NCBI GenBank assembly: GCA_963754085.1
Contig: CAVWFA010000016.1
Span: forward strand, 451,213-515,212
DNA from: Candidatus Aminicenantes bacterium
Lineage (GTDB): Bacteria; Acidobacteriota; Aminicenantia; Aminicenantales; Saccharicenantaceae
Length of the DNA stretch: 64,000 nucleotides
Reading direction: 5' to 3'
Made by a program: the position numbers and the translations under genes. This document shows, one piece after another, positions 1-64,000 of this stretch (its first letter is position 1; each line of letters starts with the position of its first letter). The notes beneath the pieces were generated by a model. That model did not search any database. It saw nothing but the letters and a program-made list of their open reading frames with translations, and was not told the DNA's origin.

Positions 1-1285
1 AATCGTCCTGCGTGTAGCGGTCGAAGATGTCCTCGCGGGTCACGAGCAGCCGTTTGACCTGCGAGTCCGACTTGGGCACGAATTCGATGAGAAGCGTCCG
101 CCCGGCCCGGGCGAAGAAGCGGGCGGCCCGCTCCAAGGGGACGTTGTTGCCGATGGCCAGATGGTGGATGAGGGCCAGGGCCAGGACGGCGTCGGCCGGT
201 CCGCGCTCCAGGAACGACAGGCGCTCCATGTTCTCCCAGCCCGCGGCCGGACTCGGGTTGGCCAGGTCCATGAGCAGAGGCAGGATATTGGGCTCCTTAT
301 CGGCCCGGACGCGGAGGTAGTTCCTCTCGACGCAGGCCGGGTCGATATCGAACGAGACGACCTGGGCGCCCGCCGCCGCGGCCGCCCGGCTGAAGGTCCC
401 GATATTCCCGCCCAGGTCCCAGACGGACCTCGGCCGGACGTCGGCCACGAACGATTCGACGGCCCGCCGCTTGTCGGCCAGGCCGTCGGCCGTATAGTTC
501 GTATCCTCATAGTAGTCGGCCCACTCCGTTCCCGCGGGCCGCCAGCGGAGCTTGCGGGTCCCGGACTCGAGGGAATCGACGAGCCCGAGCAGCGCCTGCC
601 GGCCGACCTTCCGCCGGGTCACGGCGGCCTCGCGGCCTTCGTAGCGTTTCTGGCTCCGGGCGTGGAGATGGAGATGGAGGAGAAGGGAGGCGCGGCGGCG
701 GGACCTGAAGGGGAGGAGGGACGAGGCCAGGTCGAGCGGCAGGCCGTCGATGTGGACGCGGAGGAGCTGAGCCAGCCGGACGTCCCGCAGGGCCATCAGG
801 GCGAGGGGGGCCAGGAAATGCTGGCAGTACTGGCGATAGGCGGTCCAGGGCTCGCCTTCGACGGCCTGGCGCAGGGACAGGGTGTCGATGAGGACGGGCC
901 GGCCGCGCCTGAACTGGATATTGTAGGCGCTGGCGTCGACCAGGGTCAGGCCCCGCTGCAGGGCGCGCTTTTCGATCTCCAGAGTGGCCAGCGCGGCGTC
1001 CTGGAGCTGGCTGAAGCTCCACTCATAGGGATAGGAGATGAACGGGATCTCCTCGGGGCGGATCAGCTTGTAGATATCCTCGCGGCCTTCGAGGACGGCC
1101 GGCGCCTCTTCGTGCGGCACGAGAAGGCCCGCGGCGGTGAGCTCCTCATAGAGCCCCGAGGACATGAGGCGGTCATAATGGGACCGGCCCGGGGGAAGGA
1201 TGGCTCGATGGAGGACGCCGTCGCGGCGGAAGACGAAACCCGCGGGATCTCGGAAAGAGGAGGCGAGCGGGGCCTCAGGAGGCAT
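1..1285 (-). CDS. two-domain class I SAM-dependent methyltransferase (3' end cut by window edge)
   Basis: Absent from the ORF track because it runs off the window. My minus-strand translation from the ATG at 1285-1283 reads MPPEAPLASSFRDPAGFVFRRDGVLHRAI...YEDTNYTADGLADKRRAVESFVADVRPRSVWDLGGNIGTFSRAAAAAGAQVVSFDIDP...LALALIHHLAIGNNVP. This contains the motif I DLGGNIG and a post-I acidic residue. The start overlaps the upstream ORF stop by 11 nt. Confidence 0.8.
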   Translation of the reverse strand, partial: MPPEAPLASSFRDPAGFVFRRDGVLHRAILPPGRSHYDRLMSSGLYEELTAAGLLVPHEEAPAVLEGREDIYKLIRPEEIPFISYPYEWSFSQLQDAALATLEIEKRALQRGLTLVDASAYNIQFRRGRPVLIDTLSLRQAVEGEPWTAYRQYCQHFLAPLALMALRDVRLAQLLRVHIDGLPLDLASSLLPFRSRRRASLLLHLHLHARSQKRYEGREAAVTRRKVGRQALLGLVDSLESGTRKLRWRPAGTEWADYYEDTNYTADGLADKRRAVESFVADVRPRSVWDLGGNIGTFSRAAAAAGAQVVSFDIDPACVERNYLRVRADKEPNILPLLMDLANPSPAAGWENMERLSFLERGPADAVLALALIHHLAIGNNVPLERAARFFARAGRTLLIEFVPKSDSQVKRLLVTREDIFDRYTQDD

Positions 1286-1535
1286 CGGCGCCCCCGCCTT
1301 TCTTAGCCCCGAAGGTCTTGCGGAGGAAGGCTGCGATCTTCTTCCAGAAGACCTTGATCGAGAAGGCCAATCCGACGGCGAAGGCGATGGCGATCTGAAG
1401 GACGTAGCTGCCGGTGCCGGGGTCGATGTAGCCGGCCGCGTTCCCGGCCAGCAGGCCGCCTCCGAGAACGAGACCCGTCGCCAGGATCCGCCAGGCGTGT
1501 GTTCGCATCATGGGACCTTCCTTTTGCCCGGTCAT
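1275..1535 (-). CDS. small membrane protein (2 predicted TM helices), hypothetical
   Basis: 86-aa ORF with hydrophobic segments WRILATGLVLGGGLLAG and YVLQIAIAFAVGLAFSI. It has an ATGA overlap with the DUF362 gene stop and an 11-nt overlap with the methyltransferase start, which suggests a coupled operon. Confidence 0.5.
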   Translation of the reverse strand: MTGQKEGPMMRTHAWRILATGLVLGGGLLAGNAAGYIDPGTGSYVLQIAIAFAVGLAFSIKVFWKKIAAFLRKTFGAKKGGGADAS

Positions 1536-2554
1536 GGGGTCTTCGGGGCCCGGAGCTGGGCGTATTCGGGGTCGAGGACGAAGTCGGAACGGAACCGGTC
1601 GACCGCGCCGCCGGCGACCTGGATGTCCGCAGGGCGGAGGGAGCCCAGGCGGAGCTTGTGGGCCATGGCCAGGTAATCGACGCGGGCCGGGTCGACCCCC
1701 ATGACCCGGGCCGCCGTGGCGTCCACGGCCAGGGCGTTGTCCCCCATGACCAGGACGCCGGCCTTCCGGGCCGTGCCCATGATGGGGCCGTGGCCTTCCA
1801 TCCCGACGACGCCGTCGACGACCGTGTAGTGCGTCTTGACCGTGCCGTTGATCTCACAGATGCTGAGCGGGATGCCGTTCCAGTGCAGCGTGTTCTTCGG
1901 CCAGCCGTAGACCATCCCCGGCAGGATGCCGAACATGTTCTTCAGGCTCAAGGTGATCCCGGCCAGCTTATGGGTCTTCAGCTTGGGCACGGAGATGAGG
2001 ACGTCGGCCTCGCCGATCGTCCGGGGCAGGGCGATCTCCCGCAGCAGGGTCGCTTTGGGATTGACGCATTTCACGGGCGTGAGGTCGTCGTAATTGAGAT
2101 CGACGAGACGGACCCCCTGGCGCCGGGCCAGGGCTTCGTATCCGGCCCGCCGGAAAAGATCCTCCGCGTCGCGGTTGTGCGAGGTCCCCTCGGCCAGGAC
2201 GATCTCCCGGGCGCCGAGGTCGGCGAGATGGGCGACGAGCGCCTCGATCAGGCGCGGGTCGGTGTGGATCGGCCGGTCCGGAGAGACGTCGACCATGTTC
2301 GGCTTGACGACGACGCGCTTGCCCCGGACATCGGGGGGGCGGCTCGACCGCCAGCCGGTCCGGAGCGCGGCGGCCAGGGTTTCCCGGCCGTAGTCGGGGC
2401 AGGGGACGAGCGCCACCTGGAGCAGGGGACCGGGGGAGGTCTGTTGCGCGGCCTGCGGGAGGCCTCCGGCCAGGGCGGCGGCGGGCCAGGCCGAGAGGGC
2501 GGACGTCCCGGCCAAGCGCATGAACTCCCGGCGGGACACGCCCCTGCGGCTCAT
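1532..2554 (-). CDS. DUF362 domain protein with twin-arginine (Tat) signal
   Basis: 340 aa. The N-terminus MSRRGVSRREFMRLAGTSALSAWPAAALA is Tat-like. Motifs VVVKPNMVD and GHGPIMG are typical of DUF362. Confidence 0.8.
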   Translation of the reverse strand: MSRRGVSRREFMRLAGTSALSAWPAAALAGGLPQAAQQTSPGPLLQVALVPCPDYGRETLAAALRTGWRSSRPPDVRGKRVVVKPNMVDVSPDRPIHTDPRLIEALVAHLADLGAREIVLAEGTSHNRDAEDLFRRAGYEALARRQGVRLVDLNYDDLTPVKCVNPKATLLREIALPRTIGEADVLISVPKLKTHKLAGITLSLKNMFGILPGMVYGWPKNTLHWNGIPLSICEINGTVKTHYTVVDGVVGMEGHGPIMGTARKAGVLVMGDNALAVDATAARVMGVDPARVDYLAMAHKLRLGSLRPADIQVAGGAVDRFRSDFVLDPEYAQLRAPKTP

Positions 2555-3474
2555 TGGCCGGCTCCCGGAAGGGAGATGAGGATGGGGGCGTCGCTCAGGA
2601 CGAGATAGGCGAGCGACGTCTCGAACGGATTGCCGCGGAAGCCGCCGTCATTCGCCTGGAGCCGGGACAAGCGGTCCGCGACCCCGGCCACGGACGAGGC
2701 GCCGGCCGGGAAGCTCTTCAGGGCCAGCAGGGCCCAAGCCAGGGAGGCGGTGCTGACATCGCGGCCGAGCATGTCCTTGAGGAAGCGGAGGCCGGCCCCC
2801 ACGGCGGAGCGGCTTTCCGGAAGCCCCGCGGCGCCGAGGGCGACAAGGGCCAGGGCCGTCGACATGGTGCTGGCCTCGAGCTCGTAGGACTTGCTGTAGG
2901 GGTTGCCGAAGTTCCAGCCACCCGAGCGGACCCGGCGGTCCAGGATGAGCTTGACGCCCGACTCGACCCTCTTCTCGGTCGCCGGGACGCCGGCGCGGCG
3001 CAGAGCGATGATAAACAGAGATGTCGGCTCGACCCAGGCCGTCGTCCGGGGCGTCCAGGACCAGCCCGGGATCGAGGCATCGTAGCGGTAGCGCTCGGCG
3101 ACGACGGCGATCTCTTCCTTGCTGAACCGGCCCGAGGCGTCCTCGAAGCCGAGGATCCAATCCTTGAGCCGCTGCTCCTCGGGGCCCGCGCCGAGGGCGT
3201 GAAAGGCCAGCAGGGCGGCGTAAGCCATCCACCCGCCGTCCGCGTCCCGGGGTCCTATGCCGACGGCGCCGGACGCCTTCTGACAGGACTTGAGAAAGGC
3301 CAGGCCCCGGCCGGCTTCGACCGTTGCACCCGCAGCTTGGAGGGCGATCGCGCCAAGACCCGTGGGTTCGACGAGGCTCTCGCGGCCGGCCGCATAGCCC
3401 CAACCGCCGTCGGGATTCTGCCGGGCCTTGAGGAAGTCGATCGCCTGGGAAAGACGGGGGCTCATCATCGGCAC
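2551..3474 (-). CDS. prenyltransferase / squalene-hopene-cyclase-like repeat protein
   Basis: 307 aa (GTG start) with repeated QxxDGGW-type motifs (QNPDGGWGY, DADGGWMAY, VRSGGWNFG, ANDGGFRG). It overlaps the DUF362 start by 4 nt. Confidence 0.7.
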   Translation of the reverse strand: MPMMSPRLSQAIDFLKARQNPDGGWGYAAGRESLVEPTGLGAIALQAAGATVEAGRGLAFLKSCQKASGAVGIGPRDADGGWMAYAALLAFHALGAGPEEQRLKDWILGFEDASGRFSKEEIAVVAERYRYDASIPGWSWTPRTTAWVEPTSLFIIALRRAGVPATEKRVESGVKLILDRRVRSGGWNFGNPYSKSYELEASTMSTALALVALGAAGLPESRSAVGAGLRFLKDMLGRDVSTASLAWALLALKSFPAGASSVAGVADRLSRLQANDGGFRGNPFETSLAYLVLSDAPILISLPGAGQ

Positions 3475-3483
3475 TTTCGGCTC

Positions 3484-3512
3484 ATTATACCCGCGAGGCC
3501 GCGTTTTGTATA
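3484..3512 (-). promoter_or_regulatory. putative sigma-70 promoter of the prenyltransferase-like operon
   Basis: Minus strand reads TATACA-N17-TATAAT. The -10 ends 11 nt before the GTG start at 3474. Confidence 0.35.
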
Positions 3513-3532
3513 GGCGACGGCTGTGCTATAAT
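3506..3532 (+). promoter_or_regulatory. putative extended -10 promoter of plsC
   Basis: TTGTAT-N15-(TGc)TATAAT. A perfect -10 carries an upstream TG and ends 10 nt before the TTG start at 3543. Confidence 0.35.
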
Positions 3533-3542
3533 CGGGCCCGCC

Positions 3543-4268
3543 TTGATCCGAACCGCGCTTCTCGTCGTCTTCTACGTCGCCGTCGTCATCGTCCTCACGC
3601 CGGTCATCCTTTTCTGCATGCTGACCGGGCTCAGGGACCCGCTCGTCTCCATCGGCTTGTGGGCCATGCGGGTCAGCCGCCGCGTTCTCGGCATCACGAT
3701 CGAAGCCGAGGGCATCGAGCGGCTCGACGCGCACATCCCCAGCGTCTACATGCCGAACCACGCCAGCTTCATCGACGGCCCGCTGGTCATGGTGCTCATC
3801 CCCGGGGTGGCCCGGGTCATCCTCAAGCAGTCCGTCCTGCGCATCCCGGTCGTCGGCATGGGCATGCGCCACGTGGGGTTCGTCCCCGTGGACCGCAAGG
3901 GCGCCGCAGGCGGGAAAAGGAGCATCGCCCGGGCCGTCCGGCTCATGCGGACGCGGGGCTACTCGTTCCTCATCTTCCCGGAAGGGACCCGCAGCCGCGA
4001 CGGCCGCTTGGGGCCGTTCCGCCGGGGCGGCTTCTTTCTGGCCCTCGAGGGCGGCGCCCCGATCGTGCCGGTGACCATCGTCGGAACGCGCGAGCTCATG
4101 CCCAAGAAGCAGTGGTTCGCCAGGCGGGGCAAAGTCCGGGTCATCTTCCACGAGCCCATCGCCGTCGCGGGCTACACGTCCGAGACCATGAGCGGCTTGA
4201 TGGAGGAGGTCCGGGGGGCGATCCTGTCGGTCGAGGGCGCCGAGGCCGGCGGGGGGAGGAGATCCTGA
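3543..4268 (+). CDS. plsC: 1-acyl-sn-glycerol-3-phosphate acyltransferase
   Basis: 241 aa with an N-terminal TM helix, an NHxxxxD box (PNHASFIDGP) and an FPEGTRSRDG box. Confidence 0.85.
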   Translation: MIRTALLVVFYVAVVIVLTPVILFCMLTGLRDPLVSIGLWAMRVSRRVLGITIEAEGIERLDAHIPSVYMPNHASFIDGPLVMVLIPGVARVILKQSVLRIPVVGMGMRHVGFVPVDRKGAAGGKRSIARAVRLMRTRGYSFLIFPEGTRSRDGRLGPFRRGGFFLALEGGAPIVPVTIVGTRELMPKKQWFARRGKVRVIFHEPIAVAGYTSETMSGLMEEVRGAILSVEGAEAGGGRRS

Positions 4269-4876
4269 TGAGCGGAAAGACCCGGAAGAAGCGACAGGCC
4301 GGCGCCGCGCCGGAGCGGGACTTGGCCGAGCTCGTCGGCATCCTCGGCCGATTCATCCGGTCGCGCGGCGCCGTTCTCGAGGCCGCGGCCGGGGCCGCCG
4401 CCGCGGCCCTCCGGTCCGGCGGCAAGGTCTTGATCTTCGGCAACGGGGGGAGCGCGGCCGAAGCCCAGCACTTCGCCGCGGAGCTGGTCAACGGCCTGGC
4501 CCGGGGGGACGGGCCGCCACTGCCGGCCATCGCCCTGAGCACGGACACATCCTGTCTGACGGCCGTCGGCAACGACCGCGGCTTCGACCGGGTCTTCAGC
4601 CGGCAGATCGAGGCCCTGGGCCGGGCCGGGGATGTGGCCGTCGCCTTGACGACGAGCGGCCGTTCGCCTAACGTCCTCAGGGCCCTGCGGTCGGCCCGGG
4701 CGAAAGGCTTGATCACGATCGGCCTGACGGGCCGGGGCGGAGGCGCCGTTGCGCCCCTGGCCGACTACCTTCTCGACGTGACCTCAGGCTCGACCGCCCG
4801 CATTCAAGAGGCGCATCTGTTCATTCTCCACTTTTTGGCCGGCCGCTTGGAAGAGGCGCAGGCTTCGGGGGAATGA
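4268..4876 (+). CDS. gmhA: SIS-domain phosphoheptose isomerase (GmhA/DiaA family)
   Basis: ATG at 4268 overlaps the plsC stop (TGATG). The sequence has LIFGNGGSAAEAQHFAAELV, TTSGRSPNV and IQEAHLFILH. It is the C-terminal part of track ORF 3428..4876. Confidence 0.8.
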   Translation: MSGKTRKKRQAGAAPERDLAELVGILGRFIRSRGAVLEAAAGAAAAALRSGGKVLIFGNGGSAAEAQHFAAELVNGLARGDGPPLPAIALSTDTSCLTAVGNDRGFDRVFSRQIEALGRAGDVAVALTTSGRSPNVLRALRSARAKGLITIGLTGRGGGAVAPLADYLLDVTSGSTARIQEAHLFILHFLAGRLEEAQASGE

Positions 4877-4901
4877 GAAGAGACGATCGAGACGGAAAAG
4901 G

Positions 4902-4919
4902 GTCAGCGCCGGGGCTGAC
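4902..4919. terminator. hairpin between convergent genes (possible bidirectional terminator)
   Basis: GTCAGC-gccggg-GCTGAC lies between the gmhA stop (4876) and the convergent stop at 4922. No clear U-tract. Confidence 0.3.
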
Positions 4920-4921
4920 GC

Positions 4922-5545
4922 TCAGGGGCCGGTCCGGCCGGGGATCTTTCTGGCCGCGGCGCCCTTGCCGATCTGCGCTTCGATCCGGGCCTGCTGCGCC
5001 TGGGCCTTGAGGAGCCGCTGGTTCGTCTCGTCGAGCTGTTGCTGGATGACGTAGCTGGGGACCATGGCGTCCTGGTTTTCGATCTGCTGCCGCAGGGAGT
5101 TCATCTTGGTCGTCAGGAGGTCGACCAGCTCGTTGGCCGCCTTGAGCCGGGCCTCGAGCGTCCCGCCGACTTCGGCCTGGTCGCGATCAGGGTCGCCCAT
5201 GATCAACGGACCGTTCGGCGCTACGGAGGGCACGATGCGCCGGCTCTGGGGCGCCCCCGAGCCGGAGGGCGAGTTGGCGGATTCGCCTTCATCGGGAACA
5301 GTGGCCGGCTCGAAGCCCTGAGCTTCGGCCCCGGCCGCCTCTCCGGATTCCGTCTCCGGCGGCGTGATCTCGACCCCGGGGAGCTTCTTGACGCGCAGGA
5401 GGCCGGCGTTCGTGATGACGACCGCGTGGGGGCCTTTGAGACTCTCCCTCCGGGCTTTTTCCTTTTTGGCCAGTTCGGCCAGGCTCTGGGCGCCGAGGGA
5501 GGCGGCCAAGGCGAGGACGGCGACAAAGATCAATGCTTTCTTCAT
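4922..5545 (-). CDS. secreted coiled-coil protein, hypothetical (paralog of 16921..17574)
   Basis: Start chosen at MKKALIFVAVLALAASLGAQ (signal peptide), then SLAELAKKEKARRESLKG. The C-terminus is heptad-like: LVDLLTTKMNSLRQQIENQ...QAQQARIEAQ. It is the last gene downstream of pilY1. Confidence 0.6.
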   Translation of the reverse strand: MKKALIFVAVLALAASLGAQSLAELAKKEKARRESLKGPHAVVITNAGLLRVKKLPGVEITPPETESGEAAGAEAQGFEPATVPDEGESANSPSGSGAPQSRRIVPSVAPNGPLIMGDPDRDQAEVGGTLEARLKAANELVDLLTTKMNSLRQQIENQDAMVPSYVIQQQLDETNQRLLKAQAQQARIEAQIGKGAAARKIPGRTGP

Positions 5546-5611
5546 GATGGATCGGATCCTATTATCTCTCGCCCCCCCGCCGTCTGTCAAACGCGGCGGG
5601 GGGGGCGGTCG

Positions 5612-8600
5612 TTATCTGATGATCCTGTAGATCTCCCGCCAGGATTTGATCCGCATGAGAGAGCCGATCGGCTGCTCCAGCTTCTCCAGCGTGGAGTCGT
5701 ATTCCTGGACGTAGATCTCGCGCTTGTTGACGCGGCCGGCCACCCGCTCCGCCTCGCCGACGGTCACGGCGCGGCGGGCCTTGCTGATGAGGTCGAGGTA
5801 TTCGGGGGGGGTGATCGCCGTCGTCTTGAAGGCGGTCCCGCCGACGGGGATGGCCGAGGTATAGCGAATGTAGCGGGCGTAGAGCCGGCCCGCTTCGCCG
5901 AGGTTGACGCAAGGATTGACGGCCTCGATGCTGCCCCGGAGCGTGCTGAAGTAGACGACCTGATCGGCGATGATCGGGTCGGCCCAGACCTTGCTGCCTT
6001 GGCCCAGCTCGCCCCGCTGATAGGAGGCGTCCCGGTTGAGCCGGGCGGGCACGCCCAGGTACCATTCCACGGTGGCCGCGTTGCCGCCGTTGTCGATGAG
6101 GCCGACGAACGAATAGTCCCTGTTGTCCGGCGCGAGGTCGTCGCCGCCCGTGCCGAAGTAGACGCGGGCCCGGGCCGGACCGCCTTCCAGGGGATCGGCC
6201 CATACGGCCGGCTTGGTGACGATGGGGTAGTTGAGATAGTCGGTGTAGATCGCCGTGGGGGTCCAGCCCGACGGATTCGTGCCGGTCACGTTCAGGCGGT
6301 AGAGCCGGCCGTCGAGATCGCCGACGAACACGGAGTCGGTGAAGCCGTTCTGGTCGAGGTCGATGGCCGTCGGCGAGCCCGGGATGGTCGCGACGATGTT
6401 CGCATAGCTATAGGCCGCCCGCGCGCCGGAGAGGCTGGCCGTATTGACTTGCGAGACATCGCTCGTGGCGGTGATGAACTCGCCCGTATCCATCCGGACG
6501 ATGTAGAATCGCCGGCCGAGGCTGAAGCTCCCGGACTTGACGTTGTCGTAGCCCGAGCCCATGAAGGCCACCCAGCGGGCCGTCCCGGAATGGCTGACTT
6601 TCCCGACGGCCGGGGTCGACCAGGTCTCGCCCATGCTCGGGTAGGTCCTGTTCCCGGACCTGTAGGTGTGCGTGATCTCCCAGAGGGGCCGAGGATCGGC
6701 GGGGTCGGTGACGTCGAGGGCCCAGTAGTAGTTGATGGCGCCGGTGATGTTCCCGCTGCCGAGGATGCTGCCGAAGCCGGGTCCCTGGCCGGTGACGAGG
6801 ACCGTTCTCCAGGCCCCGTTGATCAGGACGTCGGCCACGGCCGGGGAGCCGTCACAGTAGACGTCGTGGGCGTAAAAGCGCGCATTGTTGGCGGCGTCGA
6901 CCGCGTACATGTTCCGGAGCTTGGGGAGGAGATTGTAGGGAATGAACCCCCAGAGCTCTTCGCCCGTGGCGACGTCGAAGCAGTGGAGCATGCCGTCGTT
7001 GGCCCCGACGTAGAGGACCTTCGGTCGCGCGGCATGGGCCTCTTTGAACTCGGCGTAGCCCGTCCCCATGTAGGCGGAATCTTGCGCAGGCGGGCCGACG
7101 ACGACCGGCGTCGAGTGATTGATGTCGCCCAGCTTCCAATAGCGGTTCGTGCCCCGGACGAAATCGACCAGCCCGGCGTTGTCGTTGTTGACGTCCTTCA
7201 GGCACCAGGCCAGGGTCCCGGCGGTCGACGGGTTGCCGACGTTGGTCCGGACGAAGTTCGTCCGGACGAGCGGATTGGTCACGGTGCCGCCCGCCCGAAG
7301 GGCCGTGTAGATCGTTCGCGTATCGGGGTTCCGGTCGTCGAGGAGCTGACCGGCGTCCCAATAGATCCCAGCCCCGGGGATCAGGGTCCGGCCGGTGGCG
7401 TCGTTGAGGTCGGAGGTGGAGATCGTCTGCAGCTCCGAGTTCGTCCCGGCGGCGAACGAGACCCCGGTCATGTCGTAGGCCCGGATCTGGCCCTCCCAGC
7501 CGGGGAAGATGAAGGACGAGCCGATGACGAGCTTCTTGTCGAGGCCGCTTTCCGTGACGATGGTCGCGGCGGCCGAGGCGCGGGAATACTCCCGCCGGTC
7601 GACGTAGATGAACTCGATCTGGAGGTCGTCGACATAGGGCGTCTCGAACGAGGCGTGCTGGTAATCCACCATGGGATCCTCTTCCGCCGTCAGGACGACC
7701 CGCCAGCGGAGGTCGGCCCCGAAGTTCTTGAAATCGTACCAGGCCAGGTTCGTCCGGTTGACGATGCCCGCCGCGGAGAAGGTCTGATAGATCTCCCAGC
7801 TCTGGCCGCCGTTGTTGGAAAAGAGGAGCTGGACAGCCAGCCCGGCGCTCGAGCCGCTGAGGACACCCTGTCGGAGGGAGCTGACCCGGACTCGGGTGAC
7901 GGCGTGGAGGCGGGGATCGAGGAGGCCGGTGCCGACGTTGGTCGACGTCGCCTGACCGTAAAGCTCGAAGACGTTGGCCAGCTCGTTCTCGATGTAATAG
8001 TAGTCGCCCGAATGGTTGGCGTCGGCGACGACGATGTCCATGTCGCCGTCGTGGTCGTAGTCGAGCGCCGTGGCCATGTCGATGTCGTAGGGCGAAGGCG
8101 TCGGGGCCGTGCAGGCGTTGAGGCACTGGAACAGCCAGTTGACGTCGCCGTTGACGAGGCCGCGGTTGCGCAGGAACCAGATCCGGGCCTGGGGAACACT
8201 GCCGTAGGCCGAGTCCGTGGCCACGAAAAGGTCCGGCCGGCCGTCGCCGGTGAAGTCGTCGGCCAGGATGCCGACCACGGCGACGCAGGTGGCGTTGGTG
8301 ATAGCGATCTCGTTGCGGGCGAAATGGCCCGTGCCGTCGTTCTCGTAGTAGACGAGGTAGGGGGTCGTGCCGACCGTGCCGGCGACCACGTCGACGTCGC
8401 CGTCGCCGTCGAAATCGGCGGCGGCCACGGCCGAGCCGCCGGGAGTGCCGTTGAAGCCGGTCCGGGCGTCGTAAGACAGCTCGGTGATGCTCCAGCTGGC
8501 CAGGTTAAAGTTGCCGGGGCCCGGGTTCCGGAGGAGGTAGACCCTGTCCTGGCTGATCGCCAGGATATCGACGTCGCCGTCCCGGTCGATGTCGACGGAG

Positions 8601-9316
8601 CAGAGGTGGTTGGCCGCCCAGAAGATGTAGATCGGGACGGCCTGGAAGCGCGCGGTGAAATCGAGGTTCGGACTGATGTGGGCAGCCCGGAAATGAGGGG
8701 CCGTCGCGGTGCCGATGTTGATGTACATCACGGCCATGAAGTTCGTGTAGCCGAACTGGTCGGCGCCGTTGCGCATCAGCATGAAATCGAGCAGGCCGTC
8801 GCCGTTATAGTCCCCGGCCGTCATCGAGGCCGGGCCGGTATGAGTGTTGAAGCTGTCATATGAAGTCGCCATGTCCACGGTAAAGAGGGGCGGCGCGCCC
8901 AGGTTGGTGGGATAGTTGCTCGGGATCAGGCGAAGCTCGGAATAGGGGGTGCCTGCGGTCACAGGGAATTCCCCGGTGATGTCCAATCCGACGAGATCGG
9001 GGTAGCCGTCCCCGGTGAAGTCGCCGGAGGCGCACTGGTAGATCCGGCGGCCCATCCGGTCGGCCGAGCCGACGACGAAGTTCGAGCCTAGGCGCGGCAG
9101 GGTGATGGGGCCGGCGGGCCAGGCGGCGACGGAGCTTTGGGAGAGGTCCTTGAAATTGACGGTGTCGAAGTTCTCGGCGAAGGACCGCGTATACTCGGTG
9201 CAAACCTGGGCCACCTGCGGCCAGAGGCGCGGCACGACGACGGCCGCGGCGACGGCGACGCAGAGGACGGCGAGAACATTCAGGCTCCCTTGGCGCTTCA
9301 AGCCTTTGTGGTTCAT
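5612..9316 (-). CDS. PilY1-like type IV pilus tip adhesin with N-terminal FG-GAP/VCBS-type repeats
   Basis: 1234 aa. Repeated DFxGDGxxD motifs occur (GDFTGDGYPD, GDYNGDGLLD, DIDRDGDVD, ADFDGDGDVD, DDFTGDGRPD, DYDHDGDMD). The C-terminal half carries the PilY1 propeller signature: WKLGDINHSTPVVVGPP...VLYVGANDGMLHCFDVATGEELWGFIPYNLLPKL. Confidence 0.8.
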   Translation of the reverse strand: MNHKGLKRQGSLNVLAVLCVAVAAAVVVPRLWPQVAQVCTEYTRSFAENFDTVNFKDLSQSSVAAWPAGPITLPRLGSNFVVGSADRMGRRIYQCASGDFTGDGYPDLVGLDITGEFPVTAGTPYSELRLIPSNYPTNLGAPPLFTVDMATSYDSFNTHTGPASMTAGDYNGDGLLDFMLMRNGADQFGYTNFMAVMYINIGTATAPHFRAAHISPNLDFTARFQAVPIYIFWAANHLCSVDIDRDGDVDILAISQDRVYLLRNPGPGNFNLASWSITELSYDARTGFNGTPGGSAVAAADFDGDGDVDVVAGTVGTTPYLVYYENDGTGHFARNEIAITNATCVAVVGILADDFTGDGRPDLFVATDSAYGSVPQARIWFLRNRGLVNGDVNWLFQCLNACTAPTPSPYDIDMATALDYDHDGDMDIVVADANHSGDYYYIENELANVFELYGQATSTNVGTGLLDPRLHAVTRVRVSSLRQGVLSGSSAGLAVQLLFSNNGGQSWEIYQTFSAAGIVNRTNLAWYDFKNFGADLRWRVVLTAEEDPMVDYQHASFETPYVDDLQIEFIYVDRREYSRASAAATIVTESGLDKKLVIGSSFIFPGWEGQIRAYDMTGVSFAAGTNSELQTISTSDLNDATGRTLIPGAGIYWDAGQLLDDRNPDTRTIYTALRAGGTVTNPLVRTNFVRTNVGNPSTAGTLAWCLKDVNNDNAGLVDFVRGTNRYWKLGDINHSTPVVVGPPAQDSAYMGTGYAEFKEAHAARPKVLYVGANDGMLHCFDVATGEELWGFIPYNLLPKLRNMYAVDAANNARFYAHDVYCDGSPAVADVLINGAWRTVLVTGQGPGFGSILGSGNITGAINYYWALDVTDPADPRPLWEITHTYRSGNRTYPSMGETWSTPAVGKVSHSGTARWVAFMGSGYDNVKSGSFSLGRRFYIVRMDTGEFITATSDVSQVNTASLSGARAAYSYANIVATIPGSPTAIDLDQNGFTDSVFVGDLDGRLYRLNVTGTNPSGWTPTAIYTDYLNYPIVTKPAVWADPLEGGPARARVYFGTGGDDLAPDNRDYSFVGLIDNGGNAATVEWYLGVPARLNRDASYQRGELGQGSKVWADPIIADQVVYFSTLRGSIEAVNPCVNLGEAGRLYARYIRYTSAIPVGGTAFKTTAITPPEYLDLISKARRAVTVGEAERVAGRVNKREIYVQEYDSTLEKLEQPIGSLMRIKSWREIYRIIR

Positions 9317-9340
9317 GGCATATCCCCTTTTCTTGGGGTC

Positions 9341-9895
9341 CTAGGACCCCACCTCGATGACGATCTCGATGCGTTTGAAGGTGTTGCGCGGCCCCCGGCC
9401 GATGCAGACGAGGATGCAGTCGTTGTCGTCGGCGGTGATCGTCCCCGGCGCTTCGTCGTTGATGAGGAAGACCGTGAACGAGCAGCGCGGGTCCGTCGCC
9501 AGCGGTTCGGAGGCGAAAAGAGCCGGATTGGCGGCCGTGTTGTCGGCGGCGATATCGGCGACGAGCTGTTCGTCGGTCAGGCTGCGGAAGTAGCTCGGGC
9601 TGGTCGGATCGTCCAGTCCCGGCGTGCCGGCGAAATTCGTCCGGTACTGGCCGCCGAAGCTCGTGGAGAGCCTGTTCAGGAAGTTGTCGTTGAGGACGAC
9701 CCAGGCGGCGTTGAAACCCGCCTCGGCGGCGTCGAAGGCCATCCCCTGGAGGCGCAGGCTGTCGGAGGCCTGGGGGCTCGTCCCCGTGATGGTCAGCAAG
9801 AGCATGCCGACCGCCAGCATGAAAGCGACGATCATGATGACCACGATGAGCCCCATGCCTCGCTCCCGGCCGCGGCTGTTGGCGGATGTGATCAT
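9341..9895 (-). CDS. PilX-like minor pilin / pilus assembly protein
   Basis: 184 aa. The N-terminus RGMGLIVVIMIVAFMLAVGMLLLTITG is of PilX_N type. Position is between the PilW-like and PilY1-like genes. Confidence 0.65.
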   Translation of the reverse strand: MITSANSRGRERGMGLIVVIMIVAFMLAVGMLLLTITGTSPQASDSLRLQGMAFDAAEAGFNAAWVVLNDNFLNRLSTSFGGQYRTNFAGTPGLDDPTSPSYFRSLTDEQLVADIAADNTAANPALFASEPLATDPRCSFTVFLINDEAPGTITADDNDCILVCIGRGPRNTFKRIEIVIEVGS

Positions 9896-9905
9896 GGGAC
9901 TCTCC

Positions 9906-11006
9906 TCATCGCTGGCCGATGTTGTAGAGATTGAGGGACATGTTCCGAACGTTCGAGGTCGATTCGACCAGGAACCGCCGGTGCCGGTCGTCGGCCGCGG
10001 CGGCCGGGCTGTTGGACAGGGCCGGGCGGCGATAGGTCTGGATGGCGCCGGGGACGCGGCCTCCGACCGAGGTGAACGGCTGGGCCGTCCGGCCGAGGAC
10101 CCACATCCGGACCTGCTGGATCCGGGCGACCTGGGCGAGCGTCCAGGCGTTGTTCCAGGGAGACCAGCCGTCGAGGATGAGATCGTTATCCATGTCGCCG
10201 TTGTATTCGAGCTGGAAGTTCTCGATGTTGCGGGCCAGGGGGAAGTGGACCCCGTTGTGAGTGCAATAGAGCACCCCGCCGTCGCCCCCGCCGATGTAGC
10301 CGTTGAGGCCCGCGGTCAGTCCGGGATAGTCGCCCGTGATGTCGAGCCAGTATTCTTTGACGTCGATGAAGCTGATCATGCCCCCGTCATAGTCATTGGG
10401 GCTCGGGCAGGTCCCGGACAGGCCGCCCGGGGGATCGACGCCCGGCGCCAGGCCCGGAGAGAAGTTGAAGCGCTCGTTGGCCCCGCCGGTGTTGTGGGTC
10501 ACGTGGGTGACGACGCGGACCTCGCCCGCCCGGCAGCCCGATGCGGGATCGGGCAGGACGATGACGAATTTGTTGGCGTAGAACGCGTCCGAGTACGCGT
10601 ATTGCTCGAAGCTGAAATCTTCGATGTCCAGGACGACGGACGAACCCTGGTAGTTCCTGATCGGGAGGTTGAGCGGCTCCTCGATGTTGCCCATGAGCGT
10701 GACCCGGTCCGGCAGGACCTCTTCGCCCTGGTCTTCGTTGTCCTGCGCCTCGATGAAGTAGCCGGAGAACTCCTCCGGCAGCCCGGCCCCGGCCATGCGC
10801 AGGTCCCGGCTGAGGAAGAACATCGAGGAGCGGACGTCGTTCTGGATCTCGGTGACCATCTGCTGCTCGACCGAGACCTTGTTGCTGCGGGTATAGACCA
10901 TCAGCGCCCCGAGGATGGCGATCAGCATGACGCTGCCGCCGACGAGGAGCTCGATCATGGTGAAGCCCGCGGCCCGTTTGGAGGGGGGGGTCGGAGATGT
11001 GCTCAC
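9906..11006 (-). CDS. PilW-like type IV minor pilin (prepilin-type N-terminal cleavage/methylation domain)
   Basis: 366 aa with AAG|FTMIELLVGGSVMLIAILGAL. Confidence 0.75.
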   Translation of the reverse strand: MSTSPTPPSKRAAGFTMIELLVGGSVMLIAILGALMVYTRSNKVSVEQQMVTEIQNDVRSSMFFLSRDLRMAGAGLPEEFSGYFIEAQDNEDQGEEVLPDRVTLMGNIEEPLNLPIRNYQGSSVVLDIEDFSFEQYAYSDAFYANKFVIVLPDPASGCRAGEVRVVTHVTHNTGGANERFNFSPGLAPGVDPPGGLSGTCPSPNDYDGGMISFIDVKEYWLDITGDYPGLTAGLNGYIGGGDGGVLYCTHNGVHFPLARNIENFQLEYNGDMDNDLILDGWSPWNNAWTLAQVARIQQVRMWVLGRTAQPFTSVGGRVPGAIQTYRRPALSNSPAAAADDRHRRFLVESTSNVRNMSLNLYNIGQR

Positions 11007-11019
11007 GGTTCGCGCTCCT

Positions 11020-11457
11020 TTACCGGGTGATGATCGTCGAGATCAGCGCCCGCGGCCGGTGCCGGTCGGGATCGGCCAGCAGCTCCACGGCGGTCGGCAC
11101 GGCCAGCTTTTCGGCGGAGAAGACGTAGACGATGACCTGGAACGTGTCCCCGACGCTGCTGAAGCCGGTGATCCGCCGGAAATCGTTCGTGCCGTCGAGG
11201 TTGAGGTCGACGATCTCGTCGCGCGCCTCGAGGCTCGTGCCGGCGTAGGCCGCCAGCTCGTCCAGGGTGAACCCCCGGAGCCAGTCGATCTGCTGCTGGG
11301 CCAGGAAGGTCGCGTTGGCCACACGGTCGGCCTTGAGGTTGTTGGCGACGGAAGCCAGGAACAGCTGGGCCAGCCCGAGCACGGCGACGGCGACGAGGAA
11401 GAGGCTGAGCATCACTTCGATCAGGCTGAAACCGCGGTCATGCTTGTGTGTTTTCAT
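11020..11457 (-). CDS. PilV-like type IV minor pilin
   Basis: Start taken at MKTHKHDRG|FSLIEVMLSLFLVAVAVLGLAQ (short basic leader, GGAGA upstream). Track ORF 11020..11481 begins 8 codons earlier. Confidence 0.7.
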   Translation of the reverse strand: MKTHKHDRGFSLIEVMLSLFLVAVAVLGLAQLFLASVANNLKADRVANATFLAQQQIDWLRGFTLDELAAYAGTSLEARDEIVDLNLDGTNDFRRITGFSSVGDTFQVIVYVFSAEKLAVPTAVELLADPDRHRPRALISTIITR

Positions 11458-11458
11458 C

Positions 11459-12007
11459 TCAGGAGCTCTTTCTCCGGGCATATTGGATCGATCCGCCCAT
11501 GTAGAGGCTCAGGACCCGCTCGTCCATGACATCGGGCTGATCGGGCCGGTCGAGCTTGGGATTCTGCAGAACGATGGAATTCAGGTTGGCGGCGAAATTG
11601 GCCACGGTGCCCATGGGGGAGAAGACGGCCGTGGGGTCTCCCCCGTCGAGGGGCAGGGAAAGGGTCAGGTTAAAGCTCTCGGGAATGTCCTTGGGCGGCG
11701 TGGGTCGGGCCTTGGTCCAAGTCCCGTCGGCCTCGAGCTGCTCCATGTCATAGGCCCAGTAGGTCCCGCTGGGCTGATAGAAGCGCACGCGGTGCGGGAT
11801 CTTGGTGCTGACCGCCCGGTTCTTGGTCATCTGGAGGAACGTCTGGATCTCGCGGGTCTTGTTCTCGAGGTTCCTCTCCGCCATGACATTGAGGACGCTC
11901 GGGATCGAAACGAGCATGAAGATGGCCATGATGCCGATGACGACGAGGACCTCGATCAAGGTGAAGCCCGCGGCGGCCCGGCGCGTCGAAGAAGGGAGGG
12001 ATTTCAT
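11459..12007 (-). CDS. FimT/GspH-like type IV minor pilin
   Basis: Start taken at MKSLPSSTRRAAAG|FTLIEVLVVIGIMAIFMLV, residue 59 of track ORF 11459..12181. GGAAGGA lies upstream. Confidence 0.7.
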   Translation of the reverse strand: MKSLPSSTRRAAAGFTLIEVLVVIGIMAIFMLVSIPSVLNVMAERNLENKTREIQTFLQMTKNRAVSTKIPHRVRFYQPSGTYWAYDMEQLEADGTWTKARPTPPKDIPESFNLTLSLPLDGGDPTAVFSPMGTVANFAANLNSIVLQNPKLDRPDQPDVMDERVLSLYMGGSIQYARRKSS

Positions 12008-12043
12008 AGGCGGGTCCTTCCGTCCATCCTGATTTTCTTCTTC

Positions 12044-12072
12044 CTTATAGAACAATAGTTGGGCCATTTCAA
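12044..12072 (-). promoter_or_regulatory. putative sigma-70 promoter of the minor-pilin operon
   Basis: Minus strand reads TTGAAA-N17-TATAAG, 36 nt upstream of the ATG at 12007. Confidence 0.4.
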
Positions 12073-12211
12073 GGCGGCTCCTCAGGCCATTCCGCCACGG
12101 TGCATTATCCGGCGCCGCCCCCGCCGAGGCAATCATCGCAACTGGTGATTGGACGGGTGATTTTGCGAGGAGGAGCCTCACCCCGAACGGCTAGCCCGGC
12201 GGGCGGCGGCT

Positions 12212-14560
12212 CTAGCGGCCCGCCGAAACGGTCTTCTTGAGCTCGGCGACCCCGGCGACGCCGCTGTTGAAGAGGACGCAGCGGGCCGAGTCGAGGAGCC
12301 GGCCGAAGAAGGCCTTCTGGGCTTCGAGCTTTTCCGGCGTTCCCCCGAGGAGATGGGGGTTGAAATAGGGCTGGACCTGGCCGGCGGTCAGGGCCTTCTT
12401 GGCCCCGGCCGCTTCGCCGGCCTCGAGGGTCCGCAGGGCCTCGTCCTTGCCGAGCTCGACGACGGCCGGGGACGTGGCGTCGTTCCGAAGAAGCACCAGC
12501 CACTTCAGGTCCGTCCGCCGGGCCGCGGCGTCCGGGCCGCCGAGCCAGGCCGGGTCGAGCAGGGCGTGGGCCTCCTTGGCGGCCTTGTAGCAGTAGGCCG
12601 AGCCCCGGTCCAGCCGGCAGTCGTCCGTCCGCTGGCACTCGAGGTCCTGGCAGCCCTCCTTTTGGAGGGCGACGTTCTCGCACTTGCTCCGGTCGAAGAG
12701 CGGCGCCAGCCGCGGGTCGAGCTCGACCGCCGCCGTCGGCACGAAGAGCTTCCGCTCGACGCGGTCGGCGGCGGCCCGGCCGCCGGCGATCTCGACGAAG
12801 ACGATGTCGTTCGAGTGGAGCTTGAAGCGCGGGTCGGCCAGCAGCTCGAAGAAGAGCTCCGTCTTCTTCGTCCCCGGCGGCCCGACGAGGATGAGCCCGC
12901 GGCCGTCCGCGTCCGCGGACATGCCCCGCACCGCTCCCGCGGCGCCTCCGCCCGAGCGCATCGAGATGTCCGTGGCCAGCCCGAGGGCCAGGCCGCGGAG
13001 GGTCCCGTAATGATCGGTGTTGACCAGGACGCCCGTCTGCGTCGCCTCGTGATAGAAGCCGCGCGGCTCGCGGCCGGCGATCCCGTCGACGGCGTAGATG
13101 ACGCCGTGCGGCCGGACGTCGGCCTCGGCCGGGGCCGGCGGGAAGTTCTCGACCCAGAAATCGTTGAGATGGGCGACGTTGGTCCGCAGCTGCAGGACGG
13201 CCCCGCCGACGCGGGCGTTCCACTCGTAGCGGCCCTCGTAGCCCAGGTGCCCTTCCATCTCGGCGACCAGGGCGTCGCGCAGCCGGGCGTCGGGCACGAC
13301 GTCGACCGGCACGGCCTTCCGGACCCGGGTCACGGCGTTGCTCAAAGCGACGCGCTGGACCTTCTTGGCCGTCTTCAGCCTGCCCAGGGCCTCGACGATC
13401 CGGTCCATGCTCTTCTCGAGATTGGTCATGGAGGTCGCATAGGACAGCCGGATGTAGTCGTCGGCGCCGAAGGCGTCGCCGGGGACGATGGCCACCCGGG
13501 CCTCCTTCAGCAGGTAGTAGGCCATGCCGTAGGAGTTGCGGATCTTGGCCCCGCCCGCTTCCTTGTCGTAGAACGACCGGACGTTGGGGAAGAGATAGAA
13601 CGCGCCCTGCGGCTTGAAGCACGCGAGGCCCGGGACCGCGGCCAGCCGCATCAGGCAGTAGTTGCGGCGGCGCTGGAACTCCGCGACCATCTTCTGGACT
13701 TCGTACTGGGGGCCCTCGTAGGCCTCGAGGCTGGCCTTTTGGGCGATGGAGCAGGCGTTGGAGGTCGTGTGGCTCTGGATCTTGGACATGCCGTCGATGA
13801 CCTCGGCCGGCCCGGCGGCGAAGCCGATCCGCCAGCCGGTCATCGAGTAGGACTTGGACACCCCGTTGACGACGATGGTCTTCTTCTTGATGTCCTCGCC
13901 GAGCGCGGCGAAGCTCGTGAACTTGAAGTTGTCGTAGACGAGACTGGCGTAGATCTCGTCGGCGATGACGTAGACGTCCTCGCCCTTGATCACCTCGGCC
14001 AGGGCCAGGAGCTGGTCCTTCGTGTAGGCCCCGCCGGTCGGGTTCGAGGGATTGTTCAGGATGATGGCCTTCGTGGCCGGGGAGATCGAGGCCTTGAGGG
14101 TCTCGGGCGTCAGCAGGAAGCCGTCCTCTTCGCGCGTCGGGACGATGACCGGCTTGCCTTTGGCCAGGGCGACGCACTCGGGATAGGTGACCCAATAGGG
14201 GGCCGGGATGATGACCTCCTCCCCCTCGTCGACCAGGGCCTGGACGAGGTGGAAGAGGGAGGCCTTGGCCCCGGCCGAGACGATGATCTGCTTCGGGCCG
14301 TACTCGAGACCGTAGTCGTCCTTGAGGCGTTTGGCGATGGCCTTGCGCAGGGCCAGGATGCCGTCGCTCTCGGTATATTTCGTGAAGTTGTCGCGGATGG
14401 CCTTGATCCCGGCCTCCTTGACGTTCTCCGGCGTGGGGAAATCGGGCTCGCCGACGCTGAGGTCGATGACGTCGATCCCCTCGGCCTTCATGGCCTTGGC
14501 CTTGGCCGAGATCTTCAAGGTGGGGGAGGCGCCGATGCGCTGGACTTTTTCAGAGATCAT
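12212..14560 (-). CDS. fusion protein: class I PLP aminotransferase (AspC-like) plus a C-terminal HprK/PEPCK-like P-loop domain
   Basis: Single uninterrupted 782-aa ORF. Residues 1-395 carry LSVGEPDFPTP, NPSNPTGG and the PLP-lysine motif NGVSKSYSMTGWRIG. Residues 400-782 carry RGLILVGPPGTKKTELFFELLADPRFKLHSNDIVFVE (compare HprK GxSGxGKSExxLEL...ADD.V) plus a 5-Cys patch, CENVALQKEGCQDLECQRTDDCRLDRGSAYC. Confidence 0.8.
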   Translation of the reverse strand: MISEKVQRIGASPTLKISAKAKAMKAEGIDVIDLSVGEPDFPTPENVKEAGIKAIRDNFTKYTESDGILALRKAIAKRLKDDYGLEYGPKQIIVSAGAKASLFHLVQALVDEGEEVIIPAPYWVTYPECVALAKGKPVIVPTREEDGFLLTPETLKASISPATKAIILNNPSNPTGGAYTKDQLLALAEVIKGEDVYVIADEIYASLVYDNFKFTSFAALGEDIKKKTIVVNGVSKSYSMTGWRIGFAAGPAEVIDGMSKIQSHTTSNACSIAQKASLEAYEGPQYEVQKMVAEFQRRRNYCLMRLAAVPGLACFKPQGAFYLFPNVRSFYDKEAGGAKIRNSYGMAYYLLKEARVAIVPGDAFGADDYIRLSYATSMTNLEKSMDRIVEALGRLKTAKKVQRVALSNAVTRVRKAVPVDVVPDARLRDALVAEMEGHLGYEGRYEWNARVGGAVLQLRTNVAHLNDFWVENFPPAPAEADVRPHGVIYAVDGIAGREPRGFYHEATQTGVLVNTDHYGTLRGLALGLATDISMRSGGGAAGAVRGMSADADGRGLILVGPPGTKKTELFFELLADPRFKLHSNDIVFVEIAGGRAAADRVERKLFVPTAAVELDPRLAPLFDRSKCENVALQKEGCQDLECQRTDDCRLDRGSAYCYKAAKEAHALLDPAWLGGPDAAARRTDLKWLVLLRNDATSPAVVELGKDEALRTLEAGEAAGAKKALTAGQVQPYFNPHLLGGTPEKLEAQKAFFGRLLDSARCVLFNSGVAGVAELKKTVSAGR

Positions 14561-14591
14561 GGTTCACCTGCCTCGACGCCCGGCCGGGCGC

Positions 14592-16001
14592 TCACTTCTT
14601 CGCGTCTTTGGCCTCGGGGGAGAGCTTGGTCTTGAGGAACTCGCGGATGTCGGCCCCGGTCAGGGACTTGACCACCTCGGGCATCTGGGCCAGCACCTGG
14701 GCCACCTGGCCCGTGATCTTGGTCGTGCCGAGGTCCTTGTCGCCGCTGACGATGACGATCTTGTCGACCTTGGACAGGGGCTCCGAGACGGCCTTGGCCA
14801 GCTCGGGCAGGACCTTGATGTAGGTGTCGAGGACCGCGGCCTGGGTGTACTTCTCCCAGGCCTGGGCCTTCTTCATCATGGCCTCGGCCTCGGCGGCGCC
14901 CTTGGCCCGGATCTCGTCGGCTTCGGCCAGGCCCTCGAGCTTGAGGGCCTCGGACTTGCCCTTGGCCTCGGCGGTGATGCGGAACTCTTCGGCCTCGGCT
15001 TCGGACTTGATCTGGTATTTCCGGGCGTCGGCGGGTTTGATGACCGTCGCCTCGAGCTCCCGTTCCTTGCGGGCGATCTCGAGCTGCTCGGTCTTGATGG
15101 CCTCTTCCTTCTCGATCTGCTTGACCTTGGCTTCTTCCTTCTTGAGGTCTTGGTTGATCCGGTTGCGCTCGAGCTCGTAGGAGAAATCGGCCTGGGCCTT
15201 CTTGGTGTTGACGAAGACCTGGGATTCGGCCTTCTTGGCCTCGTTCTCCCACTGGGCCTTGGCGATCTGGGCCTCGGACTGGAGGCGGGCCACCTCGGCT
15301 TCCTTGCGGGCCATGGAGGCCTTGATGATCGATTCCTTCTCGGTCTCGGCTTGGGCGATGGACGCGTCGCGCTTGGCCGCGGCGATCATGGGCTTGCTCA
15401 GAGAGTCGATATAGCCCTGCGTGTCGCTGATGTCCTTGAGGGCGAAGGAGAGCATGACCAGGCCCATGGCGTGGAAATCCTCCTTGACGGCCGCGATGAC
15501 GCGCTTCGAGAACTCCTGGCGGCCGCGGTAGATCTCCTCGACCGACATGCCCCCGATGACCTCGCGGACCTTGCCTTCGAGGACGTTGATGACCACGTCG
15601 CGGATGCCGTCGCGGCCGATGCCCAGGAACTGCTCGGCGGCCCGGTGGATGGTCTCGTCGGAGGAGTCGATCTTGACCTGGGCCGAGGCCTCGGCCATGA
15701 TCGGCACGCCGCCGTTGGTCAAGACCTCGGGCGTGCGGATCGAGACGGGGATGATGTCCATGGGGAGGACGTAGACCTTCTCCATGCCGGGCCAGACGAA
15801 CACGCCGCCGCCCAGGCGGTAGCGGTAGCCGATCTTCTGGGTGGTCCCGTCGGCCAGGGCGATCGTGCGCTTGCGTCCCCCGGCGATGATGAGGGCCTCG
15901 TTGGGCCCGACCTTCCGGTAGCGCAGGGCCAGGACCAGGATGATCAGGGCGAAGAGAGCGACGACGGCGCCGGCGATGATGAGCCAGGATGTCAGATTCA
16001 T
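14592..16001 (-). CDS. flotillin / SPFH (band 7) domain protein
   Basis: Start at MNLTSWLIIAGAVVALFALI with GAGGAGG 7 nt upstream. An SPFH core is followed by a long EA-rich coiled coil (KAQWENEAKKAESQ...). The track ORF starts 20 codons earlier at a GTG. Confidence 0.85.
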   Translation of the reverse strand: MNLTSWLIIAGAVVALFALIILVLALRYRKVGPNEALIIAGGRKRTIALADGTTQKIGYRYRLGGGVFVWPGMEKVYVLPMDIIPVSIRTPEVLTNGGVPIMAEASAQVKIDSSDETIHRAAEQFLGIGRDGIRDVVINVLEGKVREVIGGMSVEEIYRGRQEFSKRVIAAVKEDFHAMGLVMLSFALKDISDTQGYIDSLSKPMIAAAKRDASIAQAETEKESIIKASMARKEAEVARLQSEAQIAKAQWENEAKKAESQVFVNTKKAQADFSYELERNRINQDLKKEEAKVKQIEKEEAIKTEQLEIARKERELEATVIKPADARKYQIKSEAEAEEFRITAEAKGKSEALKLEGLAEADEIRAKGAAEAEAMMKKAQAWEKYTQAAVLDTYIKVLPELAKAVSEPLSKVDKIVIVSGDKDLGTTKITGQVAQVLAQMPEVVKSLTGADIREFLKTKLSPEAKDAKK

Positions 16002-16103
16002 AGCGACCTCCTCAAGAGGACTCCCCGTCGGGCGGGGGAAAGATCGAAAAAAAGACCTCACCGACTTTGCGTGACGGGCCTTTTTTCCGGGTTCTGAGCC
16101 TAG

Positions 16104-16133
16104 ATTCTATTGATACAGAGGGAAGGATGTCAA
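16104..16133 (-). promoter_or_regulatory. putative sigma-70 promoter for the flotillin gene
   Basis: Minus strand reads TTGACA-N18-TAGAAT. The -35 overlaps the rph stop codon. Confidence 0.3.
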
Positions 16134-16921
16134 GCCGGGCCCTTGTCGGCGGGTCCGGGCTTCTCTCTGTAGCCGTAGGCCATGAAGAGGATGCTCTTCT
16201 TCTTGAGGGTGTCCTTCTGGACCTTGACGATCCGGGCGATGCCCCGGTCGGCCAGCTTGAGCAGGCCGAGCAGCTCCTTGCGCGAGAAGGGGCTCTTCTC
16301 CGCTCCGGCCTGGACCTCGACGAGCTCGCCCCGGTCGGTCTGGATGACGTTCATGTCCAGATCGGCCTGGGAATCCTCCGAATAGTCCAGGTCGAGGAGG
16401 ACCCGGCCCTTGACGATGCCCACGCTCACGCCGGCGACGAGGTGGCGGAGGGGCATGTGGTCGATGAGGCCGCGGTCGATCATCTTCTTGAGGGCCAGGC
16501 CGAGCGCGACGCAGCCGGCCGTGACCGAGGCCGCCCGGGTCCCGCCGTCGGCCTGGATGACATCGCAGTCGATGATGATCTGCCGCTCACCCAGGGCCTT
16601 CAGGTCGGTCACGGCCCGGAGGGCGCGGCCGACCAGGCGCTGGATCTCCTGGGTCCGGCCCGAGACGCGGCCGGTCCCCCGCTCGCGGGGGGTCCGCTCT
16701 TCGGTCGCCCGGGGCAGCATGGCGTACTCGGCCGTGACCCAGCCGCGGCCGGTGCCCTTGAGGAACGGCGGCACGCGCTCGTCGATGGTCGCCGCGGCCA
16801 GGACGCGCGTCCGGCCCATCTCGATCAGGGCGGACCCGTCGGCGAAATCGAGCGTGTCGATGCTGATCTTGACCGGCCGGAGCTGGCCCGGCGAGCGCTT
16901 GCCGGAGCGGACGGGATCCAC
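16130..16921 (-). CDS. rph: ribonuclease PH
   Basis: 263 aa with GSALIEMGRTRVLAAAT, VTAEYAMLPRATEERTPRE, RTQEIQRLVGRALR and CDVIQADGGTRAASVTAG. Confidence 0.9.
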   Translation of the reverse strand: MDPVRSGKRSPGQLRPVKISIDTLDFADGSALIEMGRTRVLAAATIDERVPPFLKGTGRGWVTAEYAMLPRATEERTPRERGTGRVSGRTQEIQRLVGRALRAVTDLKALGERQIIIDCDVIQADGGTRAASVTAGCVALGLALKKMIDRGLIDHMPLRHLVAGVSVGIVKGRVLLDLDYSEDSQADLDMNVIQTDRGELVEVQAGAEKSPFSRKELLGLLKLADRGIARIVKVQKDTLKKKSILFMAYGYREKPGPADKGPA

Positions 16922-17574
16922 TACTTGATCCAGATGGACGGGGTTTTATCTTTTTTTGACTGGGCCATGAAGTCCGCGAGGTCCTTCTGCGCATTGGCCG
17001 ATTCCGCTTCGGCCTTGAGCAGCTTGTCGTAGGTGTCGCTGATCTGGAGTTGGATCACCTCGCGGGATTTCACGTTGTCGAGCCCGTAGAATTGCTGGTA
17101 CAGGGTGTTCATCTTGTTCGTCAGCAGATCGACCATCTCGGCCTTCTGCTGGGCGAGGTCGGCGAGCTCGCTCTGCCTCTTCTGAATATCCTGCGCGGAC
17201 ATGGCCGGGGGCTCGCTTGGCGGGATGTCTTCGACGGGCTTATCGGCCCCGGCGGCGGCCTGGGCGGCTTGATCGCCGGCCGCCGGAGGAGCCCCTTCCT
17301 GTTGCGCCCCCGCCGCGGAGCTATCCGGCGGGGCCCCGCCGGCCTCGGCGGCGACCTCTTCGGCAGCCTGTTCCTGGGTGGCGGTCTCGACGGCCGGGCG
17401 CTTTTTCACCTTGGCCAGGTCGGCCGTCGTGATCACCGTCGCCGGCTTGCCCTTGAGCGCGGCCCGCCGTTCCTTCTCTTTCTTGGCCAGCTCGGCCAGG
17501 CTCTGGGACTGGAGGAAGGAGACCAGGAGGAGAGGCAGAACGAGGACCGCCAGCCATCTTGTCTTGCTCATCAA
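16921..17574 (-). CDS. secreted coiled-coil protein, hypothetical (paralog of 4922..5545)
   Basis: 217 aa. A signal peptide is followed by QSLAELAKKEKERRAALKGKPATVITTADLAKVKKRPAVE. The C-terminus has MVDLLTNKMNTLYQQ. It lies between comEC and rph. Confidence 0.6.
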   Translation of the reverse strand: MMSKTRWLAVLVLPLLLVSFLQSQSLAELAKKEKERRAALKGKPATVITTADLAKVKKRPAVETATQEQAAEEVAAEAGGAPPDSSAAGAQQEGAPPAAGDQAAQAAAGADKPVEDIPPSEPPAMSAQDIQKRQSELADLAQQKAEMVDLLTNKMNTLYQQFYGLDNVKSREVIQLQISDTYDKLLKAEAESANAQKDLADFMAQSKKDKTPSIWIK

Positions 17575-17610
17575 AGGATCCTCCTCTGGACCACGGCGAT
17601 TATCATGGAT

Positions 17611-20274
17611 TTAGTCGCGCAAGTCAAACCGGAGTACGCGTTTTTCGCGGCCCGTCCGGGCCGCGGCGGTCCGGACGGCCAGGCTCCGTCCGTCCGTCCT
17701 GACCTCGATCGCGCCGTCGAGGTCCGTCCGGGCGACCGACGCTCCGGCGAGGCGGCAGCGCTCGAGGAAGGCCGGGCTGGGGAAGCCGTAGGTATTGCCT
17801 TCGCCGGCCGACACCAGGACGAGCCGGGGCCGGACGGCGGCCAGGAAGTCCGCCGACGTCGACGCGGCGCTGCCGTGATGACCGGCCTGGAGCACGTCGC
17901 AGCGGAGATCGAGGCCGGACGCGAGCAGGGCCCGCTCCGTCTCCGGGCCCGCGTCGCCCATGAACAGGACCGAAGCTTCGCCGATCGTCAGCCGGATCAC
18001 GAGCGAACGCTCGTTGGACGCCGCGGCCGGGGCGATGTCTTCCGCGGCGGGCGGCGGGTGGAGGATCTCGACCGACACGGCTCCCACGGCAAAGCCTGTG
18101 CCGCGGCCGACCCGGCGCCGGGCGGTCCGCGGCTTCAGCGCCCGCAGGAGCTCGCCGTAGGTCCCCAGGCGCGGCGCCGGCGTCCCCTCCGAGAATTCGC
18201 CGATGGCGAAGTTCCGGGCCGCGGCGACGAGGCCGTCGAGGTGGTCGGGGTGGGCATGGGTCAGGACCAGGCGATCGATCCGGCGGATGCCTTTGCGCCA
18301 CAGGACGGGCGAAACGACCTTCTCGCCGACGTCGAACGGGCTCCCGGCCAAACCGCCGCCGTCGATAAGCATGGTCTGCCGGCCGGGGAACTCGACCAGG
18401 ACGGACTCGCCCTGGCCGACGTCGATCATCGTGATCCGGAGGTCGGGCGAAGACCGGCGGAACGGGGCGACGATGAACAGGGCGGATAAAGCCAGGAAGG
18501 TCCCGAGAGCGGCGGGACGTTGGAGCCGGAAGCGGGGCCGGGCCAGGCCGAGACCCAGCGTCAGGTAGTAGGCCCAGAGGAGCCAGGCCGGCGGCGTCGG
18601 AACGCGGATGGACAGGAACGGGAACGCATCGAGCGAGTGGGAGACAAGGGCGAAGAGGCCGACGAGTCCGCGCAGCCCCGCGGCCGGCAGGGCGGCCGCG
18701 CCGGGAAAAACGGCGGCGAACGGAAGGAAGGCGTACCCCACGCCCATGATCAATCCGACGAGCGGGATGGCCGGGAAGTTCAGGAGAAGCGAGGAGAACG
18801 CGATCCGGTTGAAGTTCCGGGCGATGAGCGGGACCGCGCCCAGGGACGCGGCGACGGACATCCCGGCCAGCTCGGAGATCCTGAACGGCAGCCGCGGCAG
18901 CCGCCGGGCCAGAGGCGGCGTGAACAGGATGATGGTCAGCGTCGCGGCGTAGGTCAGCTGGAAGCCGATGTCGAAGAGGCTGGACGGATTGACCAGGAGC
19001 AGGGCGAAGGCGCTGGCCGCGATCGTGTTGAGGACGTGGACGTCCTTCCAGAGCAGGCGGCCGCCGAGAAAGGCCAGGGTCATCAGGGTGGCCCTGAGCA
19101 CGGACGGGCTGCCCTCGACGAGGACCGTGTAGAAGACGAGGAAGACGCCCAGGGCCAGGCTCGACGCCCGCCGGGACATGCGGACGAAGCGGAAGAGCGA
19201 GAAGAGGAGCAGGTTGATGATGGCGATGTGGCCGCCGGAGATGGCGAAAAGATGATAGAGGCCGGTCTGCTGGAGGTTCTCGACCGTCGGCTCGTCCAGG
19301 CGGCCGTCCTCGCCGAGGAGAAGGGCCTCGAGCACGGCCCCGGTGGGAGAGATGTCCAGACCGTCGGGAGCCGGAAAGCGCCGCTCGAGCTCGGTCTGGA
19401 TGCCGCGGCGGACGCGCGACACCCGGGCCCGGACCGAGCCGGCCGGCGCCGCGGACGTCCGCTCGACGAGCCGGGCGGTTTTCGTCGAGCCTCGGCGATG
19501 GATGCCGAGGGTCTGGAGGTATCTTCCGTAGGAGAAGGACCCGAAATTGCGGAACGAGCCGCCGGAGCCCAACCGGACCGAAGCCCGGACCGTATCGCCG
19601 GCCAGGAAGTCCAGGCGTGGCCTCACCCCCCGGCTGAACGGCACACCCAGGCGGAGCCGGCCGCGGACCGGTCTCGACGCGCCTCCCGCGGAGACGGTCC
19701 GGACATCGAGGAAGAGGACGTCACGGTCGGGCTCGCGGCCCGGCGACCGGTACAGGCGCCCGGTCACGTCGACATACCCGTCCGCCTGGAAGACGTGAAG
19801 GGGATTGGACCGGTAGTCGCGGTCATAGACGGAAAAGCGGGCGGCCCCCAGGGCGGCGACGGCGAAGACGGCCAGCAGGGCGGCCGTCCGGTCGGAACGG
19901 CGGGCGAAGAACGCCCACGCCGCGGCGATCAGGAGAAATGCGGCCGCGCCGGCCGGGGCGGGCGGAAGGAAGAACGCTTCGGACGCGGCGATGCCGAGGC
20001 CGAGCCCGGACGTCAGGAAAAGGAACGGATGGGGGCTGGTCCTTAGAACACGGACCCGCTCCCGGCGACGGCGCTCTGGCCTTCGAGGGCGTCGATCAGG
20101 AGGTGGCTGAGGATCCGCATCCCCAGAGGGATGGCCCTCTCGTCGGGATTGAAGCCCGGGCTGTGGAGCGGCGTCGCCGGCTGTCCCGGTCCCCGGACCC
20201 CCAGGAAGAAGTAGAAGCCGGGCGCCTTCCGGGCCAGGAAGGCGAAGTCCTCCGCGATCATCTGCGGCTTCCAC
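17611..20274 (-). CDS. comEC: DNA internalization competence protein ComEC/Rec2 (start uncertain)
   Basis: A polytopic membrane core is followed by a C-terminal metallo-beta-lactamase domain (LVLTHAHPDHLDGL, QAGHHGS). The GTG at 20274 would overlap the upstream gene by 232 nt, and no ATG/GTG/TTG lies between 20043 and the first TM helix. Confidence 0.75.
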   Translation of the reverse strand: MEAADDRGGLRLPGPEGARLLLLPGGPGTGTAGDAAPQPGLQSRREGHPSGDADPQPPPDRRPRRPERRRRERVRVLRTSPHPFLFLTSGLGLGIAASEAFFLPPAPAGAAAFLLIAAAWAFFARRSDRTAALLAVFAVAALGAARFSVYDRDYRSNPLHVFQADGYVDVTGRLYRSPGREPDRDVLFLDVRTVSAGGASRPVRGRLRLGVPFSRGVRPRLDFLAGDTVRASVRLGSGGSFRNFGSFSYGRYLQTLGIHRRGSTKTARLVERTSAAPAGSVRARVSRVRRGIQTELERRFPAPDGLDISPTGAVLEALLLGEDGRLDEPTVENLQQTGLYHLFAISGGHIAIINLLLFSLFRFVRMSRRASSLALGVFLVFYTVLVEGSPSVLRATLMTLAFLGGRLLWKDVHVLNTIAASAFALLLVNPSSLFDIGFQLTYAATLTIILFTPPLARRLPRLPFRISELAGMSVAASLGAVPLIARNFNRIAFSSLLLNFPAIPLVGLIMGVGYAFLPFAAVFPGAAALPAAGLRGLVGLFALVSHSLDAFPFLSIRVPTPPAWLLWAYYLTLGLGLARPRFRLQRPAALGTFLALSALFIVAPFRRSSPDLRITMIDVGQGESVLVEFPGRQTMLIDGGGLAGSPFDVGEKVVSPVLWRKGIRRIDRLVLTHAHPDHLDGLVAAARNFAIGEFSEGTPAPRLGTYGELLRALKPRTARRRVGRGTGFAVGAVSVEILHPPPAAEDIAPAAASNERSLVIRLTIGEASVLFMGDAGPETERALLASGLDLRCDVLQAGHHGSAASTSADFLAAVRPRLVLVSAGEGNTYGFPSPAFLERCRLAGASVARTDLDGAIEVRTDGRSLAVRTAAARTGREKRVLRFDLRD

Positions 20275-21353
20275 TCGACGACCTTGTCCTTCCCCAGGAG
20301 CCGGACGAGCGTGGGGGTCATGGCCGCGGCCAGCTCCGGATTATTAAAGACGGACGGATTGCCCGGTTTATACTCAAATTCGCAGCCCGCGCCGTAGATC
20401 TCGGTGATGTTCCTGACCACGCTCTCCATGAGCCCGCGGATCTTCTTCTGGTTCGCTTCGCTGAGCGTCCGGACCGTCCCCTCGAGGACGACCCGGTCGG
20501 CGATGATGTTGCGTCGGGTGCCGCCGGCGATGGTGCCGACGGTCAGGACGGCGGGATCGGTGGGGTCCGTGGCCCGGCTGACGACCGTCTGGAGGGCGGT
20601 GACGATCTCCGCGGCGATGACCACGGCGTCCACGCCCTCATGGGGCCGGGCGCCGTGGGCGCTGCGGCCCTTGACCGTGATGTTGAAGCTGTCGGCCGCC
20701 GCGGTCACGTTGCCGGCGGCGAAGAGGACCTGGCCGACGGGCTCCGGCCAGACATGGAAACCGAAAACGGCCGAGACGGGCGGGCTGTCGAGGGCGCCTT
20801 CGCGGACCATGAGCTCCGCGCCGCCCTCCTCGCCCTCCGGAGCGCCTTCCTCGGCCGGCTGGAACAGGAAGGTCACGCTCCCCTTGAGGCCGGTCTTGAG
20901 CGCGTTGAGGACCAGGGCCGTGCCCAGGACGACGGAGCTGTGGACGTCGTGGCCGCAGGCATGCATGACCCCGGGATTCAGGGATTTATAAGGAAGCCCG
21001 GTCGCTTCCTGGACGGGCAGGGCGTCCATGTCGGCCCGGACCGCGATGGCCGGACCGGGCTGGCCGCCCCGGAGCACGGCGACGACGCCGGTCCCGGCGA
21101 CGCCGGTGCGGACCTCGAAGCCGAGGGGCCGGAGCTTCGAGGCGATGAGGCGCGCCGTCTCGACCTCGCGGTTGCCGAGCTCGGGGTTCATGTGGATGAA
21201 GCGCCGGATCTTGACCACTTCGGCCCTGACCTTCTCGATCTCGGCGTCGATCTTCCGGCCCGTTTTCGGATCGACGGCCCGGGCCCCGGGCGGGGCGCCG
21301 GCCAGGGCGGCGAGGATCAGGACGGAGGCGATGCGGCGGGGCTTGAGGATCAT
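20043..21353 (-). CDS. M20D-family amidohydrolase (N-acyl-amino-acid/hippurate hydrolase-like) with signal peptide
   Basis: 436 aa with FIHMNPELGNRE, RADMDALP, HACGHDVH and GGTRRNIIAD. Confidence 0.85.
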   Translation of the reverse strand: MILKPRRIASVLILAALAGAPPGARAVDPKTGRKIDAEIEKVRAEVVKIRRFIHMNPELGNREVETARLIASKLRPLGFEVRTGVAGTGVVAVLRGGQPGPAIAVRADMDALPVQEATGLPYKSLNPGVMHACGHDVHSSVVLGTALVLNALKTGLKGSVTFLFQPAEEGAPEGEEGGAELMVREGALDSPPVSAVFGFHVWPEPVGQVLFAAGNVTAAADSFNITVKGRSAHGARPHEGVDAVVIAAEIVTALQTVVSRATDPTDPAVLTVGTIAGGTRRNIIADRVVLEGTVRTLSEANQKKIRGLMESVVRNITEIYGAGCEFEYKPGNPSVFNNPELAAAMTPTLVRLLGKDKVVEWKPQMIAEDFAFLARKAPGFYFFLGVRGPGQPATPLHSPGFNPDERAIPLGMRILSHLLIDALEGQSAVAGSGSVF

Positions 21354-21391
21354 GGCTTTACGGTTCCTGGGCAGTCTAGTGCGGCCGCGCC

Positions 21392-21433
21392 GGAAAGAAC
21401 AGGCCCCCGCCGCGCGGGTCGAACGGGGGCCTG
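21392..21433 (-). terminator. rho-independent terminator downstream of ytxH
   Basis: A 10-bp stem CAGGCCCCCG/CGGGGGCCTG with a 14-nt loop is followed on the minus strand by TTCTTTCC. Confidence 0.5.
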
Positions 21434-21463
21434 GAACGGAGGGGCGGGCGAAGGCCCGAGGGC

Positions 21464-21769
21464 CTATTTCTTTTCCTCGGCCTTCTGCAGGAGCTCCTCT
21501 CTCTTCTTCTCGATGAAATCGCGGATGGCGTCGACGCCTTCGCCGGTCTTCTCCTTGACCACCCGGATGCCCTTCTCGGCTTCCTTGGTGAGCTTCTCGT
21601 AGCCTTCCTTGGCCGCTTCACCGGTCTTGGCGGCCTGGTCCTTGATCTTCTTGCGCGTCTCCTGGCCGCTCGCGGGGGCGACCAGGATGCCGACGATGAA
21701 GCCGGCCGCGGCCCCGACCGCGAACGTCAGCAGGGAATCCCAGAAATGGCTGTCTTTCGTGTCACCCAT
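21464..21769 (-). CDS. YtxH domain protein
   Basis: 101 aa with one TM helix (LLTFAVGAAAGFIVGILVAPASG), then a Lys/Glu-rich helix. Confidence 0.7.
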   Translation of the reverse strand: MGDTKDSHFWDSLLTFAVGAAAGFIVGILVAPASGQETRKKIKDQAAKTGEAAKEGYEKLTKEAEKGIRVVKEKTGEGVDAIRDFIEKKREELLQKAEEKK

Positions 21770-22133
21770 CCTTCTTCTCCTTTCTTTTTTTCATCATGGT
21801 CAGGCCGACGCGGAGCAGCGGGAGGGCGAGGAGCGGCCAGTACTTCGCCGACGGCCGGATGACCCTGGTCGAGAGGAAAGACGTGGCCTCCGAGAGCCCG
21901 GAGACCGCCTTCTTCGACACGGCCAGGACCTGGCCGACGTTGTCCAGGCTGGCGTTGATCTTCGATTCGATCACCTGCAGCTCGTCGATCGCCCCCCGGG
22001 CTTTGACGATGGTCGTTTCGGCTTCGCGGGCCGTCTTGCGGAGCTGGTTCAGGAACAATGCCAGGAAGGTGCAGACGACCACGGCCGCCACGGTCAGAAT
22101 GATCCACAGGACCTGGTTCAGGGTCAGCATCAT
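21762..22133 (-). CDS. DUF948-like membrane-anchored coiled-coil protein
   Basis: 123 aa with an N-terminal TM helix and then a helical region. It pairs with a YtxH gene, as in the ytxG/ytxH arrangement. Confidence 0.6.
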   Translation of the reverse strand: MMLTLNQVLWIILTVAAVVVCTFLALFLNQLRKTAREAETTIVKARGAIDELQVIESKINASLDNVGQVLAVSKKAVSGLSEATSFLSTRVIRPSAKYWPLLALPLLRVGLTMMKKRKEKKDG

Positions 22134-22142
22134 GGTGTCTAT

Positions 22143-22171
22143 ACCCTAAGCCAATCGCCAAAGAATGTCAA
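22143..22171 (-). promoter_or_regulatory. putative sigma-70 promoter of the DUF948/ytxH operon
   Basis: Minus strand reads TTGACA-N17-TAGGGT. The -10 ends 9 nt before the ATG at 22133 and there is no SD sequence. Confidence 0.4.
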
Positions 22172-22195
22172 TTTCCTCTCGAAAGGTCGGGCCTC

Positions 22196-22412
22196 GGGGG
22201 ATGAGGGGCGGTCCCTCTGTTTCGCTCGGGGTATTCCTCTCGTCGGACGCTCACCGGCCCAGCGCGCCGGTTCGCTCCGTACCCGGGCTGCGCTCTCCCG
22301 ATCGGGGACATGTCCCTGAGGTGCGTGTCCCCGACCGGGAACCGTGCCCGCTCCGCCCTTCCACGGCCTTCTCGAGGAACACCCCGGCGCGATTGGACCG
22401 CCCTCATCCCCC
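22196..22412. repeat. 217-bp foldback (long imperfect inverted repeat) element
   Basis: Outer arms GGGGGATGAGGGGCGGTCC (22196-22214) and GGACCGCCCTCATCCCCC (22395-22412) are complementary apart from one bulged G. Nested pairs are CGCGCCGG/CCGGCGCG and CCCGATCGGGGACA/TGTCCCCGACCGGG. The element is centred on palindrome copy A. Confidence 0.6.
22304..22332. repeat. 29-nt GGGGACA...TGTCCCC palindromic repeat, copy A
   Basis: GGGGACATGTCCCTGAGGTGCGTGTCCCC. Confidence 0.7.
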
Positions 22413-22442
22413 GTCAGCCCCCTTGCCCATCGATATCGGGGC

Positions 22443-23021
22443 TTACCTCCAGAGCAGCTTGCGGGGGGAGGGGAGACCGTGGACTTTTTCGAGCCGGGCC
22501 AGAAGCTCCGGGAAGCGGGCTTCGTCGCGAGACTCGACCGCCGCTTCCCATTCGGCGAGGAGAGGATCTGCGACCAGGTCGTGGTCGCGGTGGAGGATGC
22601 GGTTGATGCCGCGCAGGGCCTGCCACTGGATGATCATCAGGACGGCCAGGAAGTAGAAGGCGATGTTCGGGCCCGGCAGGAGCATGGCCAGGCCCGAGAA
22701 GGGCAGAAGGACGGCCTCGCCGGCGAGGACGAGGATGTGGCGGGTCCGCTGCCGCTGCAGGAAGAAGAACAGCCTGGCCTTGGCGGACCGGCCGTCGCGA
22801 GACTCTGAATACAGGATCCGGAGCGGGCCGACGCCGGGCTGGGCGCCGTGCTCGAAGGCCTGTTCCTGCACGAGGATGCGGGGATTGAGGCTGGTGACCT
22901 TTTCTTTGGCCTTCTCCCAGATGGTCCGCGTCTTCGAGAAGTTCGCGGGCAGGGGACCGAGAGGCCCGGCCGAATAGAAGCGGCGGCGGTGACGGTAGTC
23001 GCGGACGAAAAAGAAATCCAT
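22443..23021 (-). CDS. hypothetical membrane protein
   Basis: 192 aa with two hydrophobic helices (ILVLAGEAVLLPFSGLAMLLPGPNIAFYFLAVLMIIQW). I do not recognise a family with confidence. Confidence 0.45.
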   Translation of the reverse strand: MDFFFVRDYRHRRRFYSAGPLGPLPANFSKTRTIWEKAKEKVTSLNPRILVQEQAFEHGAQPGVGPLRILYSESRDGRSAKARLFFFLQRQRTRHILVLAGEAVLLPFSGLAMLLPGPNIAFYFLAVLMIIQWQALRGINRILHRDHDLVADPLLAEWEAAVESRDEARFPELLARLEKVHGLPSPRKLLWR

Positions 23022-23330
23022 GGATCCTCACTCTACTATACGGCCCGGACGCGGCCGGGTTCTCCGTCATTCGACCGGCCCCGTTACGTCTCGGAGGCCG
23101 GCATCACCCTCCTGGGAAAGTTCGAAGACGCCGGGCCGTGCGCCGGACTCGGCGCCAAAACAACTCGCTCGGCTTGCGCTAAGCCTCGCTCAAACACGTT
23201 CTTGGCGGTTTCCAGGGAAACTGCCCTCGTCCGGCTCGCGGCCCGGCTGAACTTTTCCAATGTCGGGCTCAGCCGCCCTCCTCGCTGTTTAGGCCGGCCT
23301 CATTCGGGCGCAAGGTCCTTGCTGCGGGCC

Positions 23331-24320
23331 TTATCTTTTCTTGTGGAGAAGATAAAGGAAGAACGGGGCGCCGACGGCGGCGGTGATGACGCCGATGGGC
23401 AGCTCGGCCGGGAGGAGGTTGCGGGCGATGAGGTCGCAATAAAGAAGGAAGGTCCCGCCGGCGAGGGCCGAGGCGATGAAGAGCCGGCGGTGGCTCGGGC
23501 CGATGAGGATACGGACCCAGTGGGGGACGACCAGCCCGACGAAGCCGATGATCCCGCTCACGGCCACCGCGAGGGCGGCCAGCAGGGCCGACATGGCCAG
23601 GAACGCCAGGCGGACCCGCCGGACCGGGCTGCCGAGCGCCTGGGCCGTATCGTCGCCGAGGGCCAGGAGGTCCATGTCCCGGGCCAGCCAGACCGACGCC
23701 AGCAGGCACAGGACCACCCAGGGCGCGATCGTGGCGACCTGGCCCCATTCGGCCAGCTGAAAGCTGCCGAGGAGCCAGAAGACCGCCTGATCGTAGGAGT
23801 CCGAGCGCATGAAGAGAAAGAAGGACGTCAGGGCCGAGGCCAGGGCCCCGGCGGCGATGCCGGTCAGCAGGAGGGTTTCGACCTTGAACCCGCCGCGGCG
23901 GAGCGATAGGGCGTAGACGAACATCACGAGGCCCAGCCCGGAGGCGAACGCCAGCAGCCCGGGACCGCTGAAGCCGAAGGCGGCGGCCTGGAAGCCGAGG
24001 GCCGTCGCCAGGACGGCGCCCAGCGAGGCGCCCGACGAGACCCCGACCACGAAGGGATCGGCCATCGGATTGCGGAAGTAGCCTTGGAGAATGGCCCCGG
24101 ACAGAGCCAGCGCCGCCCCGACCAGGAAGGCCAGGACCGCCCGGGACAGGCGGAGGTCGACGATGATGGCCCAGCGGACGGGGTCGGGATGCCGGAAGAG
24201 GCGGGCCAGATCCCCGAGCGGCGTGCGGACGGGGCCCGTGAGCAGGGACAGAAGCAGGCCGGCCGCGCACAGGAGCACGGCCGCCGCCCAGAAGACCGTT
24301 CGCCCGGATCTGAGGCTCAC
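23331..24320 (-). CDS. FecCD-family ABC permease (iron-siderophore/cobalamin type)
   Basis: The GTG start (VSLRSGRTVFWAAAVLL) overlaps the binding-protein stop as GTGA. The sequence is polytopic, with LSGAILQGYFRNPMADPFVVGVSSGASLGAV and GFVGLVVPHWVR. The track ORF extends further upstream. Confidence 0.85.
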   Translation of the reverse strand: MSLRSGRTVFWAAAVLLCAAGLLLSLLTGPVRTPLGDLARLFRHPDPVRWAIIVDLRLSRAVLAFLVGAALALSGAILQGYFRNPMADPFVVGVSSGASLGAVLATALGFQAAAFGFSGPGLLAFASGLGLVMFVYALSLRRGGFKVETLLLTGIAAGALASALTSFFLFMRSDSYDQAVFWLLGSFQLAEWGQVATIAPWVVLCLLASVWLARDMDLLALGDDTAQALGSPVRRVRLAFLAMSALLAALAVAVSGIIGFVGLVVPHWVRILIGPSHRRLFIASALAGGTFLLYCDLIARNLLPAELPIGVITAAVGAPFFLYLLHKKR

Positions 24321-25393
24321 GCGGCTCCTCCGAATCTCTCGGGATGGACGAGCGCGGCCATGCGGACGAGGACGTCGACGAGCCGCGGCCCGAAGCGGCT
24401 GGCCGCGTTCTCGTCGATCTCGAAGATCCTCCCGGCCTTGACCGCTTTGACGCTCGAAAGCCCGGGCATCTTCACGAGCCGGTCCCGTCCGGCCACGAAG
24501 TCGGCGGTCGAACGGGCCAGGATGAAGATCACGTCCGGATCGTCCTCGATGATGGCCTCGCGCTTGTAGAGGACCCACTTCTTGGGCATGGCGGCGGCGA
24601 CGTTCAGGCCGCCGGCCCGGGCGATGAGATCGTCGACATAGCTCTCGCCGCCGCAGGTCCAGAGCCCCTGGCCGTAGAGGAGGACGAAGACGCTCGGCCT
24701 CGAGGGGAGCTCCCGCAGGGCCTCGTCGGCGGCCTGGAGCCTGCCGCGCAGGGCGCCGGCGAGCCCGGCCGCCCGGTCCTCCGTGCGCGTGATCCGGCCG
24801 ATCCTCTCGATGAGCGGGAAGAGGTCGTCGAGGCGCCGGCCGATGTCGAGAACGAACACGGGCAGGCCGAGCTTGCGGATGCGCTCGACGAGCCGCAGGG
24901 GATTGCCCCTGAACGCGATGACCAGGTCGGGGTCGAGCGAGCGGATGACCTCGACGTTCGGATCGACCAGGCCGCCGATCCTGGGAATGGCCTTCGCCTC
25001 GTCGGGCCAGTCGCAGAAGCGGGTCGCGCCGGCGACCCTCCCGCCGAGCCCGAGGGCGAAGAGGATCTCGGTGATGTTCGGGGCCATGGAGACGATCTTC
25101 CGCGGCGTCTCGGCCGGGAGCGGGAACGGATGGCCGAGATCGTCCTTGACGATCTGCGGGATCGTGTCAACTCCTGACGGGGTCGGGCTGGAAGCCCGGA
25201 GGGCGCGCGTATAGGGGACATGTACCCTTGGTACGTGTCCCCGGCCTTCCGGCATGCCTCCCGTCGCCGCCGGAGCCGACATCAGAAGCAGAGAAAGCGC
25301 TGCCAAGACGGGGGACACGTACCGGAGGGACATGTCCCCATAAGCGGACCTGCCTCCGGCCATTCGCAAACGTCTCTCCCCGCCAAGCTTCAT
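24317..25393 (-). CDS. ABC periplasmic binding protein, BtuF/FhuD-like (class III)
   Basis: The core reads RKIVSMAPNITEILFALGLGGRVAGATRFCDWP...DPDLVIAF. The ATG at 25393 overlaps the ATPase stop (ATGA). An alternative start at 25333 (MSLRYVSPVLAALSLLLMSAPAATG) gives a cleaner signal peptide. Confidence 0.8.
   Translation of the reverse strand: MKLGGERRLRMAGGRSAYGDMSLRYVSPVLAALSLLLMSAPAATGGMPEGRGHVPRVHVPYTRALRASSPTPSGVDTIPQIVKDDLGHPFPLPAETPRKIVSMAPNITEILFALGLGGRVAGATRFCDWPDEAKAIPRIGGLVDPNVEVIRSLDPDLVIAFRGNPLRLVERIRKLGLPVFVLDIGRRLDDLFPLIERIGRITRTEDRAAGLAGALRGRLQAADEALRELPSRPSVFVLLYGQGLWTCGGESYVDDLIARAGGLNVAAAMPKKWVLYKREAIIEDDPDVIFILARSTADFVAGRDRLVKMPGLSSVKAVKAGRIFEIDENAASRFGPRLVDVLVRMAALVHPERFGGAA
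25214..25242. repeat. 29-nt palindromic repeat, copy B
   Basis: GGGGACATGTACCCTTGGTACGTGTCCCC. It lies inside the 5' coding region of the binding-protein gene. Confidence 0.7.
25311..25339. repeat. 29-nt palindromic repeat, copy C (inverted relative to B)
   Basis: GGGGACACGTACCGGAGGGACATGTCCCC. Its reverse complement matches copy A at 25 of 29 positions and copy B at 26 of 29. It contains the alternative ATG at 25333. Confidence 0.7.
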
Positions 25394-26181
25394 CCCGAGG
25401 TCCCTTTGCCGGCCAGGGAGATCTCCGGCAGGCCCGTCCGGGCGTTCGCGCGGATGTCGACCTCGGCGCCGAAGACTCTTCGGATGGTGTCGGCCGTGAC
25501 AGTGGCGGCCGGATCTCCCTCGGCCGCTACAGCGCCGTCCTTCAGGAAGACGAGACGGCCGGCGAAGGCCGCGGCCAGGTTGATGTTGTGCTCGGCCGCG
25601 ACGACGGTCTTGCCCCGTCCGGTCTGGAGCGCCTTGAGGATGCCGTAGATCTCGGCCTGGTAGCTGATGTCGAGGTGGAGGCTGGGCTCGTCGAGGAGGA
25701 GCAGCGGCGTATCCTGGGCCAGGGCCCGGGCGATGAACGCCCGCTGGCGCTCGCCGCCGCTTAGCTGGGAGAGCTTCTTGCCGGCGACCGCCGCGGTCTC
25801 GGTCACGCGCAAGGCTTCTTCGACCGCGGCCCCGTCCTCGGCCGAAACGCTCTCCAAACGGCCCCGGCGGGCGAACCGGCCCATGAGCACGACCTCGCGG
25901 ACGGTGTATTCGAAGACGGGTTCGGCCAGCTGCGGGACGTAGGCGATCCGGGCCGCGACCCGGCGCGGCCCCATGCGGAAGACGTCCTCGCCGCCGCACC
26001 GGACCTCGCCCCGGACGTTCGTCAGGAGGTTCTGAACGGCCTTGAGGAGCGTGCTCTTGCCGGAGCCGTTCCGGCCGAGGATGGCGACGAACTCTCCGGC
26101 CTCGACGGCGAGCGAGATGCCGTGGATGACGTCGCCCGTCTCGTATCCCGCCGAGAGGTTCCTGACGTCGAGAATGCTCAT
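25390..26181 (-). CDS. ABC transporter ATP-binding protein (FecE/BtuD-like)
   Basis: 263 aa with Walker A GRNGSGKST, signature LSGGERQR and Walker B LLLLDEP. Confidence 0.9.
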   Translation of the reverse strand: MSILDVRNLSAGYETGDVIHGISLAVEAGEFVAILGRNGSGKSTLLKAVQNLLTNVRGEVRCGGEDVFRMGPRRVAARIAYVPQLAEPVFEYTVREVVLMGRFARRGRLESVSAEDGAAVEEALRVTETAAVAGKKLSQLSGGERQRAFIARALAQDTPLLLLDEPSLHLDISYQAEIYGILKALQTGRGKTVVAAEHNINLAAAFAGRLVFLKDGAVAAEGDPAATVTADTIRRVFGAEVDIRANARTGLPEISLAGKGTSG

Positions 26182-26284
26182 ATCCTTCCGTTCTGGCCCT
26201 CAGTATATCCGTTCATTGGGGGGAATTCCACGTCCGGGAAGCCAGTCTTCTCCCCGGGTTTTCCAGGATCACGGCGGGAGGACT

Positions 26285-27994
26285 CTACTTCTTCTGGTCC
26301 CTCTTGGCGATGGCGTCCTTGATCTTCTTCTCCGTGTCCTTGTATTGACTCGGCGTCGCGGAGTTGGCCAAAGCCTTGTTCACGGCAGCGAGAGCCTCGT
26401 CGAGCCGCCCCAGCCCGAGGAGGATGACCGCGAGCGTGTCCTCGGTCCAATCCCGGTCGTCCAGGGCGATCGACTTTTGCGCCGCCGCCAGGGCGCTCTC
26501 GAGGTTCGTCCCCTGCTGGGCCCAGAACCAGGCGTAGCTGTTCAGGCTCAGCGCGTCGTCCCCGATCTTGGCCACCGTCGCCGGTCCGTACACGGCCAGC
26601 GCCTGGTCCTTCTTGTCCCAGGCGATCAAGGCCCGGGCGGCCATCTGGAGGATGTTGGGATCGTCGGGCTTCAACCGGACGGCCGCCTCCGCCGCGGATA
26701 CGCTCTCCGGGTGCTTCTTTTGCTGAGACCAGAAGGAAGCGTACAGGGCCAGCGCCTGGGCGTCGTCTTTGTGTTTCTCCGCGTAGGCCGGCCCGTAGAC
26801 CGCGTCGGCCTTCTCCGGGAGGTTCGCGCGGATGTAGAAACTCGCGGCCGAGTAAGCGGTGTAGGCGTTGTCGGGCTGGAGGCCCATGGCCAGGTCCACG
26901 GCCTTGAGCGCGCTGTCCATGTTCTTCTTCTGCCCGGCCCAGAACTGGGCGTAGCTCTGAAGCGAGCTCACCGTATTCGAAAGGAGCCCGTCGACATAGT
27001 CCGGCCCGTAAGCCGCCTCCGCCGAATCGGCGTCGCCCTTGAGGACGCGGATCTGGGCAGCCAGGCGCGGGATCATATTGCTCAAGGACGAGTAGAGTCC
27101 CGCCTCGCGGGCCAGGGCGAGGCCGCGGTCGAGGTTGTCCCGGTCCCGGACGATCCTCTGCAGGTAATAGAAGGTCAAGAGCGGATCATTGGGGAACTTC
27201 GCCAGGCCGTCCTCGAAGAACTTGAAGGCCTCGTCCTTGCTCCTTCCGCTGAGGAAGAGATAAGAGCATCGGCGATAGGCTTCGCGGGCCAGGGGGCTGG
27301 CGGGCCGCCGGGCCGCGAAAGCGAGGAATGGAGCGGGGTCCTCCGCCTTGTTCCCGTCCGCCAGGGCGATCTGGAAATCGGCATAGTCTGCGCACGGAAC
27401 GGCGGTCTCGTTGTAATCCGTCGTCCCGGCCCGGCCCTCCGGATCGAGCGCCAGGATCTCCTTGTAGAGCGCCATGGCCTTGTCGTTGACGAAGCGGCTC
27501 TCGTGCTTCCGGGCGACCTGCATCATGAGCGGAACGTTCTTGGGATCGTTCAAGAGCTTCGCGCTCAGGACGCGGAACGTGTCCTCGCCCTTTTGGACCT
27601 TCAGGACCTTCTCGTGGAACTTCGCCGGCGGCGCCGAGTAGCCGTAGATCCAGTCGACCTCGTTCCCGTCCCCGTCGAGGAACAGGAGGAAGGGCGTCCC
27701 CAGAACCTTGTATTTCTTGTACACCTCCTCGCCCTTCTTGGAGCCGCGGGAGGCGCGATAGAGGACGAAATGGTCTTCGATGAACTTCTTGTAGATGGGA
27801 TTGGAATAATACTGCTGGACCAGCAGCTTGCAGGACCCTCAGCCGCTTTCCTGGAAGAAATCGAGCAGCAGGAGCTTATTCTGCGCCTTGGCCTTGGCCA
27901 GGGCGTCCTCGACCGACCCGGTAAGCCAGTTCTGGCCGTAAGCCGCCGAGGCGGCAAAGGCCAGAGCAAACGCGAGCGTCAACGTCTTCTTCAT
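26285..27994 (-). CDS. secreted thioredoxin-like / TPR-repeat protein, probable selenoprotein (in-frame TGA read as Sec)
   Basis: The track shows only 26285..27724. My translation upstream of it gives MKKTLTLAFALAFAASAAYG (signal peptide) ...NKLLLLDFFQESG-TGA-GSCKLLVQQYY...KKYKVLGTPFLLFLDGDGNEV, in the same frame. The length from the ATG at 27994 to the stop is divisible by 3. The remainder is TPR repeats. Confidence 0.7.
27812..27826 (-). promoter_or_regulatory. candidate bacterial SECIS hairpin
   Basis: The mRNA reads UGA GGGUCCUGCAAG CUGCUGGUCCAGCAG. The stem CUGCU(G)/(C)AGCAG starts 12 nt after the UGA, and its apical GGUC-containing loop resembles the E. coli fdhF SECIS loop. Confidence 0.5.
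27839..27841 (-). other. in-frame UGA, candidate selenocysteine codon (codon 52)
   Basis: It aligns with the first Cys of the thioredoxin motif: DFFQESG-U-GSCK versus the canonical DF.A.W-C-GPCK. Confidence 0.65.
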
Positions 27995-28098
27995 TCTCGA
28001 CCTCCTTCGGCGACGGGCCGAAAAATCCGAACAAGGGCCTCTCGGGCCCGATGGAACGAGGAACTGTGGTCGATTCCTGAAGCCACCCCTCTGTCCTT

Positions 28099-28127
28099 AA
28101 TCTAGGCTGGAGGGCCAGTCGTGTCAA
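28099..28127 (-). promoter_or_regulatory. putative sigma-70 promoter of the selenoprotein/ABC-importer operon
   Basis: Minus strand reads TTGACA-N17-TAGATT, about 105 nt upstream of the ATG at 27994. Confidence 0.45.
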
Positions 28128-28145
28128 TGTCTTTAAAAAGATACA

Positions 28146-28160
28146 GTCCCCTTCGGGGAC
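28146..28160. repeat. GTCCCC-TTC-GGGGAC hairpin (shares the GGGGAC core of the palindrome family)
   Basis: Located in the divergent intergenic region upstream of leuS. Confidence 0.5.
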
Positions 28161-28184
28161 AGCCCCTGCCTCGAGGCCCTTTCC

Positions 28185-28213
28185 TTGACTTCAGGGGGGA
28201 ATGAATCTAAGAT
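28185..28213 (+). promoter_or_regulatory. putative sigma-70 promoter of leuS
   Basis: TTGACT-N17-TAAGAT. The TTG that the ORF track uses as a start codon is the -35 hexamer. Confidence 0.5.
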
Positions 28214-28244
28214 GAAAAGCCATTCTTTAGAGGATTTTAGGACC

Positions 28245-30727
<2,483 letters not shown>

Positions 30728-30746
<19 letters not shown>

Positions 30747-30919
30747 AAACGCCGAGTTTCTCCATCACACAAAAAAGACAGACCGGCGTTTTCACCCTTC
30801 GGGCAAGCCGATCCGGCCGCATCTGCTTCGTTGCAAAGGGTTCGCAGTACCCCGAGTACAGCTTCACCCTTTGACGCCTCGCATCTGCAGCCGTCTCGGC
30901 TCGTGAATTGTCCAGGCTA
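30728..30919 (+). mobile_element. 192-bp MITE-like element, copy 1
   Basis: The termini are TAGCCTGGACCATTCATGA ... TCGTGAATTGTCCAGGCTA, a 19-bp terminal inverted repeat (TIR) with 16 of 19 positions complementary. The internal ~125 bp is about 95% identical to the reverse complement of 56873-56995. No coding capacity. Confidence 0.7.
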
Positions 30920-30951
30920 GCTGACGCCGGGCCGCCCGAGCCGCGTCGACC

Positions 30952-31494
30952 ATGAGGAGAACGATGCACGCCGCGAGAGGATCCGCCGCGATGGGCGCGC
31001 TGCTCGTCGCCGCCCTGGCCGTCGCCGCGGGCTGTGGTTACCGGCTGCGCGGCACAGGGTCGTCGCTCCCGCCCGGGATCCGGACCGTGAGCGTGCCGGT
31101 GTTCAGGAACCTGACGACCCGATACGAGCTGGACGTCAAGCTGACCCGGGCCGTCATCGACGAGCTCGTCGCCCGCGGCCAGGTCTCGGTCGCCGCGGAC
31201 CCGGCCGCCGCGGACGCCGTCCTCGAGGGCGAGATCACCGGCTTCACCGCGAATCCCATCGGCTTCACGGGCGCCGGCCAGGCCGACCGGTACACCCTTA
31301 CGGTGACGGCCAAGGTCACGCTGAAGGAGCGGGCCACGGCCAAGGCCCTGTTCACGAATCCCGCCTTCATCTACCAGCAGGAGTACGGTGTGCCGCCCGG
31401 CTCGAGCTTCGAATCGGTCCAGACCGAGGCCATCGACAAGATCGCCGGCAAGTTCGCCCGCAGCCTCGTCGTCAGCATCCTGGAGGGGTTCTAG
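30952..31494 (+). CDS. lptE: LPS-assembly lipoprotein LptE (RlpB-like)
   Basis: 180 aa with lipobox LAVAAGC. It sits between leuS and holA, the conserved leuS-lptE-holA synteny. Confidence 0.7.
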   Translation: MRRTMHAARGSAAMGALLVAALAVAAGCGYRLRGTGSSLPPGIRTVSVPVFRNLTTRYELDVKLTRAVIDELVARGQVSVAADPAAADAVLEGEITGFTANPIGFTGAGQADRYTLTVTAKVTLKERATAKALFTNPAFIYQQEYGVPPGSSFESVQTEAIDKIAGKFARSLVVSILEGF

Positions 31495-31495
31495 G

Positions 31496-32635
31496 ATGCC
31501 CGGGCCGGCGGCCGGCGCGCTCCGCGAGGAGACGCTCCTCGCCGGCTATTTCTTTTTCGGCGAGGACGACTACCAGGCCGAGGAGTTCGTCGGAGACCTC
31601 GCGCGCGTCCTGGCCGCCTCTACGGGCGGCGAGTTCCACCTGACCCGCATGGACCTCGACGAGGCCAAATGGCGGGACATCATCGACACAGCCCGGACCG
31701 CGCCCTTCCTCTTCGAACCCTGGCGGGCCCTCGTCGTCCGCGTGCCCGAGCGCAAAGCCGGCTCCGACAAAAAGGCCGGAGCGGATGGGGAGGAGGGCCG
31801 GGGGACCAAATACCTCACGGCGGCCGACCAGAAGATCCTCAAGGAGTACTTCGCCGATCCGCCGCCGCGCACGGTCATCGTCGTCATCCGGGCCGGGCGC
31901 GTCCGGCGCGACGACGCCATGGTCCGGTTCTTCCAGTCCCTGCCGAAAACGGCGATATCTGTCGCGGAGATGAAGCGGCTGTCCGAGTATCGGCTGATGC
32001 AGAGGGCCGACGAGAAGGCCCGGTCCCTCGGCAAGACCCTGACCGAGCGGGCCAAGTCGCGGCTCATCGACCTTCTCGGACAGGACCTCCGCCTGGTGAT
32101 GAACGAGGTGGCCAAGCTGGCCGTTTTCGTCGGTGACAAGAAGGGGATCGAGGAGTCGGACGTGGACCTGGCCACGGCCGGCCAGCGCAGCTTCCAGGCC
32201 TACGAGCTCGACGACGCCCTGGGCGCCGCCGACTTCGCCAAGGGCGCCGCCATCCTCAACGACCTCTTCGCCGAGGGCGAGAGGCCCGAGGTCATCCTCG
32301 GCCGCCTGGCCGGGTTCCTCCGCAACGTCCTGGCCGCCCAGACCTGGCTCAGGGAGAAGAGCCGGACCAAGGACGAGATCTTCCAGGCGCTTTTTCCCCA
32401 GATCCAAAAGGGCTGGAGCCTGTACAACGACAAATCCCGGGATTTCTTCGGGGCCGTGGACGGCCTCTCGCCGGCCGAGCTCAACGCGCTCCTGGCCAAG
32501 CTCCGTCAGCTGGACAGGACGCTCAAGACGGCGAGTACCAAGGACGCGGGCGAGAAGATCCTCTTCGAGGGGTTCTTGCAGGAATTCTGCCTGGCGAGGC
32601 AGAAAAGGCTGATTATTTCGCCGGAGCGGGACTGA
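31496..32635 (+). CDS. holA: DNA polymerase III subunit delta
   Basis: MPGPAAGALREETLLAGYFFFGEDDYQAEEF. The size (379 aa) and synteny fit. It is part of track ORF 31388..32635. Confidence 0.8.
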   Translation: MPGPAAGALREETLLAGYFFFGEDDYQAEEFVGDLARVLAASTGGEFHLTRMDLDEAKWRDIIDTARTAPFLFEPWRALVVRVPERKAGSDKKAGADGEEGRGTKYLTAADQKILKEYFADPPPRTVIVVIRAGRVRRDDAMVRFFQSLPKTAISVAEMKRLSEYRLMQRADEKARSLGKTLTERAKSRLIDLLGQDLRLVMNEVAKLAVFVGDKKGIEESDVDLATAGQRSFQAYELDDALGAADFAKGAAILNDLFAEGERPEVILGRLAGFLRNVLAAQTWLREKSRTKDEIFQALFPQIQKGWSLYNDKSRDFFGAVDGLSPAELNALLAKLRQLDRTLKTASTKDAGEKILFEGFLQEFCLARQKRLIISPERD

Positions 32636-32891
32636 GCTGCGCGACCTGCCGGCTCAGCCGGGATTTGTAGCGGCTGCCGGTGTTCTTCTTGATGGCCCCC
32701 TTCTTGACCGACGTGTCGATGGCCTTGGTGAGCGAGGGGAGCATCTTGACGGCGGTCTCGCGGTCCTTCTCCTCGATGGCTTCGCGCATCTTGCGCATCT
32801 GGGTGCGCAGGGCCGACTTGTTCTGGGTATTGACGGACTTCCGGCGGAGGCTGCGGCGGTGCTGCCGTACCGCTGATTTGTGACGGGCCAT
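32613..32891 (-). CDS. rpsT: 30S ribosomal protein S20
   Basis: MARHKSAVRQHRRSLRRKSVNTQNKSALRTQMRK, with AGAGGAGAAAG upstream. Confidence 0.9.
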   Translation of the reverse strand: MARHKSAVRQHRRSLRRKSVNTQNKSALRTQMRKMREAIEEKDRETAVKMLPSLTKAIDTSVKKGAIKKNTGSRYKSRLSRQVAQLSPAPAK

Positions 32892-32916
32892 ATCTTTCTC
32901 CTCTTGAAAGGGTCCT

Positions 32917-32945
32917 ATGATAGAATGTCCTGACTTTAAAGTCAA
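32917..32945 (-). promoter_or_regulatory. putative sigma-70 promoter of rpsT
   Basis: Minus strand reads TTGACT-N17-TATCAT, 25 nt upstream of the ATG. Confidence 0.5.
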
Positions 32946-32968
32946 ACGCCCGGGAGGACCCCGTTCCC

Positions 32969-34549
32969 ATGGAGCATGACGAGCGGAAGACCCGGTTGAT
33001 CCGGTCCACGGCCGCGGTCGCCGGGCCGACGCTGGTCAGCCGGGTCCTCGGCTACGTCCGCGACCTCCTTCAGGCCTATTATCTCGGCACCGGCACGAGC
33101 GCCGACGCTTTCATCATCGCCTACACCATTCCCAATTTGTTCCGCCGCCTGACAGGCGAGGGGGCCATGACCCCGGCCTTCGTCCCGGCGTTCACGGAGC
33201 TCAAGGGCGGGCCGGACAGGCAGCGGTTGTGGCGCTTCGGCAATGTCTTCTTCTGGGACCTGGCCCTGGTCATGGCCGTCACGACAGCCGTGGGCATCTT
33301 CTTCGCGCCGGGCCTGGTCAAGGTCATCGCCTACGGCTTCGGCGATGTCGCCGGGAAATGGGGCCTGACCATCTTCATGACCAGGGTCATGTTCCCGTAC
33401 CTGTTCTTCATCAGCCTGGCCGCCCTGGCGAGCGGCATCCTGAACTCCTTCGGCCGCTTCTTCATCCCGGCCTCGACCCCCATCCTGTTCAACATCGTCA
33501 TCATCGCCGCCGTGGCCGGCTGGGCCCGGGACGCCCGCGAGCCGGCCCTCGTCTTCGCCGCCGCCGTCGTCATCGGCGGCATCCTCCAGCTCGCCCTCCA
33601 GGTCCCGTTCCTGTGGAAGGAGGGGATGCGCTTCACCTTCGGCTTCTCCTTCCGCGATTCGACGGTCCGGCGGGTCGGGCGGCTCATGGTGCCCGGGATC
33701 TTCGGATCGAGCGTCTACCTGATCAACTTCGCCCTGAGCCGGATGATCGCCTCCGGCCTCGAAGAGGGGAGCGCCTCGGCGCTTTACTATGCGTCCCGCA
33801 TCGAAGAGCTGACCTTGGGGCTCTTCTCGATCGCCCTGGCCGCGGCCCTCCTCCCGGCCTTTTCCGAGCACGTCGCCGCGCGCGATATCGGCGAGCTGAA
33901 GAAGACCCTCGGCTTCTCGCTCAAGCTCACGGCCGTCGTCAGCTTCCCGGCCGCGGCCGGGCTCATGGCCATCAACGCGCCGATCATGCGCACGCTCTTC
34001 GAGCGCGGCCAGTTCGGCCAGGGGTCGACGGCGGTCTCGGCGTCCTGCCTGCTCTTCTTCGCGCTCGGCCTGCCCTTCGTTTCGGGGGTCAAGGTCGTCG
34101 CGCCCGCGTTCTTCTCCCTCAAGGATACCCGGACGCCCGTGGCCATCGGCATCGTCGTCGTGTTCGTGAACATCGCCGGGGCCCTCCTGCTCATGGGCTC
34201 TCTCCGGGTCAGCGGCCTGGCCCTGGCCTTGTCGCTGTCGCAAGCGCTCAACTTCGTTCTCCTCCTCGTCTGGCTCGGGCGCAAGATCGGGCCTCTCGAC
34301 ACGGCCCGCTGGGCGGTCCCGGCGCTGAAGGCCGCGGCGGCCGCGGCCCTGATGGGCGCGGCCCTCCGCCTGGCCTGGCCCCTTCTCCGCGTCGATGGGG
34401 CGGCCTTCGTCGTCCGGGCGGCCGCTCTGGCCGGCGCCATCCTCGCGGGCATCATCATCTATATCCTCCTGCTCAGGCTCGTCAGCCCGGCCGACTTGAA
34501 GAGCGTCGTCGGGCATCTGCGCCGGGCGGCCTCCAAGGAGAGCCCATGA
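32969..34549 (+). CDS. murJ: lipid II flippase MurJ
   Basis: 526 aa with [44 protein letters not shown]. Polytopic. Confidence 0.9.
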
Positions 34550-35013
34550 AGATCGTGCTGCAGCGGGTGAAAGAGGCCCGGGTCGAGGTCGAGGGCGTGA
34601 CGGCCGGCCGTATCGGCCGCGGCCTGTGCCTGCTCGTCGGCGTCGAGAAGGGCGACGGGGAGGCGGACGCGGAATACCTGGCCCGCAAGTGCGTCGAGCT
34701 GCGCATCTTCCCGGACGCCGAGGGCAAGATGAACCTCTCGCTGGCCGAGGCCGGCGGCGAGGTGCTGGCCGTGTCCCAATTCACGCTGGCCGGCTCGGTG
34801 CGCAAGGGCCGCCGGCCGAGCTTCGACGGCGCCGAGGCGCCGGCCCGGGCGGCCGAGCTGTTCGAGTCCTTCGTCGGCGCCGTCGAGGCGCTCGGCGTGA
34901 CCGTCGAGACGGGCGTCTTCCAGGCCCTCATGGAGGTCCACCTCGTCAACGACGGGCCGGTGACCTTCGTCCTCGGATCGAGGCCCGGGGCGGGCGGTCG
35001 GGACGAGGGGTGA
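34546..35013 (+). CDS. dtd: D-aminoacyl-tRNA deacylase
   Basis: [15 protein letters not shown]...SQFTLAG...RRPSF...NDGPVTF. It has an ATGA overlap with murJ. Confidence 0.9.
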
Positions 35014-35166
35014 GACCGGACCCCTTTTCTCACCTCTCGCGAGGAGGGTCGGGCCCTAAAAATCACCCCCCGATTCCCCGGACCGGGCCATGCCCGGCCC
35101 CCGGTCCTGCCGTAAGATCGGCCTGGACGACCGCGTGAGAACCGGTCTGCCCGCAGTGAGAGACGT

Positions 35167-37149
35167 ATGCCCATGAGCCGCTTCATCGCCAGACGGAAGG
35201 TCGAGAGCCTGCCCCGGATCCCTCTGCGCGGGACGATCGACCTGACCTACCGGTGCGGCAACGACTGCCGCCACTGTTGGCTTCGGCTCGCGCCGGATGC
35301 GGCCGAGCGCGCGGCCGAGCTGACGTCCGGCGAGATCCGCCGCGTCGTCGACGAGGCCCGGAAGCGGGGCTGCCGGGAATGGGCCATCTCCGGCGGCGAA
35401 CCCATGCTCCGCCCGGACTTCGCCGAGGTCTTTTCGGGGATCATCGAAAAGTCCTTCCGGTATACGCTGAACACGAACGGCACCCTGATCACCCCGGCCA
35501 TCGCCCGCCTGCTGAGGCGGCCGGGCGCCAAGCTCGTCGCGCTCTACGGCGCCACCTCAGCGGTCCACGACGCGGTCACGCGCCAGCCGGGCTCGTTCGC
35601 GGCCCTCGAGCGGGGCGTTGCCTATCTCCGGGAAGCGGGGGCGGCTTTCACGGTCCAGGTCGTTCCCATGCGGACCAACATCGCCGATTACGAAGCCATG
35701 GTCCGTCTGGCGGGATCGTGGAGCCCGAGCTGGCGGGTGGGCGCCACCTGGCTCTATCTCTCGGCCTCCGGCGACCCGCGGCGCAACCGCGATATCCGGG
35801 CCGAGCGCCTGGACCCGGCCCGGGTGGCCGAGCTCGATCAGGTCTTTGCCGGAGGCGCCGGCGATCCGGACAGGGACGCCGCGATCGCGTGCGCCGCCGC
35901 GCGCGCCGTGACCGAAGGGCTCTATGCGGCCTGCCTGGCCGGCCGGCGCGATTTCCACATCGATCCGTACGGCGGCCTGAGCTTCTGCTCGTTCGTCAAA
36001 GACCCCGCCCTGCGCCTCGACTTGAGATCGATGAGCTTCGCCGAGGCTTGGGAAGAGCGCCTGCCGCGGCTGGCGGAGGCCGTCAGGCCGTCCGCGGCCT
36101 ACGGCGACGGATGCGGGACCTGCGACCTGAGGGCCGACTGCAAGTGGTGCCCGGTCTACGCCTATCTCGAGCACCGGGACCACTCGGCGAAGATCGAGGG
36201 GCTCTGCGCGATCGCCCGGGAAACGCGCCGGGCCCGGACGGAATGGCTCGGCGCGCACCGCCGCCGCTTCGGCATCGCCGGCCTCGCGGTCGACGTCGAG
36301 TCCGACCTGCCGATCACCGACGGGACGTTCGACCCCAAGTTCGAGCCCTTTCGGGTCCCGGCCGACGGGCCGGCCGATATCGTCCTCCGCCATCACTTCT
36401 CCCTGCCCGACCTCGACGCCTTCGACCTGGGCCGGGAGGTCTACCGCCGGGCGCCCTGGGCGATCTTCCGCAAAGACTCGTCCTGGATCTACGTCATGAT
36501 CTCCCCCGATCCGTCCGACGCGACGGTCCACCGCGTCATGGTCTTCGACGACGGGCACACCCGGGGCCGCATCTACAGCCCGTCGGACGGCTTCTTCCGA
36601 TCCGGCGGCCTCGATTCGCTGGCTCTGCTGCCCTCGGACCAGCTCGTCCTGGCCCGGGCCCTGCCGGCCTTCGGCGGCCTCTATGTGCATGCGGCGGGGG
36701 TGGACATGGGCGGGCACGGCCTCGTGTTCGCGGGCCCGTCGGAAGCCGGCAAATCGACCATGGTCAAGCTCATCGGGGACCGGGGCCGGGTCCTCTGCGA
36801 CGACCGGGTCATCGTCCGCAAGAGCGCCGGGGGGGTCCGCGTCCACGGGACCTGGAACCACGGCGAGATCCCGCGCGTGTCGCCGGCTTCGGCGCCCGTG
36901 CGCGCGGTCTTCTTCCTTCGACAGGCGAAGACGAACCGCCTCGACCGCGTCGAGGATCCCCGGGCCGTGCTGGCCGATCTCCTGCCCCGCCTGGTCCGGC
37001 CGCTGGTCTCGTCCGACTGGTGGGAGCGGGCCCTGGCCCTGGCCGCCGAGATCGTCCGCGACGTGCCGTTCTACGACCTGTCCTTCGACCGGAGCGGGGA
37101 CATCGTCCGCGTCCTCGAGGAATTCCTGGGCCAGGCGGACGGGCCATGA
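35167..37149 (+). CDS. radical SAM/SPASM peptide-maturase-like enzyme fused to a C-terminal HPr-kinase-related P-loop domain
   Basis: 660 aa. The radical SAM motif is CGNDCRHC, followed by SGGEPMLRPD. The SPASM Cys cluster is CGTCDLRADCKWCPVYAYLE. From about residue 380 the sequence reads YVHAAGVDMGGHGLVFAGPSEAGKSTMVKLIGDRGRVLCDDRVIV (P-loop at nt 36733-36759). Confidence 0.85.
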   Translation: MPMSRFIARRKVESLPRIPLRGTIDLTYRCGNDCRHCWLRLAPDAAERAAELTSGEIRRVVDEARKRGCREWAISGGEPMLRPDFAEVFSGIIEKSFRYTLNTNGTLITPAIARLLRRPGAKLVALYGATSAVHDAVTRQPGSFAALERGVAYLREAGAAFTVQVVPMRTNIADYEAMVRLAGSWSPSWRVGATWLYLSASGDPRRNRDIRAERLDPARVAELDQVFAGGAGDPDRDAAIACAAARAVTEGLYAACLAGRRDFHIDPYGGLSFCSFVKDPALRLDLRSMSFAEAWEERLPRLAEAVRPSAAYGDGCGTCDLRADCKWCPVYAYLEHRDHSAKIEGLCAIARETRRARTEWLGAHRRRFGIAGLAVDVESDLPITDGTFDPKFEPFRVPADGPADIVLRHHFSLPDLDAFDLGREVYRRAPWAIFRKDSSWIYVMISPDPSDATVHRVMVFDDGHTRGRIYSPSDGFFRSGGLDSLALLPSDQLVLARALPAFGGLYVHAAGVDMGGHGLVFAGPSEAGKSTMVKLIGDRGRVLCDDRVIVRKSAGGVRVHGTWNHGEIPRVSPASAPVRAVFFLRQAKTNRLDRVEDPRAVLADLLPRLVRPLVSSDWWERALALAAEIVRDVPFYDLSFDRSGDIVRVLEEFLGQADGP

Positions 37150-38324
37150 CCGCCAAGAGCTTCGTCCGGAAGGTCCCCTCGGGGACGTCCGGCCTGTGGC
37201 GCACGGCGGCCCCGAAGCTCGCCCGGCTGGACATCGAGCTGACCGAACGGTGCAACTGCGCCTGCCTGCACTGTTCGGTCGCCCGGCCGGCCGGAGATGC
37301 CGAGGCCAAGGCCCGGGAGTGGCCCGCGGAACGGTGGACGGCCCTCCTCGACGAGGCCGCCGGACTGGGCTGTCTCGTCGTCCGGCTGACCGGCGGCGAA
37401 CCGCTTCTGCGGAGCGACTTCGAGGAGATCTACCTCCACGCGCGAAAGCTCGGCTTGAGGGTGATGCTCTTCACCAACGCCACGCTCGTCACGCCGCGCC
37501 TGGCCCGCCTCCTCAGGGACGTCCCGCCGCTCGAGGCGGTCGAGATCTCGATCTACGGGATGACCCGGGAGTCGGGCGAGGCCGTGACGCGCGCTCCGGG
37601 CTCGTTCGCGGCCGCGCGCCGCGGGCTCGGTCTTCTGGCCGAGAGCGGCGTCCCCTTCGTCGTCAAGGGCGCCGTCCTGCCGCCGACGCGCGGCGAGGCG
37701 GACGAATTCGAAGCCTGGGCGGCCGGTCTCTCCGGAAACGCCGGCCCCGCCGCGTTCGCCGTGCTGTTCGACCTCCACTCGCGGCGCGACGCGGCGCGGA
37801 GCGCGGTCATCGCCGGATTGCGGTCCGGCGGCGACGAGTTCGTGCGCTTCTCCCGGCGTCACGGCGACGAAGCCGTCGGCGAATGGGGGGAATTCTGCGG
37901 CCGCCCCGGCGGGGCCCGCGGCGACCGTCTCTTCATCTGCCTGCCGGCGGCCGCCTCGGCCTCGGTCGATCCGTACGGCCGTCTGCAGTATTGCCTGGGC
38001 CTCCGCCATCCGGCGGCCCTCTACGACCTGGCCGCGGGATCGCTCCGCGAGGCCGTGACGGAGTTCCTGCCGCGGCTCCGGGAGACCCGGGCCGCGGACC
38101 CGGCCTATCTCGAACGCTGCGCCCGGTGCTTCCTCAGGGGCCTCTGCGCGCAATGCCCGGCGAAGTCGTGGGCCGAGCACGGGACCCTCGACTCGCCGGT
38201 CGAATACTTCTGCGGCGTCGCTCACGCCCAGGCGGTCGCCGCCGGCCTTCTGAAACCGGGGGAGAAGGCCTGGACCGTCCGCGACGGGGCCGAACGGGCG
38301 AAAATAAGGAGGAACGGATCATGA
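37146..38324 (+). CDS. radical SAM/SPASM domain protein (second)
   Basis: 392 aa with an ATGA overlap with the previous gene. Motifs are CNCACLHC, TGGEPLLRSD and CARCFLRGLCAQCPAKSWAEHG. It is part of track ORF 35253..38324. Confidence 0.85.
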   Translation: MTAKSFVRKVPSGTSGLWRTAAPKLARLDIELTERCNCACLHCSVARPAGDAEAKAREWPAERWTALLDEAAGLGCLVVRLTGGEPLLRSDFEEIYLHARKLGLRVMLFTNATLVTPRLARLLRDVPPLEAVEISIYGMTRESGEAVTRAPGSFAAARRGLGLLAESGVPFVVKGAVLPPTRGEADEFEAWAAGLSGNAGPAAFAVLFDLHSRRDAARSAVIAGLRSGGDEFVRFSRRHGDEAVGEWGEFCGRPGGARGDRLFICLPAAASASVDPYGRLQYCLGLRHPAALYDLAAGSLREAVTEFLPRLRETRAADPAYLERCARCFLRGLCAQCPAKSWAEHGTLDSPVEYFCGVAHAQAVAAGLLKPGEKAWTVRDGAERAKIRRNGS

Positions 38325-38626
38325 CGGGAAAGATCGAACTGGGCCGGGCCTACCGCCCTTCCGACGATGTCGTCGTGCGGGAGATCGAGGGCGAGATCGT
38401 CATCGTGCCCCTGACCTCCGGCATCGGGGACCTCGAGGACGAGCTGCTGACCCTCAACGAGACGGGGCGCGCGATCTGGGCGCGCCTCGACGGCTCGCGG
38501 CCGCTGGCCGCGGTCGTCGCGGAGCTCGAGTCGGAATACGAGGACGCGGAGGGGGAAGTCCCGGTCGACGTCGTCGGCTTCATGCAGGAGCTCTATGACC
38601 GGCGGATGATCGTGGAGAAGAGCTGA
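38321..38626 (+). CDS. PqqD-family peptide chaperone (RiPP recognition element)
   Basis: 101 aa with an ATGA overlap. YRPSDDVVVREIEGEIVIVPL...LLTLNETGRAIWARLDGSRPLAAVVAELESEY...DVVGFMQELYDRRMIV. Confidence 0.8.
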   Translation: MTGKIELGRAYRPSDDVVVREIEGEIVIVPLTSGIGDLEDELLTLNETGRAIWARLDGSRPLAAVVAELESEYEDAEGEVPVDVVGFMQELYDRRMIVEKS

Positions 38627-38631
38627 AGAGC

Positions 38632-39129
38632 ATGGACAAGCCGGCCGGCGCGCGCGTCGTTCCCGGAGGGGAGATCGCCCTCGACGGGAACGATCTCGCG
38701 GGCTTGATGCGGGCGGTCCTCGAAAAGGGGAGGGCCTTCCGCTTCGAAGCCCGGGGGGCGAGCATGCACCCGGTCATCCGCGACGGGGACATCGTCACCG
38801 TCCGGCCCCTGGCCGGCCGCGGAACGAGGACGGGCGACGTCGTCGCTTTCGTCCATCCCGTCACGGGCGGGGTCCGGATCCACCGGGTCGTCGGGGCCGG
38901 CGAGACGGGCTACCTGCTCAAGGGCGATAACGCCCTCTGCGAGGACGGCGCCGTCGCTCGGGACGCCGTGCTGGGGCGGGTCGCGCGGATCGAGCGCGAG
39001 GGGCGGACCGTCCTCCTCGGACCGGCCCTCCGCTCCTCTCTCATCGCCCGGCTGTCGAGGACCGCCTGGTTCACCCGTCTCGCCCGGCGCCTCCGCCGGA
39101 CGCTCGGCCGCAGCGACAGGAGGACATGA
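38632..39129 (+). CDS. S26-family (Sec11/SipW-like) signal-peptidase-type serine protease
   Basis: 165 aa. The Ser motif is GASMHPVIRDGDIVTV and the Lys motif is YLLKGDNALCEDG. The C-terminal tail is basic and amphipathic. Confidence 0.7.
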   Translation: MDKPAGARVVPGGEIALDGNDLAGLMRAVLEKGRAFRFEARGASMHPVIRDGDIVTVRPLAGRGTRTGDVVAFVHPVTGGVRIHRVVGAGETGYLLKGDNALCEDGAVARDAVLGRVARIEREGRTVLLGPALRSSLIARLSRTAWFTRLARRLRRTLGRSDRRT

Positions 39130-39130
39130 G

Positions 39131-40258
39131 ATGGCCAAGGGATTCGTCGTCCGGCGGCCGCTTCCCGAGTTCGGCCTGTGGGAGAAGATGGCGGACGGCC
39201 GGGCCGTCTTCAGCTTCGACCTCGAAGCGACGGCCCGCTGCAACCTCGATTGCCGGCATTGCTACATCAACCGGCCGGCCGGCGACCGGGCGGCCCGGAA
39301 GCGCGAGCTCGGCGTCGACGAGATCGGCCGCATCGGCGCCGAGGCGGCGGCGCTGGGCGCCGTCTGGTGCCTCCTCACCGGCGGCGAGCCGCTTCTCCGG
39401 CCGGACTTCTTCGATCTCTACCAGGCCCTGCTCAGCAAGGGGCTGCTCATCTCCCTCTTCACCAACGCCACGCTCGTCAGCGACGAGCACGTCCGGTTCT
39501 TCAGGAAGTTCCCGCCGCGGGACATCGAGGTGACCGTCTACGGGGTGACCCGGGAGACCTACGAGCGGGTGACGCGCACGCCCGGGTCCTTCGACGCCTT
39601 CATGCGGGGGCTCGACCGGCTCCTCGCCGGGGGCATCACCGTCCGGCTCAAGGCCATGGCTTTGCGCTCGAACAAACACGAGCTCCCGGCCATCGGGGAT
39701 TTCTGCCGGGCCCGGACCAAGGACTACTACCGTTTCGACCCCCAGCTGCATCTCCGCTTCGACCGCGACGAGTCCCGGAACACCCTGATCCGGGCCGAGC
39801 GGCTCAGCCCCCGGGAGGTCGTCCGGCTGGAGCGGGCCGATCCCGAGCGCTTCGGGGCCCTGGAGGCCGCCTGCGACGAGATCCTTCCGGCCCCGGCCGC
39901 CGAAGGGGCGGGCGTCCCCGTATGCCGCCACATCTTCCGCTGCGGCGTCGGTCAGAGGAGCTTCGTCGTCGGGCCCGAGGGCCATCTGCGGCCGTGCCTG
40001 TCGCTGAGCCATCCGGATTTCCTCTACGACCTCAGGAAAGGCAGTCTGGCCGGCGCCTGGACCGGATTCCTGCCGAAGGTGCTGCGGCGGGAGTCCGACA
40101 GGCGGGAATACCTGGAGAAGTGCGGGCGGTGCCCGATCGTCAACTTGTGCCTCTGGTGCCCGGCCCACGCCTATCTGGAGACCGGGGAGCTCGATCTGCC
40201 GGTCGAGGACTTCTGCCGGGTGGCGGAAGCCCGGGCGGAGGGCCTAAAATCCGGTTGA
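39131..40258 (+). CDS. radical SAM/SPASM domain protein (third)
   Basis: 375 aa, starting 1 nt after the peptidase stop. Motifs are CNLDCRHC, TGGEPLLRPD and CGRCPIVNLCLWCPAHAYLE. Confidence 0.85.
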   Translation: MAKGFVVRRPLPEFGLWEKMADGRAVFSFDLEATARCNLDCRHCYINRPAGDRAARKRELGVDEIGRIGAEAAALGAVWCLLTGGEPLLRPDFFDLYQALLSKGLLISLFTNATLVSDEHVRFFRKFPPRDIEVTVYGVTRETYERVTRTPGSFDAFMRGLDRLLAGGITVRLKAMALRSNKHELPAIGDFCRARTKDYYRFDPQLHLRFDRDESRNTLIRAERLSPREVVRLERADPERFGALEAACDEILPAPAAEGAGVPVCRHIFRCGVGQRSFVVGPEGHLRPCLSLSHPDFLYDLRKGSLAGAWTGFLPKVLRRESDRREYLEKCGRCPIVNLCLWCPAHAYLETGELDLPVEDFCRVAEARAEGLKSG

Positions 40259-40283
40259 CTTTGCCGTTCGTTCGACTTAATAT
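40255..40283 (+). promoter_or_regulatory. putative sigma-70 promoter dedicated to the small Cys-rich ORF
   Basis: TTGACT-N17-TAATAT. The -35 overlaps the stop of the third rSAM gene. This is an AT-rich island in otherwise GC-rich DNA. GGAGGA lies 10 nt before the ATG at 40319. Confidence 0.55.
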
Positions 40284-40318
40284 ATTGTTAAGGAAGCGTT
40301 TATGGAGGATCTGAGGCC

Positions 40319-40501
40319 ATGAAAAAGAAGTGGCGAACGCCCGAGCTCATCGTTCTCTTCAAGGGGCGTCCGGAGGAGACCCTGCTGTGCCATTGCAAGC
40401 ACACGACGGCCCCGCCCGTGGCGCCCTATAACCACAAGGACAACTGCACGTCGAACCCCGTCTGTTGTTCGGCGTGCGTCGATATCCAGTACGCTTCCTG
40501 A
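40319..40501 (+). CDS. candidate RiPP precursor peptide (60 aa, 6 Cys)
   Basis: MKKKWRTPELIVLFKGRPEETLLCHCKHTTAPPVAPYNHKDNCTSNPVCCSACVDIQYAS. It has a strong SD and its own promoter, and sits immediately 3' of the rSAM/PqqD/peptidase operon. Cys residues are at positions 24, 26, 43, 49, 50 and 53. Confidence 0.65.
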   Translation: MKKKWRTPELIVLFKGRPEETLLCHCKHTTAPPVAPYNHKDNCTSNPVCCSACVDIQYAS

Positions 40502-40527
40502 CCGGGCGCCTGTCCCGGACCCGGGCA

Positions 40528-41043
40528 TCAGGTGATGCGGACCCCGCTCGTCTTCTCGATGGCCTCCTCGGCCGCCGCCCGGACATAGGGACTGGGGTCC
40601 TTTTTCAGCCGGACGAGGAGCCGGACGGCTTCCTCGCCGCCGATCTCGCCCAGCGCTTCCGCCGCCGCCCGCCGGACGTCGACGTTCGTGTCGCCGGCCG
40701 CCGCGCCGATCCCCGGCAGGGCTTCGCGAAGCCGCCGGAGCCCGATGACCGACAGGGCCGAGCTCCGGGCGTACCAAGGCGGCTGACGGAGGCGCCGGAC
40801 GGCCCAGTCGGCCCGCAGCGCCGGCCGCCCGCAGAGCCCCCGGACGACGAGCGCCCGGACGGCCTCGTTGGGATCGGCCAGCATCTCCCAGAGGAGCTCC
40901 TCGACCCAGGCCAGGCGGACCTTGACGCAGGCGGAGATGATCCGCTGTCTTTTTGTCTTGTCCGGGGTCAGGCCGAGCTTGAAGACAAAGGCCCGGCAAA
41001 CGGGGGAGAGGCTCGACTCGTCAGGGGGGCGGTGTTCGTCCAT
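40528..41043 (-). CDS. HEAT-repeat (PBS-lyase-like) protein
   Basis: 171 aa starting at MDEHRPPDES. Repeats include DPNEAVRALVVRGL, DTNVDVRRAAAEALGEIG and DPSPYVRAAAEEAI. It is the C-terminal part of track ORF 40528..42312. Confidence 0.6.
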   Translation of the reverse strand: MDEHRPPDESSLSPVCRAFVFKLGLTPDKTKRQRIISACVKVRLAWVEELLWEMLADPNEAVRALVVRGLCGRPALRADWAVRRLRQPPWYARSSALSVIGLRRLREALPGIGAAAGDTNVDVRRAAAEALGEIGGEEAVRLLVRLKKDPSPYVRAAAEEAIEKTSGVRIT

Positions 41044-41045
41044 CC

Positions 41046-42284
41046 TCAGACCAGGTCCAGGATGTGCCCCATCTTCTCTTTCTTGGTCTTCAGATAGCGC
41101 AAGTTGCAGGCGTTCGGCGGGACCTCGAGCGGCACGCGCTCGACGATCTCCAGGTTGTATCCGGCCAGGCCGACGAACTTCCGGGGATTGTTGGTGATGA
41201 GCCGCAGGCGGCGGACGCCGAGCGCGACCAGGATCTGGGCGCCGATGCCGTAGTCGCGATGGTCGGGCTTGAAGCCGAGCTGGCGGTTGGCTTCGACCGT
41301 GTCGGCGCCCTCGTCCTGCATGGCGTAGGCGCGGATCTTGTTGGCCAGGCCGATGCCCCGGCCTTCGTGGTTCAGGATGTAGAGGACGACGCCCCGTCCC
41401 TCCTTCTCGATCATCTCCATGGACAGCCGGAGCTGCTCGCCGCAGTCGCAGCGGGCCGAGCCGAAGGTGTCGCCGGTCAGGCACTGCGAGTGGGCCCGGA
41501 CGAGGGCCGGCTCGCCGCCGCCGACGTCGCCCTTGACCAGAGCGACGTGGTGATCGCCCCGGATCGTGTCCTCGTAGACGTGGATCCGGAAGTGGCCGTG
41601 CGAGGTCGGCAGGTCCGTCTCCTCGAGCTTGCGGACGTGCGTCTCGTGGTGCATGCGGTAACGGATGAGCTCCGCGATGGTCAGGATGGGGATGTCGAAG
41701 CGCCGGCTGATCTCCTCGAGCTGGGGCATGCGGGCCATGGAGCCGTCCTCGTTCATGACCTCGCAGATGACGCCGGCCGGCGTCAGGCCGGCCAGGCGGG
41801 CCAGGTCGACGGCGGCCTCGGTCTGTCCCGCCCGGCACAGGACTCCGCCTTCGACGGCCTGCAACGGAAAGACGTGACCCGGGCGGGCCAGGTCGTCCGG
41901 CTTCGTGGCCGGGTCGACCGCGGCCAGGATGGTCCGGGCCCGGTCGTGGGCCGAGATGCCGGTCGCCACGTCCTTCTTGGCGTCGATGGAAACGGTGAAG
42001 GCCGTCTGGAAGCGGGCCGTGTTCTCGCTGACCATGAGGGGGAGGTGGAGCTCGTCGAGCCGCTCCCGGGTGAGGGGCAGACAGATGAGCCCGCGGCCGT
42101 GGCGGGCCATGAAGTTGACGATCTCGGGGGTGACCTTTTCGGCGGCCACCATGAGATCGCCCTCGTTCTCGCGGTCCTCGTCGTCGACGATGACGATCAT
42201 CCGTCCGGCCCGGACGGCGTCCAGGGCCTGTTCGACGGGAACGGTCTTCTGTGCTTCGGTCATGGGAGCGATCGGGACAGCCAA
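41046..42284 (-). CDS. ribBA: bifunctional 3,4-dihydroxy-2-butanone-4-phosphate synthase / GTP cyclohydrolase II
   Basis: 412 aa with [14 protein letters not shown], then the C-terminal CDCGEQL and GRGIGLANK. Confidence 0.95.
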
Positions 42285-42850
42285 TTATACAGGTATTTTC
42301 CGACCATGTCACACTCGAGGTTGACGCTCGCGCCGGGGCGCAGGGCGCCCAGGTTCGTCGCGGCGAGCGTCGTCGGGATGAGCTCGACTTCGAAAGAGGA
42401 CGGGCCGAGCGAGGCGATGGTCAGGCTGGCGCCGTCGACGGCGACCGACCCCTTGGGCACGAAGAACAAGCGAAGAGCGGCCGGGAAGGAGATGCCCAGC
42501 CTCTTTCCGGCCGGCCGCGAGGACGACCGGACGACCTTGCCGACGGCGTCGACGTGGCCGCTGACGAGGTGCCCGCCGAGCGGAGCGGCCAGGGTCAGGG
42601 GCAGCTCGAGGTTCAGCCGGTCGCCGGGCTTGAGCGCGCCGAGGGTCGTTTTGGCCAGGGTCTCGCGGGACAGATCGAACCGGAGGGCGTCCCGGTCCGC
42701 GCCCGTGAGCGTGAGGCAGACCCCGTTGACGGCGACGCTGTCGCCGGCCGCGAGCTTGCCCGCGAGCCCGGGGGCCTCGACGGCCAGCTCCGAGCGGCCT
42801 TTGCGGTAGCCGCGGAAGCGGCCTTGGTGGGAGATGATGCCGGTGAACAT
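42260..42850 (-). CDS. ribE: riboflavin synthase
   Basis: [12 protein letters not shown]...[12 protein letters not shown]...[11 protein letters not shown] (duplicated lumazine-binding repeat). It has an ATGA overlap with ribD. Confidence 0.9.
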
Positions 42851-43950
42851 CAGAAATATCCTTCCACGATGATATCGCTCCCGTTCGAGAACTCGCGCGT
42901 CCTGTTGAGCCGGACGGCCCCGGCCACGGCGGCCGCGCCCGCGCCGCCGACGAAGCCCGGCGCGGCGGCGCCGCCGACCAGCAGCGGCGCGAAGGTCAGG
43001 ACGGCCTTGTCGGCGAGCCCGCCTTCGACAAAGGACGTGAACAGGCGGCTGCCGCCTTCGACGAGCAGGGCCGAGATCTCGAGCCGGCCGAGCTCGGCCA
43101 GCACGCGGTCGAGGCGCCAGACCTTCGCCCCGCCGGGAGGGAGGAGGACTTCGACCCCGAGGGCCCGGAGGGCCCCGGCCTTCTCCGCCGGCGCCTCGCG
43201 GCCGGCGAAGACGACGATCCGGCCGCGGTCGAGCGTCGTGAGCAGCCGCGCGGCCGTGGGGAAGCGAAGGGAGGGATCGAGGACCGCCCGAAGGACCTTC
43301 TTCGCCGGCCAGTTCGCGTGGCGCACGGTGAGGAGCGGATCGTCGGCGACGAGCGTTCCCGCGCCGATCATGAGCGCGTCCTGTTCGCCCCGGAGGAGGT
43401 GCACGTAGTCGCGCGTCGCGGCCGAGGTGATCCACTTCGAGTCGCCCGTGCGGCAGGCGATCTTCCCGTCGAAGGTCAGGGCCGCCTTCAGGGTGACGAA
43501 GGGGACCTTCCGGACGATGAACTTGGCATAGGCCTCGTTGACGGCGGCGTTCCTCTCCGCGAGCAGCCCCACGGAGACGTCGAGCCCCGCCTCCTCGAGC
43601 CGGCGGATGCCCTTGCCGTGGACGATGGGATTGGGGTCGGCGGCGGAGACGACGATCCGGGCCAGTCCGGCGCCGAGGACCGTGTCGACGCACGGCGGCG
43701 TCCGGCCCCAGTGGACGCACGGCTCGAGGGTCAGATAGAGCGTCGCGCCCTTGGCCCGTTTCCCGGCCATGCCCAGGGCCAGGATCTCGGCGTGGGGCTG
43801 GCCCGGCTCGGCGTGATAGCCGTGGCCGACGACCGTCCCGTCGCGGACGACGACCGCCCCCACGAGCGGATTGGGGCTCGTCCGGCCGCGGGCCTTCTCG
43901 GCCAGCCCGTAAGCCATCTCCATCCAGCCGAGATCGCGCGCCGGCGTCAT
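42850..43950 (-). CDS. ribD: bifunctional riboflavin-biosynthesis deaminase/reductase
   Basis: 366 aa with HAEILAL and TLEPCVHWGRTPPC. Confidence 0.9.
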   Translation of the reverse strand: MTPARDLGWMEMAYGLAEKARGRTSPNPLVGAVVVRDGTVVGHGYHAEPGQPHAEILALGMAGKRAKGATLYLTLEPCVHWGRTPPCVDTVLGAGLARIVVSAADPNPIVHGKGIRRLEEAGLDVSVGLLAERNAAVNEAYAKFIVRKVPFVTLKAALTFDGKIACRTGDSKWITSAATRDYVHLLRGEQDALMIGAGTLVADDPLLTVRHANWPAKKVLRAVLDPSLRFPTAARLLTTLDRGRIVVFAGREAPAEKAGALRALGVEVLLPPGGAKVWRLDRVLAELGRLEISALLVEGGSRLFTSFVEGGLADKAVLTFAPLLVGGAAAPGFVGGAGAAAVAGAVRLNRTREFSNGSDIIVEGYF

Positions 43951-44837
43951 GACAGAAGCGCCTCCACGAACTCGCGGGGCGAGAAGTCGGCCAGGTCGTC
44001 CTCTCCTTCTCCGAGGCCGAGATACCGGATGGGCAGGCCGAGCTCGGCGGCGACGGCGATGGCCGCCCCGCCCTTGGCCGTGCCGTCGACCTTGGTCAGG
44101 AAGACGCCCGTCAGTCCCGAGAACTTCAGGAACTCGCGGGCCTGCTGGACGGCGTTCTGGCCGACCGTGGCGTCCAGGACGAGGAGGGCCTCGAACCGGG
44201 CGCCGGGGAGCTCCCGGGCGAGGACCCGCCGGACTTTTTCGAGCTCGTTCATGAGGTTGGTGTTGGTGTGGATGCGGCCGGCGGTGTCGACGAGCAGGAC
44301 CTCGCCCTGCTGGGCTTTGAACGACCGCGCGGCGTCGAAGACGACGGCCGCCGGGTCGGCCCCGTACGAGCCCTTAATGACCGGGACGCCGAGCTTCCCG
44401 CCCCAGAGCGCGAGCTGTTCCTGGGCCGCGGCCCGGAAGGTGTCGGCCGCCGCGAGCACGACCCGCCGTCCCTCGCGCTTGAAGCGGGCGGCGAGCTTTG
44501 CGGCCGACGTCGTCTTGCCGCCGCCGTTGACGCCGACCATGAGGATGACGGCCGGACCGTCCCCGCGCGCCGGCCCCGCGCCGGGAGGAGAGAGCAGGGC
44601 GATGAGCTCGTCTTTGAGGGCCCGCTCGAACCCGGCCTCGTCCCCGGCCTTGCCCGTCTTGGCCCGCAGCGCGGCGACGATCCTGCCGGCGGCCGGGACG
44701 CCGACGTCGGCAAGGAGGAGCGCCTCTTCGAGGCCGTCCAGGATCTCGTCCCTGCGCCGGCCGCTGCGGAACAGGTCCTCGACCCGGCGGAAGGCGTCCC
44801 GGGTCCGGGCCAGCTTTTCCCTCAGGCTTCCGAACAT
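43947..44837 (-). CDS. ftsY: signal recognition particle receptor FtsY
   Basis: 296 aa with GVNGGGKTTSAAKLA, DTAGR and TKVDGTAKGG. Confidence 0.9.
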   Translation of the reverse strand: MFGSLREKLARTRDAFRRVEDLFRSGRRRDEILDGLEEALLLADVGVPAAGRIVAALRAKTGKAGDEAGFERALKDELIALLSPPGAGPARGDGPAVILMVGVNGGGKTTSAAKLAARFKREGRRVVLAAADTFRAAAQEQLALWGGKLGVPVIKGSYGADPAAVVFDAARSFKAQQGEVLLVDTAGRIHTNTNLMNELEKVRRVLARELPGARFEALLVLDATVGQNAVQQAREFLKFSGLTGVFLTKVDGTAKGGAAIAVAAELGLPIRYLGLGEGEDDLADFSPREFVEALLS

Positions 44838-44846
44838 GGCCTTAAG

Positions 44847-44875
44847 ATTTTATTTATCAAGCGTTTAATTGTCAA
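44847..44875 (-). promoter_or_regulatory. putative sigma-70 promoter of ftsY (near-leaderless)
   Basis: Minus strand reads TTGACA-N17-TAAAAT. The -10 ends 9 nt before the ATG at 44837 and there is no SD sequence. Confidence 0.5.
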
Positions 44876-44922
44876 TGGCGGCCGTTGAGCGAGGCCGGTG
44901 ATTATGCTAGAGTGAGGGCGCC

Positions 44923-46614
44923 ATGAACCCCGCCGTCTGGGTCGTCCATCCGCCGCGCGCCGAGGCCGACGCGCTGGCCCAGGCTCTGGACCTCCCTCCG
45001 GCCATCGCCCGGGTCCTCGTCAACCGCAAGATCCTGACGGAGGAGGCCGCCCGGAAGTTCCTGTTCGGCGACCTCGACGGGCTCCACGATCCCTACCTGA
45101 TGAAGGATATGGACAAGGCCGTGGCCCGCGTCGAGACGGCGATCGCCCGGGGCGAGAAGATCCTCATCTTCGGCGATTACGATGTCGACGGCGTCCTTTC
45201 GACGGTCATGCTGAAGAAAGCCCTGACCACCCTGGGCGCCCAGGTCGACTACTTCATCCCGGAGCGCCTGACCGACGGCTACGGCATCAAGGACGATCAC
45301 GTCCGCATCCCGGTCGAGCGCGGCGCGTCCCTGGTCATCAGCGTGGACTGCGGCATCAAGTCCGTCGAGTTCACCGCCCGGGCCCGGGAACAGGGCATCG
45401 ACGTCATCATCACCGACCATCATCGTCCCGGCGACACGCTGCCCGCGGCGGCGGCCGTGCTCGATCCGGTCCTGCCGGATTCCGGCTATCCGGACGCGGG
45501 ACTGGCCGGCGTCGGTGTCACCTTCAAGCTCGTCCAGGCCCTGCTCGAGAAGGCCGGCCGTCCCGCCGGTCTGCCCCACTACATGAAGCTCGTCTCGATC
45601 GGCACGGTCGCCGACGTCGCCGAGCTCAAGGGCGAGAACCGGCTCTTCGTCAAGCTCGGTCTCAAGGGGCTGCGCGACGTCGCCAATCCCGGCCTGCGCA
45701 GCCTGATCGAGGCCTGCGGCCTCAGGAGCCGTAAGATCTCCGAGGGCGACCTCGGCTTCCGCCTCGGGCCCCGCATCAACGCCGCCGGCCGGATGGGCCA
45801 GACCGATCTCGCCGTCCGCCTCTTCTTCTCGGAGGATCCGGCCGAGACCCTGGCGCTCGTCCAGAAGCTCGACGACCTCAACGCCCAGCGGCAGAAGACG
45901 GAGGAGCGGATCTTCAACGAAGCCAAGGACCGGGTCGAGACGCGCGGGCTCGACAAGAAGTACAAGTGCCTCGTCCTGGGCAGCCCCGACTGGCACCGCG
46001 GCGTCATCGGCATCGTCGCCTCCAAGCTCAAGGACGCCTTCAACCGGCCGGTCGTTCTCTTCCACTACGAGGACGGCCAGGCCCACGGCTCGGGCCGGAG
46101 CATCTCCGAGGTCCCGCTGATCGATCTCCTGGAGGACTGCAAAGAGCACTTTCTGAGCTACGGCGGGCACCGGCTGGCCGTGGGCTGCACCCTCCCGACG
46201 GCCGGCCTGGCCGCGTTCCGGGCCGCGCTCAACCCGCTGGCCGACGCCCGCATCTCCGAGGACAACCTGAAGAAGAAGATCAAGATCGACGGGCCCCTCG
46301 CGTTCGCCGACATCGACGAGCGGTTCATGGGGGTCTTCGCGCTGCTCGTCCCGTTCGGCGTCGGCAATCCCAAGCCTCTGTTCATGGCCGACAACGTCGA
46401 GGTCATCAGCGACCCCCAGGTCCTGAAAGGCAAGCACCTGAAGTTCCTGGCCCGCCAGGACGGCCGGGTCCTCGAGGCCCTGGGCTGGGACAAGGCCGAT
46501 TGGCGCCACCTGATCCGCCGCGGCAGCCGGGTCAGCCTGGCCTTCTCGATCATGACCTCGGAATACCTCGGCGAACGGAGGGTCAACCTGTCCCTCGAAG
46601 ACCTGAGGACCTGA
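44923..46614 (+). CDS. recJ: single-stranded-DNA-specific exonuclease RecJ
   Basis: 563 aa with IFGDYDVDG, DCGI, ITDHHRPG and GGHRLAVG. Confidence 0.9.
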   Translation: MNPAVWVVHPPRAEADALAQALDLPPAIARVLVNRKILTEEAARKFLFGDLDGLHDPYLMKDMDKAVARVETAIARGEKILIFGDYDVDGVLSTVMLKKALTTLGAQVDYFIPERLTDGYGIKDDHVRIPVERGASLVISVDCGIKSVEFTARAREQGIDVIITDHHRPGDTLPAAAAVLDPVLPDSGYPDAGLAGVGVTFKLVQALLEKAGRPAGLPHYMKLVSIGTVADVAELKGENRLFVKLGLKGLRDVANPGLRSLIEACGLRSRKISEGDLGFRLGPRINAAGRMGQTDLAVRLFFSEDPAETLALVQKLDDLNAQRQKTEERIFNEAKDRVETRGLDKKYKCLVLGSPDWHRGVIGIVASKLKDAFNRPVVLFHYEDGQAHGSGRSISEVPLIDLLEDCKEHFLSYGGHRLAVGCTLPTAGLAAFRAALNPLADARISEDNLKKKIKIDGPLAFADIDERFMGVFALLVPFGVGNPKPLFMADNVEVISDPQVLKGKHLKFLARQDGRVLEALGWDKADWRHLIRRGSRVSLAFSIMTSEYLGERRVNLSLEDLRT

Positions 46615-46618
46615 GACG

Positions 46619-48460
46619 ATGGGCGCTCAACGGGCTGCGGCGCCGGTGAGGCTCGCCCGGATGACCGCGGCCGTCCTCATGATCGTGTTGTCCGTGATCG
46701 TCGTCGTCCGGCTGGCCGGCCGGCGCGGCGGACCCCCTCCCGCGGCCGTCGCGCCGCCGCCCGCAGACCGGGTCGTCGACGTCAAGGCGCACGTCCGGCA
46801 CGAGGAGTACAAGGACGGACGTCTCGTCGCCGTGGTCCGCGGCGACTCGTTCTCGCTCGGCCCCGACGGCCGGAACCGCCTGCAGGGTTCGGTGGACGTG
46901 GTCAATTACGGGCCCGCCGGCGAGACGACCTCGCATCTCGCGGCGGACGAGGTCGCCTACGACAAGGGGACTCTCGTATTCGAGATCAAGGGCCGGGCCC
47001 GGATCGAGGCGGGCGGCGTCGTCCTCGACGGCGAGGCCTTTTCCTACGACAAGGCCAAGGGGCTTTTCGGCACGACGGCGGGGGGGCGCTTCTCTTCGAA
47101 AGCGCTGAGCGGGAGAGCGCCGGAGATCTCTTACAGCGAAAACAAGGACGAGGTCCGGCTGGGCGGTGGATTCATCGCCGAGATAGCGGCCTCGGAAGGA
47201 GAAGCGTGCCGCTTGGCCCTGTCCGGCCGTTCTCTTCGATACGACCGGCGCGGGAGAAAGGGCCGGATCGAGGAGCGGGCCTTGATCGAAGGGACGGATT
47301 TCCGCGCCGCGGCGGGCGCGGTCGCGTTCGTCGCCGCGGCCGACGAGACCGGTCTCGATGACGCTGTCCTCGAGGACTCGGCTACGGTGGTTCTGAGGGG
47401 CCAGGACGCTTCGGCCGGCGGCGAGATCCGAGCCGACCGGATCGAGGTCACCTTCTCCCGCGAACCGTCAGGGATCGGTCTCGAGGCCTTCGGCCGGGCC
47501 ATCTTGTCCCTTCGTCCCCGCGGAGATGAAGTCGAAACGCTCAGTGCGCCCAAGGCGCTGGTGAGTTACTCTCGTGAAGACCGGAAATGGACCTGGTCCG
47601 CGCGGGGAGGCGTGCGAGTTGAGATCAGCGGGGCCGGTGGTCCGGGACGCACGCTTGTTGGCGAGGCAGCCTGGTTCGACGGGGGAGGCATCGTGCATGC
47701 CGCGGGAGCCGCCGGCCTGCCCGCCGTCGCCGATTCTGCGGACGCCCGGATCGAAGCCCCGTCGATCTTAGTGGTCCCCGGAATGGGCGAACTCCTGGCA
47801 ACGGGAGGCGTCAACGGGTCCGTCAAGAAGGGGGATGGGGGTCGGCGGACCGGCTTCTTCGACCGTGGAGAGGACGTTATTGTCTCGTGCAGAACGTTGG
47901 AGGTCAGGCCCGATCTATCGACGATGTTCCTGACCGGGACAGCCCTGGTCCGCCAGGGCGACAACTCCATCCGGGCCCAGAAGGTCGAGATCGCCGGCGA
48001 CGAGGGACGGATGAACGGCGGGGGAGGGGTGGTCGTCACTCTGGCTGAGCCCGGCTCCGACGGCCGGCCGGGCCGGACGATCGAGCTCACCGGCCAGGAT
48101 CTGGCCTACCAGCCGGAGACGAGGACCCTGACGGTGACCACGAAAGCGGCCCTCCGTCTGCCTGAGGCTCGGCTCGAGGCCGGGACGTTGTCGGCCGTTC
48201 TCGCCCCCGAGGGCCGGGGCCTCGAATCGCTCACGGCGCGGACAGCGGTCGTTGTCACCAAGGGCCGTTTCGAGGGCCGGGCCGAGGCCGCGTCCTACCT
48301 GGCGGACGGCGAGCGGATCACGCTCACCGGGGGTCCCGTTCTGACCGACGGCAAGGGCGGTTCCGCCCGGGGGGCCAAATTGACATTCGATCTGGCCGAT
48401 GATAAGATTTTGATCGAGAATGAGGGACCGGGAAGAGCGACGACCGTCGTCAGATCGTGA
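46619..48460 (+). CDS. membrane-anchored LptC/LptA (OstA)-like periplasmic LPS-transport protein, extended
   Basis: 613 aa with an N-terminal TM anchor, then a repetitive beta-rich sequence ending AKLTFDLADDKILIENEG. It lies immediately upstream of lptB. The call rests on context plus weak motif similarity. Confidence 0.5.
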   Translation: MGAQRAAAPVRLARMTAAVLMIVLSVIVVVRLAGRRGGPPPAAVAPPPADRVVDVKAHVRHEEYKDGRLVAVVRGDSFSLGPDGRNRLQGSVDVVNYGPAGETTSHLAADEVAYDKGTLVFEIKGRARIEAGGVVLDGEAFSYDKAKGLFGTTAGGRFSSKALSGRAPEISYSENKDEVRLGGGFIAEIAASEGEACRLALSGRSLRYDRRGRKGRIEERALIEGTDFRAAAGAVAFVAAADETGLDDAVLEDSATVVLRGQDASAGGEIRADRIEVTFSREPSGIGLEAFGRAILSLRPRGDEVETLSAPKALVSYSREDRKWTWSARGGVRVEISGAGGPGRTLVGEAAWFDGGGIVHAAGAAGLPAVADSADARIEAPSILVVPGMGELLATGGVNGSVKKGDGGRRTGFFDRGEDVIVSCRTLEVRPDLSTMFLTGTALVRQGDNSIRAQKVEIAGDEGRMNGGGGVVVTLAEPGSDGRPGRTIELTGQDLAYQPETRTLTVTTKAALRLPEARLEAGTLSAVLAPEGRGLESLTARTAVVVTKGRFEGRAEAASYLADGERITLTGGPVLTDGKGGSARGAKLTFDLADDKILIENEGPGRATTVVRS

Positions 48461-48463
48461 GCC

Positions 48464-49189
48464 ATGAAGGGTTCCCTGAAAGCGGTTGATCTCGAGAAGA
48501 GCTTCGGGCGCAAGAAGGTCGTCGACAAAGTCTCGGTCAGGATCGACGAAGGGGAGATCGTCGGCCTGCTCGGGCCGAACGGCGCCGGAAAGACGACGAC
48601 GTTCTCGATGATCCTCGGTCTGGTCGCCCAGGACGGCGGCCGGGTCTTCCTCAGGGACGAGGACATCACCGACCTGCCGATGTACCTGCGCGCGAGGCGG
48701 GGCCTCGTCCTCCTCCCCCAGGAGCCGTCGGCCTTCCGGAAGCTGACCGTCGCCGAGAACCTCCTGGCCGTCCTCGAGACCCGGCCTTCGGCCGCGGCCT
48801 CCCGGGCCGCCCGGGTCAGCGCCGCCCTCGAGGAATTCGGCCTGGACAAGCTGGCCGGGGCCCGGGCCCTGACCCTGTCCGGCGGCGAGCGCCGCCGCCT
48901 CGAGATCGCCAGGGCCGTCGTCATGGACCCGGATTTCATTCTCCTCGACGAGCCGTTCACAGGGATCGATCCCCTGTCGGTCCGCGACCTTCAGGCGATC
49001 ATCCGGGCGCTCCGGGCCAAGGGCCTCGGCGTGTTGCTGACCGACCACGCCGTCCGGGAGACGCTCGAGATCACGGACCGGGCCTACATCGTCGGCGGCG
49101 GCCGCATCCTCAAGGAGGGCACGCCCGCGGAGATCGTTTCCTCCGACGAGGTGCGCAAGAGCTATTTGGGCGACGAGTTCCGTCTTTAG
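48464..49189 (+). CDS. lptB: LPS export ABC transporter ATP-binding protein
   Basis: 241 aa with GPNGAGKTT, LSGGERRRLEIAR and LLDEPF. It is followed by rpoN. Confidence 0.9.
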   Translation: MKGSLKAVDLEKSFGRKKVVDKVSVRIDEGEIVGLLGPNGAGKTTTFSMILGLVAQDGGRVFLRDEDITDLPMYLRARRGLVLLPQEPSAFRKLTVAENLLAVLETRPSAAASRAARVSAALEEFGLDKLAGARALTLSGGERRRLEIARAVVMDPDFILLDEPFTGIDPLSVRDLQAIIRALRAKGLGVLLTDHAVRETLEITDRAYIVGGGRILKEGTPAEIVSSDEVRKSYLGDEFRL

Positions 49190-49208
49190 GAGAGAGGGAC
49201 ACAGACCG

Positions 49209-50696
49209 ATGACGCTCAGGCAAAGACTCGACCAGAGGCAGGTGCAGAAGCTCATCCTGGCCCCGGCCCTCCAGCAGGCCATCAAGCTCCTGCCGCTGAC
49301 CAACCTCGAGCTCATCGAGGTCATCGACGCGGAGCTCGCCCAGAATCCCATGATCGAGATCGAGGACGAGGCCCGCGAGGGCCCGGCCAAGGACAGCGAG
49401 ACCGTGGCCGCCGAGGAGGCCGGGGTCAAGAACAGGGACAGCGTCCTCGACGGGCTGAGCCTCGAATCGACCGAGCCGAAGATCACCGGCGATCCGTCCG
49501 TCGACAACATCCTGGCCGGCTTCCAGGAATATCTCGACGAGGGCTTCCGCCCCCATTTCCATGAGAGCCGCGAGGCCGTCTCGCTCGAGAACACGATCTC
49601 GCGGACGCCCTCGCTCTGGGACCACCTGAACTGGCAGGCCGCGCTGACCTTCTTCGAGGCCGCGGACCAGGAGATCGCCCAGTTCATCATCGGCAATATC
49701 AACGAGGACGGCTATCTGACGTCCCCCGTCGAGGAGATCGCCCGGCTGTCGCAGACGGCGCCGGAGAAGGTCGAGGCCGTCCGGGCCAAGATCAAGACCC
49801 TCGACCCCGTGGGCTGCGGCAGCCTGGACCTGCGCGAGGCGCTGCTCGCGCAGATGGACCATCTCCAGGTCGGGGACGAAATGGCCCGGACGATCGTGAC
49901 CCAGCACCTGCCGCTCCTCGAACGGTCCGATTACGCCCATCTGGCCAAGTTGCTGGGCGCCTCCCTCGGCGAGATCCGGGCGCGCATCGACGTGATCAAG
50001 GGGCTGGACCCGGCCCCGGGGCGGAAGTACAGCGAGGAGAAGACGAGCTACGTCGTCCCGGACATCAACGTCACCAAGGAAGGCGACGAGTGGACGATCG
50101 TCGTCAACGACGAGGGCCTGCCCCGCCTCCGCATCAGCGGCTTCTACCGCCAGCTCCTGGCCAAGGCGGGCGCGGGCGAGCCCGAAGCCTACCGCTTCCT
50201 CAAGGACAATCTGAAGAAGGCCCTCTGGTTCATGCGCAGCCTCGACCAGAGGAACCAGACGATCTACAAGGTCGCCCGGTTCATCGTCGACCGCCAGAAG
50301 GAGTTCTTCGACAAGGGCATCGACTACATCAAGCCCCTGACCCTGATGGAGATCGCCCAGGACATCGGCGTCCACGAATCGACCGTCGGGCGCGTCGTGG
50401 CCAACAAGCACATGATGACCCCCCGCGGCGTCTTCTCGCTGAAGTACTTCTTCCACAAGTCCCTGCAGGGGAGCTACGGCGAGGACGTTTCGTCCCTCAA
50501 GGTCAAGGACAAGATCCGCAAGCTCGTCGACGCCGAGAACAGGGACAATCCCCTGAGCGACATCGAGATCGGCGATCTCCTGGCCCGGGAGGACCTGCGC
50601 ATCGCCCGGCGCACGGTGGCCAAGTATCGCAACCAGCTCGGCATCGAGCCCTCCCACATCCGGAAGAGAAGGTCCAGCATGGAGGAGAAAGCATGA
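49209..50696 (+). CDS. rpoN: RNA polymerase sigma-54 factor
   Basis: 495 aa with the N-terminal region I LxQxLxL-type sequence (LRQRLDQRQVQKLILAPALQQAIKLL) and the RpoN box ARRTVAKYR. Confidence 0.95.
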   Translation: MTLRQRLDQRQVQKLILAPALQQAIKLLPLTNLELIEVIDAELAQNPMIEIEDEAREGPAKDSETVAAEEAGVKNRDSVLDGLSLESTEPKITGDPSVDNILAGFQEYLDEGFRPHFHESREAVSLENTISRTPSLWDHLNWQAALTFFEAADQEIAQFIIGNINEDGYLTSPVEEIARLSQTAPEKVEAVRAKIKTLDPVGCGSLDLREALLAQMDHLQVGDEMARTIVTQHLPLLERSDYAHLAKLLGASLGEIRARIDVIKGLDPAPGRKYSEEKTSYVVPDINVTKEGDEWTIVVNDEGLPRLRISGFYRQLLAKAGAGEPEAYRFLKDNLKKALWFMRSLDQRNQTIYKVARFIVDRQKEFFDKGIDYIKPLTLMEIAQDIGVHESTVGRVVANKHMMTPRGVFSLKYFFHKSLQGSYGEDVSSLKVKDKIRKLVDAENRDNPLSDIEIGDLLAREDLRIARRTVAKYRNQLGIEPSHIRKRRSSMEEKA

Positions 50697-51214
50697 ACGT
50701 CCACTATACGGCGCGCAAGACGGCCCTGACGCCCGAGATCCGGGCCTATTGCGAGAAGCGGCTGGCCCGCCTGAAGGACCTCGTCGACGCCGTCCTCGAC
50801 GTCAACGTCATCCTCAACATCCAGAGGACCCGGAACAAGGCCGAGATCCACGTCCGGGCCAAGGGCGTCGGCTACGTCGTCATCGAGGAAGCCCAGGACA
50901 TGATGGATTCCCTGAACCGGGCTTTCGACACCCTGGAGACGCGGATCCGCAAGGACCGGGCCAAGTGGCGCGAGAAGAAGCGGCGGGGCGGGCGGGAGCG
51001 GAAGGCCCTGGCCCCGGTGGTCGCCGCGCCGGAACCCGAGAACAGGGTCATCCGGGCCAGCTTCTTCTCGCTCAAGCCCATGTCGCTCGAGGAGGCCATC
51101 ATCCAGCTCGACGCGAAGGCCAAGGAGGTCTTCCTGTTCCGGCGCGAGGGCTCCCAGGAATGGGCCGCCGTCTACCGGCGGAAGGACGGCCAATACGGGC
51201 TTATCGAGCCCTGA
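50693..51214 (+). CDS. hpf: ribosome hibernation promoting factor (long form)
   Basis: MNVHYTARKTALTPEIRAYCEKRL..., with the C-terminal extension SLKPMSLEEAIIQLD. It has an ATGA overlap with rpoN. Confidence 0.9.
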   Translation: MNVHYTARKTALTPEIRAYCEKRLARLKDLVDAVLDVNVILNIQRTRNKAEIHVRAKGVGYVVIEEAQDMMDSLNRAFDTLETRIRKDRAKWREKKRRGGRERKALAPVVAAPEPENRVIRASFFSLKPMSLEEAIIQLDAKAKEVFLFRREGSQEWAAVYRRKDGQYGLIEP

Positions 51215-51233
51215 CGGGCGGCGGGGGAGAAGA

Positions 51234-51704
51234 ATGAAGCTGCACGCGCTCCTCGACGACGGCCTGGTCCTGCCGCGCCTGGAAGCCCGCGACCGGACGG
51301 GCGTTCTCCGCGAGATGGCGGCCCGGCTGGAGGCCCGGCACGCGCCCGACCTCGACGACACGCTCCTCGACAAGCTCCTGAAGAGGGAGGAGCTGGGCAC
51401 CACGGCGATCGGCAAGGGGGTGGCCGTGCCCCACTGCCGGGCCAAGGGCCTCAAGGCCCCGGCCCTTCTGCTCGGCCTCTCGCCGGATGGGGTCGCCTTC
51501 GATGCGGTGGACGGCAAGCCCTCCCACGTCTTCTTCCTCCTGGTCTCGCCCGAGGACAATCCGGGCGCCGGGCTCCGGCTGCTGGCGGCGATCGCCGGCC
51601 TCGTCCGGAGGTCGCGGGGCCTCTCGTCGAAGCTGATCAAGGCGCCGACGCCGGAGGCCATCATCGGCGTCCTCCGGGCCGAGGAGGAGAAGCCGCGTGC
51701 CTGA
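51234..51704 (+). CDS. ptsN: PTS EIIA-Ntr nitrogen regulatory protein
   Basis: 156 aa with GTTAIGKGVAVPHCR (active-site His). Confidence 0.85.
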   Translation: MKLHALLDDGLVLPRLEARDRTGVLREMAARLEARHAPDLDDTLLDKLLKREELGTTAIGKGVAVPHCRAKGLKAPALLLGLSPDGVAFDAVDGKPSHVFFLLVSPEDNPGAGLRLLAAIAGLVRRSRGLSSKLIKAPTPEAIIGVLRAEEEKPRA

Positions 51705-52257
51705 CGGACCGGCCGGCGCGCCCCCGGGATCGCCGGATCAGACGACCCTCTCGGCCGGTTTCCTGAGGATCTTCGGCCTGGGGACCCTCATCCTCGGCGA
51801 CAGCGGCATCGGCAAGAGCGAGAGCGCGCTCGAGCTCATCTCCCGCGGCCACCGGTTCATCGCCGACGACGTCGTCCAGATCCGGGTCGGCCCGAAGGGC
51901 GAACTCGTCGGGACGGCCCCGGCCCTGAGCCGCAACTTCATGGAGATCCGGGGCCTCGGCATCATCAACATCCGGGCCATTTTCGGACCGAAGCTGCTGG
52001 CCCGGGAAGCCCGGGTCGACCTGGTGATCCGCTTGAAGAAGTGGCGGCGCGGCTACGAGGTCGACCGTCTCGGGCTCAAGTCCGGGGACGACATGACCGT
52101 GCTGGGCCGCAAGATCCCCCAGCTGGCCATTCCCGTCGCCCCGGGCCGGAACATCGCCACGCTGATCGAGATCGCCTGCAAGGTCCACATCCTCCGCAAG
52201 AAGGGCTACAGCGCGCCGGACGAGATCATCCGCCGGCTCGACCGCGTCCTGACATGA
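51697..52257 (+). CDS. hprK: HPr kinase/phosphorylase, short form (catalytic domain only)
   Basis: 186 aa (GTG start) with GTLILGDSGIGKSESALELISRGHRFIADDVV and EIRGLGIINI. Confidence 0.85.
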   Translation: MPDGPAGAPPGSPDQTTLSAGFLRIFGLGTLILGDSGIGKSESALELISRGHRFIADDVVQIRVGPKGELVGTAPALSRNFMEIRGLGIINIRAIFGPKLLAREARVDLVIRLKKWRRGYEVDRLGLKSGDDMTVLGRKIPQLAIPVAPGRNIATLIEIACKVHILRKKGYSAPDEIIRRLDRVLT

Positions 52258-53135
52258 GAGCTGCCATGACCCGCTCCGCCAAGGACTGCCGCTTCCTCAT
52301 CGTCACCGGCCTGTCGGGCTCGGGCAAGTCCGTGGTCAGCCGGGCCCTCGAGGACTTCGGCTATTACTGCATGGACAACCTGCCGGCCAAGCTCATCCCG
52401 GATTTCGTCGATCTCTGGCTCCGCGAGGAAGTCGAGATCGACCGGGCGGCCCTGGTCATCGACATCCGCGAGCCGCGCTTCCTCGCCGACTTCCCGGGGG
52501 TCTTGCGGGAGATCCGCCGGAAGGTCCCGGCGCGGCTCATCTTCCTCGAAGCGGCGGACGAGTCCCTGGCCAAGCGCTTCAACGAGACGCGGCGGCCGCA
52601 CCCGATGGCCCCGCGCAAGCCCATCCTCGAGGGGGTCCGGCTCGAGCGCAAGAGGCTCCTGGCCATCCGCCGGATGGCCGACGATGTCGTCGACACGTCG
52701 GGGCTCAACATCTACCAGCTCAAGGACATCATCGCCGAGCGCATCCTGCGGCGGAAGCGGCCGCGGACCCAGGTCGTTTTGACGAGCTTCGGCTACAAGC
52801 ACGGCCTGCCCCTCGAATCCGACCTCGTCTTCGACACGCGGCTCCTGCCGAACCCGTTCTATGTCGAGCGGCTGAGGACGCGGACCGGCAAGACGCCGAG
52901 CGTCCGCAAGTTCGTCCTGTCCTCGCCCGGGACGCGGCCGTTCCTGAAGGAGCTTTTCCGGTTCGTCGACTTCGCCCTGCCCCGCTTCGCCCGGGAGGGG
53001 AAAACGACCGTGGCCGTCGCCGTGGGCTGCACCGGGGGCAAGCACCGCTCGGTGGTCGTCGCCGAGGAGCTGCGGGCCCATCTCAAAACGGCGGGCGCGG
53101 ACGTCAGGATCTTTCATCGGGACCTTTATAAATAG
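52254..53135 (+). CDS. rapZ: RNase adapter protein RapZ
   Basis: LIVTGLSGSGKSVVSRALEDFGYYCMDNLP and GCTGGKHRSV. It has an ATGA overlap with hprK; an alternative ATG lies at 52266. Confidence 0.9.
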   Translation: MRAAMTRSAKDCRFLIVTGLSGSGKSVVSRALEDFGYYCMDNLPAKLIPDFVDLWLREEVEIDRAALVIDIREPRFLADFPGVLREIRRKVPARLIFLEAADESLAKRFNETRRPHPMAPRKPILEGVRLERKRLLAIRRMADDVVDTSGLNIYQLKDIIAERILRRKRPRTQVVLTSFGYKHGLPLESDLVFDTRLLPNPFYVERLRTRTGKTPSVRKFVLSSPGTRPFLKELFRFVDFALPRFAREGKTTVAVAVGCTGGKHRSVVVAEELRAHLKTAGADVRIFHRDLYK

Positions 53136-53179
53136 TCAGGTTTGTCATACAATAGCGGACTGATCGGGAGAGCACATTC

Positions 53180-53587
53180 ATGATCGGAGGCATCATTGTC
53201 TGCCACGGCCGCATGGCCGAGGAGCTGCTGAACGCCTTGACGATCATCCTCGGCGAGGCGCCCAACATCGAGGCCATCTCGATCGGCTGGTACGACGACG
53301 TCGAGGATTCGAAGAAGAAGATCGCCCAGAGCATCAAGCGGGTCGACCAGAAGAACGGCGTCGTCATCTTCACCGACATGTTCGGCGGCACGCCCTCCAA
53401 CCTGAGCTTCAGCTTCTACAAGGAAAGCCAGGTCGAGATCATCACCGGGGTCAACCTGCCGATGCTGATCAAGTTCGTCTCTCTCCAGCGCGCCAACAAC
53501 CTCAAGGACGTGGCCAAGAAGGTCGTCGACCAGGGCAAGAAGAACGTCCACCTCGTCAGCGCCCTGCTCAAGACGCGGACCAAGTAG
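53180..53587 (+). CDS. PTS EIIA component, mannose/fructose family
   Basis: 135 aa with MIGGIIVCHGRMAEELL (active-site His) and FTDMFGGTPSN. Confidence 0.8.
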   Translation: MIGGIIVCHGRMAEELLNALTIILGEAPNIEAISIGWYDDVEDSKKKIAQSIKRVDQKNGVVIFTDMFGGTPSNLSFSFYKESQVEIITGVNLPMLIKFVSLQRANNLKDVAKKVVDQGKKNVHLVSALLKTRTK

Positions 53588-53594
53588 CCCGCCG

Positions 53595-53864
53595 ATGCTC
53601 GACAAGACCGTCACCATCCGCAACAAGCTGGGCCTGCACGCCCGGGCCGCGGTCAAGTTCGTCAACCTGGCCAACCGCTTCAGCGCCTCGGTCAAGATCG
53701 TCAAGGACGGCGACGAGATCGACGGCAAGAGCATCCTCGGCATCCTGACCCTGGCCGCGACCCAAGGCACGTCGATCCGTCTCGTCACCGCGGGCAAGGA
53801 CGAGGAGGCGGCCATGGCCGCGCTCTGCGAGCTCATCGCCAACCGCTTCGACGAGAAGGAGTGA
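53595..53864 (+). CDS. ptsH: phosphocarrier protein HPr
   Basis: 89 aa. GLHARAA is the His15 site and GKSILGIL is the Ser46 site. Confidence 0.9.
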   Translation: MLDKTVTIRNKLGLHARAAVKFVNLANRFSASVKIVKDGDEIDGKSILGILTLAATQGTSIRLVTAGKDEEAAMAALCELIANRFDEKE

Positions 53865-55651
53865 CCCGGATGGACATCACCCGCCTGCGCGGCATCGGGG
53901 TCTCGCCGGGGATCGCCATGGGCGAGGCCCTCCTCCCGCGGCGCGTCATCTTCACCTCGCGCAAGGAGATCGTCGCCGACGATCAGGTGCCGGACGAGCT
54001 CAAGCGGCTCCGCCAGGCCCTCGACCGCACCCGCGACGACCTGGCCCGGATCAAGGAGGGCGTCCGGGAGAAGCTGGGGCCGGACAGCTCCCTCATCTTC
54101 GAGGCCCACCTGCTCATCCTCGAGGACCCGGCCCTGGTCGCCGGGCTCGAGGCCGTCATCCGCGAGGAGAAGGCCCGGGCCGAATGGGCCCTGTCCAAGG
54201 CCAACACCCGGTTCGAGCAGCTGTTCGAGGCCCTCGCGGACGAATATTTCCGGCAGCGGAAGTCGGACGTCGCCGACGTCCTCAAGCGCGTCTACCGGAA
54301 CCTCGAGACGAAGCGGGAGAAGGAGAAGGCGCCCCAGAAGCAGCACGTCCTCATCGCCCATGAGCTCCTGCCCTCCGAGGCCGCCCTGCGCCTGAGCCGG
54401 GAGCTGACGCTCGGCTTGGCCATGGACATGGGCGGGCAGACCTCGCACACGGCCATCCTGGCCCGGTCCCTCGGCATCCCGGCCGTCCTCGGCCTGCGCG
54501 ATATCACCCGCCAGGTCCGGGAAGGGGAGTTCATCATCGTCGACGGCACCGACGGCGAGGTCATCATCAACCCGCCGCCGGCCGTCCGCCGGGAGTTCCA
54601 GGCCAAGAAGGAGAAATACGAGAACTACGGCCGGGAGCTCCAGAAGACGGCCAAGCTCAAGTCGGAGACCCTCGACCGGGTCCTCTTCATCCCGCAGGCC
54701 AACATCGAGCTCCCGGAGGAGCTCGGCCTGGCCGTGTCCATGGGGGCGGAGGGCGTGGGCCTCTTCCGGTCGGAGTTCATCTATCTCCGCCGGGAGTCCC
54801 TGCCGACGGAAGAGGACCACTTCGACATCTATGCCCGCCTGGCCAAAGGGGCCCACCCCCACCCGGTCACCATCCGGACCCTCGACATCGGCGGCGAGAA
54901 GAGCCTGCCCCAGCTGAACATCGAGAAGGAGCCCAATCCCGCGCTCGGCCTGCGGGCCGTCCGCTTCTCGCTGCGGAACCGGGACCTCTTCCGGATCCAG
55001 CTCCGGGCCATCCTCCGGGCCAGCGCCGGCGGGAACGTCCGCATCCTCGTGCCCATGATCACCGAGATCGACGAGGTCGTCGAGGTCAAGGACGTCTTCG
55101 AGGACGTCAAACGGGAGTTGCGGCGCAAGGGCGAGGCCTTCGACGAGAAGATCCCGCTGGGCATCATGATCGAGGTGCCCGCGGCCGCGGCCCTGGCCGA
55201 CATCATGCTGAAGGAAGTGGACTTCATCAGCATCGGGACGAACGACCTCATCCAGTACTACTTGGCCGTCGACCGGGCCAACGAGCACGTGACCTACCTC
55301 TACAAGCCGTTCCACCCGGCCGTCATCCGCCTCATCCGGTCCGTCATCCACGCGGCCCTGAAGGCGGAGAAGGACGTCGTCGTCTGCGGCGAGATGGCCG
55401 CGGATACGCCCTCGGCCATCCTTCTGCTCGGCTTCGGCCTGAGGACTTTCAGCATGAACCCCATCTTCATCCCGCGGGTCAAGAAGGCCCTCCGGTCGAT
55501 CGAGTGCCGGACGGCCGAAAAGATCGCCGAGGAGACGCTCAAGCTCCGGAGCGCCCAGGAGATCGAGGAGTACGTCACCGAGGAGATCCTCCTGCGCCAC
55601 CCGCAGGTCTTCCTGACCGGCCAGACCCTGGAAGCTCACCCTAAGAAGTAG
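53861..55651 (+). CDS. ptsI: phosphoenolpyruvate--protein phosphotransferase (Enzyme I)
   Basis: 596 aa with GGQTSHTAILARSLGIPAV and SIGTNDLIQY. The GTG overlaps the ptsH stop; an alternative ATG lies at 53870. Confidence 0.95.
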   Translation: MTRMDITRLRGIGVSPGIAMGEALLPRRVIFTSRKEIVADDQVPDELKRLRQALDRTRDDLARIKEGVREKLGPDSSLIFEAHLLILEDPALVAGLEAVIREEKARAEWALSKANTRFEQLFEALADEYFRQRKSDVADVLKRVYRNLETKREKEKAPQKQHVLIAHELLPSEAALRLSRELTLGLAMDMGGQTSHTAILARSLGIPAVLGLRDITRQVREGEFIIVDGTDGEVIINPPPAVRREFQAKKEKYENYGRELQKTAKLKSETLDRVLFIPQANIELPEELGLAVSMGAEGVGLFRSEFIYLRRESLPTEEDHFDIYARLAKGAHPHPVTIRTLDIGGEKSLPQLNIEKEPNPALGLRAVRFSLRNRDLFRIQLRAILRASAGGNVRILVPMITEIDEVVEVKDVFEDVKRELRRKGEAFDEKIPLGIMIEVPAAAALADIMLKEVDFISIGTNDLIQYYLAVDRANEHVTYLYKPFHPAVIRLIRSVIHAALKAEKDVVVCGEMAADTPSAILLLGFGLRTFSMNPIFIPRVKKALRSIECRTAEKIAEETLKLRSAQEIEEYVTEEILLRHPQVFLTGQTLEAHPKK

Positions 55652-55663
55652 CGGCCTTGGGAC

Positions 55664-55680
55664 TGTCCCCTGAGGGGACA
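55664..55680 (+). terminator. TGTCCCC-TGA-GGGGACA hairpin 13 nt after the ptsI stop (possible terminator; member of the GGGGACA palindrome family)
   Basis: A perfect 7-bp stem with only a weak T-rich tail (CTGCCGTTCTGA). Confidence 0.35.
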
Positions 55681-55728
55681 CTGCCGTTCTGATCCTCGAA
55701 CCGGGGACCATCTCAAAGGAGTAAGCCC

Positions 55729-56412
55729 ATGACCGAAACGGCCGTCGATCTGGAGTCGGAATTCTACGAAGTTGTGACCAGAAGGCGGACGGTCCGAGAG
55801 TTCGGTCCGGCCCCGGTGCCCGCCGAGTCGGTCCGGAGGGCCCTCGAGGCGGGATTGCGGGCCCCTTGCAACGCCCATCTCAAGAGCTGGCAGTTCATCC
55901 TGCTCCGCGACCGGGAGAAGCGGTCCCGGGCGGTCTCGGAGGGCTTGAAGGCGCGGGACGTCAAGGACAGGGACGAGATCGAGAGGATCGTCTCCCGCTT
56001 CACGGAGGAAGAGCTCAAAAAGGTTTACCGGCGCTCCCTGCCCGTTCAGCGGACCATGATGCTCCAGGCCCCTGAGGTCCTTGTCGTCTGCTATAAGATG
56101 AAGGCGATGGCCGAATGCCGCAGTCTGTTCGAGCTGAATCCCCTGGCCTCGGTCTGGATGTGCATCGAGAACATCATGCTTGCCCTGGCCGCCGAAGGGC
56201 TCTTCGGTTGCACTTATACGCCTTATGACGCCCAAGGGCTCATGGATGCGCTGCGCGTGCCTCCGGGATATCAGGTGGCCGCGGTCGTCCCCTTCGGCTT
56301 TCCTCGGGAAGAGCCGGAGAGCCGAGTGCCGGAATCGCTCGAGGAACGACTGCACATCGACGAATGGGGGGCCCGAGGCCGGTCGGTCCCCGGCTCGGAG
56401 CCGTCGGTCTAG
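55729..56412 (+). CDS. nitroreductase family protein
   Basis: 227 aa with RRRTVREFGPAPVP, APCNAHLKSWQFI and AAVVPFGFP. AAGGAG is the SD sequence. Confidence 0.8.
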   Translation: MTETAVDLESEFYEVVTRRRTVREFGPAPVPAESVRRALEAGLRAPCNAHLKSWQFILLRDREKRSRAVSEGLKARDVKDRDEIERIVSRFTEEELKKVYRRSLPVQRTMMLQAPEVLVVCYKMKAMAECRSLFELNPLASVWMCIENIMLALAAEGLFGCTYTPYDAQGLMDALRVPPGYQVAAVVPFGFPREEPESRVPESLEERLHIDEWGARGRSVPGSEPSV

Positions 56413-56439
56413 GACCGGGCTGTCGTCGATATCAAGACC

Positions 56440-56458
56440 GGGCGGATTCCCGCCCTTT
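56440..56458 (+). terminator. rho-independent terminator after the nitroreductase gene
   Basis: GGGCGG-ATTC-CCGCCC followed by TTT. Confidence 0.4.
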
Positions 56459-56468
56459 GAAGGATTGT

Positions 56469-56855
56469 CTATTTCCGATCGTAATCGTCCGAGAGGCGGA
56501 CGATGTCGTCTTCGGTCGAGCGGCCGATCCAGATCTCCATGAAGCGGGCCGGCGCCGTCCCGACGTTCCGGGCCCGGTGGACGGCGCGGCGGGGGACGAC
56601 GATCTCCTCGTTCGGGGCGGCGATCCAGACGCGGTCGCCGACGGTGATCTCGAGCCCGGCGTCGAGGACGACCCAGAACTCGGCCCGGCCTTCGTGGTAC
56701 TGGAGGGACAGCCGGCCGCCCGGCTCGACGGTGATGATCTTGATGCTGCCCGCGTCCTCGTGGGGGAAGCGGCGGAACCTGCCCCAGGGACGGACGTCCT
56801 CGACGATGCCGCTCCGGTAGTCGTCGGCGGACGGGATCTTTTCGCTCAAGGGCAT
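56469..56855 (-). CDS. cupin domain protein (mannose-6-phosphate isomerase type II C-terminal-like)
   Basis: Start at MPLSEKIPSADDYRSG. Motifs are WGRFRRF, LSLQYHEGRAEFWVV and RLSDDY. The track ORF's N-terminal 29 codons lie inside MITE copy 2. Confidence 0.75.
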   Translation of the reverse strand: MPLSEKIPSADDYRSGIVEDVRPWGRFRRFPHEDAGSIKIITVEPGGRLSLQYHEGRAEFWVVLDAGLEITVGDRVWIAAPNEEIVVPRRAVHRARNVGTAPARFMEIWIGRSTEDDIVRLSDDYDRK

Positions 56856-57046
56856 GCCTGGATGATTCGCGAGCCGAGGCGGCTGTCGATGCGAGGCGTC
56901 AAAGGGTGAAGCTGTACTCGGAGTACTGCGAACCCTTTGCAACGAAGCAGATGCGCCGGATCGGCTTGCCCGAAGGGTGAAAACGCCGGTCTTTGTTCTT
57001 CAGGTTTGGTGGAGCGACACGGCGTTTTCACGAATGGTCCAGGCTA
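56854..57046 (-). mobile_element. 193-bp MITE-like element, copy 2 (inverted relative to copy 1)
   Basis: The termini are ATGCCTGGATGATTCGCGA ... CACGAATGGTCCAGGCTA. It fills exactly the gap between the ssb stop (CTA at 57044-57046) and the cupin start codon (56853-56855). Confidence 0.7.
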
Positions 57047-57544
57047 GAAGGGGACGTCGTCGTCGGGGCCACCGGAGGCGCCTCCGGACTCTTCGCCCGA
57101 CGGGAACTCGTCTTCGCCGGCGGCCGCGGGCCCGCGGCCGCCGCCGCGGCCTTCCTCGGCCAGGTCCCGGGTGTCCGAGCTCGCCGAGCTCTCTTCGCGC
57201 TTGCCGAGGAGGACGATGTTCATCGCCTCGACCTCGGTCTTGTACCTCTTGTTCCCGGAATCCTTGTCTTGCCAGCTCCGCGTCCGGAGCTTGCCCTCGA
57301 TGAGGACTTGACGGCCCTGGGCGAGGTACTTCTCGACGAATTCGGCCAGCTTGCCGAAGACGACGATGTTGTGCCACTCCGTCCGGTCGGACGACTCGCG
57401 CGTGTTGGGATTGAAGAGCCGCTCGTTCGTGGCCAGGCTGAAGCTGGCTTTCCAGCGGTCCTGCTGGGGCATGCGGAACATCTCGGGCTTCTGGCCCAAG
57501 CGTCCGACGAGGATGACCTTGTTCAGGCTGTTGATGTCTCTCAT
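57044..57544 (-). CDS. ssb: single-stranded DNA-binding protein
   Basis: MRDINSLNKVILVGRLGQKPE...WHNIVVFGKLAEF..., with the acidic tail DDDVPF. It has an ATGA overlap with cpoB. Confidence 0.9.
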   Translation of the reverse strand: MRDINSLNKVILVGRLGQKPEMFRMPQQDRWKASFSLATNERLFNPNTRESSDRTEWHNIVVFGKLAEFVEKYLAQGRQVLIEGKLRTRSWQDKDSGNKRYKTEVEAMNIVLLGKREESSASSDTRDLAEEGRGGGRGPAAAGEDEFPSGEESGGASGGPDDDVPF

Positions 57545-58401
57545 TTTTCGTTCAGCTCCCGGATCTTGTCCTGGGCGATGCGGGCCTCCTCCTCGAGCGG
57601 GTATTTCGCGACGAGGAGCTTGAGCGCGGCCAGCGCCTCCGGCTTCCGGCCGAGCTCGATGAAGCTCAGGCCTTTCTTGAGATGGGCCGCCGCGGCCTTG
57701 TCGCCCTGCGGATAGCCGACGATGAGCTCGTCGAAGGCGTCGATCGCCTCCTCGAACTTCCGCTGGCTGTAGCGGCACTCGCCGATCCAGTACAGGGCGT
57801 TGTCGGCCAGGGGGCTCTCCGGGAACTGCTGGCGGTAGAGCTTGAAGCTTTCGACGGCCAGGTCGTAGTTCCCCTTGAGATAATCGTTGTAGGCCACGGA
57901 GTAGGCTTCCTGGGGGGACATCGTCGGAGCCGGGGCCGGGGCCGGCGGAGCCTTGGGTTCGGGCCCGGGTTTGGCCGCCGTCTGAGGGGCCGTCTTCCGG
58001 TCCTCGCCGGCGGCGGCCGCACCCGCGGCGGCCCCGACGGGCACCGCGGCCGCGGGCCGGGCGGCCAGGTCGGCCGAGATCTTCTGAAGCTCGAGCGTCA
58101 GCTGGTCGAGCTTGCGGACGATGTCCTGGTACTGGGCGGGGAGCGCTCTCGAGCCTTCCTGAGCTTCGGCCTGGCCGGCCATGGATTGACGGAAGAGGTC
58201 GGTCAGGATCTTGAGCTGGTCCTGGAGGGCCTTGATGACCTCGGCGTTCTGGTCGGCCAGGTCGCGGAGCTCCTGGACCTGCTGCTTGAGGATCTGGACG
58301 TCGTCGTAGACGACCTCGATGGCCTTCTTGCTCTTGTCCTGTCCGGCCGCGGCCAGGGCCAGGACGGCGAGCAAGAAGGCCCCGAGTCGAGCGCGTCGCA
58401 A
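57541..58401 (-). CDS. cpoB: Tol-Pal system protein CpoB/YbgF
   Basis: 286 aa with a signal peptide, a coiled coil and C-terminal TPRs (YSVAYNDYLKGNYDLAVESF..ALYWIGECRY). Confidence 0.8.
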   Translation of the reverse strand: MRRARLGAFLLAVLALAAAGQDKSKKAIEVVYDDVQILKQQVQELRDLADQNAEVIKALQDQLKILTDLFRQSMAGQAEAQEGSRALPAQYQDIVRKLDQLTLELQKISADLAARPAAAVPVGAAAGAAAAGEDRKTAPQTAAKPGPEPKAPPAPAPAPTMSPQEAYSVAYNDYLKGNYDLAVESFKLYRQQFPESPLADNALYWIGECRYSQRKFEEAIDAFDELIVGYPQGDKAAAAHLKKGLSFIELGRKPEALAALKLLVAKYPLEEEARIAQDKIRELNEK

Positions 58402-58404
58402 GTC

Positions 58405-58953
58405 TTACTTCTCGATGACGAGGAACTGGGCGCGCCGGTTCATCTGCCAGGCGCTCTCGTCGTGCCCGGGGTTGACCGGCTGGCTCTTGCCGTAGGAGAT
58501 GATCTTCATCCGGTCGCCGGCGATGCCCGACGAGAGGAGATAGTCCTGGGCGGCCTTGGCCCGCTTCTCGCCGAGGGCGAGGTTGTATTCCTCGGTGCCG
58601 CGCTCGTCGCAATGGCCTTCGAGGAGGATCTTGACGGTCTTGAACTTCTTCAGCCAGCCCGCGTTCCCGTCCAGTGTGCCCCGGGCGTCGTCGCGGATGA
58701 GGGCCTTGTCATAGTCGAAATAGACGGTCCCGAGGGGTTTTTCCCGGTTGATCTGGTCGAGCGATTTCTGGAGGAACAGTTCCTCTTCCGTCAGCTGGGG
58801 TTCCTGGACGACGGGCGGTTCGACCTTTTCGACCTTGGGCTGTTCCTGGATCTGCGGGGGCGGCGGGGGGACTTCCTTGGGTTTCTTCTTGCAGGCGACG
58901 GCGAAGGAGAAGACGAGCACGATGGCGAGGGAGTAAATGATCAGCTTTTTCAT
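58405..58953 (-). CDS. pal: peptidoglycan-associated lipoprotein Pal
   Basis: 182 aa with lipobox FAVAC and an OmpA-like C-terminus (LEGHCDERGTEEYNLALGEKRA). Confidence 0.9.
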   Translation of the reverse strand: MKKLIIYSLAIVLVFSFAVACKKKPKEVPPPPPQIQEQPKVEKVEPPVVQEPQLTEEELFLQKSLDQINREKPLGTVYFDYDKALIRDDARGTLDGNAGWLKKFKTVKILLEGHCDERGTEEYNLALGEKRAKAAQDYLLSSGIAGDRMKIISYGKSQPVNPGHDESAWQMNRRAQFLVIEK

Positions 58954-59018
58954 TGAGCCTCCTAAAAATCGCGTCTCGGGCCGAAGCGGCCGGCGGGGTG
59001 ACGCTGTTTTCCAGCCTT

Positions 59019-59048
59019 CTTATACCCCGTATCAGGCGGACATGTCAA
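59019..59048 (-). promoter_or_regulatory. putative sigma-70 promoter of pal-cpoB-ssb
   Basis: Minus strand reads TTGACA-N18-TATAAG, 65 nt upstream of the pal ATG. AGGAGG is the SD sequence. Confidence 0.45.
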
Positions 59049-59417
59049 TACGTTATTCCCCTGATCTCGCCAAATTCCCCCCTTAAGGCTACCCCTAGAG
59101 GGTGTAGGGGCGAGCCCCGGGGGCGAGCCGACCGCTGAATCCCATGCCCGGGATGTCGTCGACGCGAGCGCGGGAACTTCTGGGATGGCGATGCGGCCCC
59201 GGCGGCGAAGGCCGTGGGAGAAGGGGCCGAGGGGTATCCCGGAGTGAGCATCAAGCGGTGAATTAGCCGTCATCGGGACGGAGACCTAAGAACGGGCTCC
59301 GTCCCGGGACGGCGTGAAGATTCACCGCAGCGAACGGAGCGGATCCCCGAGGTCCCTCCACGGCCGGATCAAGGTTGCAGGAGTCCGGGGTCTCCGATCG
59401 CGAACGGAGAGGATATC

Positions 59418-60709
59418 CTAATCCGTCCAGTTGGGGAGCTTGTTCTCGCCCCGGTCGGTCAGCCGCCGGAGGTTGGCCCCGTCGTAGTCGACGGTGTAGA
59501 GCTGGATCGAGCCCGAGAGGTTGGAGGCGAAGACGAGGTGGCGGCCGTCGGGCGACCAGCTCGGCGACTCGTTGCGGACGTTGTTCTCGGTGACCTTGCT
59601 GATCTGGTTGGTCCGGAGGTTGAGGACATAGATGTCGAAGGAGTTGTCGACCCGGGAGACGAAGGCGATCCGCTCGCCCGTCGGGGCCCAGGCCGGCGCG
59701 TCATGGTAGTTGCCGCCGAAGCTGGCCTTGCGGACGTTCGAGCCCTCGGCGTCCATGATGTAGATCTGGGGCGTGCCCTGGCCGAGCCGGTCGGTCGTGA
59801 AGGCGAGCTCGCGGCCCGTGGGCGACCAGGACGGCGCGGTCTCGATGGCGGCGTTGTAGGTCAGCCGCTTGGTCTTCTTCGTCTCGAGGTCCAGGACGAA
59901 GATGTCGGCGTTGCCCTCCTCGGCCATGGTCGAGCAGAAGGCCAGCTTCTTGCCGTCGGGGGAGAAGGCCGCCGAGTAGCTCGTGCCCTTCGTGGCCACC
60001 GCGGACTCCGTGCCCTCGTAGATGTTGCGCAGGTAGAGGCCCGCGTTGCCGCCCGGTACGAGGTGAAGGCGATCGTCCGCTGGTCCGGCGACCAGGCCGG
60101 CATGTAGTCCTTGATCTTGTTGAAGGTCACCCGCGTCGCGGCCGCCCCGTCGTAGTCCATCATGTAGATCTCGTCGTTGCCGTCGCGGTTGGAGACGAAC
60201 GCGATCTTGGTCGTGAAGATGGGCTTCTCGCCGTGGAGCTTCAGGAGCTCGTCGGCCATCTTGTGGGCGACGAGGCGCAGGCCGTTCTTCTCGGCCTGGT
60301 AGCGCTTGCCGACGATGAAGCGCTCGCTCTTGACGTCGTAGATCTTGCCGTCGAAGACGATGCGCCCGCCGTCCTCCCGGACCTCGCCGGTGACGAGGAG
60401 CCGGGCCTGGATGGAATCCCAGTCCTTGAACTGGATCTTGTCCGGGTCGAGGCCCCGGATGTAGGCATAATACTCCTTGGGCAGGAGCTGGAAGATCCGG
60501 CTGTACTTGACGTCGTCGGACAGGGCCTGGCGGATCTCCTGGGCGGCCGCCTGGGCCGTCGGCGAAGAGCCCCGGACGATGAAATCGGGCAGGGCCAGCG
60601 GGATCATGGGCATCCCTTCGCTGATCTTCAGGACGACCTCCTGCTGGGCGAAGGCCCCGGACGCGAAGAGGACCGTCAGGCCGATGAGGAGCTTTTTGGT
60701 GGGTGTCAT
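59418..60709 (-). pseudogene. tolB: tolB with a 1-nt frameshift (or assembly indel) near 60051-60055
   Basis: The N-terminal part is track ORF 59861..60709, good to ...[13 protein letters not shown]. The C-terminal part is track ORF 59418..59999 (...[17 protein letters not shown]...). Adding one G to the run TACCGGGCGGC restores [26 protein letters not shown]. Confidence 0.8.
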
Positions 60710-61533
60710 TTGGCGTGCTCGAAGACGAGAGTGATCCCGAGGTACTGGCCGTCGTACTCGTTCGGTAGGGGCGCGAAGGGCGCCGCGGTCTGGATGGCCC
60801 GGCGGGCCGAGAGGTCGAACGATTCGACCCCGCTCGAAACGTCGATCTTGACGTCGGAGATCTGGCCGTTCTTGTAGATGCGGAAATAGACCTGGGTCTG
60901 CAGGACGCCGCCGACGCCGGGGTCGACGAGGGCCTGGAACCAGTTGGCCGTGATCTTGTCCGAGATCATCTGGAGGTAGAACTGGAAGGGGAAGCCGGCG
61001 ACGCCGAAGGGATCGCCCGCGCCGGCCCCGGTGCCGCCGCCGATGCCCCCGCCGGTCCCGCCGCCGCTGCCGCCGGCGCCCGCGCCGAAGCGCAGGCCGA
61101 AGCCGGAGCCGCTCGAGGCCGTGCCGGACGCGGCGCTCGCGGCCCCGGCCGCCGTAGCCGTCGCGGGCTCGGGCTTGGTGATGGCGGCCTTCTTGTCCGG
61201 CGCCTTCTTCGACGTCTTCGGCTTGTCCGCCGGGTGGGTCATGGCGCTCGCGGGCTCGGATTTGATCTTGGAGGGCACGGTCAAGTCGCGCAGGGCCGGC
61301 TTCTTCGGCGCCGGGAGGGGCTCGGTCTTGGACACGACGCTGCCGCCCCCGCCTCCGGTCCCCCCGCCTCCGCCGCCGCCCATGAAATTGACGTACTGGA
61401 CGAGGCCTTTCTGCGGCGCCCGCGAGAACGAGGGCGAGACGATGACCAGGATGAACAGGCCGACGTGGAGGATGGCCGACAGGACGACGGCCCTCTTGAA
61501 GGCCTGAGGCAGGGCCAGCCGCACGGGGCTCAT
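60706..61533 (-). CDS. tolA: TolA-like protein (TonB/TolA C-terminal domain)
   Basis: 275 aa with an N-terminal TM helix, a Gly/Pro/Lys-rich linker and the C-terminus [20 protein letters not shown]. Position is between tolR and tolB. Confidence 0.7.
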
Positions 61534-61971
61534 TTCTTCTTGTCTTTGACGTCGATGGGCTCGGTCAGGATGCCGATGAGCTCAACCCCGGCCTTCTTGG
61601 TGATGTCCATGATGCGGACGACGACGCCGTAGGGGAGGTCCTTGTCCGCCTGGAGGTAGACGACCTTCTTGGGCTTGTTGGCGAAGTATTCGGTCAGCCG
61701 GCGCTCGAGGAGGTTGATGTTGATCGTCGAGTCGCCGATGTGGACGTACTGGTCCTTGGTGACGGTCAGGGTCAGCCCTTCTTCGGCCGGCTTGGTGTCG
61801 GTCTCGGCCTGGGGCAGGTTGATGCCGATGCCCGACTGCATCATCGGCGCCGTGACCATGAAGATGACCAGGAGGACCAGCATGACGTCGATGAACGGCG
61901 TGACGTTGATCTCGGACATATGCGTGCCGATCTGCCTCCTGCGCGAGGACCGCGACGGCAAGCCTTGCGTG

Positions 61972-61982
<11 letters not shown>
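61530..61982 (-). CDS. tolR: ExbD/TolR family protein
   Basis: [22 protein letters not shown]. An alternative start lies at 61919. Confidence 0.85.
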
Positions 61983-62640
<658 letters not shown>

Positions 62641-62654
62641 GATTATCCGAGAAA

Positions 62655-62683
62655 AAAGTAGCACACGCCCGGGACTCTGTCAA
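62655..62683 (-). promoter_or_regulatory. putative sigma-70 promoter of tolQRAB
   Basis: Minus strand reads TTGACA-N17-TACTTT, 14 nt upstream of the ATG at 62640. Confidence 0.45.
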
Positions 62684-62692
62684 ATGAGCGGG

Positions 62693-62720
62693 TTGAAGGC
62701 GGGGCGGTTTTCGTTATATA
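62693..62720 (+). promoter_or_regulatory. putative sigma-70 promoter of the permease gene
   Basis: TTGAAG-N16-TATATA. The -10 ends 11 nt before the ATG at 62732. Confidence 0.35.
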
Positions 62721-62731
62721 GTCGGCCCGCG

Positions 62732-64000
62732 ATGCCCTGGACCAAGGTCAAGAAACTCCTCCTCGGCGGGGAGAAGAACGTCCGCGACCCGGGCACCTTC
62801 CACAAGATGGCGCTCATCGCCTTCTTCGCCTGGGTCGGCCTCGGCGCGGACGGCCTGAGCTCGTCGAACTACGGCCCGCAGGAGGCCTTTCTGTCGCTCG
62901 GCGACCACCGTCACCTGGCCCTCTACCTGGCCCTCATGACCGCGCTCACGGTCATCACGATCTCGTTGAGCTATTCCCAGATCATCGAGCTCTTCCCGAC
63001 GGGCGGCGGCGGGCTACGTCGTGGCCACCAAGCTCCTCGGCCCGATCTTCGGCGTCGTTTCGGGCATGCGCCCTGATCGTCGATTACATGCTGACGATCA
63101 GCATCTCGATCTCGAGCGGCGTCGAGGCCGTGCTGAGCTTCCTGCCGCCGGCTTTCTTCCAGTACAAGCTGACCTTCATCCTGCTTATCACGCTCGGCCT
63201 TATCCTGCTCAACCTGCGCGGCGTCAAGGAGTCCGTGGCCACCCTGACCCCGATCTTCCTGCTCTTCTTCGTGTCCCACGCGGCCCTCATCGTCTACGGG
63301 ATCTTCTCCCATGTTTCGGCCACGCCGACCCTGTTCGTCGACACCATCCGGGAGACGCGGCAGGGCATCGCCCAGCTCGGCTTCGGGGCCATGGCCTTCA
63401 TCCTCCTTCGGGCCTACAGTCTCGGCGCCGGGACCTACACGGGCATCGAGGCCGTCTCCAACGGCCTCCAGATCCTGCGCCCGCCCCAGGTGAAGACGGG
63501 CAAGAAGACCATGATCTATATGGCCGCCTCCTTGGCCTTCACGGCCGGCGGGCTGCTCGTCTGCTACCTGCTGACCAACGTCCAGCACGTCGCCGGCAAG
63601 ACCCTGAACGCCTCGCTCCTCGAGACGCTCATCGGGACCTGGAAGATCGGCGGTTTCCCGCTGGGGGTCTGGCTCCTGGGGATCATCCTGGTGTCCGAAG
63701 GCGCCATCCTGTTCGTCGCCGCGCAAACGGGCTTCATCGACGGTCCGCGCGTCCTCGGCAACATGGCCATCGATTCCTGGGTGCCGAACCGGTTCATGCA
63801 CCTCTCGGAGCGCCTGGTCGTCCAGAACGGCATCCTGTTCATGGGCCTGGCCTCGATCCTCATCCTCGTCTTCACCCGGGGCTCGGTCCAGGTCCTCATC
63901 GTCATGTACAGCATCAACGTGTTCATCACCTTCACGCTGTCCCAGCTCGGCATGTGCATCCACTGGGTCAAGACGAAAGCCCCGCACCGCGGCAAGAAGT
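62732..64000 (+). pseudogene. APC-superfamily permease interrupted by two +1 frame changes (continues past the window end)
   Basis: Frame 1 reads MPWTKVKK...SYSQIIELFPTGGGG and then hits a stop at 63076. Shifting +1 near 63013 gives YVVATKLLGPIFGVVSG. Shifting +1 again near 63066 gives CALIVDYMLTISISISSG...LRAYSLGAGTYTGIEAVSNG..., which stays open to 64000. Confidence 0.7.

Follow-up and report, generated by a model that had tools for sequence, protein, structure and literature searches.

A class-Ib aspartate aminotransferase fused to a remodelled miniature PEPCK module in Aminicenantes

What is a P-loop module doing on the end of an aminotransferase? The question is raised by one gene in a 64,000-nucleotide stretch of DNA from a Candidatus Aminicenantes bacterium, analysed here at its full length (the window). 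A first-pass annotation, made from the sequence alone, described its product as a class I aminotransferase fused to an HprK/PEPCK-like P-loop domain. Public records name the protein merely an aminotransferase and leave its C-terminal half unannotated. Here we report that this half is, on its predicted structure and profile alignments, a whole miniature two-domain ATP-PEPCK fold, homologous to phosphoenolpyruvate carboxykinase (PEPCK), with a remodelled active site. Literature and annotation searches found no description of the module or of the fusion, in agreement with the first-pass annotation, which knew of no characterised example.

The gene lies on the minus strand, which had been left unstated:

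12212..14560, minus strand: whole fusion ORF, 782 aa plus stop (ORF list, GC3, comparative genomes)
14564..14574, minus strand: Shine-Dalgarno-like GAGGCAGGTGA, 3 nt 5′ of the ATG (direct sequence reading)
13376..14560, minus strand: class-Ib aspartate aminotransferase (AspAT) domain, residues 1-395 (Pfam PF00155, structure matches, conservation)
12215..13375, minus strand: mini-PEPCK module, residues 396-782 (AF2, Foldseek, hhalign, conservation)

The ORF runs uninterrupted, as first described, from an ATG at 14560 to a stop at 12212-12214, and nowhere else in the window is the coding signal as strong (GC3 0.95 throughout, GC2 0.44, one frame). When the same architecture was sought in other genomes, as had been proposed, at least 80 species-level Aminicenantes genomes proved to carry the fusion gene. 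In about 58 of 80 it is one continuous ORF of 778-792 aa whose junction is always at the same place, the exceptions being loci cut at contig ends or frameshifted long-read assemblies. In nearly every Aminicenantes locus the aminotransferase (AT) half lies exactly 1185 nt upstream of the C-terminal half, and the gene is probably lineage-wide in this group; a relative is carried by 329 species genomes. That a sequencing or assembly error joined two neighbouring genes, a risk named from the start and seemingly echoed by some split or frameshifted public relatives (P0043, P0081, P0090, P0095), is refuted beyond reasonable doubt: in those relatives Arg/Pro-rich stretches appear out of frame, as indel errors in long-read MAGs typically produce; neither a homopolymer nor a low-complexity run occurs in the junction DNA (13290-13460); GC3 is undiminished along the ORF; and about 58 independent genomes spanning 43-68% GC share the single ORF and the identical offset.

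The N-terminal half is a predicted housekeeping-type class-Ib aspartate aminotransferase, which refines its original reading as a complete PLP enzyme with the PLP-Lys in SKSYSMTGWR. Pfam Aminotran_1_2 (PF00155) matches residues 30-388 over profile positions 2-361 of 361 (E 2e-78), and 146 positions are at least 98% conserved in 61 species. The nearest solved structure is the AspAT 1J32 (E 1e-110), followed by rhizobial AatA/B, plant Asp/prephenate aminotransferase and Thermus AspAT. The PLP-binding residue is encoded here:

13853..13855, minus strand: codon of PLP-binding Lys236 (S235-K236 in SKSYSMTGWR; aligned to 1J32, invariant in 61 species)

SKSYSMTGWR occupies residues 235-244, and K236 aligns with the Lys of AKTYAMTGWR in 1J32. 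N173, D201, Y204, K236, R244, R371 and K99 all match the same residues in 1J32, are at least 98% conserved in the 61 species, and presumably serve as the PLP-Lys and the cofactor and substrate residues of an AspAT; we take R371 to be the carboxylate clamp and K99 to correspond to the omega-carboxylate-binding Lys of subgroup-Ib AspATs. Alignment with subgroup-Ib AspAT/prephenate aminotransferases (Phormidium 1J32, Thermus 1BJW, Sinorhizobium 6F35/6F77, Arabidopsis 5WMH) is end to end (E 1e-110 to 1e-88), with the PLP-Lys, D-E-I-Y, N-P-x-N-P-T-G, the R371 clamp and K99 in common, whereas none of the solved or characterised members of the subgroup carries a C-terminal extension. Among NCBIfam models the highest-ranking are aspartate transaminases, with scores (439.8 bits against 617 and 414.4 bits against 550) that do not reach the equivalog-level cut-offs for Asp specificity. 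AspATs interconvert Asp plus 2-oxoglutarate with oxaloacetate (OAA) plus Glu, and oxaloacetate is the substrate of PEPCK.

The C-terminal helix of the AT domain runs straight into the module with no real linker; the full-length fusion model was too poor in quality for reading an AT-module interface. Residues 396-782 have no match in Pfam (E ≤ 1) or NCBIfam (E ≤ 0.1), and the PEPCK family models (PF01293, NCBIfam PRK09344 models) do not recognise them. With the AF2 model of the module (pLDDT 81, pTM 0.83), the top 35 Foldseek matches in the PDB are all ATP-PEPCK (E 9e-16 to 1.5e-13, TMq 0.57-0.68, about 350-410 aligned columns), and hhalign of the broad mini-PEPCK family against PckA gives Prob 99.5% with E 2e-21 and 1e-21 over 347-351 columns; both recover the N-domain and the P-loop nucleotide domain. 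The module is under selection: 102 of its 387 positions are at least 98% conserved in the 61 species, among which the C-terminal half is 57-88% identical. ATP-PEPCK (PckA, EC 4.1.1.49, PF01293; E. coli 1AQ2, Thermus 1J3B) has the same two-domain fold, a collinear profile and the common motifs Tyr-Gly-x-x-basic, P-loop GxxGxxK[ST], x-D (D269), ENV, L-L-x-x-D and NTG/NSG. Unlike PckA, the module is fused to an aminotransferase, is about 150 residues shorter, with a reduced N-terminus and no C-terminal adenine-binding subdomain, and carries a 4-Cys insert in place of PckA hairpin 314-329. The first-pass reading was thus right about the superfamily and too narrow about the extent: the match is to a whole 387-residue mini ATP-PEPCK fold, not merely to an HprK-like P-loop, nor to an unrelated well-known family.

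Aligned to PckA, the conserved motifs of the module are as follows:

13307..13345, minus strand: N-terminal motif L406-x-N408-x2-T411-R-V-R-K-A-V-P418, conserved in 61 species
13064..13075, minus strand: G496-R497-E498-P499 loop; R497 (61/61) specific to the AT-fused clade
12995..13009, minus strand: Y518-G-T-L-R522, counterpart of PckA Y207...K212-K213 (R522 61/61)
12920..12928, minus strand: R545-G546-M547, counterpart of PckA S-M-H232 (R545 61/61)
12860..12883, minus strand: Walker-A-like loop G560-P-P-G-T-K565-K566-T567 (K566, T567 61/61)
12806..12817, minus strand: H582-S-N584-D585, counterpart of PckA I-G-D268-D269 (kinase-2; N584 59/61, D/E585 61/61)
12749..12757, minus strand: invariant E602-R603-K604, PckA E282-G-G region (alignment to PckA)
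12590..12682, minus strand: C627-E628-N629 (PckA L-E311-N312), then the 4-Cys insert C637, C642, C648, C657 (conservation)
12551..12568, minus strand: H665-A-L-L-D669-P670, counterpart of PckA R333-V-S-Y-P (His 50/61)
12260..12271, minus strand: F764-N765-S766-G767, counterpart of PckA L-V-N-T-G (N765 invariant family-wide)

The motif strings quoted in the first-pass annotation are all present, and RGLILVGPPGTKKTELFFELLADPRFKLHSNDIVFVE occupies residues 554-590 of the fusion protein. PEPCK chemistry needs Mn2+ on K213, H232 and D269, plus R333 and R65. Only one of the three Mn2+ ligands is kept in the module, as D/E585 (61/61). The K213 position is Arg in all 61 AT-fused sequences against Lys in 27/27 stand-alone relatives, and the H232 position, where HprK has its catalytic His, is again Arg in 61/61 against His in 26/27. 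In the P-loop and kinase-2 motifs K566 and T567 are invariant, the Walker Gly before the Lys (PckA G253) has become K/R in 57/61, and a D-D pair seen in 26/27 stand-alone relatives reads N584 at its first position in 59/61. K288 is replaced by P608 (Pro in 56/61), and at R333 the fused clade has His (50/61) against Arg in 25/27 stand-alone relatives. The N-terminal motif is placed, with low confidence, opposite PckA T59...G64-R65-S-P67; near R65 this low-confidence alignment sets S/A416-V417 of the fused clade against Arg of the stand-alone relatives. Of the substrate-binding residues, Arg333 and Lys288 are lacking in the module, and by that alignment Arg65 is too. R497, E/G/D/A in stand-alone relatives, was considered as the R65 counterpart and rejected, since its place in PckA is the loop around 174-190. 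The adenine-binding segment of PckA (R449/I450/T455) has no counterpart in the module, where the aligned residues are not conserved and the chain stops about 15 residues after the FNSG motif, at about PckA 454-463. Of the PEPCK catalytic set, nothing but the P-loop Lys/Thr and D269 survives in the fused clade, and the changes K213→R, H232→R, D268→N, G253→K, K288→P and R333→H are near-invariant in the 61 species. We assume from homology that R497, R522, R545 and K565 would converge on the P-loop.

The Cys-rich patch described earlier is real: it spans residues 627-657 (CENV...AYC), and C627, C637, C642, C648 and C657 are each at least 98% conserved in the 61 species. Many relatives, among them many stand-alone mini-PEPCKs, carry its 4-Cys insert (C-x4-8-C-x4-12-C-x8-C), which is missing from P0084, P0102, P0103 and P0114. 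Model confidence is lower in the insert (pLDDT 58-75, AF2), which would most simply be a hairpin beside the pocket with a structural Zn (or Fe-S) site.

The module belongs to a wider mini-PEPCK family that, judged by its profiles, is an undescribed branch of the PEPCK/HprK superfamily, present in bacteria and archaea; hmmsearch detects 337 representatives at E ≤ 1e-3, and the stand-alone profile collects 611 clusters at E ≤ 1e-10. The window module matches the full-length family profile and carries its shared motifs (W-x5-PA, PHG, Y-G-x-x-[KR], P-loop, ER, ENV, LDP, NP-x-LL, N-[TS]-G). Stand-alone members of about 355-410 aa, all annotated 'hypothetical protein' (e.g. P0084, P0103, P0104, P0246, P0272), occur in hosts that include Thermodesulfobacteriota, Omnitrophota, Chloroflexota, Bathyarchaeia, Thermoplasmatota and Nitrososphaerota, and match the NCBIfam PEPCK subfamily NF006821 at 1e-11 to 3e-6, far under cut-off. 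They form one family with the window module (hmmsearch E down to 1e-97), of the same length and domain order. Whereas the window module is remodelled, they keep K213, H232, G253-K254-[ST], D268-D269, K288 (as R) and R333, have an N-terminal Arg aligned beside R65, and lack the aminotransferase. The branch exists in two states, a stand-alone one with a complete PEPCK-like catalytic set, in many archaea and anaerobic bacteria, and a derived one with arginines in place of the Mn site. One stand-alone member, P0174, has an intein within Walker A, and the gene neighbourhoods of stand-alone members are varied and uninformative.

Two modules, the only such cases found, are instead fused to PEPCK: P0114 (899 aa, module plus Pfam PEPCK_ATP) and, independently, P0368 (partial). 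With their relatives P0369 and P0370 (Jordarchaeaceae archaeon) they are the sister clade of the AT-fused modules, and the AT-fused and PEPCK-fused modules together form one clade with 87% bootstrap in a simple NJ tree. In the PEPCK-fused proteins the module is N-terminal and PEPCK takes the place of AspAT; the P-loop is degenerate, and the Cys insert and the GREP Arg are absent. H232→R is common to both fused clades, as are K213→R, D268→N and R333 loss, though not in every member. Basal fused forms keep catalytic residues (P0116 the His, P0100 and P0101 the R333-equivalent), which suggests that the active site had yet to be remodelled when the fusion took place. The arginine-substituted form is seen only attached or adjacent to enzymes of the oxaloacetate node (AspAT, PEPCK). 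In one sub-clade, at 22 of the 80 Aminicenantes loci, the next gene downstream of the fusion and on its strand is a canonical PEPCK (610 aa, PEPCK_ATP; named 'phosphoenolpyruvate carboxykinase (ATP)' by NCBI); in the window's own sub-clade pilin genes lie downstream, and no PEPCK gene occurs within the 64 kb.

As to function, the first-pass annotation had suggested phosphotransfer or a regulatory kinase. The invariant Walker Lys/Thr fits that suggestion; the replacements of two Mn ligands, D268, K288, R333 and the Walker Gly do not and, together with the degenerate P-loops of the sister modules, they argue against a canonical kinase, which the module probably is not, and favour an accessory or sensor role at the OAA/PEP node. 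Our leading but still tentative interpretation is that the module descends from PEPCK and, as an accessory or sensor domain, couples AspAT to the oxaloacetate/PEP node. The module would have lost the Mn-dependent carboxykinase role, and its pocket, lined with arginines and free of metal, may still bind a ligand that carries phosphate or carboxylate (nucleotide, PPi, PEP or oxaloacetate). Coupling could consist of sensing metabolite state and modulating the transaminase, or of docking to PEPCK or passing labile oxaloacetate on (Asp → OAA → PEP). The two module::PEPCK fusions and the downstream PEPCK genes are Rosetta-stone links in its favour; against it, the adjacency is confined to those 22 loci, and the invariance of the Walker Lys/Thr, D/E585 and E602-R603-K604 is what would be expected of an active phosphotransferase.

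A true bifunctional enzyme is possible, if unlikely. The module would then be an active PEPCK-like phosphotransferase/decarboxylase, metal-independent or differently metallated, in which Arg522, Arg545 and Lys565 stand in for the Mn2+ charge, and one polypeptide would convert aspartate through oxaloacetate to PEP (or pyruvate) with ATP, GTP or PPi. The whole-PEPCK fold and homology point this way, as do the invariant K566/T567, D/E585, E602-R603-K604, E628-N629 and Y518, the production of oxaloacetate by the fusion partner, the canonical site suggested at fusion time by P0116, P0100 and P0101, and concerted substitutions that add about four positive charges, as if offsetting a lost divalent cation. 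However, the module has other residues in place of K213, H232 and R333, S/A-V where R65 would lie and no adenine-binding segment at its C-terminus; sister modules on real PEPCKs carry degenerate P-loops; and the complete PEPCK beside the fusion in 22 genomes would make a second such activity redundant there. It is likewise unlikely that the module is an adaptor physically joining AspAT and PEPCK in an Asp → OAA → PEP channelling complex, or itself forms PEP without metal, in either case as part of a pseudoenzyme or neo-enzyme lineage recruiting OAA-node enzymes by fusion; if so, the stand-alone ancestors would represent a class of minimal PEPCK-type enzymes that has gone unrecognised although it is widespread in archaea and anaerobic bacteria.

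We consider it improbable that the module is a small-molecule kinase unrelated to oxaloacetate, acting for example on prephenate/arogenate, another 2-oxo acid or an unrelated metabolite, with the PEPCK links coincidental. Class-Ib AspATs often double as prephenate aminotransferases, the solved relatives include 5WMH/6F5V, the missed NCBIfam cut-offs leave the AT specificity unfixed, and the varied gene neighbourhoods of stand-alone members are no guide; yet there are three separate PEPCK links (two independent module::PEPCK fusions and the conserved adjacency), and K99 is invariant.

Improbable too is an HprK/P-like regulatory kinase/phosphorylase that phosphorylates the AT domain or an HPr-like partner with ATP or PPi. 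The first-pass annotation had counted three HprK-like modules in the window, and the other two are confirmed:

51697-52257: true short hprK (Hpr_kinase_C E 1e-53)
35167-37149: radical-SAM protein with an HprK/ScmC-like P-loop module at its C-terminus

HprK/P (PF07475), ScmC (TIGR04249/PF27840) and HprK_rel_A/B (TIGR04352/TIGR04355) belong to the same superfamily as the fused module, four HprK/P entries top the profile-versus-PDB ranking over the strand-P-loop-'ADD' segment (E 0.02-0.04), relatives weakly match Hpr_kinase_C, HprK-related kinases A/B and ScmC, the HprK P-loop accepts PPi/Pi, and the genome has a PTS regulatory cluster. However, the beta-strand, P-loop and acidic-motif arrangement aligns over only about 60 residues, with sub-threshold similarity limited to the P-loop strand and no Pfam match to Hpr_kinase_C; the PEPCK N-domain and later motifs (ENV, R333 region, NTG) are absent from HprK; its signature His and first Asp are replaced by R545 and N584; a bona fide hprK is already present; and no small-protein partner was found recurring beside mini-PEPCK family members.

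Should the accessory or sensor domain indeed couple AspAT to the oxaloacetate/PEP node, the fusion would be a natural domain-level wiring of labile oxaloacetate between transamination and gluconeogenesis, in a group named after amino-acid metabolism, and a tractable case of a metalloenzyme active site turned into a metal-free ligand-binding pocket. The stand-alone mini-PEPCKs would then be candidates for missing or alternative PEP/OAA-converting activities in genome-based metabolic reconstructions.

The one neighbour conserved across the group, which the accessory/sensor explanation leaves unaccounted for, lies immediately upstream of the fusion in 72 of the 80 Aminicenantes loci:

14592..16061, minus strand: flotillin (SPFH + Flot) gene (Pfam)

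A sigma70-like promoter (11/12) precedes the flotillin gene at 16133-16104, the 31-nt spacer between the two genes contains no minus-strand terminator, and flotillin and fusion genes are probably co-transcribed.

The open reading frame in which the first-pass annotation had seen an aminotransferase joined to an HprK/PEPCK-like P-loop domain is present exactly at 12212-14560 and was found on the minus strand. The strings quoted from it, namely the PLP-Lys motif (residues 235-244), the P-loop segment (554-590) and the five-Cys patch (627-657), were all recovered. The features of the locus are as follows:

12212-14560, minus strand: fusion ORF, ATG at 14560, 782 codons plus stop
just upstream of ATG 14560, minus strand: Shine-Dalgarno-like GAGGCAGGTGA, read from the sequence
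14592-16061, minus strand: flotillin (SPFH + Flot) gene, immediately upstream of the fusion
16104-16133, minus strand: sigma70-like promoter TTGACA-18-TAGAAT (11/12), upstream of flotillin

The fusion ORF has the most extreme coding signature of the window (GC3 0.95, GC2 0.44, single frame), and its junction DNA is free of homopolymers and repeats. The flotillin stop precedes the fusion ATG by 31 nt, a spacer without terminator.

When one genome per species was scanned, 329 genomes contained a relative, and the best 80 of these were examined; all 80 are Aminicenantes or MAGs with generic labels, and the fusion loci come from genomes of about 43 % to 68 % GC. A single ORF of 778-792 aa is present in about 58 of the 80 loci, the remainder being contig-end cuts or frameshifts, and every recovered Aminicenantes locus without a contig-end cut carries the fusion. 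By tblastn on the 80 loci, the aminotransferase (AT) half lies exactly 1185 nt upstream of the C-terminal half in nearly all. Across 61 full-length orthologues, mean identity to the window protein is 80 % for the AT half and 67 % for the C-terminal half, with 146 and 102 positions, respectively, conserved at 98 % or more. Split or short database relatives are out-of-frame artefacts of long-read MAGs or gene calls at internal methionines. Public versions P0043, P0081, P0090, P0095 and P0062, all on long contigs, carry many frameshifts and Arg/Pro-rich out-of-frame stretches; spurious versions of the fusion, 'split' or truncated, are therefore numerous in protein databases. Because the split relatives are artefacts and the single ORF is conserved across about 58 genomes, with a constant offset and a clean junction, a sequencing error merging two genes, the caveat attached to the original observation, is ruled out and an assembly artefact is excluded. 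A recoded stop or selenocysteine at the Cys patch, prompted by relatives covering about 60 % of the query, was also ruled out, these being frameshifted assemblies or internal-Met calls. The homology and architecture of the fusion are solid. Public names in the 90 % cluster of the window protein cite the aminotransferase alone. A literature search on the fusion, on the mini-PEPCK family described below and on PF27840 found nothing relevant, in agreement with the earlier statement that no characterised example is known.

The AT half is an ordinary aspartate aminotransferase (AspAT), presumably active. Pfam Aminotran_1_2 spans residues 30-388 (E 2e-78), and the best NCBIfam models are aspartate transaminases, with scores under the equivalog cut-offs. 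Among solved structures, subgroup-Ib AspATs and Asp/prephenate aminotransferases are nearest, 1J32 first (E 1e-110), then 6F35, 6F77, 5WMH and 1BJW. K236 (the PLP-Lys), N173, D201, Y204, R371 and K99 (the subgroup-Ib Lys) align with the solved AspATs and are invariant; we take their functional roles to be those established for AspATs. The keto acid that AspATs produce from aspartate is oxaloacetate (OAA).

Pfam and NCBIfam searches of the C-terminal half gave zero matches, and its sequence returned chance-level matches only against the PDB. A 29-orthologue profile searched against PDB sequences placed four HprK/P entries on top (E 0.02-0.04), over the P-loop strand only. An AlphaFold2 model of the module built from the same alignment is confident (pLDDT 81, pTM 0.83), and Foldseek of this model against the PDB returned ATP-dependent PEPCKs as its top 35 matches (E 9e-16 to 1.5e-13, TMq 0.57-0.68, about 350-410 aligned columns), with GTP-PEPCKs next at about 1e-10. 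The sequence of E. coli ATP-dependent PEPCK (PckA) was checked against structure 1AQ2 before profile-profile alignment. A broad family alignment, compared by hhalign in two runs with profiles that included PckA, reached Prob 99.5 % both times (E 2e-21 and 1e-21), and both runs made module residues 1-387 collinear with PckA ~34/39-454/463. A single-sequence hhalign alignment (A1) against PckA, with Prob 25 % and misregistered at Tyr207, was replaced by the broad-family profile. Given the fold matches and the collinear profile alignment, the module is a miniature whole PEPCK, comprising a reduced N-domain and the P-loop domain without the C-terminal adenine-binding subdomain. The PEPCK side of the first-pass assignment thus stands on Foldseek and hhalign, whereas a mere HprK-like domain does not, the HprK matches being confined to the P-loop strand; nor does the C-terminus match a well-known unrelated family. 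The AlphaFold2 model of the full-length fusion (pLDDT 63, pTM 0.48) is too poor to show how the two halves pack.

The module belongs to an undescribed family of the PEPCK/HprK superfamily, here in a new architecture. An exhaustive profile search found 337 representatives after clustering at 50 %, of which 205 have E<=1e-10, and a profile of stand-alone members found 611 clusters at E<=1e-10. The taxa represented are Thermodesulfobacteriota, Omnitrophota, Chloroflexota, Methanosarcinales, Thermoplasmatota, Methanomassiliicoccales, Nitrososphaerota and Bathyarchaeia, and these proteins are all annotated 'hypothetical protein'. Some stand-alone members match the NCBIfam PEPCK subfamily NF006821 (E 1e-11 to 3e-6, far under cut-off), and some family members have weak precomputed matches to PEPCK_ATP, Hpr_kinase_C or PF27840. 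The last, named 'ScmC', was rejected, its matches being weak or faint. Stand-alone proteins of about 355-410 aa, found in many archaea and anaerobic bacteria (for example L081 8001-9089, L085 4426-5493, L086 6001-7182 and L087 6001-7137), keep the counterparts of PEPCK K213, H232, K254, D268, D269, K288 and R333 and are one third shorter than PEPCK; they may represent a minimal PEPCK-type enzyme class. One member, P0174 (754 aa), carries an intein (Intein_splicing E 1.5e-16) within Walker A (GTGK / intein / STSSYGL). Five stand-alone gene neighbourhoods showed no recurring partner, and the small ORFs upstream of these five genes are unrelated, bar an RHH-like pair in two related loci. This pair (L081 7705-7845 and L084 5778-5987), which immediately precedes the stand-alone gene at two loci of Thermodesulfobacteriota type and is missing from the three others, has the motif DQIEAL.ELA.EY..KL.Q.W..SA..R.AVG.F....GK and is RHH-like by eye. 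A metagenome scan for further stand-alone contexts was swamped by the generic P-loop pattern and yielded one locus.

Active-site positions of PckA and their counterparts, mapped by hhalign, in stand-alone members (n=27) and in AT-fused Aminicenantes proteins (n=61 species)
K213 (Mn ligand): stand-alone K, 27/27; AT-fused R522, 61/61
H232 (Mn ligand): stand-alone H, 26/27; AT-fused R545, 61/61
G253: stand-alone G, 27/27; AT-fused K/R565, 57/61
K254: stand-alone K, 27/27; AT-fused K566, 61/61
T255: stand-alone S/T, 27/27; AT-fused T567, 61/61
D268: stand-alone D, 26/27; AT-fused N584, 59/61
D269 (Mn ligand): stand-alone D, 26/27; AT-fused D/E585, 61/61
K288: stand-alone R/K, 27/27; AT-fused P608, 56/61
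R333: stand-alone R, 25/27; AT-fused H665, 50/61
R65: stand-alone N-terminal Arg aligned beside R65 (low confidence); AT-fused S/A416-V417

By alignment, the AT-fused clade has lost two of the three Mn ligands and gained about four positive charges around the P-loop, and it has additional invariant basic residues at R497 and R603-K604. We infer that a metal-dependent catalytic site has become a metal-free, arginine-lined anion-binding pocket. The remodelled site is under strong purifying selection. Arg497, in a 'GREP' loop, was considered as the homologue of PckA Arg65 (AVDGIAGREP vs AVDTGIFTGRSP) and rejected: both hhalign runs put this loop opposite PckA ~174-190 and align the R65 segment to the N-terminal motif of the module. 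The Cys patch, C-x4-8-C-x4-12-C-x8-C, is an inserted segment that takes the place of the PckA 314-329 hairpin; many relatives, fused and stand-alone alike, have it, and others lack it. Its four Cys and C627 are invariant in the AT-fused clade, and it would most simply be a structural metal site. A divergent branch of the family (P0137, P0163, P0177, P0179, P0204, P0208 and P0233) has wholly lost Walker A and kept the four-Cys insert, which suggests a second, independent pseudoenzyme lineage.

Two further arrangements link the module to PEPCK itself. In P0114 (899 aa) a family module precedes a PEPCK_ATP domain that scores as significant in Pfam, and in P0368 (49 % identical, from a separate and independent NCBI MAG) the module likewise continues into a PEPCK N-terminus before the contig ends; these are the only two module::PEPCK fusions found. 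At 22 of the 80 Aminicenantes loci, the next gene downstream of the AT fusion lies on the same strand and encodes a 610-aa PEPCK_ATP protein (E 2.4e-25; NCBI name PEPCK (ATP); for example UCC41205.1) with a complete catalytic set. The window's own sub-clade has minor pilin genes and PilY1 at this place instead of PEPCK, and the 64 kb contain no PEPCK. In a neighbour-joining tree the modules fused to AT and those fused to PEPCK group together as a single clade (bootstrap 87 %; PEPCK-fused group 100 %, AT-fused group 72 %) nested among canonical stand-alone proteins. H232->R is common to this clade; among basal fused intermediates, P0116 retains the His and P0100 and P0101 retain the R333 equivalent. 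The tree, the shared substitution and the PEPCK links therefore define one derived lineage without the metal-ligand His, attached to either of two enzymes that make or consume oxaloacetate. Neither the metal-site-to-arginine conversion nor this Rosetta-stone pattern around oxaloacetate was to be expected, and both can be tested directly.

As to function, which we infer, our leading but tentative reading is that the PEPCK-homologous module attached to the AspAT domain would bind a ligand bearing phosphate or carboxylate (nucleotide, PPi, PEP or OAA) and would thereby couple transamination to the OAA/PEP node, acting as a sensor, as a PEPCK docking or hand-off domain, or as both. The ATP/PPi-dependent phosphotransfer or regulatory kinase activity proposed in the first-pass annotation has partial support: Walker K566 and T567 are kept in all 61 species, but two of the three Mn ligands, D268, K288 and R333 are replaced. 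The main rival, which we consider rather unlikely, is a still catalytic module with metal-independent PEPCK-like activity, making the protein an Asp->PEP enzyme. The module descends from PEPCK and may work like it, yet it departs from PEPCK in the family model, in the Mn ligands, in R333 and K288 and in lacking the adenine subdomain. An unrelated small-molecule kinase is improbable. An HprK-type protein kinase is very improbable: despite the P-loop-strand matches, the module does not match the HprK model, and the His and the first Asp of HprK are replaced.

None of the proposed models, including the preferred ligand-binding module, explains the universally conserved flotillin neighbour, which lies immediately upstream of the fusion in 72 of the 80 Aminicenantes loci, even where the other neighbours all differ. 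Two stand-alone mini-PEPCK genes have NfeD-type neighbours (L084 7071-8072; L086 2091-2489): that of P0246 has a 4-nt overlap with the start of an NfeD1b/Peptidase_S49 gene, and close to that of P0346 there is an NfeD gene. Since SPFH/flotillin proteins usually have NfeD proteins as operon partners, the mini-PEPCK family may have a recurrent link to SPFH systems.

Directly downstream of the fusion is a minor-pilin cluster (5612-12181, minus strand), conserved in the window's near relatives only (27 of 80 loci or fewer). It comprises a pair of N_methyl prepilin-like genes, one PilW-like gene, a 184-aa gene without annotation and a gene for a PilY1-like protein of 1234 aa that contains FG-GAP repeats. 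A 660-aa radical-SAM protein (35167-37149, plus strand) has Radical_SAM at residues 26-181, a Cys-rich SPASM-like middle and a C-terminal HprK-type module (VHAAGVDMGGHGLVFAGPSEAGKSTMVKLIGDRGRVLCDDRVIV); in NCBIfam it comes closest to ScmC, a SynChlorMet cassette protein (E 6.6e-15, below cut-off), then to HprK-related kinase B. The joining of a radical-SAM maturase to an HprK-like kinase in one protein is suggestive of a system for peptide modification. At 49209-55651 (plus strand), rpoN (sigma-54, 49209-50696), a short hprK (51697-52257) encoding the C-terminal kinase domain only (186 aa, Hpr_kinase_C E 1e-53) and ptsI (Enzyme I, 53861-55651) look like a regulatory PTS cluster.

Follow-up and report, generated by a model that had tools for sequence, protein, structure and literature searches.

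We found that six co-oriented genes at positions 35167-40501 of the window (the whole 64-kb stretch of DNA analysed here), all on the forward strand, form a genuine, widely conserved and uncharacterised cassette whose most likely role is to cross-link, phosphorylate and trim a small Cys-rich peptide. The cassette is a branch new to an orphan family known solely through database models, and the substrate peptide of this family, as predicted here, is now identified. Three further points are new as read from the sequences: one radical-SAM enzyme (rSAM1) appears to track a fourth Cys in the peptide core, the terminal Ser of the peptide is a putative target of the kind used by HPr-kinase homologs, and the peptidase is predicted to be a Ser/His enzyme. 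The cassette was found in 78 species-level genomes that span at least 10 phyla. Our literature search returned no published account of it, and none of the NCBIfam models, including those for SynChlorMet, matched its proteins at cutoff. The first-pass annotation named no characterised system with this exact combination, and indeed no characterised family claims these genes, judged by NCBIfam and by the family members.

The cassette runs from an rSAM1 fusion through rSAM2, a PqqD-family protein, a peptidase and rSAM3 to a 60-aa open reading frame (ORF). Gene coordinates bear out the compact packing reported in the first-pass annotation, with ATGA overlaps between the rSAM1 fusion and rSAM2 and between rSAM2 and PqqD, a 5-nt gap between PqqD and the peptidase, and a 1-nt gap between the peptidase and rSAM3; a 60-nt spacer separates rSAM3 from the small ORF. 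Its roster of genes was right but their order was slightly off, the PqqD and peptidase genes actually lying between rSAM2 and rSAM3. The surroundings are a housekeeping block, with murJ and dtd on one side and HEAT, ribBA, ribE, and ribD on the other, and this murJ-dtd/rib synteny is kept in approximately 30 Aminicenantes loci, down to approximately 50% protein identity. The window belongs to an Aminicenantes genome, and its DNA is approximately 96% identical to a MAG from Lac Pavin sediment.

The 60-aa ORF (40319..40501), which contains 6 Cys and is the only precursor-family match in the window, is the predicted precursor peptide, with leader MKKKWRTPELIVLFKGRPEETLLCH and core CKHTTAPPVAPYNHKDNCTSNPVCCSACVDIQYAS. 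A homologous peptide adjoins the enzymes in 59-63 of the 78 loci, always co-oriented with them but at varying positions, which supports the earlier proposal of a RiPP-type cassette with this ORF as its substrate; the objection that such an ORF might never co-occur with the enzymes fails in this neighbourhood survey. All database homologs of the peptide are annotated as hypothetical and have no Pfam assignment. The leader is conserved and of fixed length (25 aa; K-K-x-W-x-x-P-E-L-[IV]-[IV]-L-x-[KR]-G-x-P-E-E-x-[VL]-L), with a pairwise identity of 0.55 compared to 0.34 for the core. Common to the peptides are an invariant Cys-Lys, 21 aa from the leader Trp in 63 of 64 peptides, and three to four conserved Cys, the last of which lies 6-8 aa from the C-terminal end in 56 of 59. 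Ser is the final residue in 63 of 66 peptides, a count that covers ScmC-bearing loci since all 78 loci were retrieved via the ScmC-containing protein; two further family members (L062 and L076) end in Thr. This terminal Ser was overlooked in the first-pass annotation. Except for the Cys, the Lys and the terminal Ser, cores differ strongly between phyla, and some loci carry two to three tandem peptide copies with differing cores.

The peptide gene was described as separately promoted, and our data agree. A sigma-70-type promoter (TTGACT-N17-TAATAT; 40255..40283), whose -35 box shares bases with the rSAM3 stop codon, is the sole promoter-like site in 34.5-41.2 kb (one found in the 6.7 kb scanned, compared to 0.2 expected by chance). 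It is followed by the ribosome-binding site GGAGGA (40304..40309), 9 nt before the ATG. Across 15 aligned loci, TTGAC, TAnnnT and GGAG are invariant (15/15 each), while the promoter spacer varies.

Pfam profiles, which the first-pass annotation had proposed as a check, recovered Radical_SAM in each of the three enzymes (E from 1e-18 to 1e-20), as well as PqqD and Peptidase_S24. The PqqD-like protein noted earlier (38321..38626, 101 aa) is thus a PqqD-family protein, i.e., a RiPP recognition element (E 1e-13), although all NCBIfam PqqD-type models fall below cutoff; it is present in 63 loci. The presumed leader peptidase (38632..39129, 165 aa) is a soluble S24/S26-type protein that scores 32 bits with Peptidase_S24 (cutoff 23); its best NCBIfam matches are archaeal signal peptidase I at 42.9 bits (cutoff 51.85) and the NiSOD maturation protease at 32 bits. 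It had been read as a Ser/Lys peptidase, but the Lys of its KGDN motif (K97) varies (K 43, R 10, Q 10) whereas Ser44 (66/67) and His84 (65/65) are conserved, as are R85, D99, and D105. The conserved residues mark it as a putative Ser/His peptidase of the ER/archaeal signal-peptidase type. Its sequence has no N-terminal hydrophobic segment, and no cleavage site, including Ala-x-Ala, is evident in the precursor.

The three radical-SAM/SPASM enzymes are rSAM1 (35167..36255, residues ~1-363 of a 660-aa fusion protein at 35167-37149; Radical_SAM E 1.9e-18), rSAM2 (37146..38324, 392 aa; E 8e-20) and rSAM3 (39131..40258, 375 aa; E 1e-20). Pfam SPASM is sub-threshold for rSAM3 (19.1 compared to 21.5 bits) and does not match rSAM1 or rSAM2. 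In all three ortholog groups, a CxxxCxxC motif and a 7-Cys SPASM pattern (C-x17-C-x41-C-x2-C-x5-C-x2-C-x18-C) reach a conservation of 94% or more, in keeping with the motif and the C-terminal SPASM-type cluster first described in the window. In rSAM1 these are C30/C34/C37 and Cys 256, 274, 316, 319, 325, 328, and 347 (94-100% conserved in 68 orthologs); the corresponding Cys are 97-99% conserved in rSAM2 (73 orthologs) and 98-100% in rSAM3 (59 orthologs), the best conserved enzyme of the set. Orthologs from different phyla share 45-62% identity, compared to only 33-39% among the three paralogs, so the triplication is old and each copy has been retained. Since CxxxCxxC begins at residue 30-37, an N-terminal recognition domain would not fit into any of the three.

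Below threshold, the best NCBIfam matches of these enzymes include heme/siroheme enzymes (AhbD, NirJ) no less than peptide maturases such as StsB, AlbA, and PapB, all named models being below cutoff. We asked whether the enzymes could serve a pathway unrelated to peptides (heme/siroheme modification, sulfatase maturation or molybdenum cofactor), with the small ORF incidental. AhbD and NirJ-type models are among the top matches of all three enzymes at approximately 100 bits, but this is one fifth of their curated cutoffs (500-650 bits), and the anaerobic sulfatase maturase is absent among the best 25 NCBIfam matches of each enzyme. Furthermore, the small ORF keeps a fixed architecture and a conserved promoter, and a peptide-binding PqqD protein and a leader-type peptidase accompany the enzymes. 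We regard this pathway as exceedingly improbable and close to refuted.

The earlier suggestion of up to three radical-SAM modifications gains from the distribution of rSAM1. Cores with at least four Cys occur where rSAM1 is present (61 cases) and cores with three Cys where it is absent (11 cases from at least four lineages), with three exceptions, all explainable, although this co-variation draws on few independent lineages. Three distinct modifications are plausible, given that each ortholog group persists in different phyla and that an extra core Cys goes together with rSAM1. In Myxococcales, loci with a single divergent radical-SAM enzyme still have three Cys in the core.

The remainder of the fusion protein (36259..37149, residues ~365-660) is a ScmC/HPr-kinase-like P-loop domain, assigned to PF27840 'ScmC' on close homologs. 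rSAM1 and ScmC are either fused or encoded by overlapping separate genes (e.g., in L082 and other loci). The domain carries Walker A (GPSEAGKST) and CDDR motifs, of which Walker A and DDR are invariant among homologs, and its NCBIfam scores are 55 bits for ScmC (cutoff 125), 31 for HprK_rel_B and 17 for hpr-ser. In line with the HPr-kinase-like domain first noted on this enzyme, an AF2 model (pLDDT 94.5) has as its best PDB fold matches in Foldseek PEP carboxykinase and HPr kinase/phosphorylase (E ~1e-6), with a TM-score, normalised by target length, of approximately 0.5 for the catalytic half; an additional N-terminal beta-rich half resembles PEPCK. In lasso-peptide clusters, the residue that HPr-kinase homologs phosphorylate is precisely the C-terminal precursor Ser (PMC8498205), and for the peptide-modifying HPr-kinase homologs characterised this Ser is the target, with few other sequence demands (PMC8498205). 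Since the kinase-like domain has an HPr-kinase fold and nearly all peptides end in Ser, the phosphorylation raised in the first-pass annotation is plausible.

Alternatively, the peptide may be matured while ScmC does not phosphorylate the terminal Ser, acting instead as an ATP-driven scaffold or chaperone for rSAM1, on another residue (creating a leaving group) or on an enzyme; the Ser would then be kept since a radical-SAM enzyme works at that end of the peptide, in the manner of MftC in mycofactocin. The remote relationship to HPr kinase, the PEPCK-like extra half, the physical fusion to rSAM1 and the fairly high rank of MftC among the matches that rSAM1 has below threshold (93 compared to 265 bits) fit this alternative. 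However, neither the Walker A Lys/Thr nor the DD motif varies, and the only characterised peptide-modifying HPr-kinase homologs hit exactly this residue. Relatives also carry a PF14907 nucleotidyltransferase; in the lasso peptide pseudomycoidin, a kinase is paired with a nucleotidyltransferase that decorates the Ser-phosphate, a parallel drawn at the level of nucleotidyltransferases in general. We consider a ScmC domain that leaves the terminal Ser unmodified unlikely.

Taken together, we think it fairly probable that the cassette is a RiPP maturation system combining radical-SAM cross-links, ScmC phosphorylation of the terminal Ser and leader removal. Our data establish the genes with their domains and conserved catalytic residues, the co-occurrence and architecture of the peptide, the co-variation of rSAM1 with the fourth Cys and the kinase fold; each chemical step, the sequence of the steps and what becomes of the product are inferred. 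The peptide would be transcribed from its own promoter and its 25-aa leader bound by the stand-alone PqqD protein, while each of the three paralogs would make one modification in the 35-aa core, most likely a Cys-derived thioether cross-link of the sactionine or ranthionine type. rSAM1 may target the C-x2-C pair close to the C-terminus, and the ScmC domain, as a putative HPr-kinase/PEPCK-fold phosphotransferase, would use ATP to phosphorylate the C-terminal Ser 6-8 residues past the last Cys. The soluble Ser/His S26-type peptidase would then take off the leader.

The first-pass annotation took the lack of an exporter to suggest an intracellular cofactor. Its observation stands, as no exporter was found in the 64-kb window. 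A PF14907 gene is likewise absent from the window, and the two ABC ATPase matches there are nucleotide-binding domains only, one beside rpoN. The inference is weakened because relatives outside Aminicenantes carry an ABC exporter (~600 aa) and the PF14907 nucleotidyltransferase along with the cassette. Even so, an unsecreted product, at least in Aminicenantes, such as a peptide-derived redox cofactor (compare PQQ and mycofactocin) or a cytoplasmic peptide that is metal- or redox-active, would suit the housekeeping synteny and the identity of the Aminicenantes peptide (82-90%), which equals or exceeds that of the enzymes (72-87%). Cofactor pathways also follow the pattern of a small peptide served by a PqqD protein, a radical-SAM/SPASM enzyme and a peptidase. 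Against such a product are the divergence of cores between phyla, the two to three different cores of several genomes and the dedicated exporters of relatives. Moreover, the cassette is not universal within the class, genome L069 keeping only a frameshifted fusion gene, its neighbourhood lacks a partner oxidoreductase family, and all PQQ and mycofactocin models score far below cutoff. We judge an intracellular product quite improbable.

The RiPP maturation that we favour for the cassette has parallels in several known systems. Among them, PQQ and mycofactocin (PqqD/PqqE; MftB/MftC) share a stand-alone PqqD-family protein, which hands a small peptide over to a radical-SAM/SPASM enzyme, as well as a peptidase for trimming the product, but the window cassette has no PqqA, PqqB, PqqC, MftD, MftE, or MftF, its cores are variable and Cys-rich, and its proteins score 66 bits for PqqE (cutoff 381), 93 for MftC (265) and 42.4 for PqqD (46). 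Sactipeptide and ranthipeptide maturases (AlbA, SkfB, CteB, PapB; QhpD) share the 7-Cys SPASM, a recognition element and a leader on a Cys-rich peptide, and the window leader presumably resembles ranthipeptide leaders of the 'K-K-x-[WY]-x-K-P-x-L' kind. There, a single enzyme makes every cross-link and usually has the recognition domain fused to it, whereas here there are three dedicated paralogs, PqqD is a protein of its own, and a kinase-like domain and an S26-type peptidase are added. This peptidase shares the Ser-His(-Asp) set G-x-S-M-x-P ... H-R ... G-D-N with Sec11 and SipW (ER/archaeal-type signal peptidase) and with the NiSOD maturation protease, but has no membrane anchor, scores below both cutoffs and sits in a peptide-modification operon.

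Lasso-peptide systems with HPr-kinase homologs (paeninodin PadeK, pseudomycoidin) have in common with the cassette an HPr-kinase-fold P-loop kinase beside a PqqD-type recognition protein, an obligatory precursor C-terminal Ser, likewise nearly invariant here (63/66), and a nucleotidyltransferase and ABC exporter, also found with relatives of the cassette. Unlike them, the cassette has no lasso cyclase or B-type protease, its scaffold would come from radical-SAM enzymes, and its kinase-like domain, for which phosphorylation is a prediction, belongs to the ScmC subfamily with an additional N-terminal half. SynChlorMet (TIGR04249 ScmC, TIGR04248 ScmD, TIGR04250 ScmE, TIGR04251 ScmF), for which our literature search found no paper, likewise combines a P-loop protein of the ScmC type with a PqqD homolog and rSAM/SPASM paralogs in one cassette. 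The first-pass annotation called this likeness loose, but it is closer than that: the C-terminal domain of the fusion falls in PF27840 ScmC and its best NCBIfam match is ScmC, yet the equivalog models score well below cutoff (ScmC 55/125, ScmD 25/100, ScmE 89/400, ScmF 78/400 bits), as they do for 85 diverse family members and distant loci. To our knowledge, the TIGRFAM description of SynChlorMet gives no known precursor. Compared to the two radical-SAM enzymes of SynChlorMet, the window cassette has three, with ScmC fused to one of them, an added S26-type peptidase and an identifiable precursor family.

The cassette consists of six co-oriented genes on the plus strand. A fusion of the radical-SAM enzyme rSAM1 to a kinase-like ScmC domain (35167-37149, 660 aa) is followed by rSAM2 (37146-38324, 392 aa), a PqqD protein (38321-38626, 101 aa), a peptidase (38632-39129, 165 aa), rSAM3 (39131-40258, 375 aa), and, after a 60-nt spacer, a small ORF for a 60-aa peptide with 6 Cys residues (40319-40501). 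The domains and the conserved family described below bear out the cassette as it was first observed. Its gene junctions are exactly those given in the first-pass annotation (ATGA overlaps at both ends of rSAM2, a 5-nt gap before the peptidase, and a 1-nt gap before rSAM3). The genes listed there are likewise present, but not in the order of its prose, since PqqD and the peptidase separate rSAM2 from rSAM3. The cassette is flanked by dtd (34546-35013) on one side and by a convergent HEAT-repeat/ribBA/ribE/ribD block on the other. The G+C content of approximately 0.71 is the same as that of the flanks and drops to 0.61 only around the small ORF. All neighbors are housekeeping genes, both upstream (comEC, leuS, lptE, holA, rpsT, murJ, and dtd) and downstream (rib genes, ftsY, recJ, lptB, and rpoN), and a contig from a Lac Pavin sediment Aminicenantes MAG (L001) is approximately 96% identical to the window at the DNA level. 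The rib block (40528-43950, minus strand) reads ftsY-ribD-ribE-ribBA and then a 170-aa HEAT-repeat gene, with no ribH adjoining. Rfam and tRNA scans of the window gave no match, and an FMN riboswitch was found nowhere in it. An ORF at 57535-58956 was dropped since it has an odd codon-position composition and resembles an antisense reading frame of a genuine gene.

We found a Radical_SAM domain in rSAM1, rSAM2, and rSAM3 (Pfam, E 1e-18 to 1e-20). All three ortholog groups share a CxxxCxxC motif and seven further Cys residues of identical spacing (C-x17-C-x41-C-x2-C-x5-C-x2-C-x18-C), and these residues are conserved at 94-100% across 59-73 orthologs per enzyme. The seven-Cys spacing is the SPASM pattern that goes with two auxiliary clusters. 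The SPASM-type Cys clusters reported in the first pass are retained, with the Pfam SPASM model itself falling just under threshold (19.1 bits on rSAM3 versus 21.5). The three enzymes are paralogs with 33-39% mutual identity while cross-phylum orthologs of each are 45-62% identical, which indicates that the triplication is old and that each copy has been maintained. Since the CxxxCxxC motif starts at residue 30-37 in all three, there is no room for an N-terminal peptide-recognition domain. The 101-aa protein, previously called PqqD-like, matches the Pfam PqqD domain (E 1e-13), and as a separate protein it is likely the recognition element shared by the three enzymes. Together with an adjoining leader-bearing peptide, the cassette thus has the general features of radical-SAM/SPASM peptide maturases, namely CxxxCxxC, the seven-Cys SPASM pattern, and a recognition element.

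One alternative is that the enzymes serve a non-peptide pathway, such as heme or siroheme synthesis, sulfatase maturation, or molybdenum cofactor synthesis. The enzymes do score against AhbC/AhbD and NirJ, but at approximately 100 bits versus equivalog cutoffs of 500-650 (one fifth of cutoff for AhbD/NirJ) and in the radical-SAM core only. No NCBIfam model of a characterized non-peptide pathway reaches its cutoff, and we regard this alternative as effectively excluded.

We next consider the small ORF as the substrate. Scanning one genome per species yielded 78 loci of the cassette family, all fetched through the ScmC-containing protein and all from uncultured organisms. These belong to Aminicenantes, Anaerolineae and other Chloroflexota, Desulfobacterota, NC10, KSB1, WOR-3, Lentisphaeria, Poribacteria, Omnitrophota, and Myxococcales. 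In 59 of the 78 loci by phmmer and in 63 by profile search, a gene homologous to the 60-aa ORF adjoins the enzymes, always on the enzyme strand, and loci without one mostly end at a contig edge. The position of the gene differs by lineage: after rSAM3 in Aminicenantes, upstream of the fusion gene in Chloroflexota, NC10, and Lentisphaeria, and between rSAM2 and PqqD in Desulfobacterota, where two to three tandem copies carry different cores. The architecture of the peptide is rigid. A leader of consensus K-K-x-W-x-x-P-E-L-[IV]-[IV]-L-x-[KR]-G-x-P-E-E-x-[VL]-L is followed by an invariant Cys-Lys exactly 21 residues past the leader Trp (63/64), 6-8 residues separate the last Cys from the C-terminus (56/59), and the C-terminal residue is Ser (63/66). 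The remaining three end in Thr (L062) or, because their ORFs are broken by frameshift or truncation, in Ala (L025 and L044); Thr is also the last residue of a further family member, from L076. Pairwise identity is higher among leaders (0.55) than among cores (0.34), which is the usual signature of ribosomally made, post-translationally modified peptides (RiPPs). The peptide matches no NCBIfam or Pfam model, and its homologs in protein databases are all annotated as hypothetical, with no Pfam family. Its gene has a promoter of its own, the sole promoter-like site in 6.7 kb (TTGACT-N17-TAATAT). All 15 aligned loci preserve TTGAC, TAnnnT, and the GGAG ribosome site without change, and the spacer varies. 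An AGGAAGC element at 40290-40298, which follows the -10 box and precedes the ribosome-binding site, is (nearly) invariant in the same 15 loci and may be a 5' UTR signal. A chance ORF was rejected on grounds of conservation. Our data make it very probable that the cassette is a peptide maturation system acting on the 60-aa ORF, as the first reading of this Cys-rich peptide had supposed.

We found that the number of Cys residues in the core co-varies with rSAM1. Among locus/peptide pairs with an rSAM1 ortholog, 61 have a core with at least four Cys residues, including a C-x2-C pair, and 2 have exactly three, whereas among pairs with a stand-alone ScmC and no rSAM1 these numbers are 1 and 11. 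The rSAM1-free loci are L078, L079/L080, L081, L083, probably L074, and L076/L077 of Myxococcales. All three exceptions can be explained (the second peptide of L082, an apparent tandem double system in L067, and loss of rSAM1 at a contig end in L068). These counts are not phylogenetically independent and cover at least four lineages without rSAM1. The pattern points to one radical-SAM enzyme per core site, with rSAM1 presumably serving the extra Cys. A minimal version occurs in Myxococcales (L076:6557-9818 and L077:3504-6743). It combines a stand-alone ScmC with PqqD, the peptidase, and a single divergent radical-SAM enzyme encoded on the opposite strand. The C-x2-C pair persists in its short three-Cys peptide, and the version does not fit a simple rule of enzymes equal to Cys minus one.

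The C-terminal part of the fusion protein (residues ~365-660) corresponds to Pfam family PF27840 (ScmC), as judged from precomputed hits on a homolog 96% identical to it (P0001) and on all listed homologs. HPr kinase sequence models fall short on this domain, both in Pfam (Hpr_kinase_C, 14.6 bits versus a threshold of 33.3) and in NCBIfam (HPr(Ser) kinase, 17 bits versus 240; HprK-related kinase B and kinase A, 31.1 and 18.7 bits), and the NCBIfam ScmC model gives 55.4 bits (cutoff 125). The HPr-kinase-like P-loop reported for the first enzyme finds its support in fold and motifs. An AlphaFold model from an alignment of 47 homologs has a pLDDT of 94.5 and a pTM of 0.90. Over its full length the best PDB matches by Foldseek are ATP-dependent PEP carboxykinases, and its P-loop half matches HPr kinase/phosphorylase (1kkl, 1jb1, 1ko7, and 1knx), both at E 1e-6 to 1e-5 and probability 1.0. 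Homologs invariably carry a Walker A motif (G-x-S-x-A-G-K-S-T) and, after it, a D-D-R motif (G159, S161, G164, K165, T167, D182, and R183). As modeled, the domain falls within the HPr kinase/PEPCK-like P-loop phosphotransferase group. When 1.84 billion cluster representatives were searched with a profile, 490 proteins matched at E <= 1e-30, both stand-alone (~300 aa) and fused (~650 aa). In the Aminicenantes locus L082, which shares the dtd-to-rib synteny, separate genes that overlap each other encode rSAM1 and ScmC, and the occurrence of both fused and split-but-overlapping forms argues that the two act together.

In lasso-peptide clusters, HPr-kinase homologs place a phosphate on the C-terminal Ser side chain of the precursor and need little else in its sequence, and in pseudomycoidin a nucleotidyltransferase then decorates the Ser phosphate (reviewed in PMC8498205). 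The precursors here share the terminal Ser with those systems, and we propose a similar phosphorylation. Unlike them, the cassette has no gene for a lasso cyclase or B-type protease. Because its relationship to HPr kinase is only a distant one, a less likely alternative is that the ScmC domain is no Ser kinase.

The 165-aa peptidase contains a Peptidase_S24 domain (Pfam, 32 bits, over threshold). Its nearest NCBIfam models, both sub-threshold, are the archaeal-type signal peptidase I and the NiSOD maturation protease; TIGR02228 gives 42.9 bits (cutoff 51.85). A PDB sequence search gave no meaningful match. Across 67 homologs Ser44 (G-x-S-M-x-P), His84-Arg85, Asp99, and Asp105 are near-invariant while K97, the Lys of KGDN, is kept in 43 and replaced by R or Q in 10 each. 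By its conserved residues the peptidase is thus probably of the Ser/His (Sec11/SipW) type and not of the Ser/Lys type; of the first-pass description, the Sec11/SipW likeness is kept and the Ser/Lys pair is not supported. S26B signal peptidases carry a membrane anchor; this protein has no anchor and no hydrophobic N-terminus.

From the observed parts, their conservation, and their co-variation we infer a chemistry, an order of steps, and a fate of the product, and we hold this outline to be somewhat better than evenly supported. PqqD would bind the leader of the precursor, and rSAM2, rSAM3, and rSAM1 would then each install one Cys-derived cross-link in the core, assumed to be of the thioether type by analogy with sactipeptides and ranthipeptides. 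The ScmC domain would phosphorylate Ser60, and the Ser/His peptidase would remove the leader.

It had been proposed that the product is an intracellular cofactor or signal, and a metal-binding peptide would be a similar reading. In Aminicenantes the locus is stable and vertically inherited, and the core matches the enzymes in conservation. The 64-kb window holds neither a dedicated exporter nor, by tblastn, a PF14907 nucleotidyltransferase; exporter similarity is confined to the nucleotide-binding domains of two housekeeping ABC ATPases, one adjoining rpoN. Outside Aminicenantes, however, the cassette is accompanied by an ABC exporter of ~600 aa and, in 14 loci, by a PF14907 nucleotidyltransferase, core sequences vary between phyla, some single genomes hold several different cores, and the distribution is patchy, including a locus (L069) with a frameshifted fusion gene alone between dtd and the rib block. 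The missing exporter stands as noted in the first pass, and the cofactor proposal appears weakly founded. We view it as conceivable, though improbable, that the cassette represents a new RiPP class in which three dedicated rSAM/SPASM paralogs make one specific Cys-derived cross-link each and ScmC is a peptide kinase for the invariant C-terminal Ser. Under this reading, vertical inheritance in a housekeeping locus without exporter or nucleotidyltransferase could have let Aminicenantes turn the product to an intracellular use.

Several loci vary the cassette. PF14907 (NTP_transf_5), usually with the ~600-aa exporter, occurs outside the main Aminicenantes clade in L032, L036, L041-L043, L045, L050-L052, L062, L067, L070, L072, L074, and L079-L084. 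Two to three tandem precursors with a common leader and different cores are found at L042:12192-13008, L066:2788-4301, L036:8829-9312, L079:14305-15184, and L082:9270-9808, the L082 pair comprising one four-Cys and one three-Cys core. At L067:5080-9806 and L039:2632-5524 a stand-alone ScmC gene lies directly upstream of the fused gene, in L067 with its own rSAM2-like gene and a three-Cys peptide; apparently, each locus holds a tandem pair of systems. At L027:13379-14506, directly after the precursor gene, lies an additional rSAM3 paralog (375 aa, 458 bits). The two-enzyme version on the metagenome contigs L079, L080, and L083 (~3500-17500) has a methyltransferase between rSAM2 and PqqD, a sugar-modifying/glycosyltransferase block upstream, and DUF5838, an FAD-dependent enzyme, and a further divergent radical-SAM/SPASM gene downstream. 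At L069:7380-10830 (Aminicenantes MAG MFD05942.bin.3.643), dtd and HEAT/ribBA flank a fusion gene in three reading-frame pieces (69, 275, and 422 aa), with rSAM2, PqqD, peptidase, rSAM3, and peptide absent in between; the cassette has apparently decayed here, unless the assembly contains frameshifts and a deletion.

Uncharacterized radical-SAM RiPP families are common, and another one is unsurprising in itself. This cassette stands apart in that its precursor is defined, its site rules can be tested, and it offers a concrete functional hypothesis for an orphan kinase-like domain family, which makes it relevant to natural-product research and radical-SAM enzymology. The ScmC/SynChlorMet group previously consisted only of database models, known computationally and experimentally unexplored, and neither a substrate nor a product nor a published study of it was known. 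It now has a precursor family with a fixed-length leader, an invariant Cys-Lys, three or four Cys residues according to the number of radical-SAM enzymes, and a terminal Ser. The natural series of two- and three-enzyme cassettes offers a way to assign enzymes to sites. Should the new class be real, it would provide a substrate and function for the whole ScmC/SynChlorMet superfamily (~490 clusters at 50% identity in public data). The cassette is a possible source of a new peptide scaffold and may give a set of site-specific radical-SAM cross-linking enzymes. Its hosts, among them Aminicenantes, Anaerolineae, Desulfobacterota, NC10, KSB1, and Lentisphaeria, are anaerobes that have not been cultured, so expressing the compact 5.3-kb cassette in a heterologous host is the practical route.

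In the literature library searched we found no paper on the present system, on SynChlorMet, or on a radical-SAM system with an HPr-kinase homolog, and no NCBIfam model reached its cutoff on the window proteins or at distant loci. PQQ and mycofactocin models fall short (PqqE at most 66 bits versus 381, MftC at most 93 versus 265, and PqqD 42.4 versus 46), and none of their partner genes lies in the cassette neighborhood. The sactipeptide and ranthipeptide maturase models AlbA, StsB, PapB, and SkfB are all far under cutoff, as are the GeoRSP radical-SAM (TIGR04303, 43-45 bits versus 400) and PqqD (TIGR04302, 21.8 versus 100) models and the HPr-rel-A/HprK-related kinase B models (TIGR04352 and TIGR04355, 18.7 and 31.1 bits versus 200). 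The likeness to pseudomycoidin is drawn at the level of a nucleotidyltransferase as such, and applies to loci outside Aminicenantes. SynChlorMet (ScmC, ScmD, ScmE, and ScmF of TIGRFAMs/NCBIfam) is the closest named system, with the ScmC domain in common at the Pfam level. The equivalogs stay well below cutoff: ScmC (TIGR04249, cutoff 125; best of 85 family representatives E 2.6e-14), ScmE and ScmF (TIGR04250 and TIGR04251, cutoff 400; best 88.6 bits for rSAM3 against ScmE and 77.8 for rSAM2 against ScmF, and 60-100 bits at distant loci), and ScmD (TIGR04248, 24.9 bits versus 100). Unlike SynChlorMet, the present cassette has a third radical-SAM enzyme, the rSAM1-ScmC fusion, a peptidase, and an identified precursor. 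Pfam membership combined with these margins makes it a sister of SynChlorMet, not a member, a relation closer than the loose resemblance first suggested. Overall, the first-pass annotation was largely right, with corrections to the peptidase type, the ScmC relationship, and the basis of the cofactor idea. Judged by its parts, the cassette would work like a radical-SAM/SPASM RiPP pathway to which a lasso-type tailoring kinase has been added.

Follow-up and report, generated by a model that had tools for sequence, protein, structure and literature searches.

A radical SAM/SPASM enzyme fused to a ScmC-family HprK/PEPCK-fold domain in a candidate RiPP operon of a Candidatus Aminicenantes bacterium

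Why would a radical SAM (rSAM) peptide maturase carry a kinase-like domain at its C-terminus? The question is raised by one gene in a 64,000-nucleotide stretch of DNA from a Candidatus Aminicenantes bacterium (GCA_963754085.1, contig CAVWFA010000016.1), which is called the window here. The original prediction, made from the sequence of the window, was that an HprK-related P-loop domain is fused to a rSAM/SPASM enzyme. The reading favored here, to which we give a somewhat better than even chance, is that the protein is a bifunctional RiPP maturase encoded in a six-gene operon, a rSAM enzyme whose attached kinase-like domain phosphorylates the C-terminal Ser of the precursor peptide. The features of the fused gene are as follows.

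35167..37149, + strand: fused gene, rSAM/SPASM plus ScmC-family HprK/PEPCK-fold P-loop domain, 660 aa, single ORF
35254..35277, + strand: CxxxCxxC radical SAM motif (C30, C34, C37), read directly from the sequence
35932..36207, + strand: SPASM region with seven Cys (C256, C274, C316, C319, C325, C328, C347), from alignment A2
36259..37146, + strand: ScmC-family domain (aa ~365-660), from free-standing homologues, AF2, Foldseek and PF27840 on homologues
36733..36759, + strand: Walker A P-loop GPSEAGKST (aa 523-531), from alignment A2
36799..36804, + strand: Asp545-Asp546 (LCDDR), counterpart of the HprK ADD motif and of PEPCK kinase-2

The ORF listing contains no internal stop between 35167 and 37149. 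The true start of the gene is probably Met3 at 35173, because homologues open with MSRF... and P0121, at 96% identity, has a length of 658 aa. The claim that the same ORF continues past the SPASM cluster holds, as the frame is continuous and both strings that had been quoted are at the expected places, CGTCDLRADCKWCPVYAYLE at aa 316-335 (36112-36171) and YVHAAGVDMGGHGLVFAGPSEAGKSTMVKLIGDRGRVLCDDRVIV at aa 506-550 (36682-36816). The domain itself had been placed from 36304 (aa 380), but its edge lies about 15 residues earlier, at aa ~365 (nt 36259), because free-standing homologues begin there and the AF2 model agrees. The full-length AF2 model has a pLDDT of 86.5 and a pTM of 0.81, and the junction between the two halves is rigid in it, with a pLDDT of about 90.

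A missed stop or frameshift at the junction was ruled out by comparison with other genomes. Of 39 close genomic loci, 26 carry the fusion in a single frame, and these come from six phyla; the pairing of PF04055 with PF27840 recurs in more than 115 clusters of full-length fused homologues (59-96% identity). Fused loci are present in Aminicenantes, Acidobacteriota, Chloroflexota, Omnitrophota, Desulfobacterota, Methanocella and Methanoregula, and a complete Methanocella chromosome also carries the fusion in frame. Among the best 150 representatives at 50% clustering, 28 are fused or truncated-fused. All 29 regions of the rSAM1 class are followed by an in-frame ScmC domain, and no unfused member of the rSAM1 clade was seen. 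Free-standing ScmC-like genes of ~300 aa occur in other genomes, and in a neighbor-joining tree of the ScmC domain the fused and free forms are intermingled without clear resolution, a pattern compatible both with one origin followed by repeated losses and with several origins. Judged from this recurrence, the fused ORF is a genuine, evolutionarily fixed gene, the fusion is real and under selection, and it is widespread in uncultured bacteria and methanogens. The architecture had been put forward as one not seen described. No publication on a rSAM-kinase-domain fusion was found in a search of papers open without subscription. As an architecture it is no rarity: databases list it, though only under the name 'radical SAM protein'.

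The N-terminal half is readily placed. The Pfam Radical_SAM profile (PF04055) matches aa 26-181 with 67.7 bits against a cut-off of 29.5, and the CxxxCxxC motif is found within the fused frame of every complete fused locus. All seven SPASM Cys are invariant among the 56 homologues of alignment A2, and the fold comparison returned PqqE, SkfB, SuiB, CteB and anSME as structural matches. The Pfam SPASM profile gave no match to the fused protein at E<=0.01. By its motifs and predicted fold, the N-terminal half is a rSAM/SPASM enzyme with three Fe-S cluster sites, two of them auxiliary sites of the SPASM region. The spacing of its SPASM Cys is Cx2Cx5Cx2C, as opposed to the usual ...Cx3C.

The C-terminal half, about 290 aa, has two lobes. 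The N-lobe (aa ~365-485) is rich in beta-structure and the C-lobe (aa ~490-657) holds the P-loop; the AF2 model of the domain has a pLDDT of 93.6. When the region is searched alone, the best profile matches are to ScmC (TIGR04249, 5e-15), HprK_rel_B (1e-7) and HprK_rel_A (7e-4), with weaker ones to HprK (TIGR00679, 2e-3) and Pfam Hpr_kinase_C (0.02); in the Pfam scan Hpr_kinase_C (E 0.02) and AAA_29 are sub-threshold. All of the ScmC/HprK-type matches fall on the P-loop segment, those to ScmC and the HprK-related families at aa 502-597, and every family cut-off was failed: ScmC TIGR04249 (55.6 vs 125), HprK-related kinases A (TIGR04352, 18.8) and B (TIGR04355, 31.2), each vs 200 bits, Hpr_kinase_C (14.7 vs 33.3 bits) and TIGR00679 (17.2 vs 240). 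A sequence search of the PDB returned HprK only, at E 0.74, below significance by itself. With Foldseek, the domain model gave ATP-PEPCK as the top fold matches (probability 1.00, E 3e-7) and HprK/P 1kkl/1jb1 with probability 1.00, E 5e-6 and TMt 0.53-0.57; 1knx was also matched. By TM-score the similarity to PEPCK is low (TMq 0.34-0.42, with an rmsd above 9 A). In precomputed annotation, Pfam PF27840 (ScmC) is assigned to P0121 (96% identical), to P0143 (77%, named 'ScmC') and to all listed homologues of the ScmC-family domain. Judged from the annotation of these homologues, the fused domain belongs to Pfam ScmC, and by its profile matches it is a sister of NCBIfam ScmC and of HprK-related kinases A/B. 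The HprK-type assignment stands at the level of the HprK/PEPCK P-loop superfamily, on both profiles and Foldseek, but the closest family is ScmC and not HprK proper; an unrelated P-loop family was not borne out by the profile and fold searches. The ScmC family has 17,159 matches in the representative library at E<=0.001 and 6,515 at E<=1e-10.

Does the domain retain what a kinase needs? The Walker A motif, the Asp-Asp pair and a preceding His are conserved family-wide. G523, G528, K529, S530 and T531 are invariant in alignment A2, and Asp545-Asp546 is at least 90% conserved in alignments A1 and A2. Across the 99 homologues of alignment A1, in its own numbering, G154, G159, K160, T162, H139, R178 and D122 are invariant and S156, D176, D177, H196 and G197 are at least 90% conserved. 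ScmC-like proteins, kinases of the linear polyphosphorylated peptide (LPP) type and the HprK of the window all have G-x-S-x-x-G-K-S without variation, and the Asp that follows also aligns; the Asp-Asp pair aligns with IADD of the window's HprK and ADDRV of L. casei HprK. By this conservation, the domain retains nucleotide-binding and phosphotransfer residues and is likely to be catalytically active. The relatives from which kinase activity would be extrapolated share only ~27% identity with it, and this over a single lobe.

The gene at 51697..52257, offered for comparison as a bona fide HprK, is indeed one: its catalytic domain scores 181.9 bits against Pfam Hpr_kinase_C. The parallel between it and the fused domain is good in the P-loop and Asp-Asp segment, where GPSEAGKST / LCDD aligns with GDSGIGKSE / IADD, but is limited to that segment because hhalign of the ScmC-family profile with the window's HprK is weak (probability 26.5%, E 7e-4, 55 columns). 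HPr itself is disfavored as the substrate of the fused domain because of the RiPP operon context and the separate HprK at 51697-52257.

That context consists of six genes in the order fusion, rSAM, PqqD, archaeal-type signal peptidase (SpI), rSAM and a 60-aa precursor, an order conserved among related loci.

37146..38324, + strand: second rSAM/SPASM maturase, 392 aa, Pfam Radical_SAM 72.1 bits
38321..38626, + strand: PqqD-family RiPP recognition element (RRE), 101 aa, Pfam PqqD 51.8 bits
38632..39129, + strand: archaeal-type signal peptidase I-like (S24/S26) putative leader peptidase, 165 aa, Peptidase_S24 32.2 bits
39131..40258, + strand: third rSAM/SPASM maturase, 375 aa, Radical_SAM 75.1 bits, weak SPASM match
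40255..40283, + strand: promoter-like TTGACT-17-TAATAT 5' of the precursor gene, a sigma-70 consensus match only
40319..40501, + strand: precursor peptide, 60 aa, with leader KKKWRTPELIVLFKGRPEETLL, C-H-C-K junction, Cys-rich core and C-terminal Ser

The ATG of the second rSAM gene overlaps the stop of the fusion gene (ATGA), and the start of the PqqD gene likewise overlaps the stop of the gene upstream. The second rSAM is syntenic in nearly all loci, and the third is the sole rSAM common to all variants, with an orthologue in 1-, 2- and 3-rSAM loci. The putative leader peptidase matches TIGR02228 (sigpep_I_arch) at 4e-11, under the family cut-off. The promoter-like element is the only sigma-70-like match in 34900-40800, where 0.1 would be expected, and GGAGGA sits 8 nt 5' of the precursor ATG. 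Upstream of the operon lies dtd, and HEAT and ribBA genes follow it downstream; no NTP-transferase, MsbA-like exporter, lasso cyclase or B2 is present in the six-gene operon or its flanks. Across the 1-, 2- and 3-rSAM variants the ScmC-like domain co-occurs strictly with PqqD, the leader peptidase and a precursor.

The precursor has no Pfam or NCBIfam match, and its terminus reads ...QYAS. Among 49 homologous peptides from 46 loci, the last residue is Ser in 48 and Thr in one, and this is the only position at which a hydroxyl residue is always kept. In 47 of the 49, the final Cys is set back 5-8 residues from the C-terminus. Where the locus is fused, 20 of 21 precursors have three or more core Cys, with a final Cx2-3C motif lying 6-8 residues from the C-terminus; at unfused loci, 24 of 27 have two core Cys. 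The association of the fusion with the extra core Cys has a Fisher p of 6e-8 in a test that ignores phylogeny. A scheme of one Cys per rSAM was rejected, since 1-rSAM and 2-rSAM variants alike have C-K plus two core Cys.

By analogy, the target of the kinase-like domain is probably the invariant last Ser of the precursor. Against this, the Ser could serve as a crosslink acceptor or as a determinant for the peptidase or for export, the folds ranked highest belong to PEP carboxykinases, whose substrates are small molecules, and the cassette has no NTP-transferase or exporter of the kind found with lasso and LPP kinases. In the pathway proposed, a W-x-x-P-x-L leader would be bound by PqqD. The kinase-like domain would then bind the C-terminal Ser of the precursor and phosphorylate it with ATP, as lasso-peptide HprK homologues do, and the attached rSAM domain would act on the adjacent C-terminal Cys pair, probably to give a thioether (putative chemistry). 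The remaining Cys would be modified by the other two rSAMs, and the leader would be cut off by the SpI-like peptidase in an RRE-dependent manner. We infer all of this: that the domain is a kinase, which residue it modifies, what chemistry the rSAMs carry out and in what order the steps occur. The original prediction had gone as far as coupling of crosslinking and phosphorylation on one polypeptide, which such a fusion would permit.

Other roles for the domain can be envisioned. It may be a docking module or an ATP-gated clamp that presents the precursor tail to the rSAM, with the nucleotide regulating the interaction and no phosphate donated. The absence of an N-terminal RRE from rSAM1, the fact that rSAM1 is never seen apart from the ScmC domain (29/29), the rigid junction in the AF2 model and the co-variation of the fusion with the extra Cys near the C-terminus would all suit this role. 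It is nevertheless unlikely, as the Walker A Lys/Thr, the Asp-Asp pair and the preceding His show little or no variation in fused forms and in free forms that lack a rSAM partner domain, a pattern that suits catalysis more than mere binding.

Two further alternatives keep the kinase activity and change its outcome. Class III/IV lanthipeptide synthetases follow a kinase-then-lyase logic, and by that logic the phospho-Ser may be transient, undergoing beta-elimination to dehydroalanine, to which the upstream Cys adds to form a C-terminal lanthionine-type ring. The position of the last Cys, together with the near-invariant terminal Ser, the conserved kinase motifs and a beta-rich N-lobe that is free of any assigned role, is consistent with such a ring. 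We regard it as improbable, however: Pfam and NCBIfam searches of the cassette returned nothing resembling a lyase or cyclase, rSAM/SPASM enzymes already provide a route to Cys crosslinks, and characterized HprK-fold RiPP kinases leave a stable mono- or polyphosphate (PMC8498205, PMC13381572). The other alternative is that the kinase acts on a different hydroxyl, for example a Ser/Thr near the N-terminus of the core, perhaps adding several phosphates, and that the terminal Ser is kept for some other reason. The HprK-like kinase LppK, from the module closest in gene content, polyphosphorylates core Ser3 (Nat Commun 2026, PMC13381572) and not a C-terminal Ser, and therefore the position of the target varies within the superfamily; many cores here also have Ser/Thr soon after the C-K junction (HTT, TST, TSS). 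However, these positions are not conserved, L013 and L031 have no Ser/Thr before the first core Cys, and all 49 precursors end in Ser or Thr, so we hold little hope for this explanation either.

Less plausible still is a small-molecule PEPCK-like kinase or phosphotransferase that aids the pathway indirectly, for instance by supplying a cofactor or co-substrate. The best two-lobe Foldseek matches are indeed ATP-dependent PEP carboxykinases, but the TM-scores to PEPCK are low, PEPCK and HprK have one fold, the domain is directly homologous in sequence to the peptide kinases found in LPP-type loci, and it co-occurs strictly with PqqD, leader peptidase and precursor. The idea that two genes were joined into one ORF by an error of assembly or sequencing, to which the free-standing ScmC-like genes elsewhere lend some color, can be dismissed given the in-frame fusion in independent assemblies of many phyla, the complete Methanocella chromosome included. 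Simple merger of neighboring genes was likewise rejected: free-ScmC loci contain no rSAM1 orthologue and therefore offer no adjacent gene pair for merging.

To our knowledge, phosphorylation is rare among peptide natural products, and HprK-fold peptide kinases have so far been known solely as free-standing enzymes, in lasso and LPP pathways. It is tempting, though on balance doubtful, to go beyond the favored reading and to see a new widespread RiPP class, spread over the bacterial groups named above and methanogenic archaea, in which a kinase-fold domain on the C-terminal Ser works in cis with a rSAM. On that view the phospho-Ser would stay as a C-terminal handle or be a leaving group that lets the Cys 5-8 residues upstream close a C-terminal ring, and such a radical-SAM-plus-kinase logic would be without described precedent. 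The fused protein would then be the first rSAM maturase to read the C-terminus of its substrate through a kinase domain, instead of or besides an RRE. The cassette can be viewed as a kinase/RRE/signal-peptidase module plus up to three rSAM enzymes, with the kinase-like domain joined to one of them, and it occurs in uncultured lineages by the hundred and in one or more sequenced Methanocella. A gene annotated simply as "radical SAM protein" thereby acquires a specific hypothesis, that of a bifunctional maturase that reads the substrate C-terminus, and the signals behind it are the invariant C-terminal Ser, the spacing from the last Cys to this Ser and the extra Cys that comes with the fused rSAM. 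The long-orphaned ScmC family also gains a candidate precursor family, from the loci studied here, and a candidate function.

How does the cassette compare with known systems? The enzymes PqqE, SkfB, CteB, SuiB, AlbA and anSME resemble the N-terminal half in the CxxxCxxC motif and the seven-Cys SPASM region, and like other rSAM/SPASM RiPP maturases the fused enzyme is found beside a PqqD-type RRE and a Cys-containing precursor. In contrast, a kinase-fold C-terminal domain is present in none of the matched solved rSAM structures (highest TMq 0.37), and the N-terminal RRE that many of the matched maturases have is missing from the fused protein. The C-terminal half has the fold of HprK/P and ATP-dependent PEPCK, their Walker A motif G-x-S-x-x-G-K-S/T and an Asp-Asp after a beta-strand, but differs from HprK/P in its N-lobe and in failing the HprK family cut-offs.

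The SynChlorMet system (ScmC TIGR04249, ScmD TIGR04248, ScmE TIGR04250, ScmF TIGR04251) also combines an HprK-related protein, a PqqD homologue and PqqE-like rSAM/SPASM enzymes, and ScmC is the best NCBIfam match of the fused domain. In the window, however, ScmC is joined to an extra, third rSAM, and the other equivalog cut-offs were failed as well (ScmD 24.9 vs 100; ScmE 76.6-88.6 and ScmF 76.7-77.8 vs 400). Because all of these scores are far under the cut-offs, the cassette is regarded as a sister system of SynChlorMet. Among papers open without subscription, none on SynChlorMet was found, and a search for ScmC returned unrelated acronyms only.

The use of HprK-fold peptide kinases in RiPP clusters, which had been cited as precedent, is documented (PMC8498205, PMC13381572). 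The HprK homologues of lasso clusters, such as PadeK of paeninodin (Zhu et al. 2016), place the phosphate precisely on the C-terminal Ser and recognize little besides (PMC8498205), and a C-terminal Ser is essentially the sole feature common to their substrates, as it is to the precursors here. The lasso kinases are free-standing and belong to clusters with a cyclase and B1/B2, whereas the window operon has no lasso machinery.

The LPP clusters (LppK, LppB, LppS) come from Bacillota, and the paper on them does not mention radical SAM enzymes; in LPP, a SpI-like peptidase removes the leader RRE-dependently (PMC13381572). The window cassette shares with LPP an HprK-like kinase, a discrete PqqD-type RRE, an archaeal-type SpI-like leader peptidase and an aromatic-x-x-P-x-L/V RRE-binding motif in the leader. 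L073 is a predicted LPP-type locus, with the LPP gene set and a precursor that carries the published leader motif YxxPxVLxHQxIxFETxxS. The fused domain matches its kinase at a BLASTP E of 5e-11 (27% identity over 143 aa), the SpI-like peptidase its counterpart at 2e-11 (32%) and PqqD its RRE at 7e-7 (27%). By these alignments, the kinase-like domain, RRE and peptidase are together homologous to the LPP cluster core. The window cassette differs in its three rSAM/SPASM enzymes, one of them joined to the kinase-like domain, in its Cys-rich core with a C-terminal Ser, in having no NTP-transferase or MsbA-like exporter such as LPP clusters have, and in taxa, as fused cassettes are found in Aminicenantes, Acidobacteriota and methanogens. 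The HprK-fold RiPP kinases and the kinase/RRE/peptidase trio of LPP clusters were known already; what is new is the C-terminal Ser in 48 of 49 precursors and the extra Cys (Cx2-3C) by the tail in fused loci.

The fusion gene (35167..37149, + strand) encodes 660 aa in a single frame without interruption in the ORF listing, so one ORF does carry both halves as the original prediction held. The two peptide strings that it quoted were both found in the protein, the SPASM string at aa 316-335 and the P-loop string at aa 506-550, and 36304, the start it gave for the C-terminal domain, corresponds to aa 380. Homologues of the fusion protein start with MSRF..., the equivalent of Met3, and the closest of them, P0121, is 96% identical and 658 aa long; the true start of the gene is therefore likely to be Met3 (35173) and not the listed ATG at 35167.

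Pfam Radical_SAM matches aa 26-181 of the protein with 67.7 bits, and the CxxxCxxC motif is formed by C30, C34 and C37. Seven further cysteines, C256, C274, C316, C319, C325, C328 and C347, are invariant in 56 homologues and constitute the full SPASM complement. The full-length AF2 model (pLDDT 86.5, pTM 0.81) has structure matches to BlsE, PqqE, SkfB, SuiB, CteB and anSME. The fused rSAM domain (rSAM1) is about 33% identical to the two separate rSAM proteins of the same operon, rSAM2 and rSAM3; between these two the identity is 39%.

The C-terminal half was scanned alone, and all family matches fell on the P-loop segment.

Profile matches of the C-terminal domain
NCBIfam TIGR04249 ScmC: E 5e-15, 55.6 bits, cut-off 125
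HprK_rel_B: E 1e-7, 31.2 bits, cut-off 200
HprK_rel_A: E 7e-4, 18.8 bits, cut-off 200
TIGR00679 HprK: E 2e-3, 17.2 bits, cut-off 240
Pfam Hpr_kinase_C: E 0.02, 14.7 bits, cut-off 33.3

The domain is thus below the curated cut-offs for HprK, NCBIfam ScmC and the HprK-related kinases A and B. PF27840, which bears the name "ScmC" in the annotation of homologue contigs, is found on every homologue of the domain in a large protein collection, and judged by sequence the nearest named family is ScmC. AF2 modelled the domain from 99 sequences with very high confidence (pLDDT 93.6), as an N-lobe rich in beta structure and a C-lobe with the P-loop. In Foldseek searches of the PDB this model matched ATP-dependent PEP carboxykinases (E 3e-7, with both lobes in the alignment) and HprK/P (1kkl, 1jb1, 1knx, 2qmh; E 5e-6, TMt up to 0.57), each with probability 1.00. 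Profiles and fold assign the domain to the HprK/PEPCK superfamily, not to an unrelated P-loop family. PEPCK and HprK share one common P-loop fold. Across the 99 homologues D122, H139, G154, G159, K160, T162, R178, W194 and W249 (domain numbering) are invariant, and conservation is 90% or more at S156, D176, D177, H196 and G197. Three motifs are conserved across the domain homologues:

aa 523-531 of the fusion ORF, + strand: Walker A, GPSEAGKST
aa 543-546 of the fusion ORF, + strand: LCDD
fusion ORF, + strand: the His of YVHAAG

In alignment, the first two correspond to GDSGIGKSE and IADD in the window's HprK (51697..52257, 186 aa). That protein was rightly taken as a true HprK: Pfam Hpr_kinase_C scores 181.9 bits, and the catalytic C-terminal domain is all that it has. 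Its gene belongs to a ptsN (EIIA-Ntr type), hprK, rapZ arrangement at 51234-53135, which is a nitrogen-PTS-type regulatory cluster and not a Firmicute CcpA-type context. The conserved motifs of the ScmC domain also align with L. casei HprK and the kinases of LPP-type loci. Given the profile matches, Foldseek results and aligned motifs, the reading as an HprK-related P-loop domain is correct at the superfamily level, but the nearest family is ScmC and the HprK cut-offs are failed.

A genome scan with one genome per GTDB species yielded 80 loci, 39 of which are close relatives. CxxxCxxC, SPASM and the ScmC domain lie within one open frame in 26 of these 39, and such loci occur in Aminicenantes, Acidobacteriota, Chloroflexota, Omnitrophota, Desulfobacterota, Methanoregula and a complete Methanocella chromosome. 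The junction is not a missed stop or frameshift, as the same single frame recurs in independent loci of several phyla. A search with the whole protein yielded over 115 clusters of about 650 aa with the annotation PF04055+PF27840; they are 59-96% identical to the fusion protein, and the source databases call them only "radical SAM protein". The Pfam Radical_SAM+ScmC architecture is catalogued and abundant, and therefore not unique to the window. The domain profile was also run against a library with 50% identity clustering: 17,159 proteins matched with E<=1e-3, of which 540 had E<=1e-30, and among the best 150 there were 17 full-length and 11 truncated fusions. In the AF2 model helix 344-364 passes directly into strand 365-370 (pLDDT about 90), which predicts a rigid junction. 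The one-frame loci, the full-length clusters and this modelled junction exclude an assembly artefact as the source of the single ORF.

The ScmC domain follows an rSAM1-class region in frame in all 29 cases found. Other loci have a free ScmC-like gene of about 300 aa, in the order ScmC, rSAM2, PqqD, peptidase, rSAM3. Because they have no rSAM1 orthologue at all, an origin of the fusion by merger of neighbouring genes was rejected. A more distant Acidobacteriota clade has one rSAM only. P0109, a protein of 422 aa encoded on a 275-kb NCBI contig, has a complete ScmC-like domain at its start, followed by an rSAM fragment without the CxxxCxxC N-terminus; this may be a fusion in reverse order, or the product of a deletion that joined ScmC to the rSAM2 downstream of it. 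About 4 kb upstream of its main fused cassette, one Aminicenantes genome (L012, 2700-6200) has another ScmC-like gene, which is distant (31% identity) and accompanied by two more rSAM genes. The cassette appears decayed in two MAGs with actinobacterial labels, Thermoleophilia and Actinomycetes (L039, 9000-14000, and L041, 8600-15700), where the matches to rSAM2 and ScmC are split between frames.

The fusion gene is the first gene of a tightly packed operon:

35167-37149, +: rSAM/SPASM-ScmC fusion
37146-38324, +: rSAM (rSAM2), ATGA overlap with the stop of the fusion gene
38321-38626, +: PqqD, ATGA overlap
38632-39129, +: S24/S26 peptidase, best match the signal peptidase I (SpI) of archaeal type
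39131-40258, +: rSAM/SPASM (rSAM3)
40319-40501, +: 60-aa Cys-rich ORF, the precursor

The cassette is flanked by dtd on one side and by HEAT and ribBA genes on the other, and an Aminicenantes relative that is 77% identical has the same arrangement. An AT-rich spacer (40255-40318) within a region of about 70% GC precedes the precursor. It contains TTGACT-17-TAATAT, the sole sigma-70-like consensus match in 5.9 kb, and GGAGGA 8 nt before the precursor ATG, which suggests that the precursor has its own putative promoter besides operon read-through. A GC-rich inverted repeat lies after the precursor stop codon, at about 40502-40525. One contig (L007, 900-11200) carries two divergent fused cassettes, which enclose three precursor genes that differ from each other (6033, 6765, 7165), and looks like a duplicated, diversifying locus. 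The complete genome of Methanocella sp. MCL-LM (L021, 12800-14300) has a tandem pair of precursor genes encoded on the opposite strand, with the peptidase on one side and rSAM3 on the other; if the organism is cultured, as it may be, it would be a possible experimental entry point.

The window peptide matched no Pfam or NCBIfam peptide model. A search by leader motif, with the C-terminus left unconstrained, found 49 precursors in 46 loci (for example 40319-40501 in the window, 9731 in L040 and 14039, minus strand, in L021). Ahead of a variable core they have the consensus K-K-x-W/Y-x-x-P-x-L-x-V-L-x-R-x-x-P-E-E-A-V-L-x-x-C-K, and the C-terminal residue is Ser in 48 of 49 and Thr in one. The last Cys is 5-8 residues from the C-terminus in 47/49. 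The distance is kept within narrow limits: 5 residues in the clade with one rSAM, which is mostly Acidobacteriota, and 6-8 elsewhere, with L034 (11) and L041, whose precursor-like ORF has lost all core Cys, as exceptions. Fused loci have at least three core Cys in 20/21 precursors, the last two forming Cx2-3C adjoining the tail, and L041, a fragmented locus, is the sole exception; unfused loci have two core Cys in 24/27. The association of fused state with core-Cys number has a Fisher p of 6e-8 with precursors counted without regard to phylogeny, and the NJ tree does not settle how often the state changed. These sequence patterns are evidence that the two fused halves may both act on one region of the substrate.

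In the most likely mechanism PqqD would bind the leader, the ScmC domain would bind and phosphorylate the C-terminal Ser, the attached rSAM domain would modify the neighbouring Cys pair, the other rSAMs would handle the remaining Cys, and the SpI-like peptidase would remove the leader. It is unlikely that the ScmC domain, with its conserved Walker A, has a docking or clamp role without phosphotransfer. That the phospho-Ser is a leaving group for ring closure is also improbable, as is, to the same degree, a different target Ser, comparable to Ser3 of LppK; no conserved hydroxyl residue other than the C-terminal one was found among the 49 precursors. Recruitment of the HprK fold as a RiPP peptide kinase, on which the original prediction relied, is documented in lasso (PMC8498205) and LPP (PMC13381572) clusters. 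A small-molecule kinase is very improbable, and an artefactual ORF need hardly be considered.

A literature search on ScmC, the SynChlorMet (SCM) cassette and any rSAM-HprK-type fusion found nothing, and apparently no ScmC-family protein has been characterised in the literature searched. What is combined here is known separately, HprK-fold RiPP kinases and rSAM/SPASM maturases, and the fusion cassette is a concrete, testable genome-mining lead.

In lasso-peptide clusters, HPr-kinase homologues transfer phosphate to the side chain of the Ser at the precursor C-terminus; they recognise hardly anything beyond it, this Ser being the sole feature common to their substrates (PMC8498205). A 2026 paper described "linear polyphosphorylated peptide" (LPP) clusters with a core of an HprK-like kinase (LppK), a discrete RiPP recognition element (RRE), an archaeal-type signal peptidase, an NTP-transferase and an exporter (PMC13381572). 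Leader cleavage by the peptidase is RRE-dependent, and such peptidases were previously undescribed in RiPP pathways according to that paper, which does not mention radical SAM enzymes (PMC13381572). The Paenibacillus solanacearum locus from our scan (L073) has exactly the LPP gene set and a precursor with the published leader motif. Identity to its kinase, peptidase and RRE is 27% (E 5e-11) for the kinase-like domain of the window, 32% (E 2e-11) for the peptidase and 27% (E 7e-7) for PqqD. The window cassette and the LPPs therefore share a homologous module of kinase, RRE and peptidase; the window cassette adds radical SAM chemistry and has no NTP-transferase or exporter.
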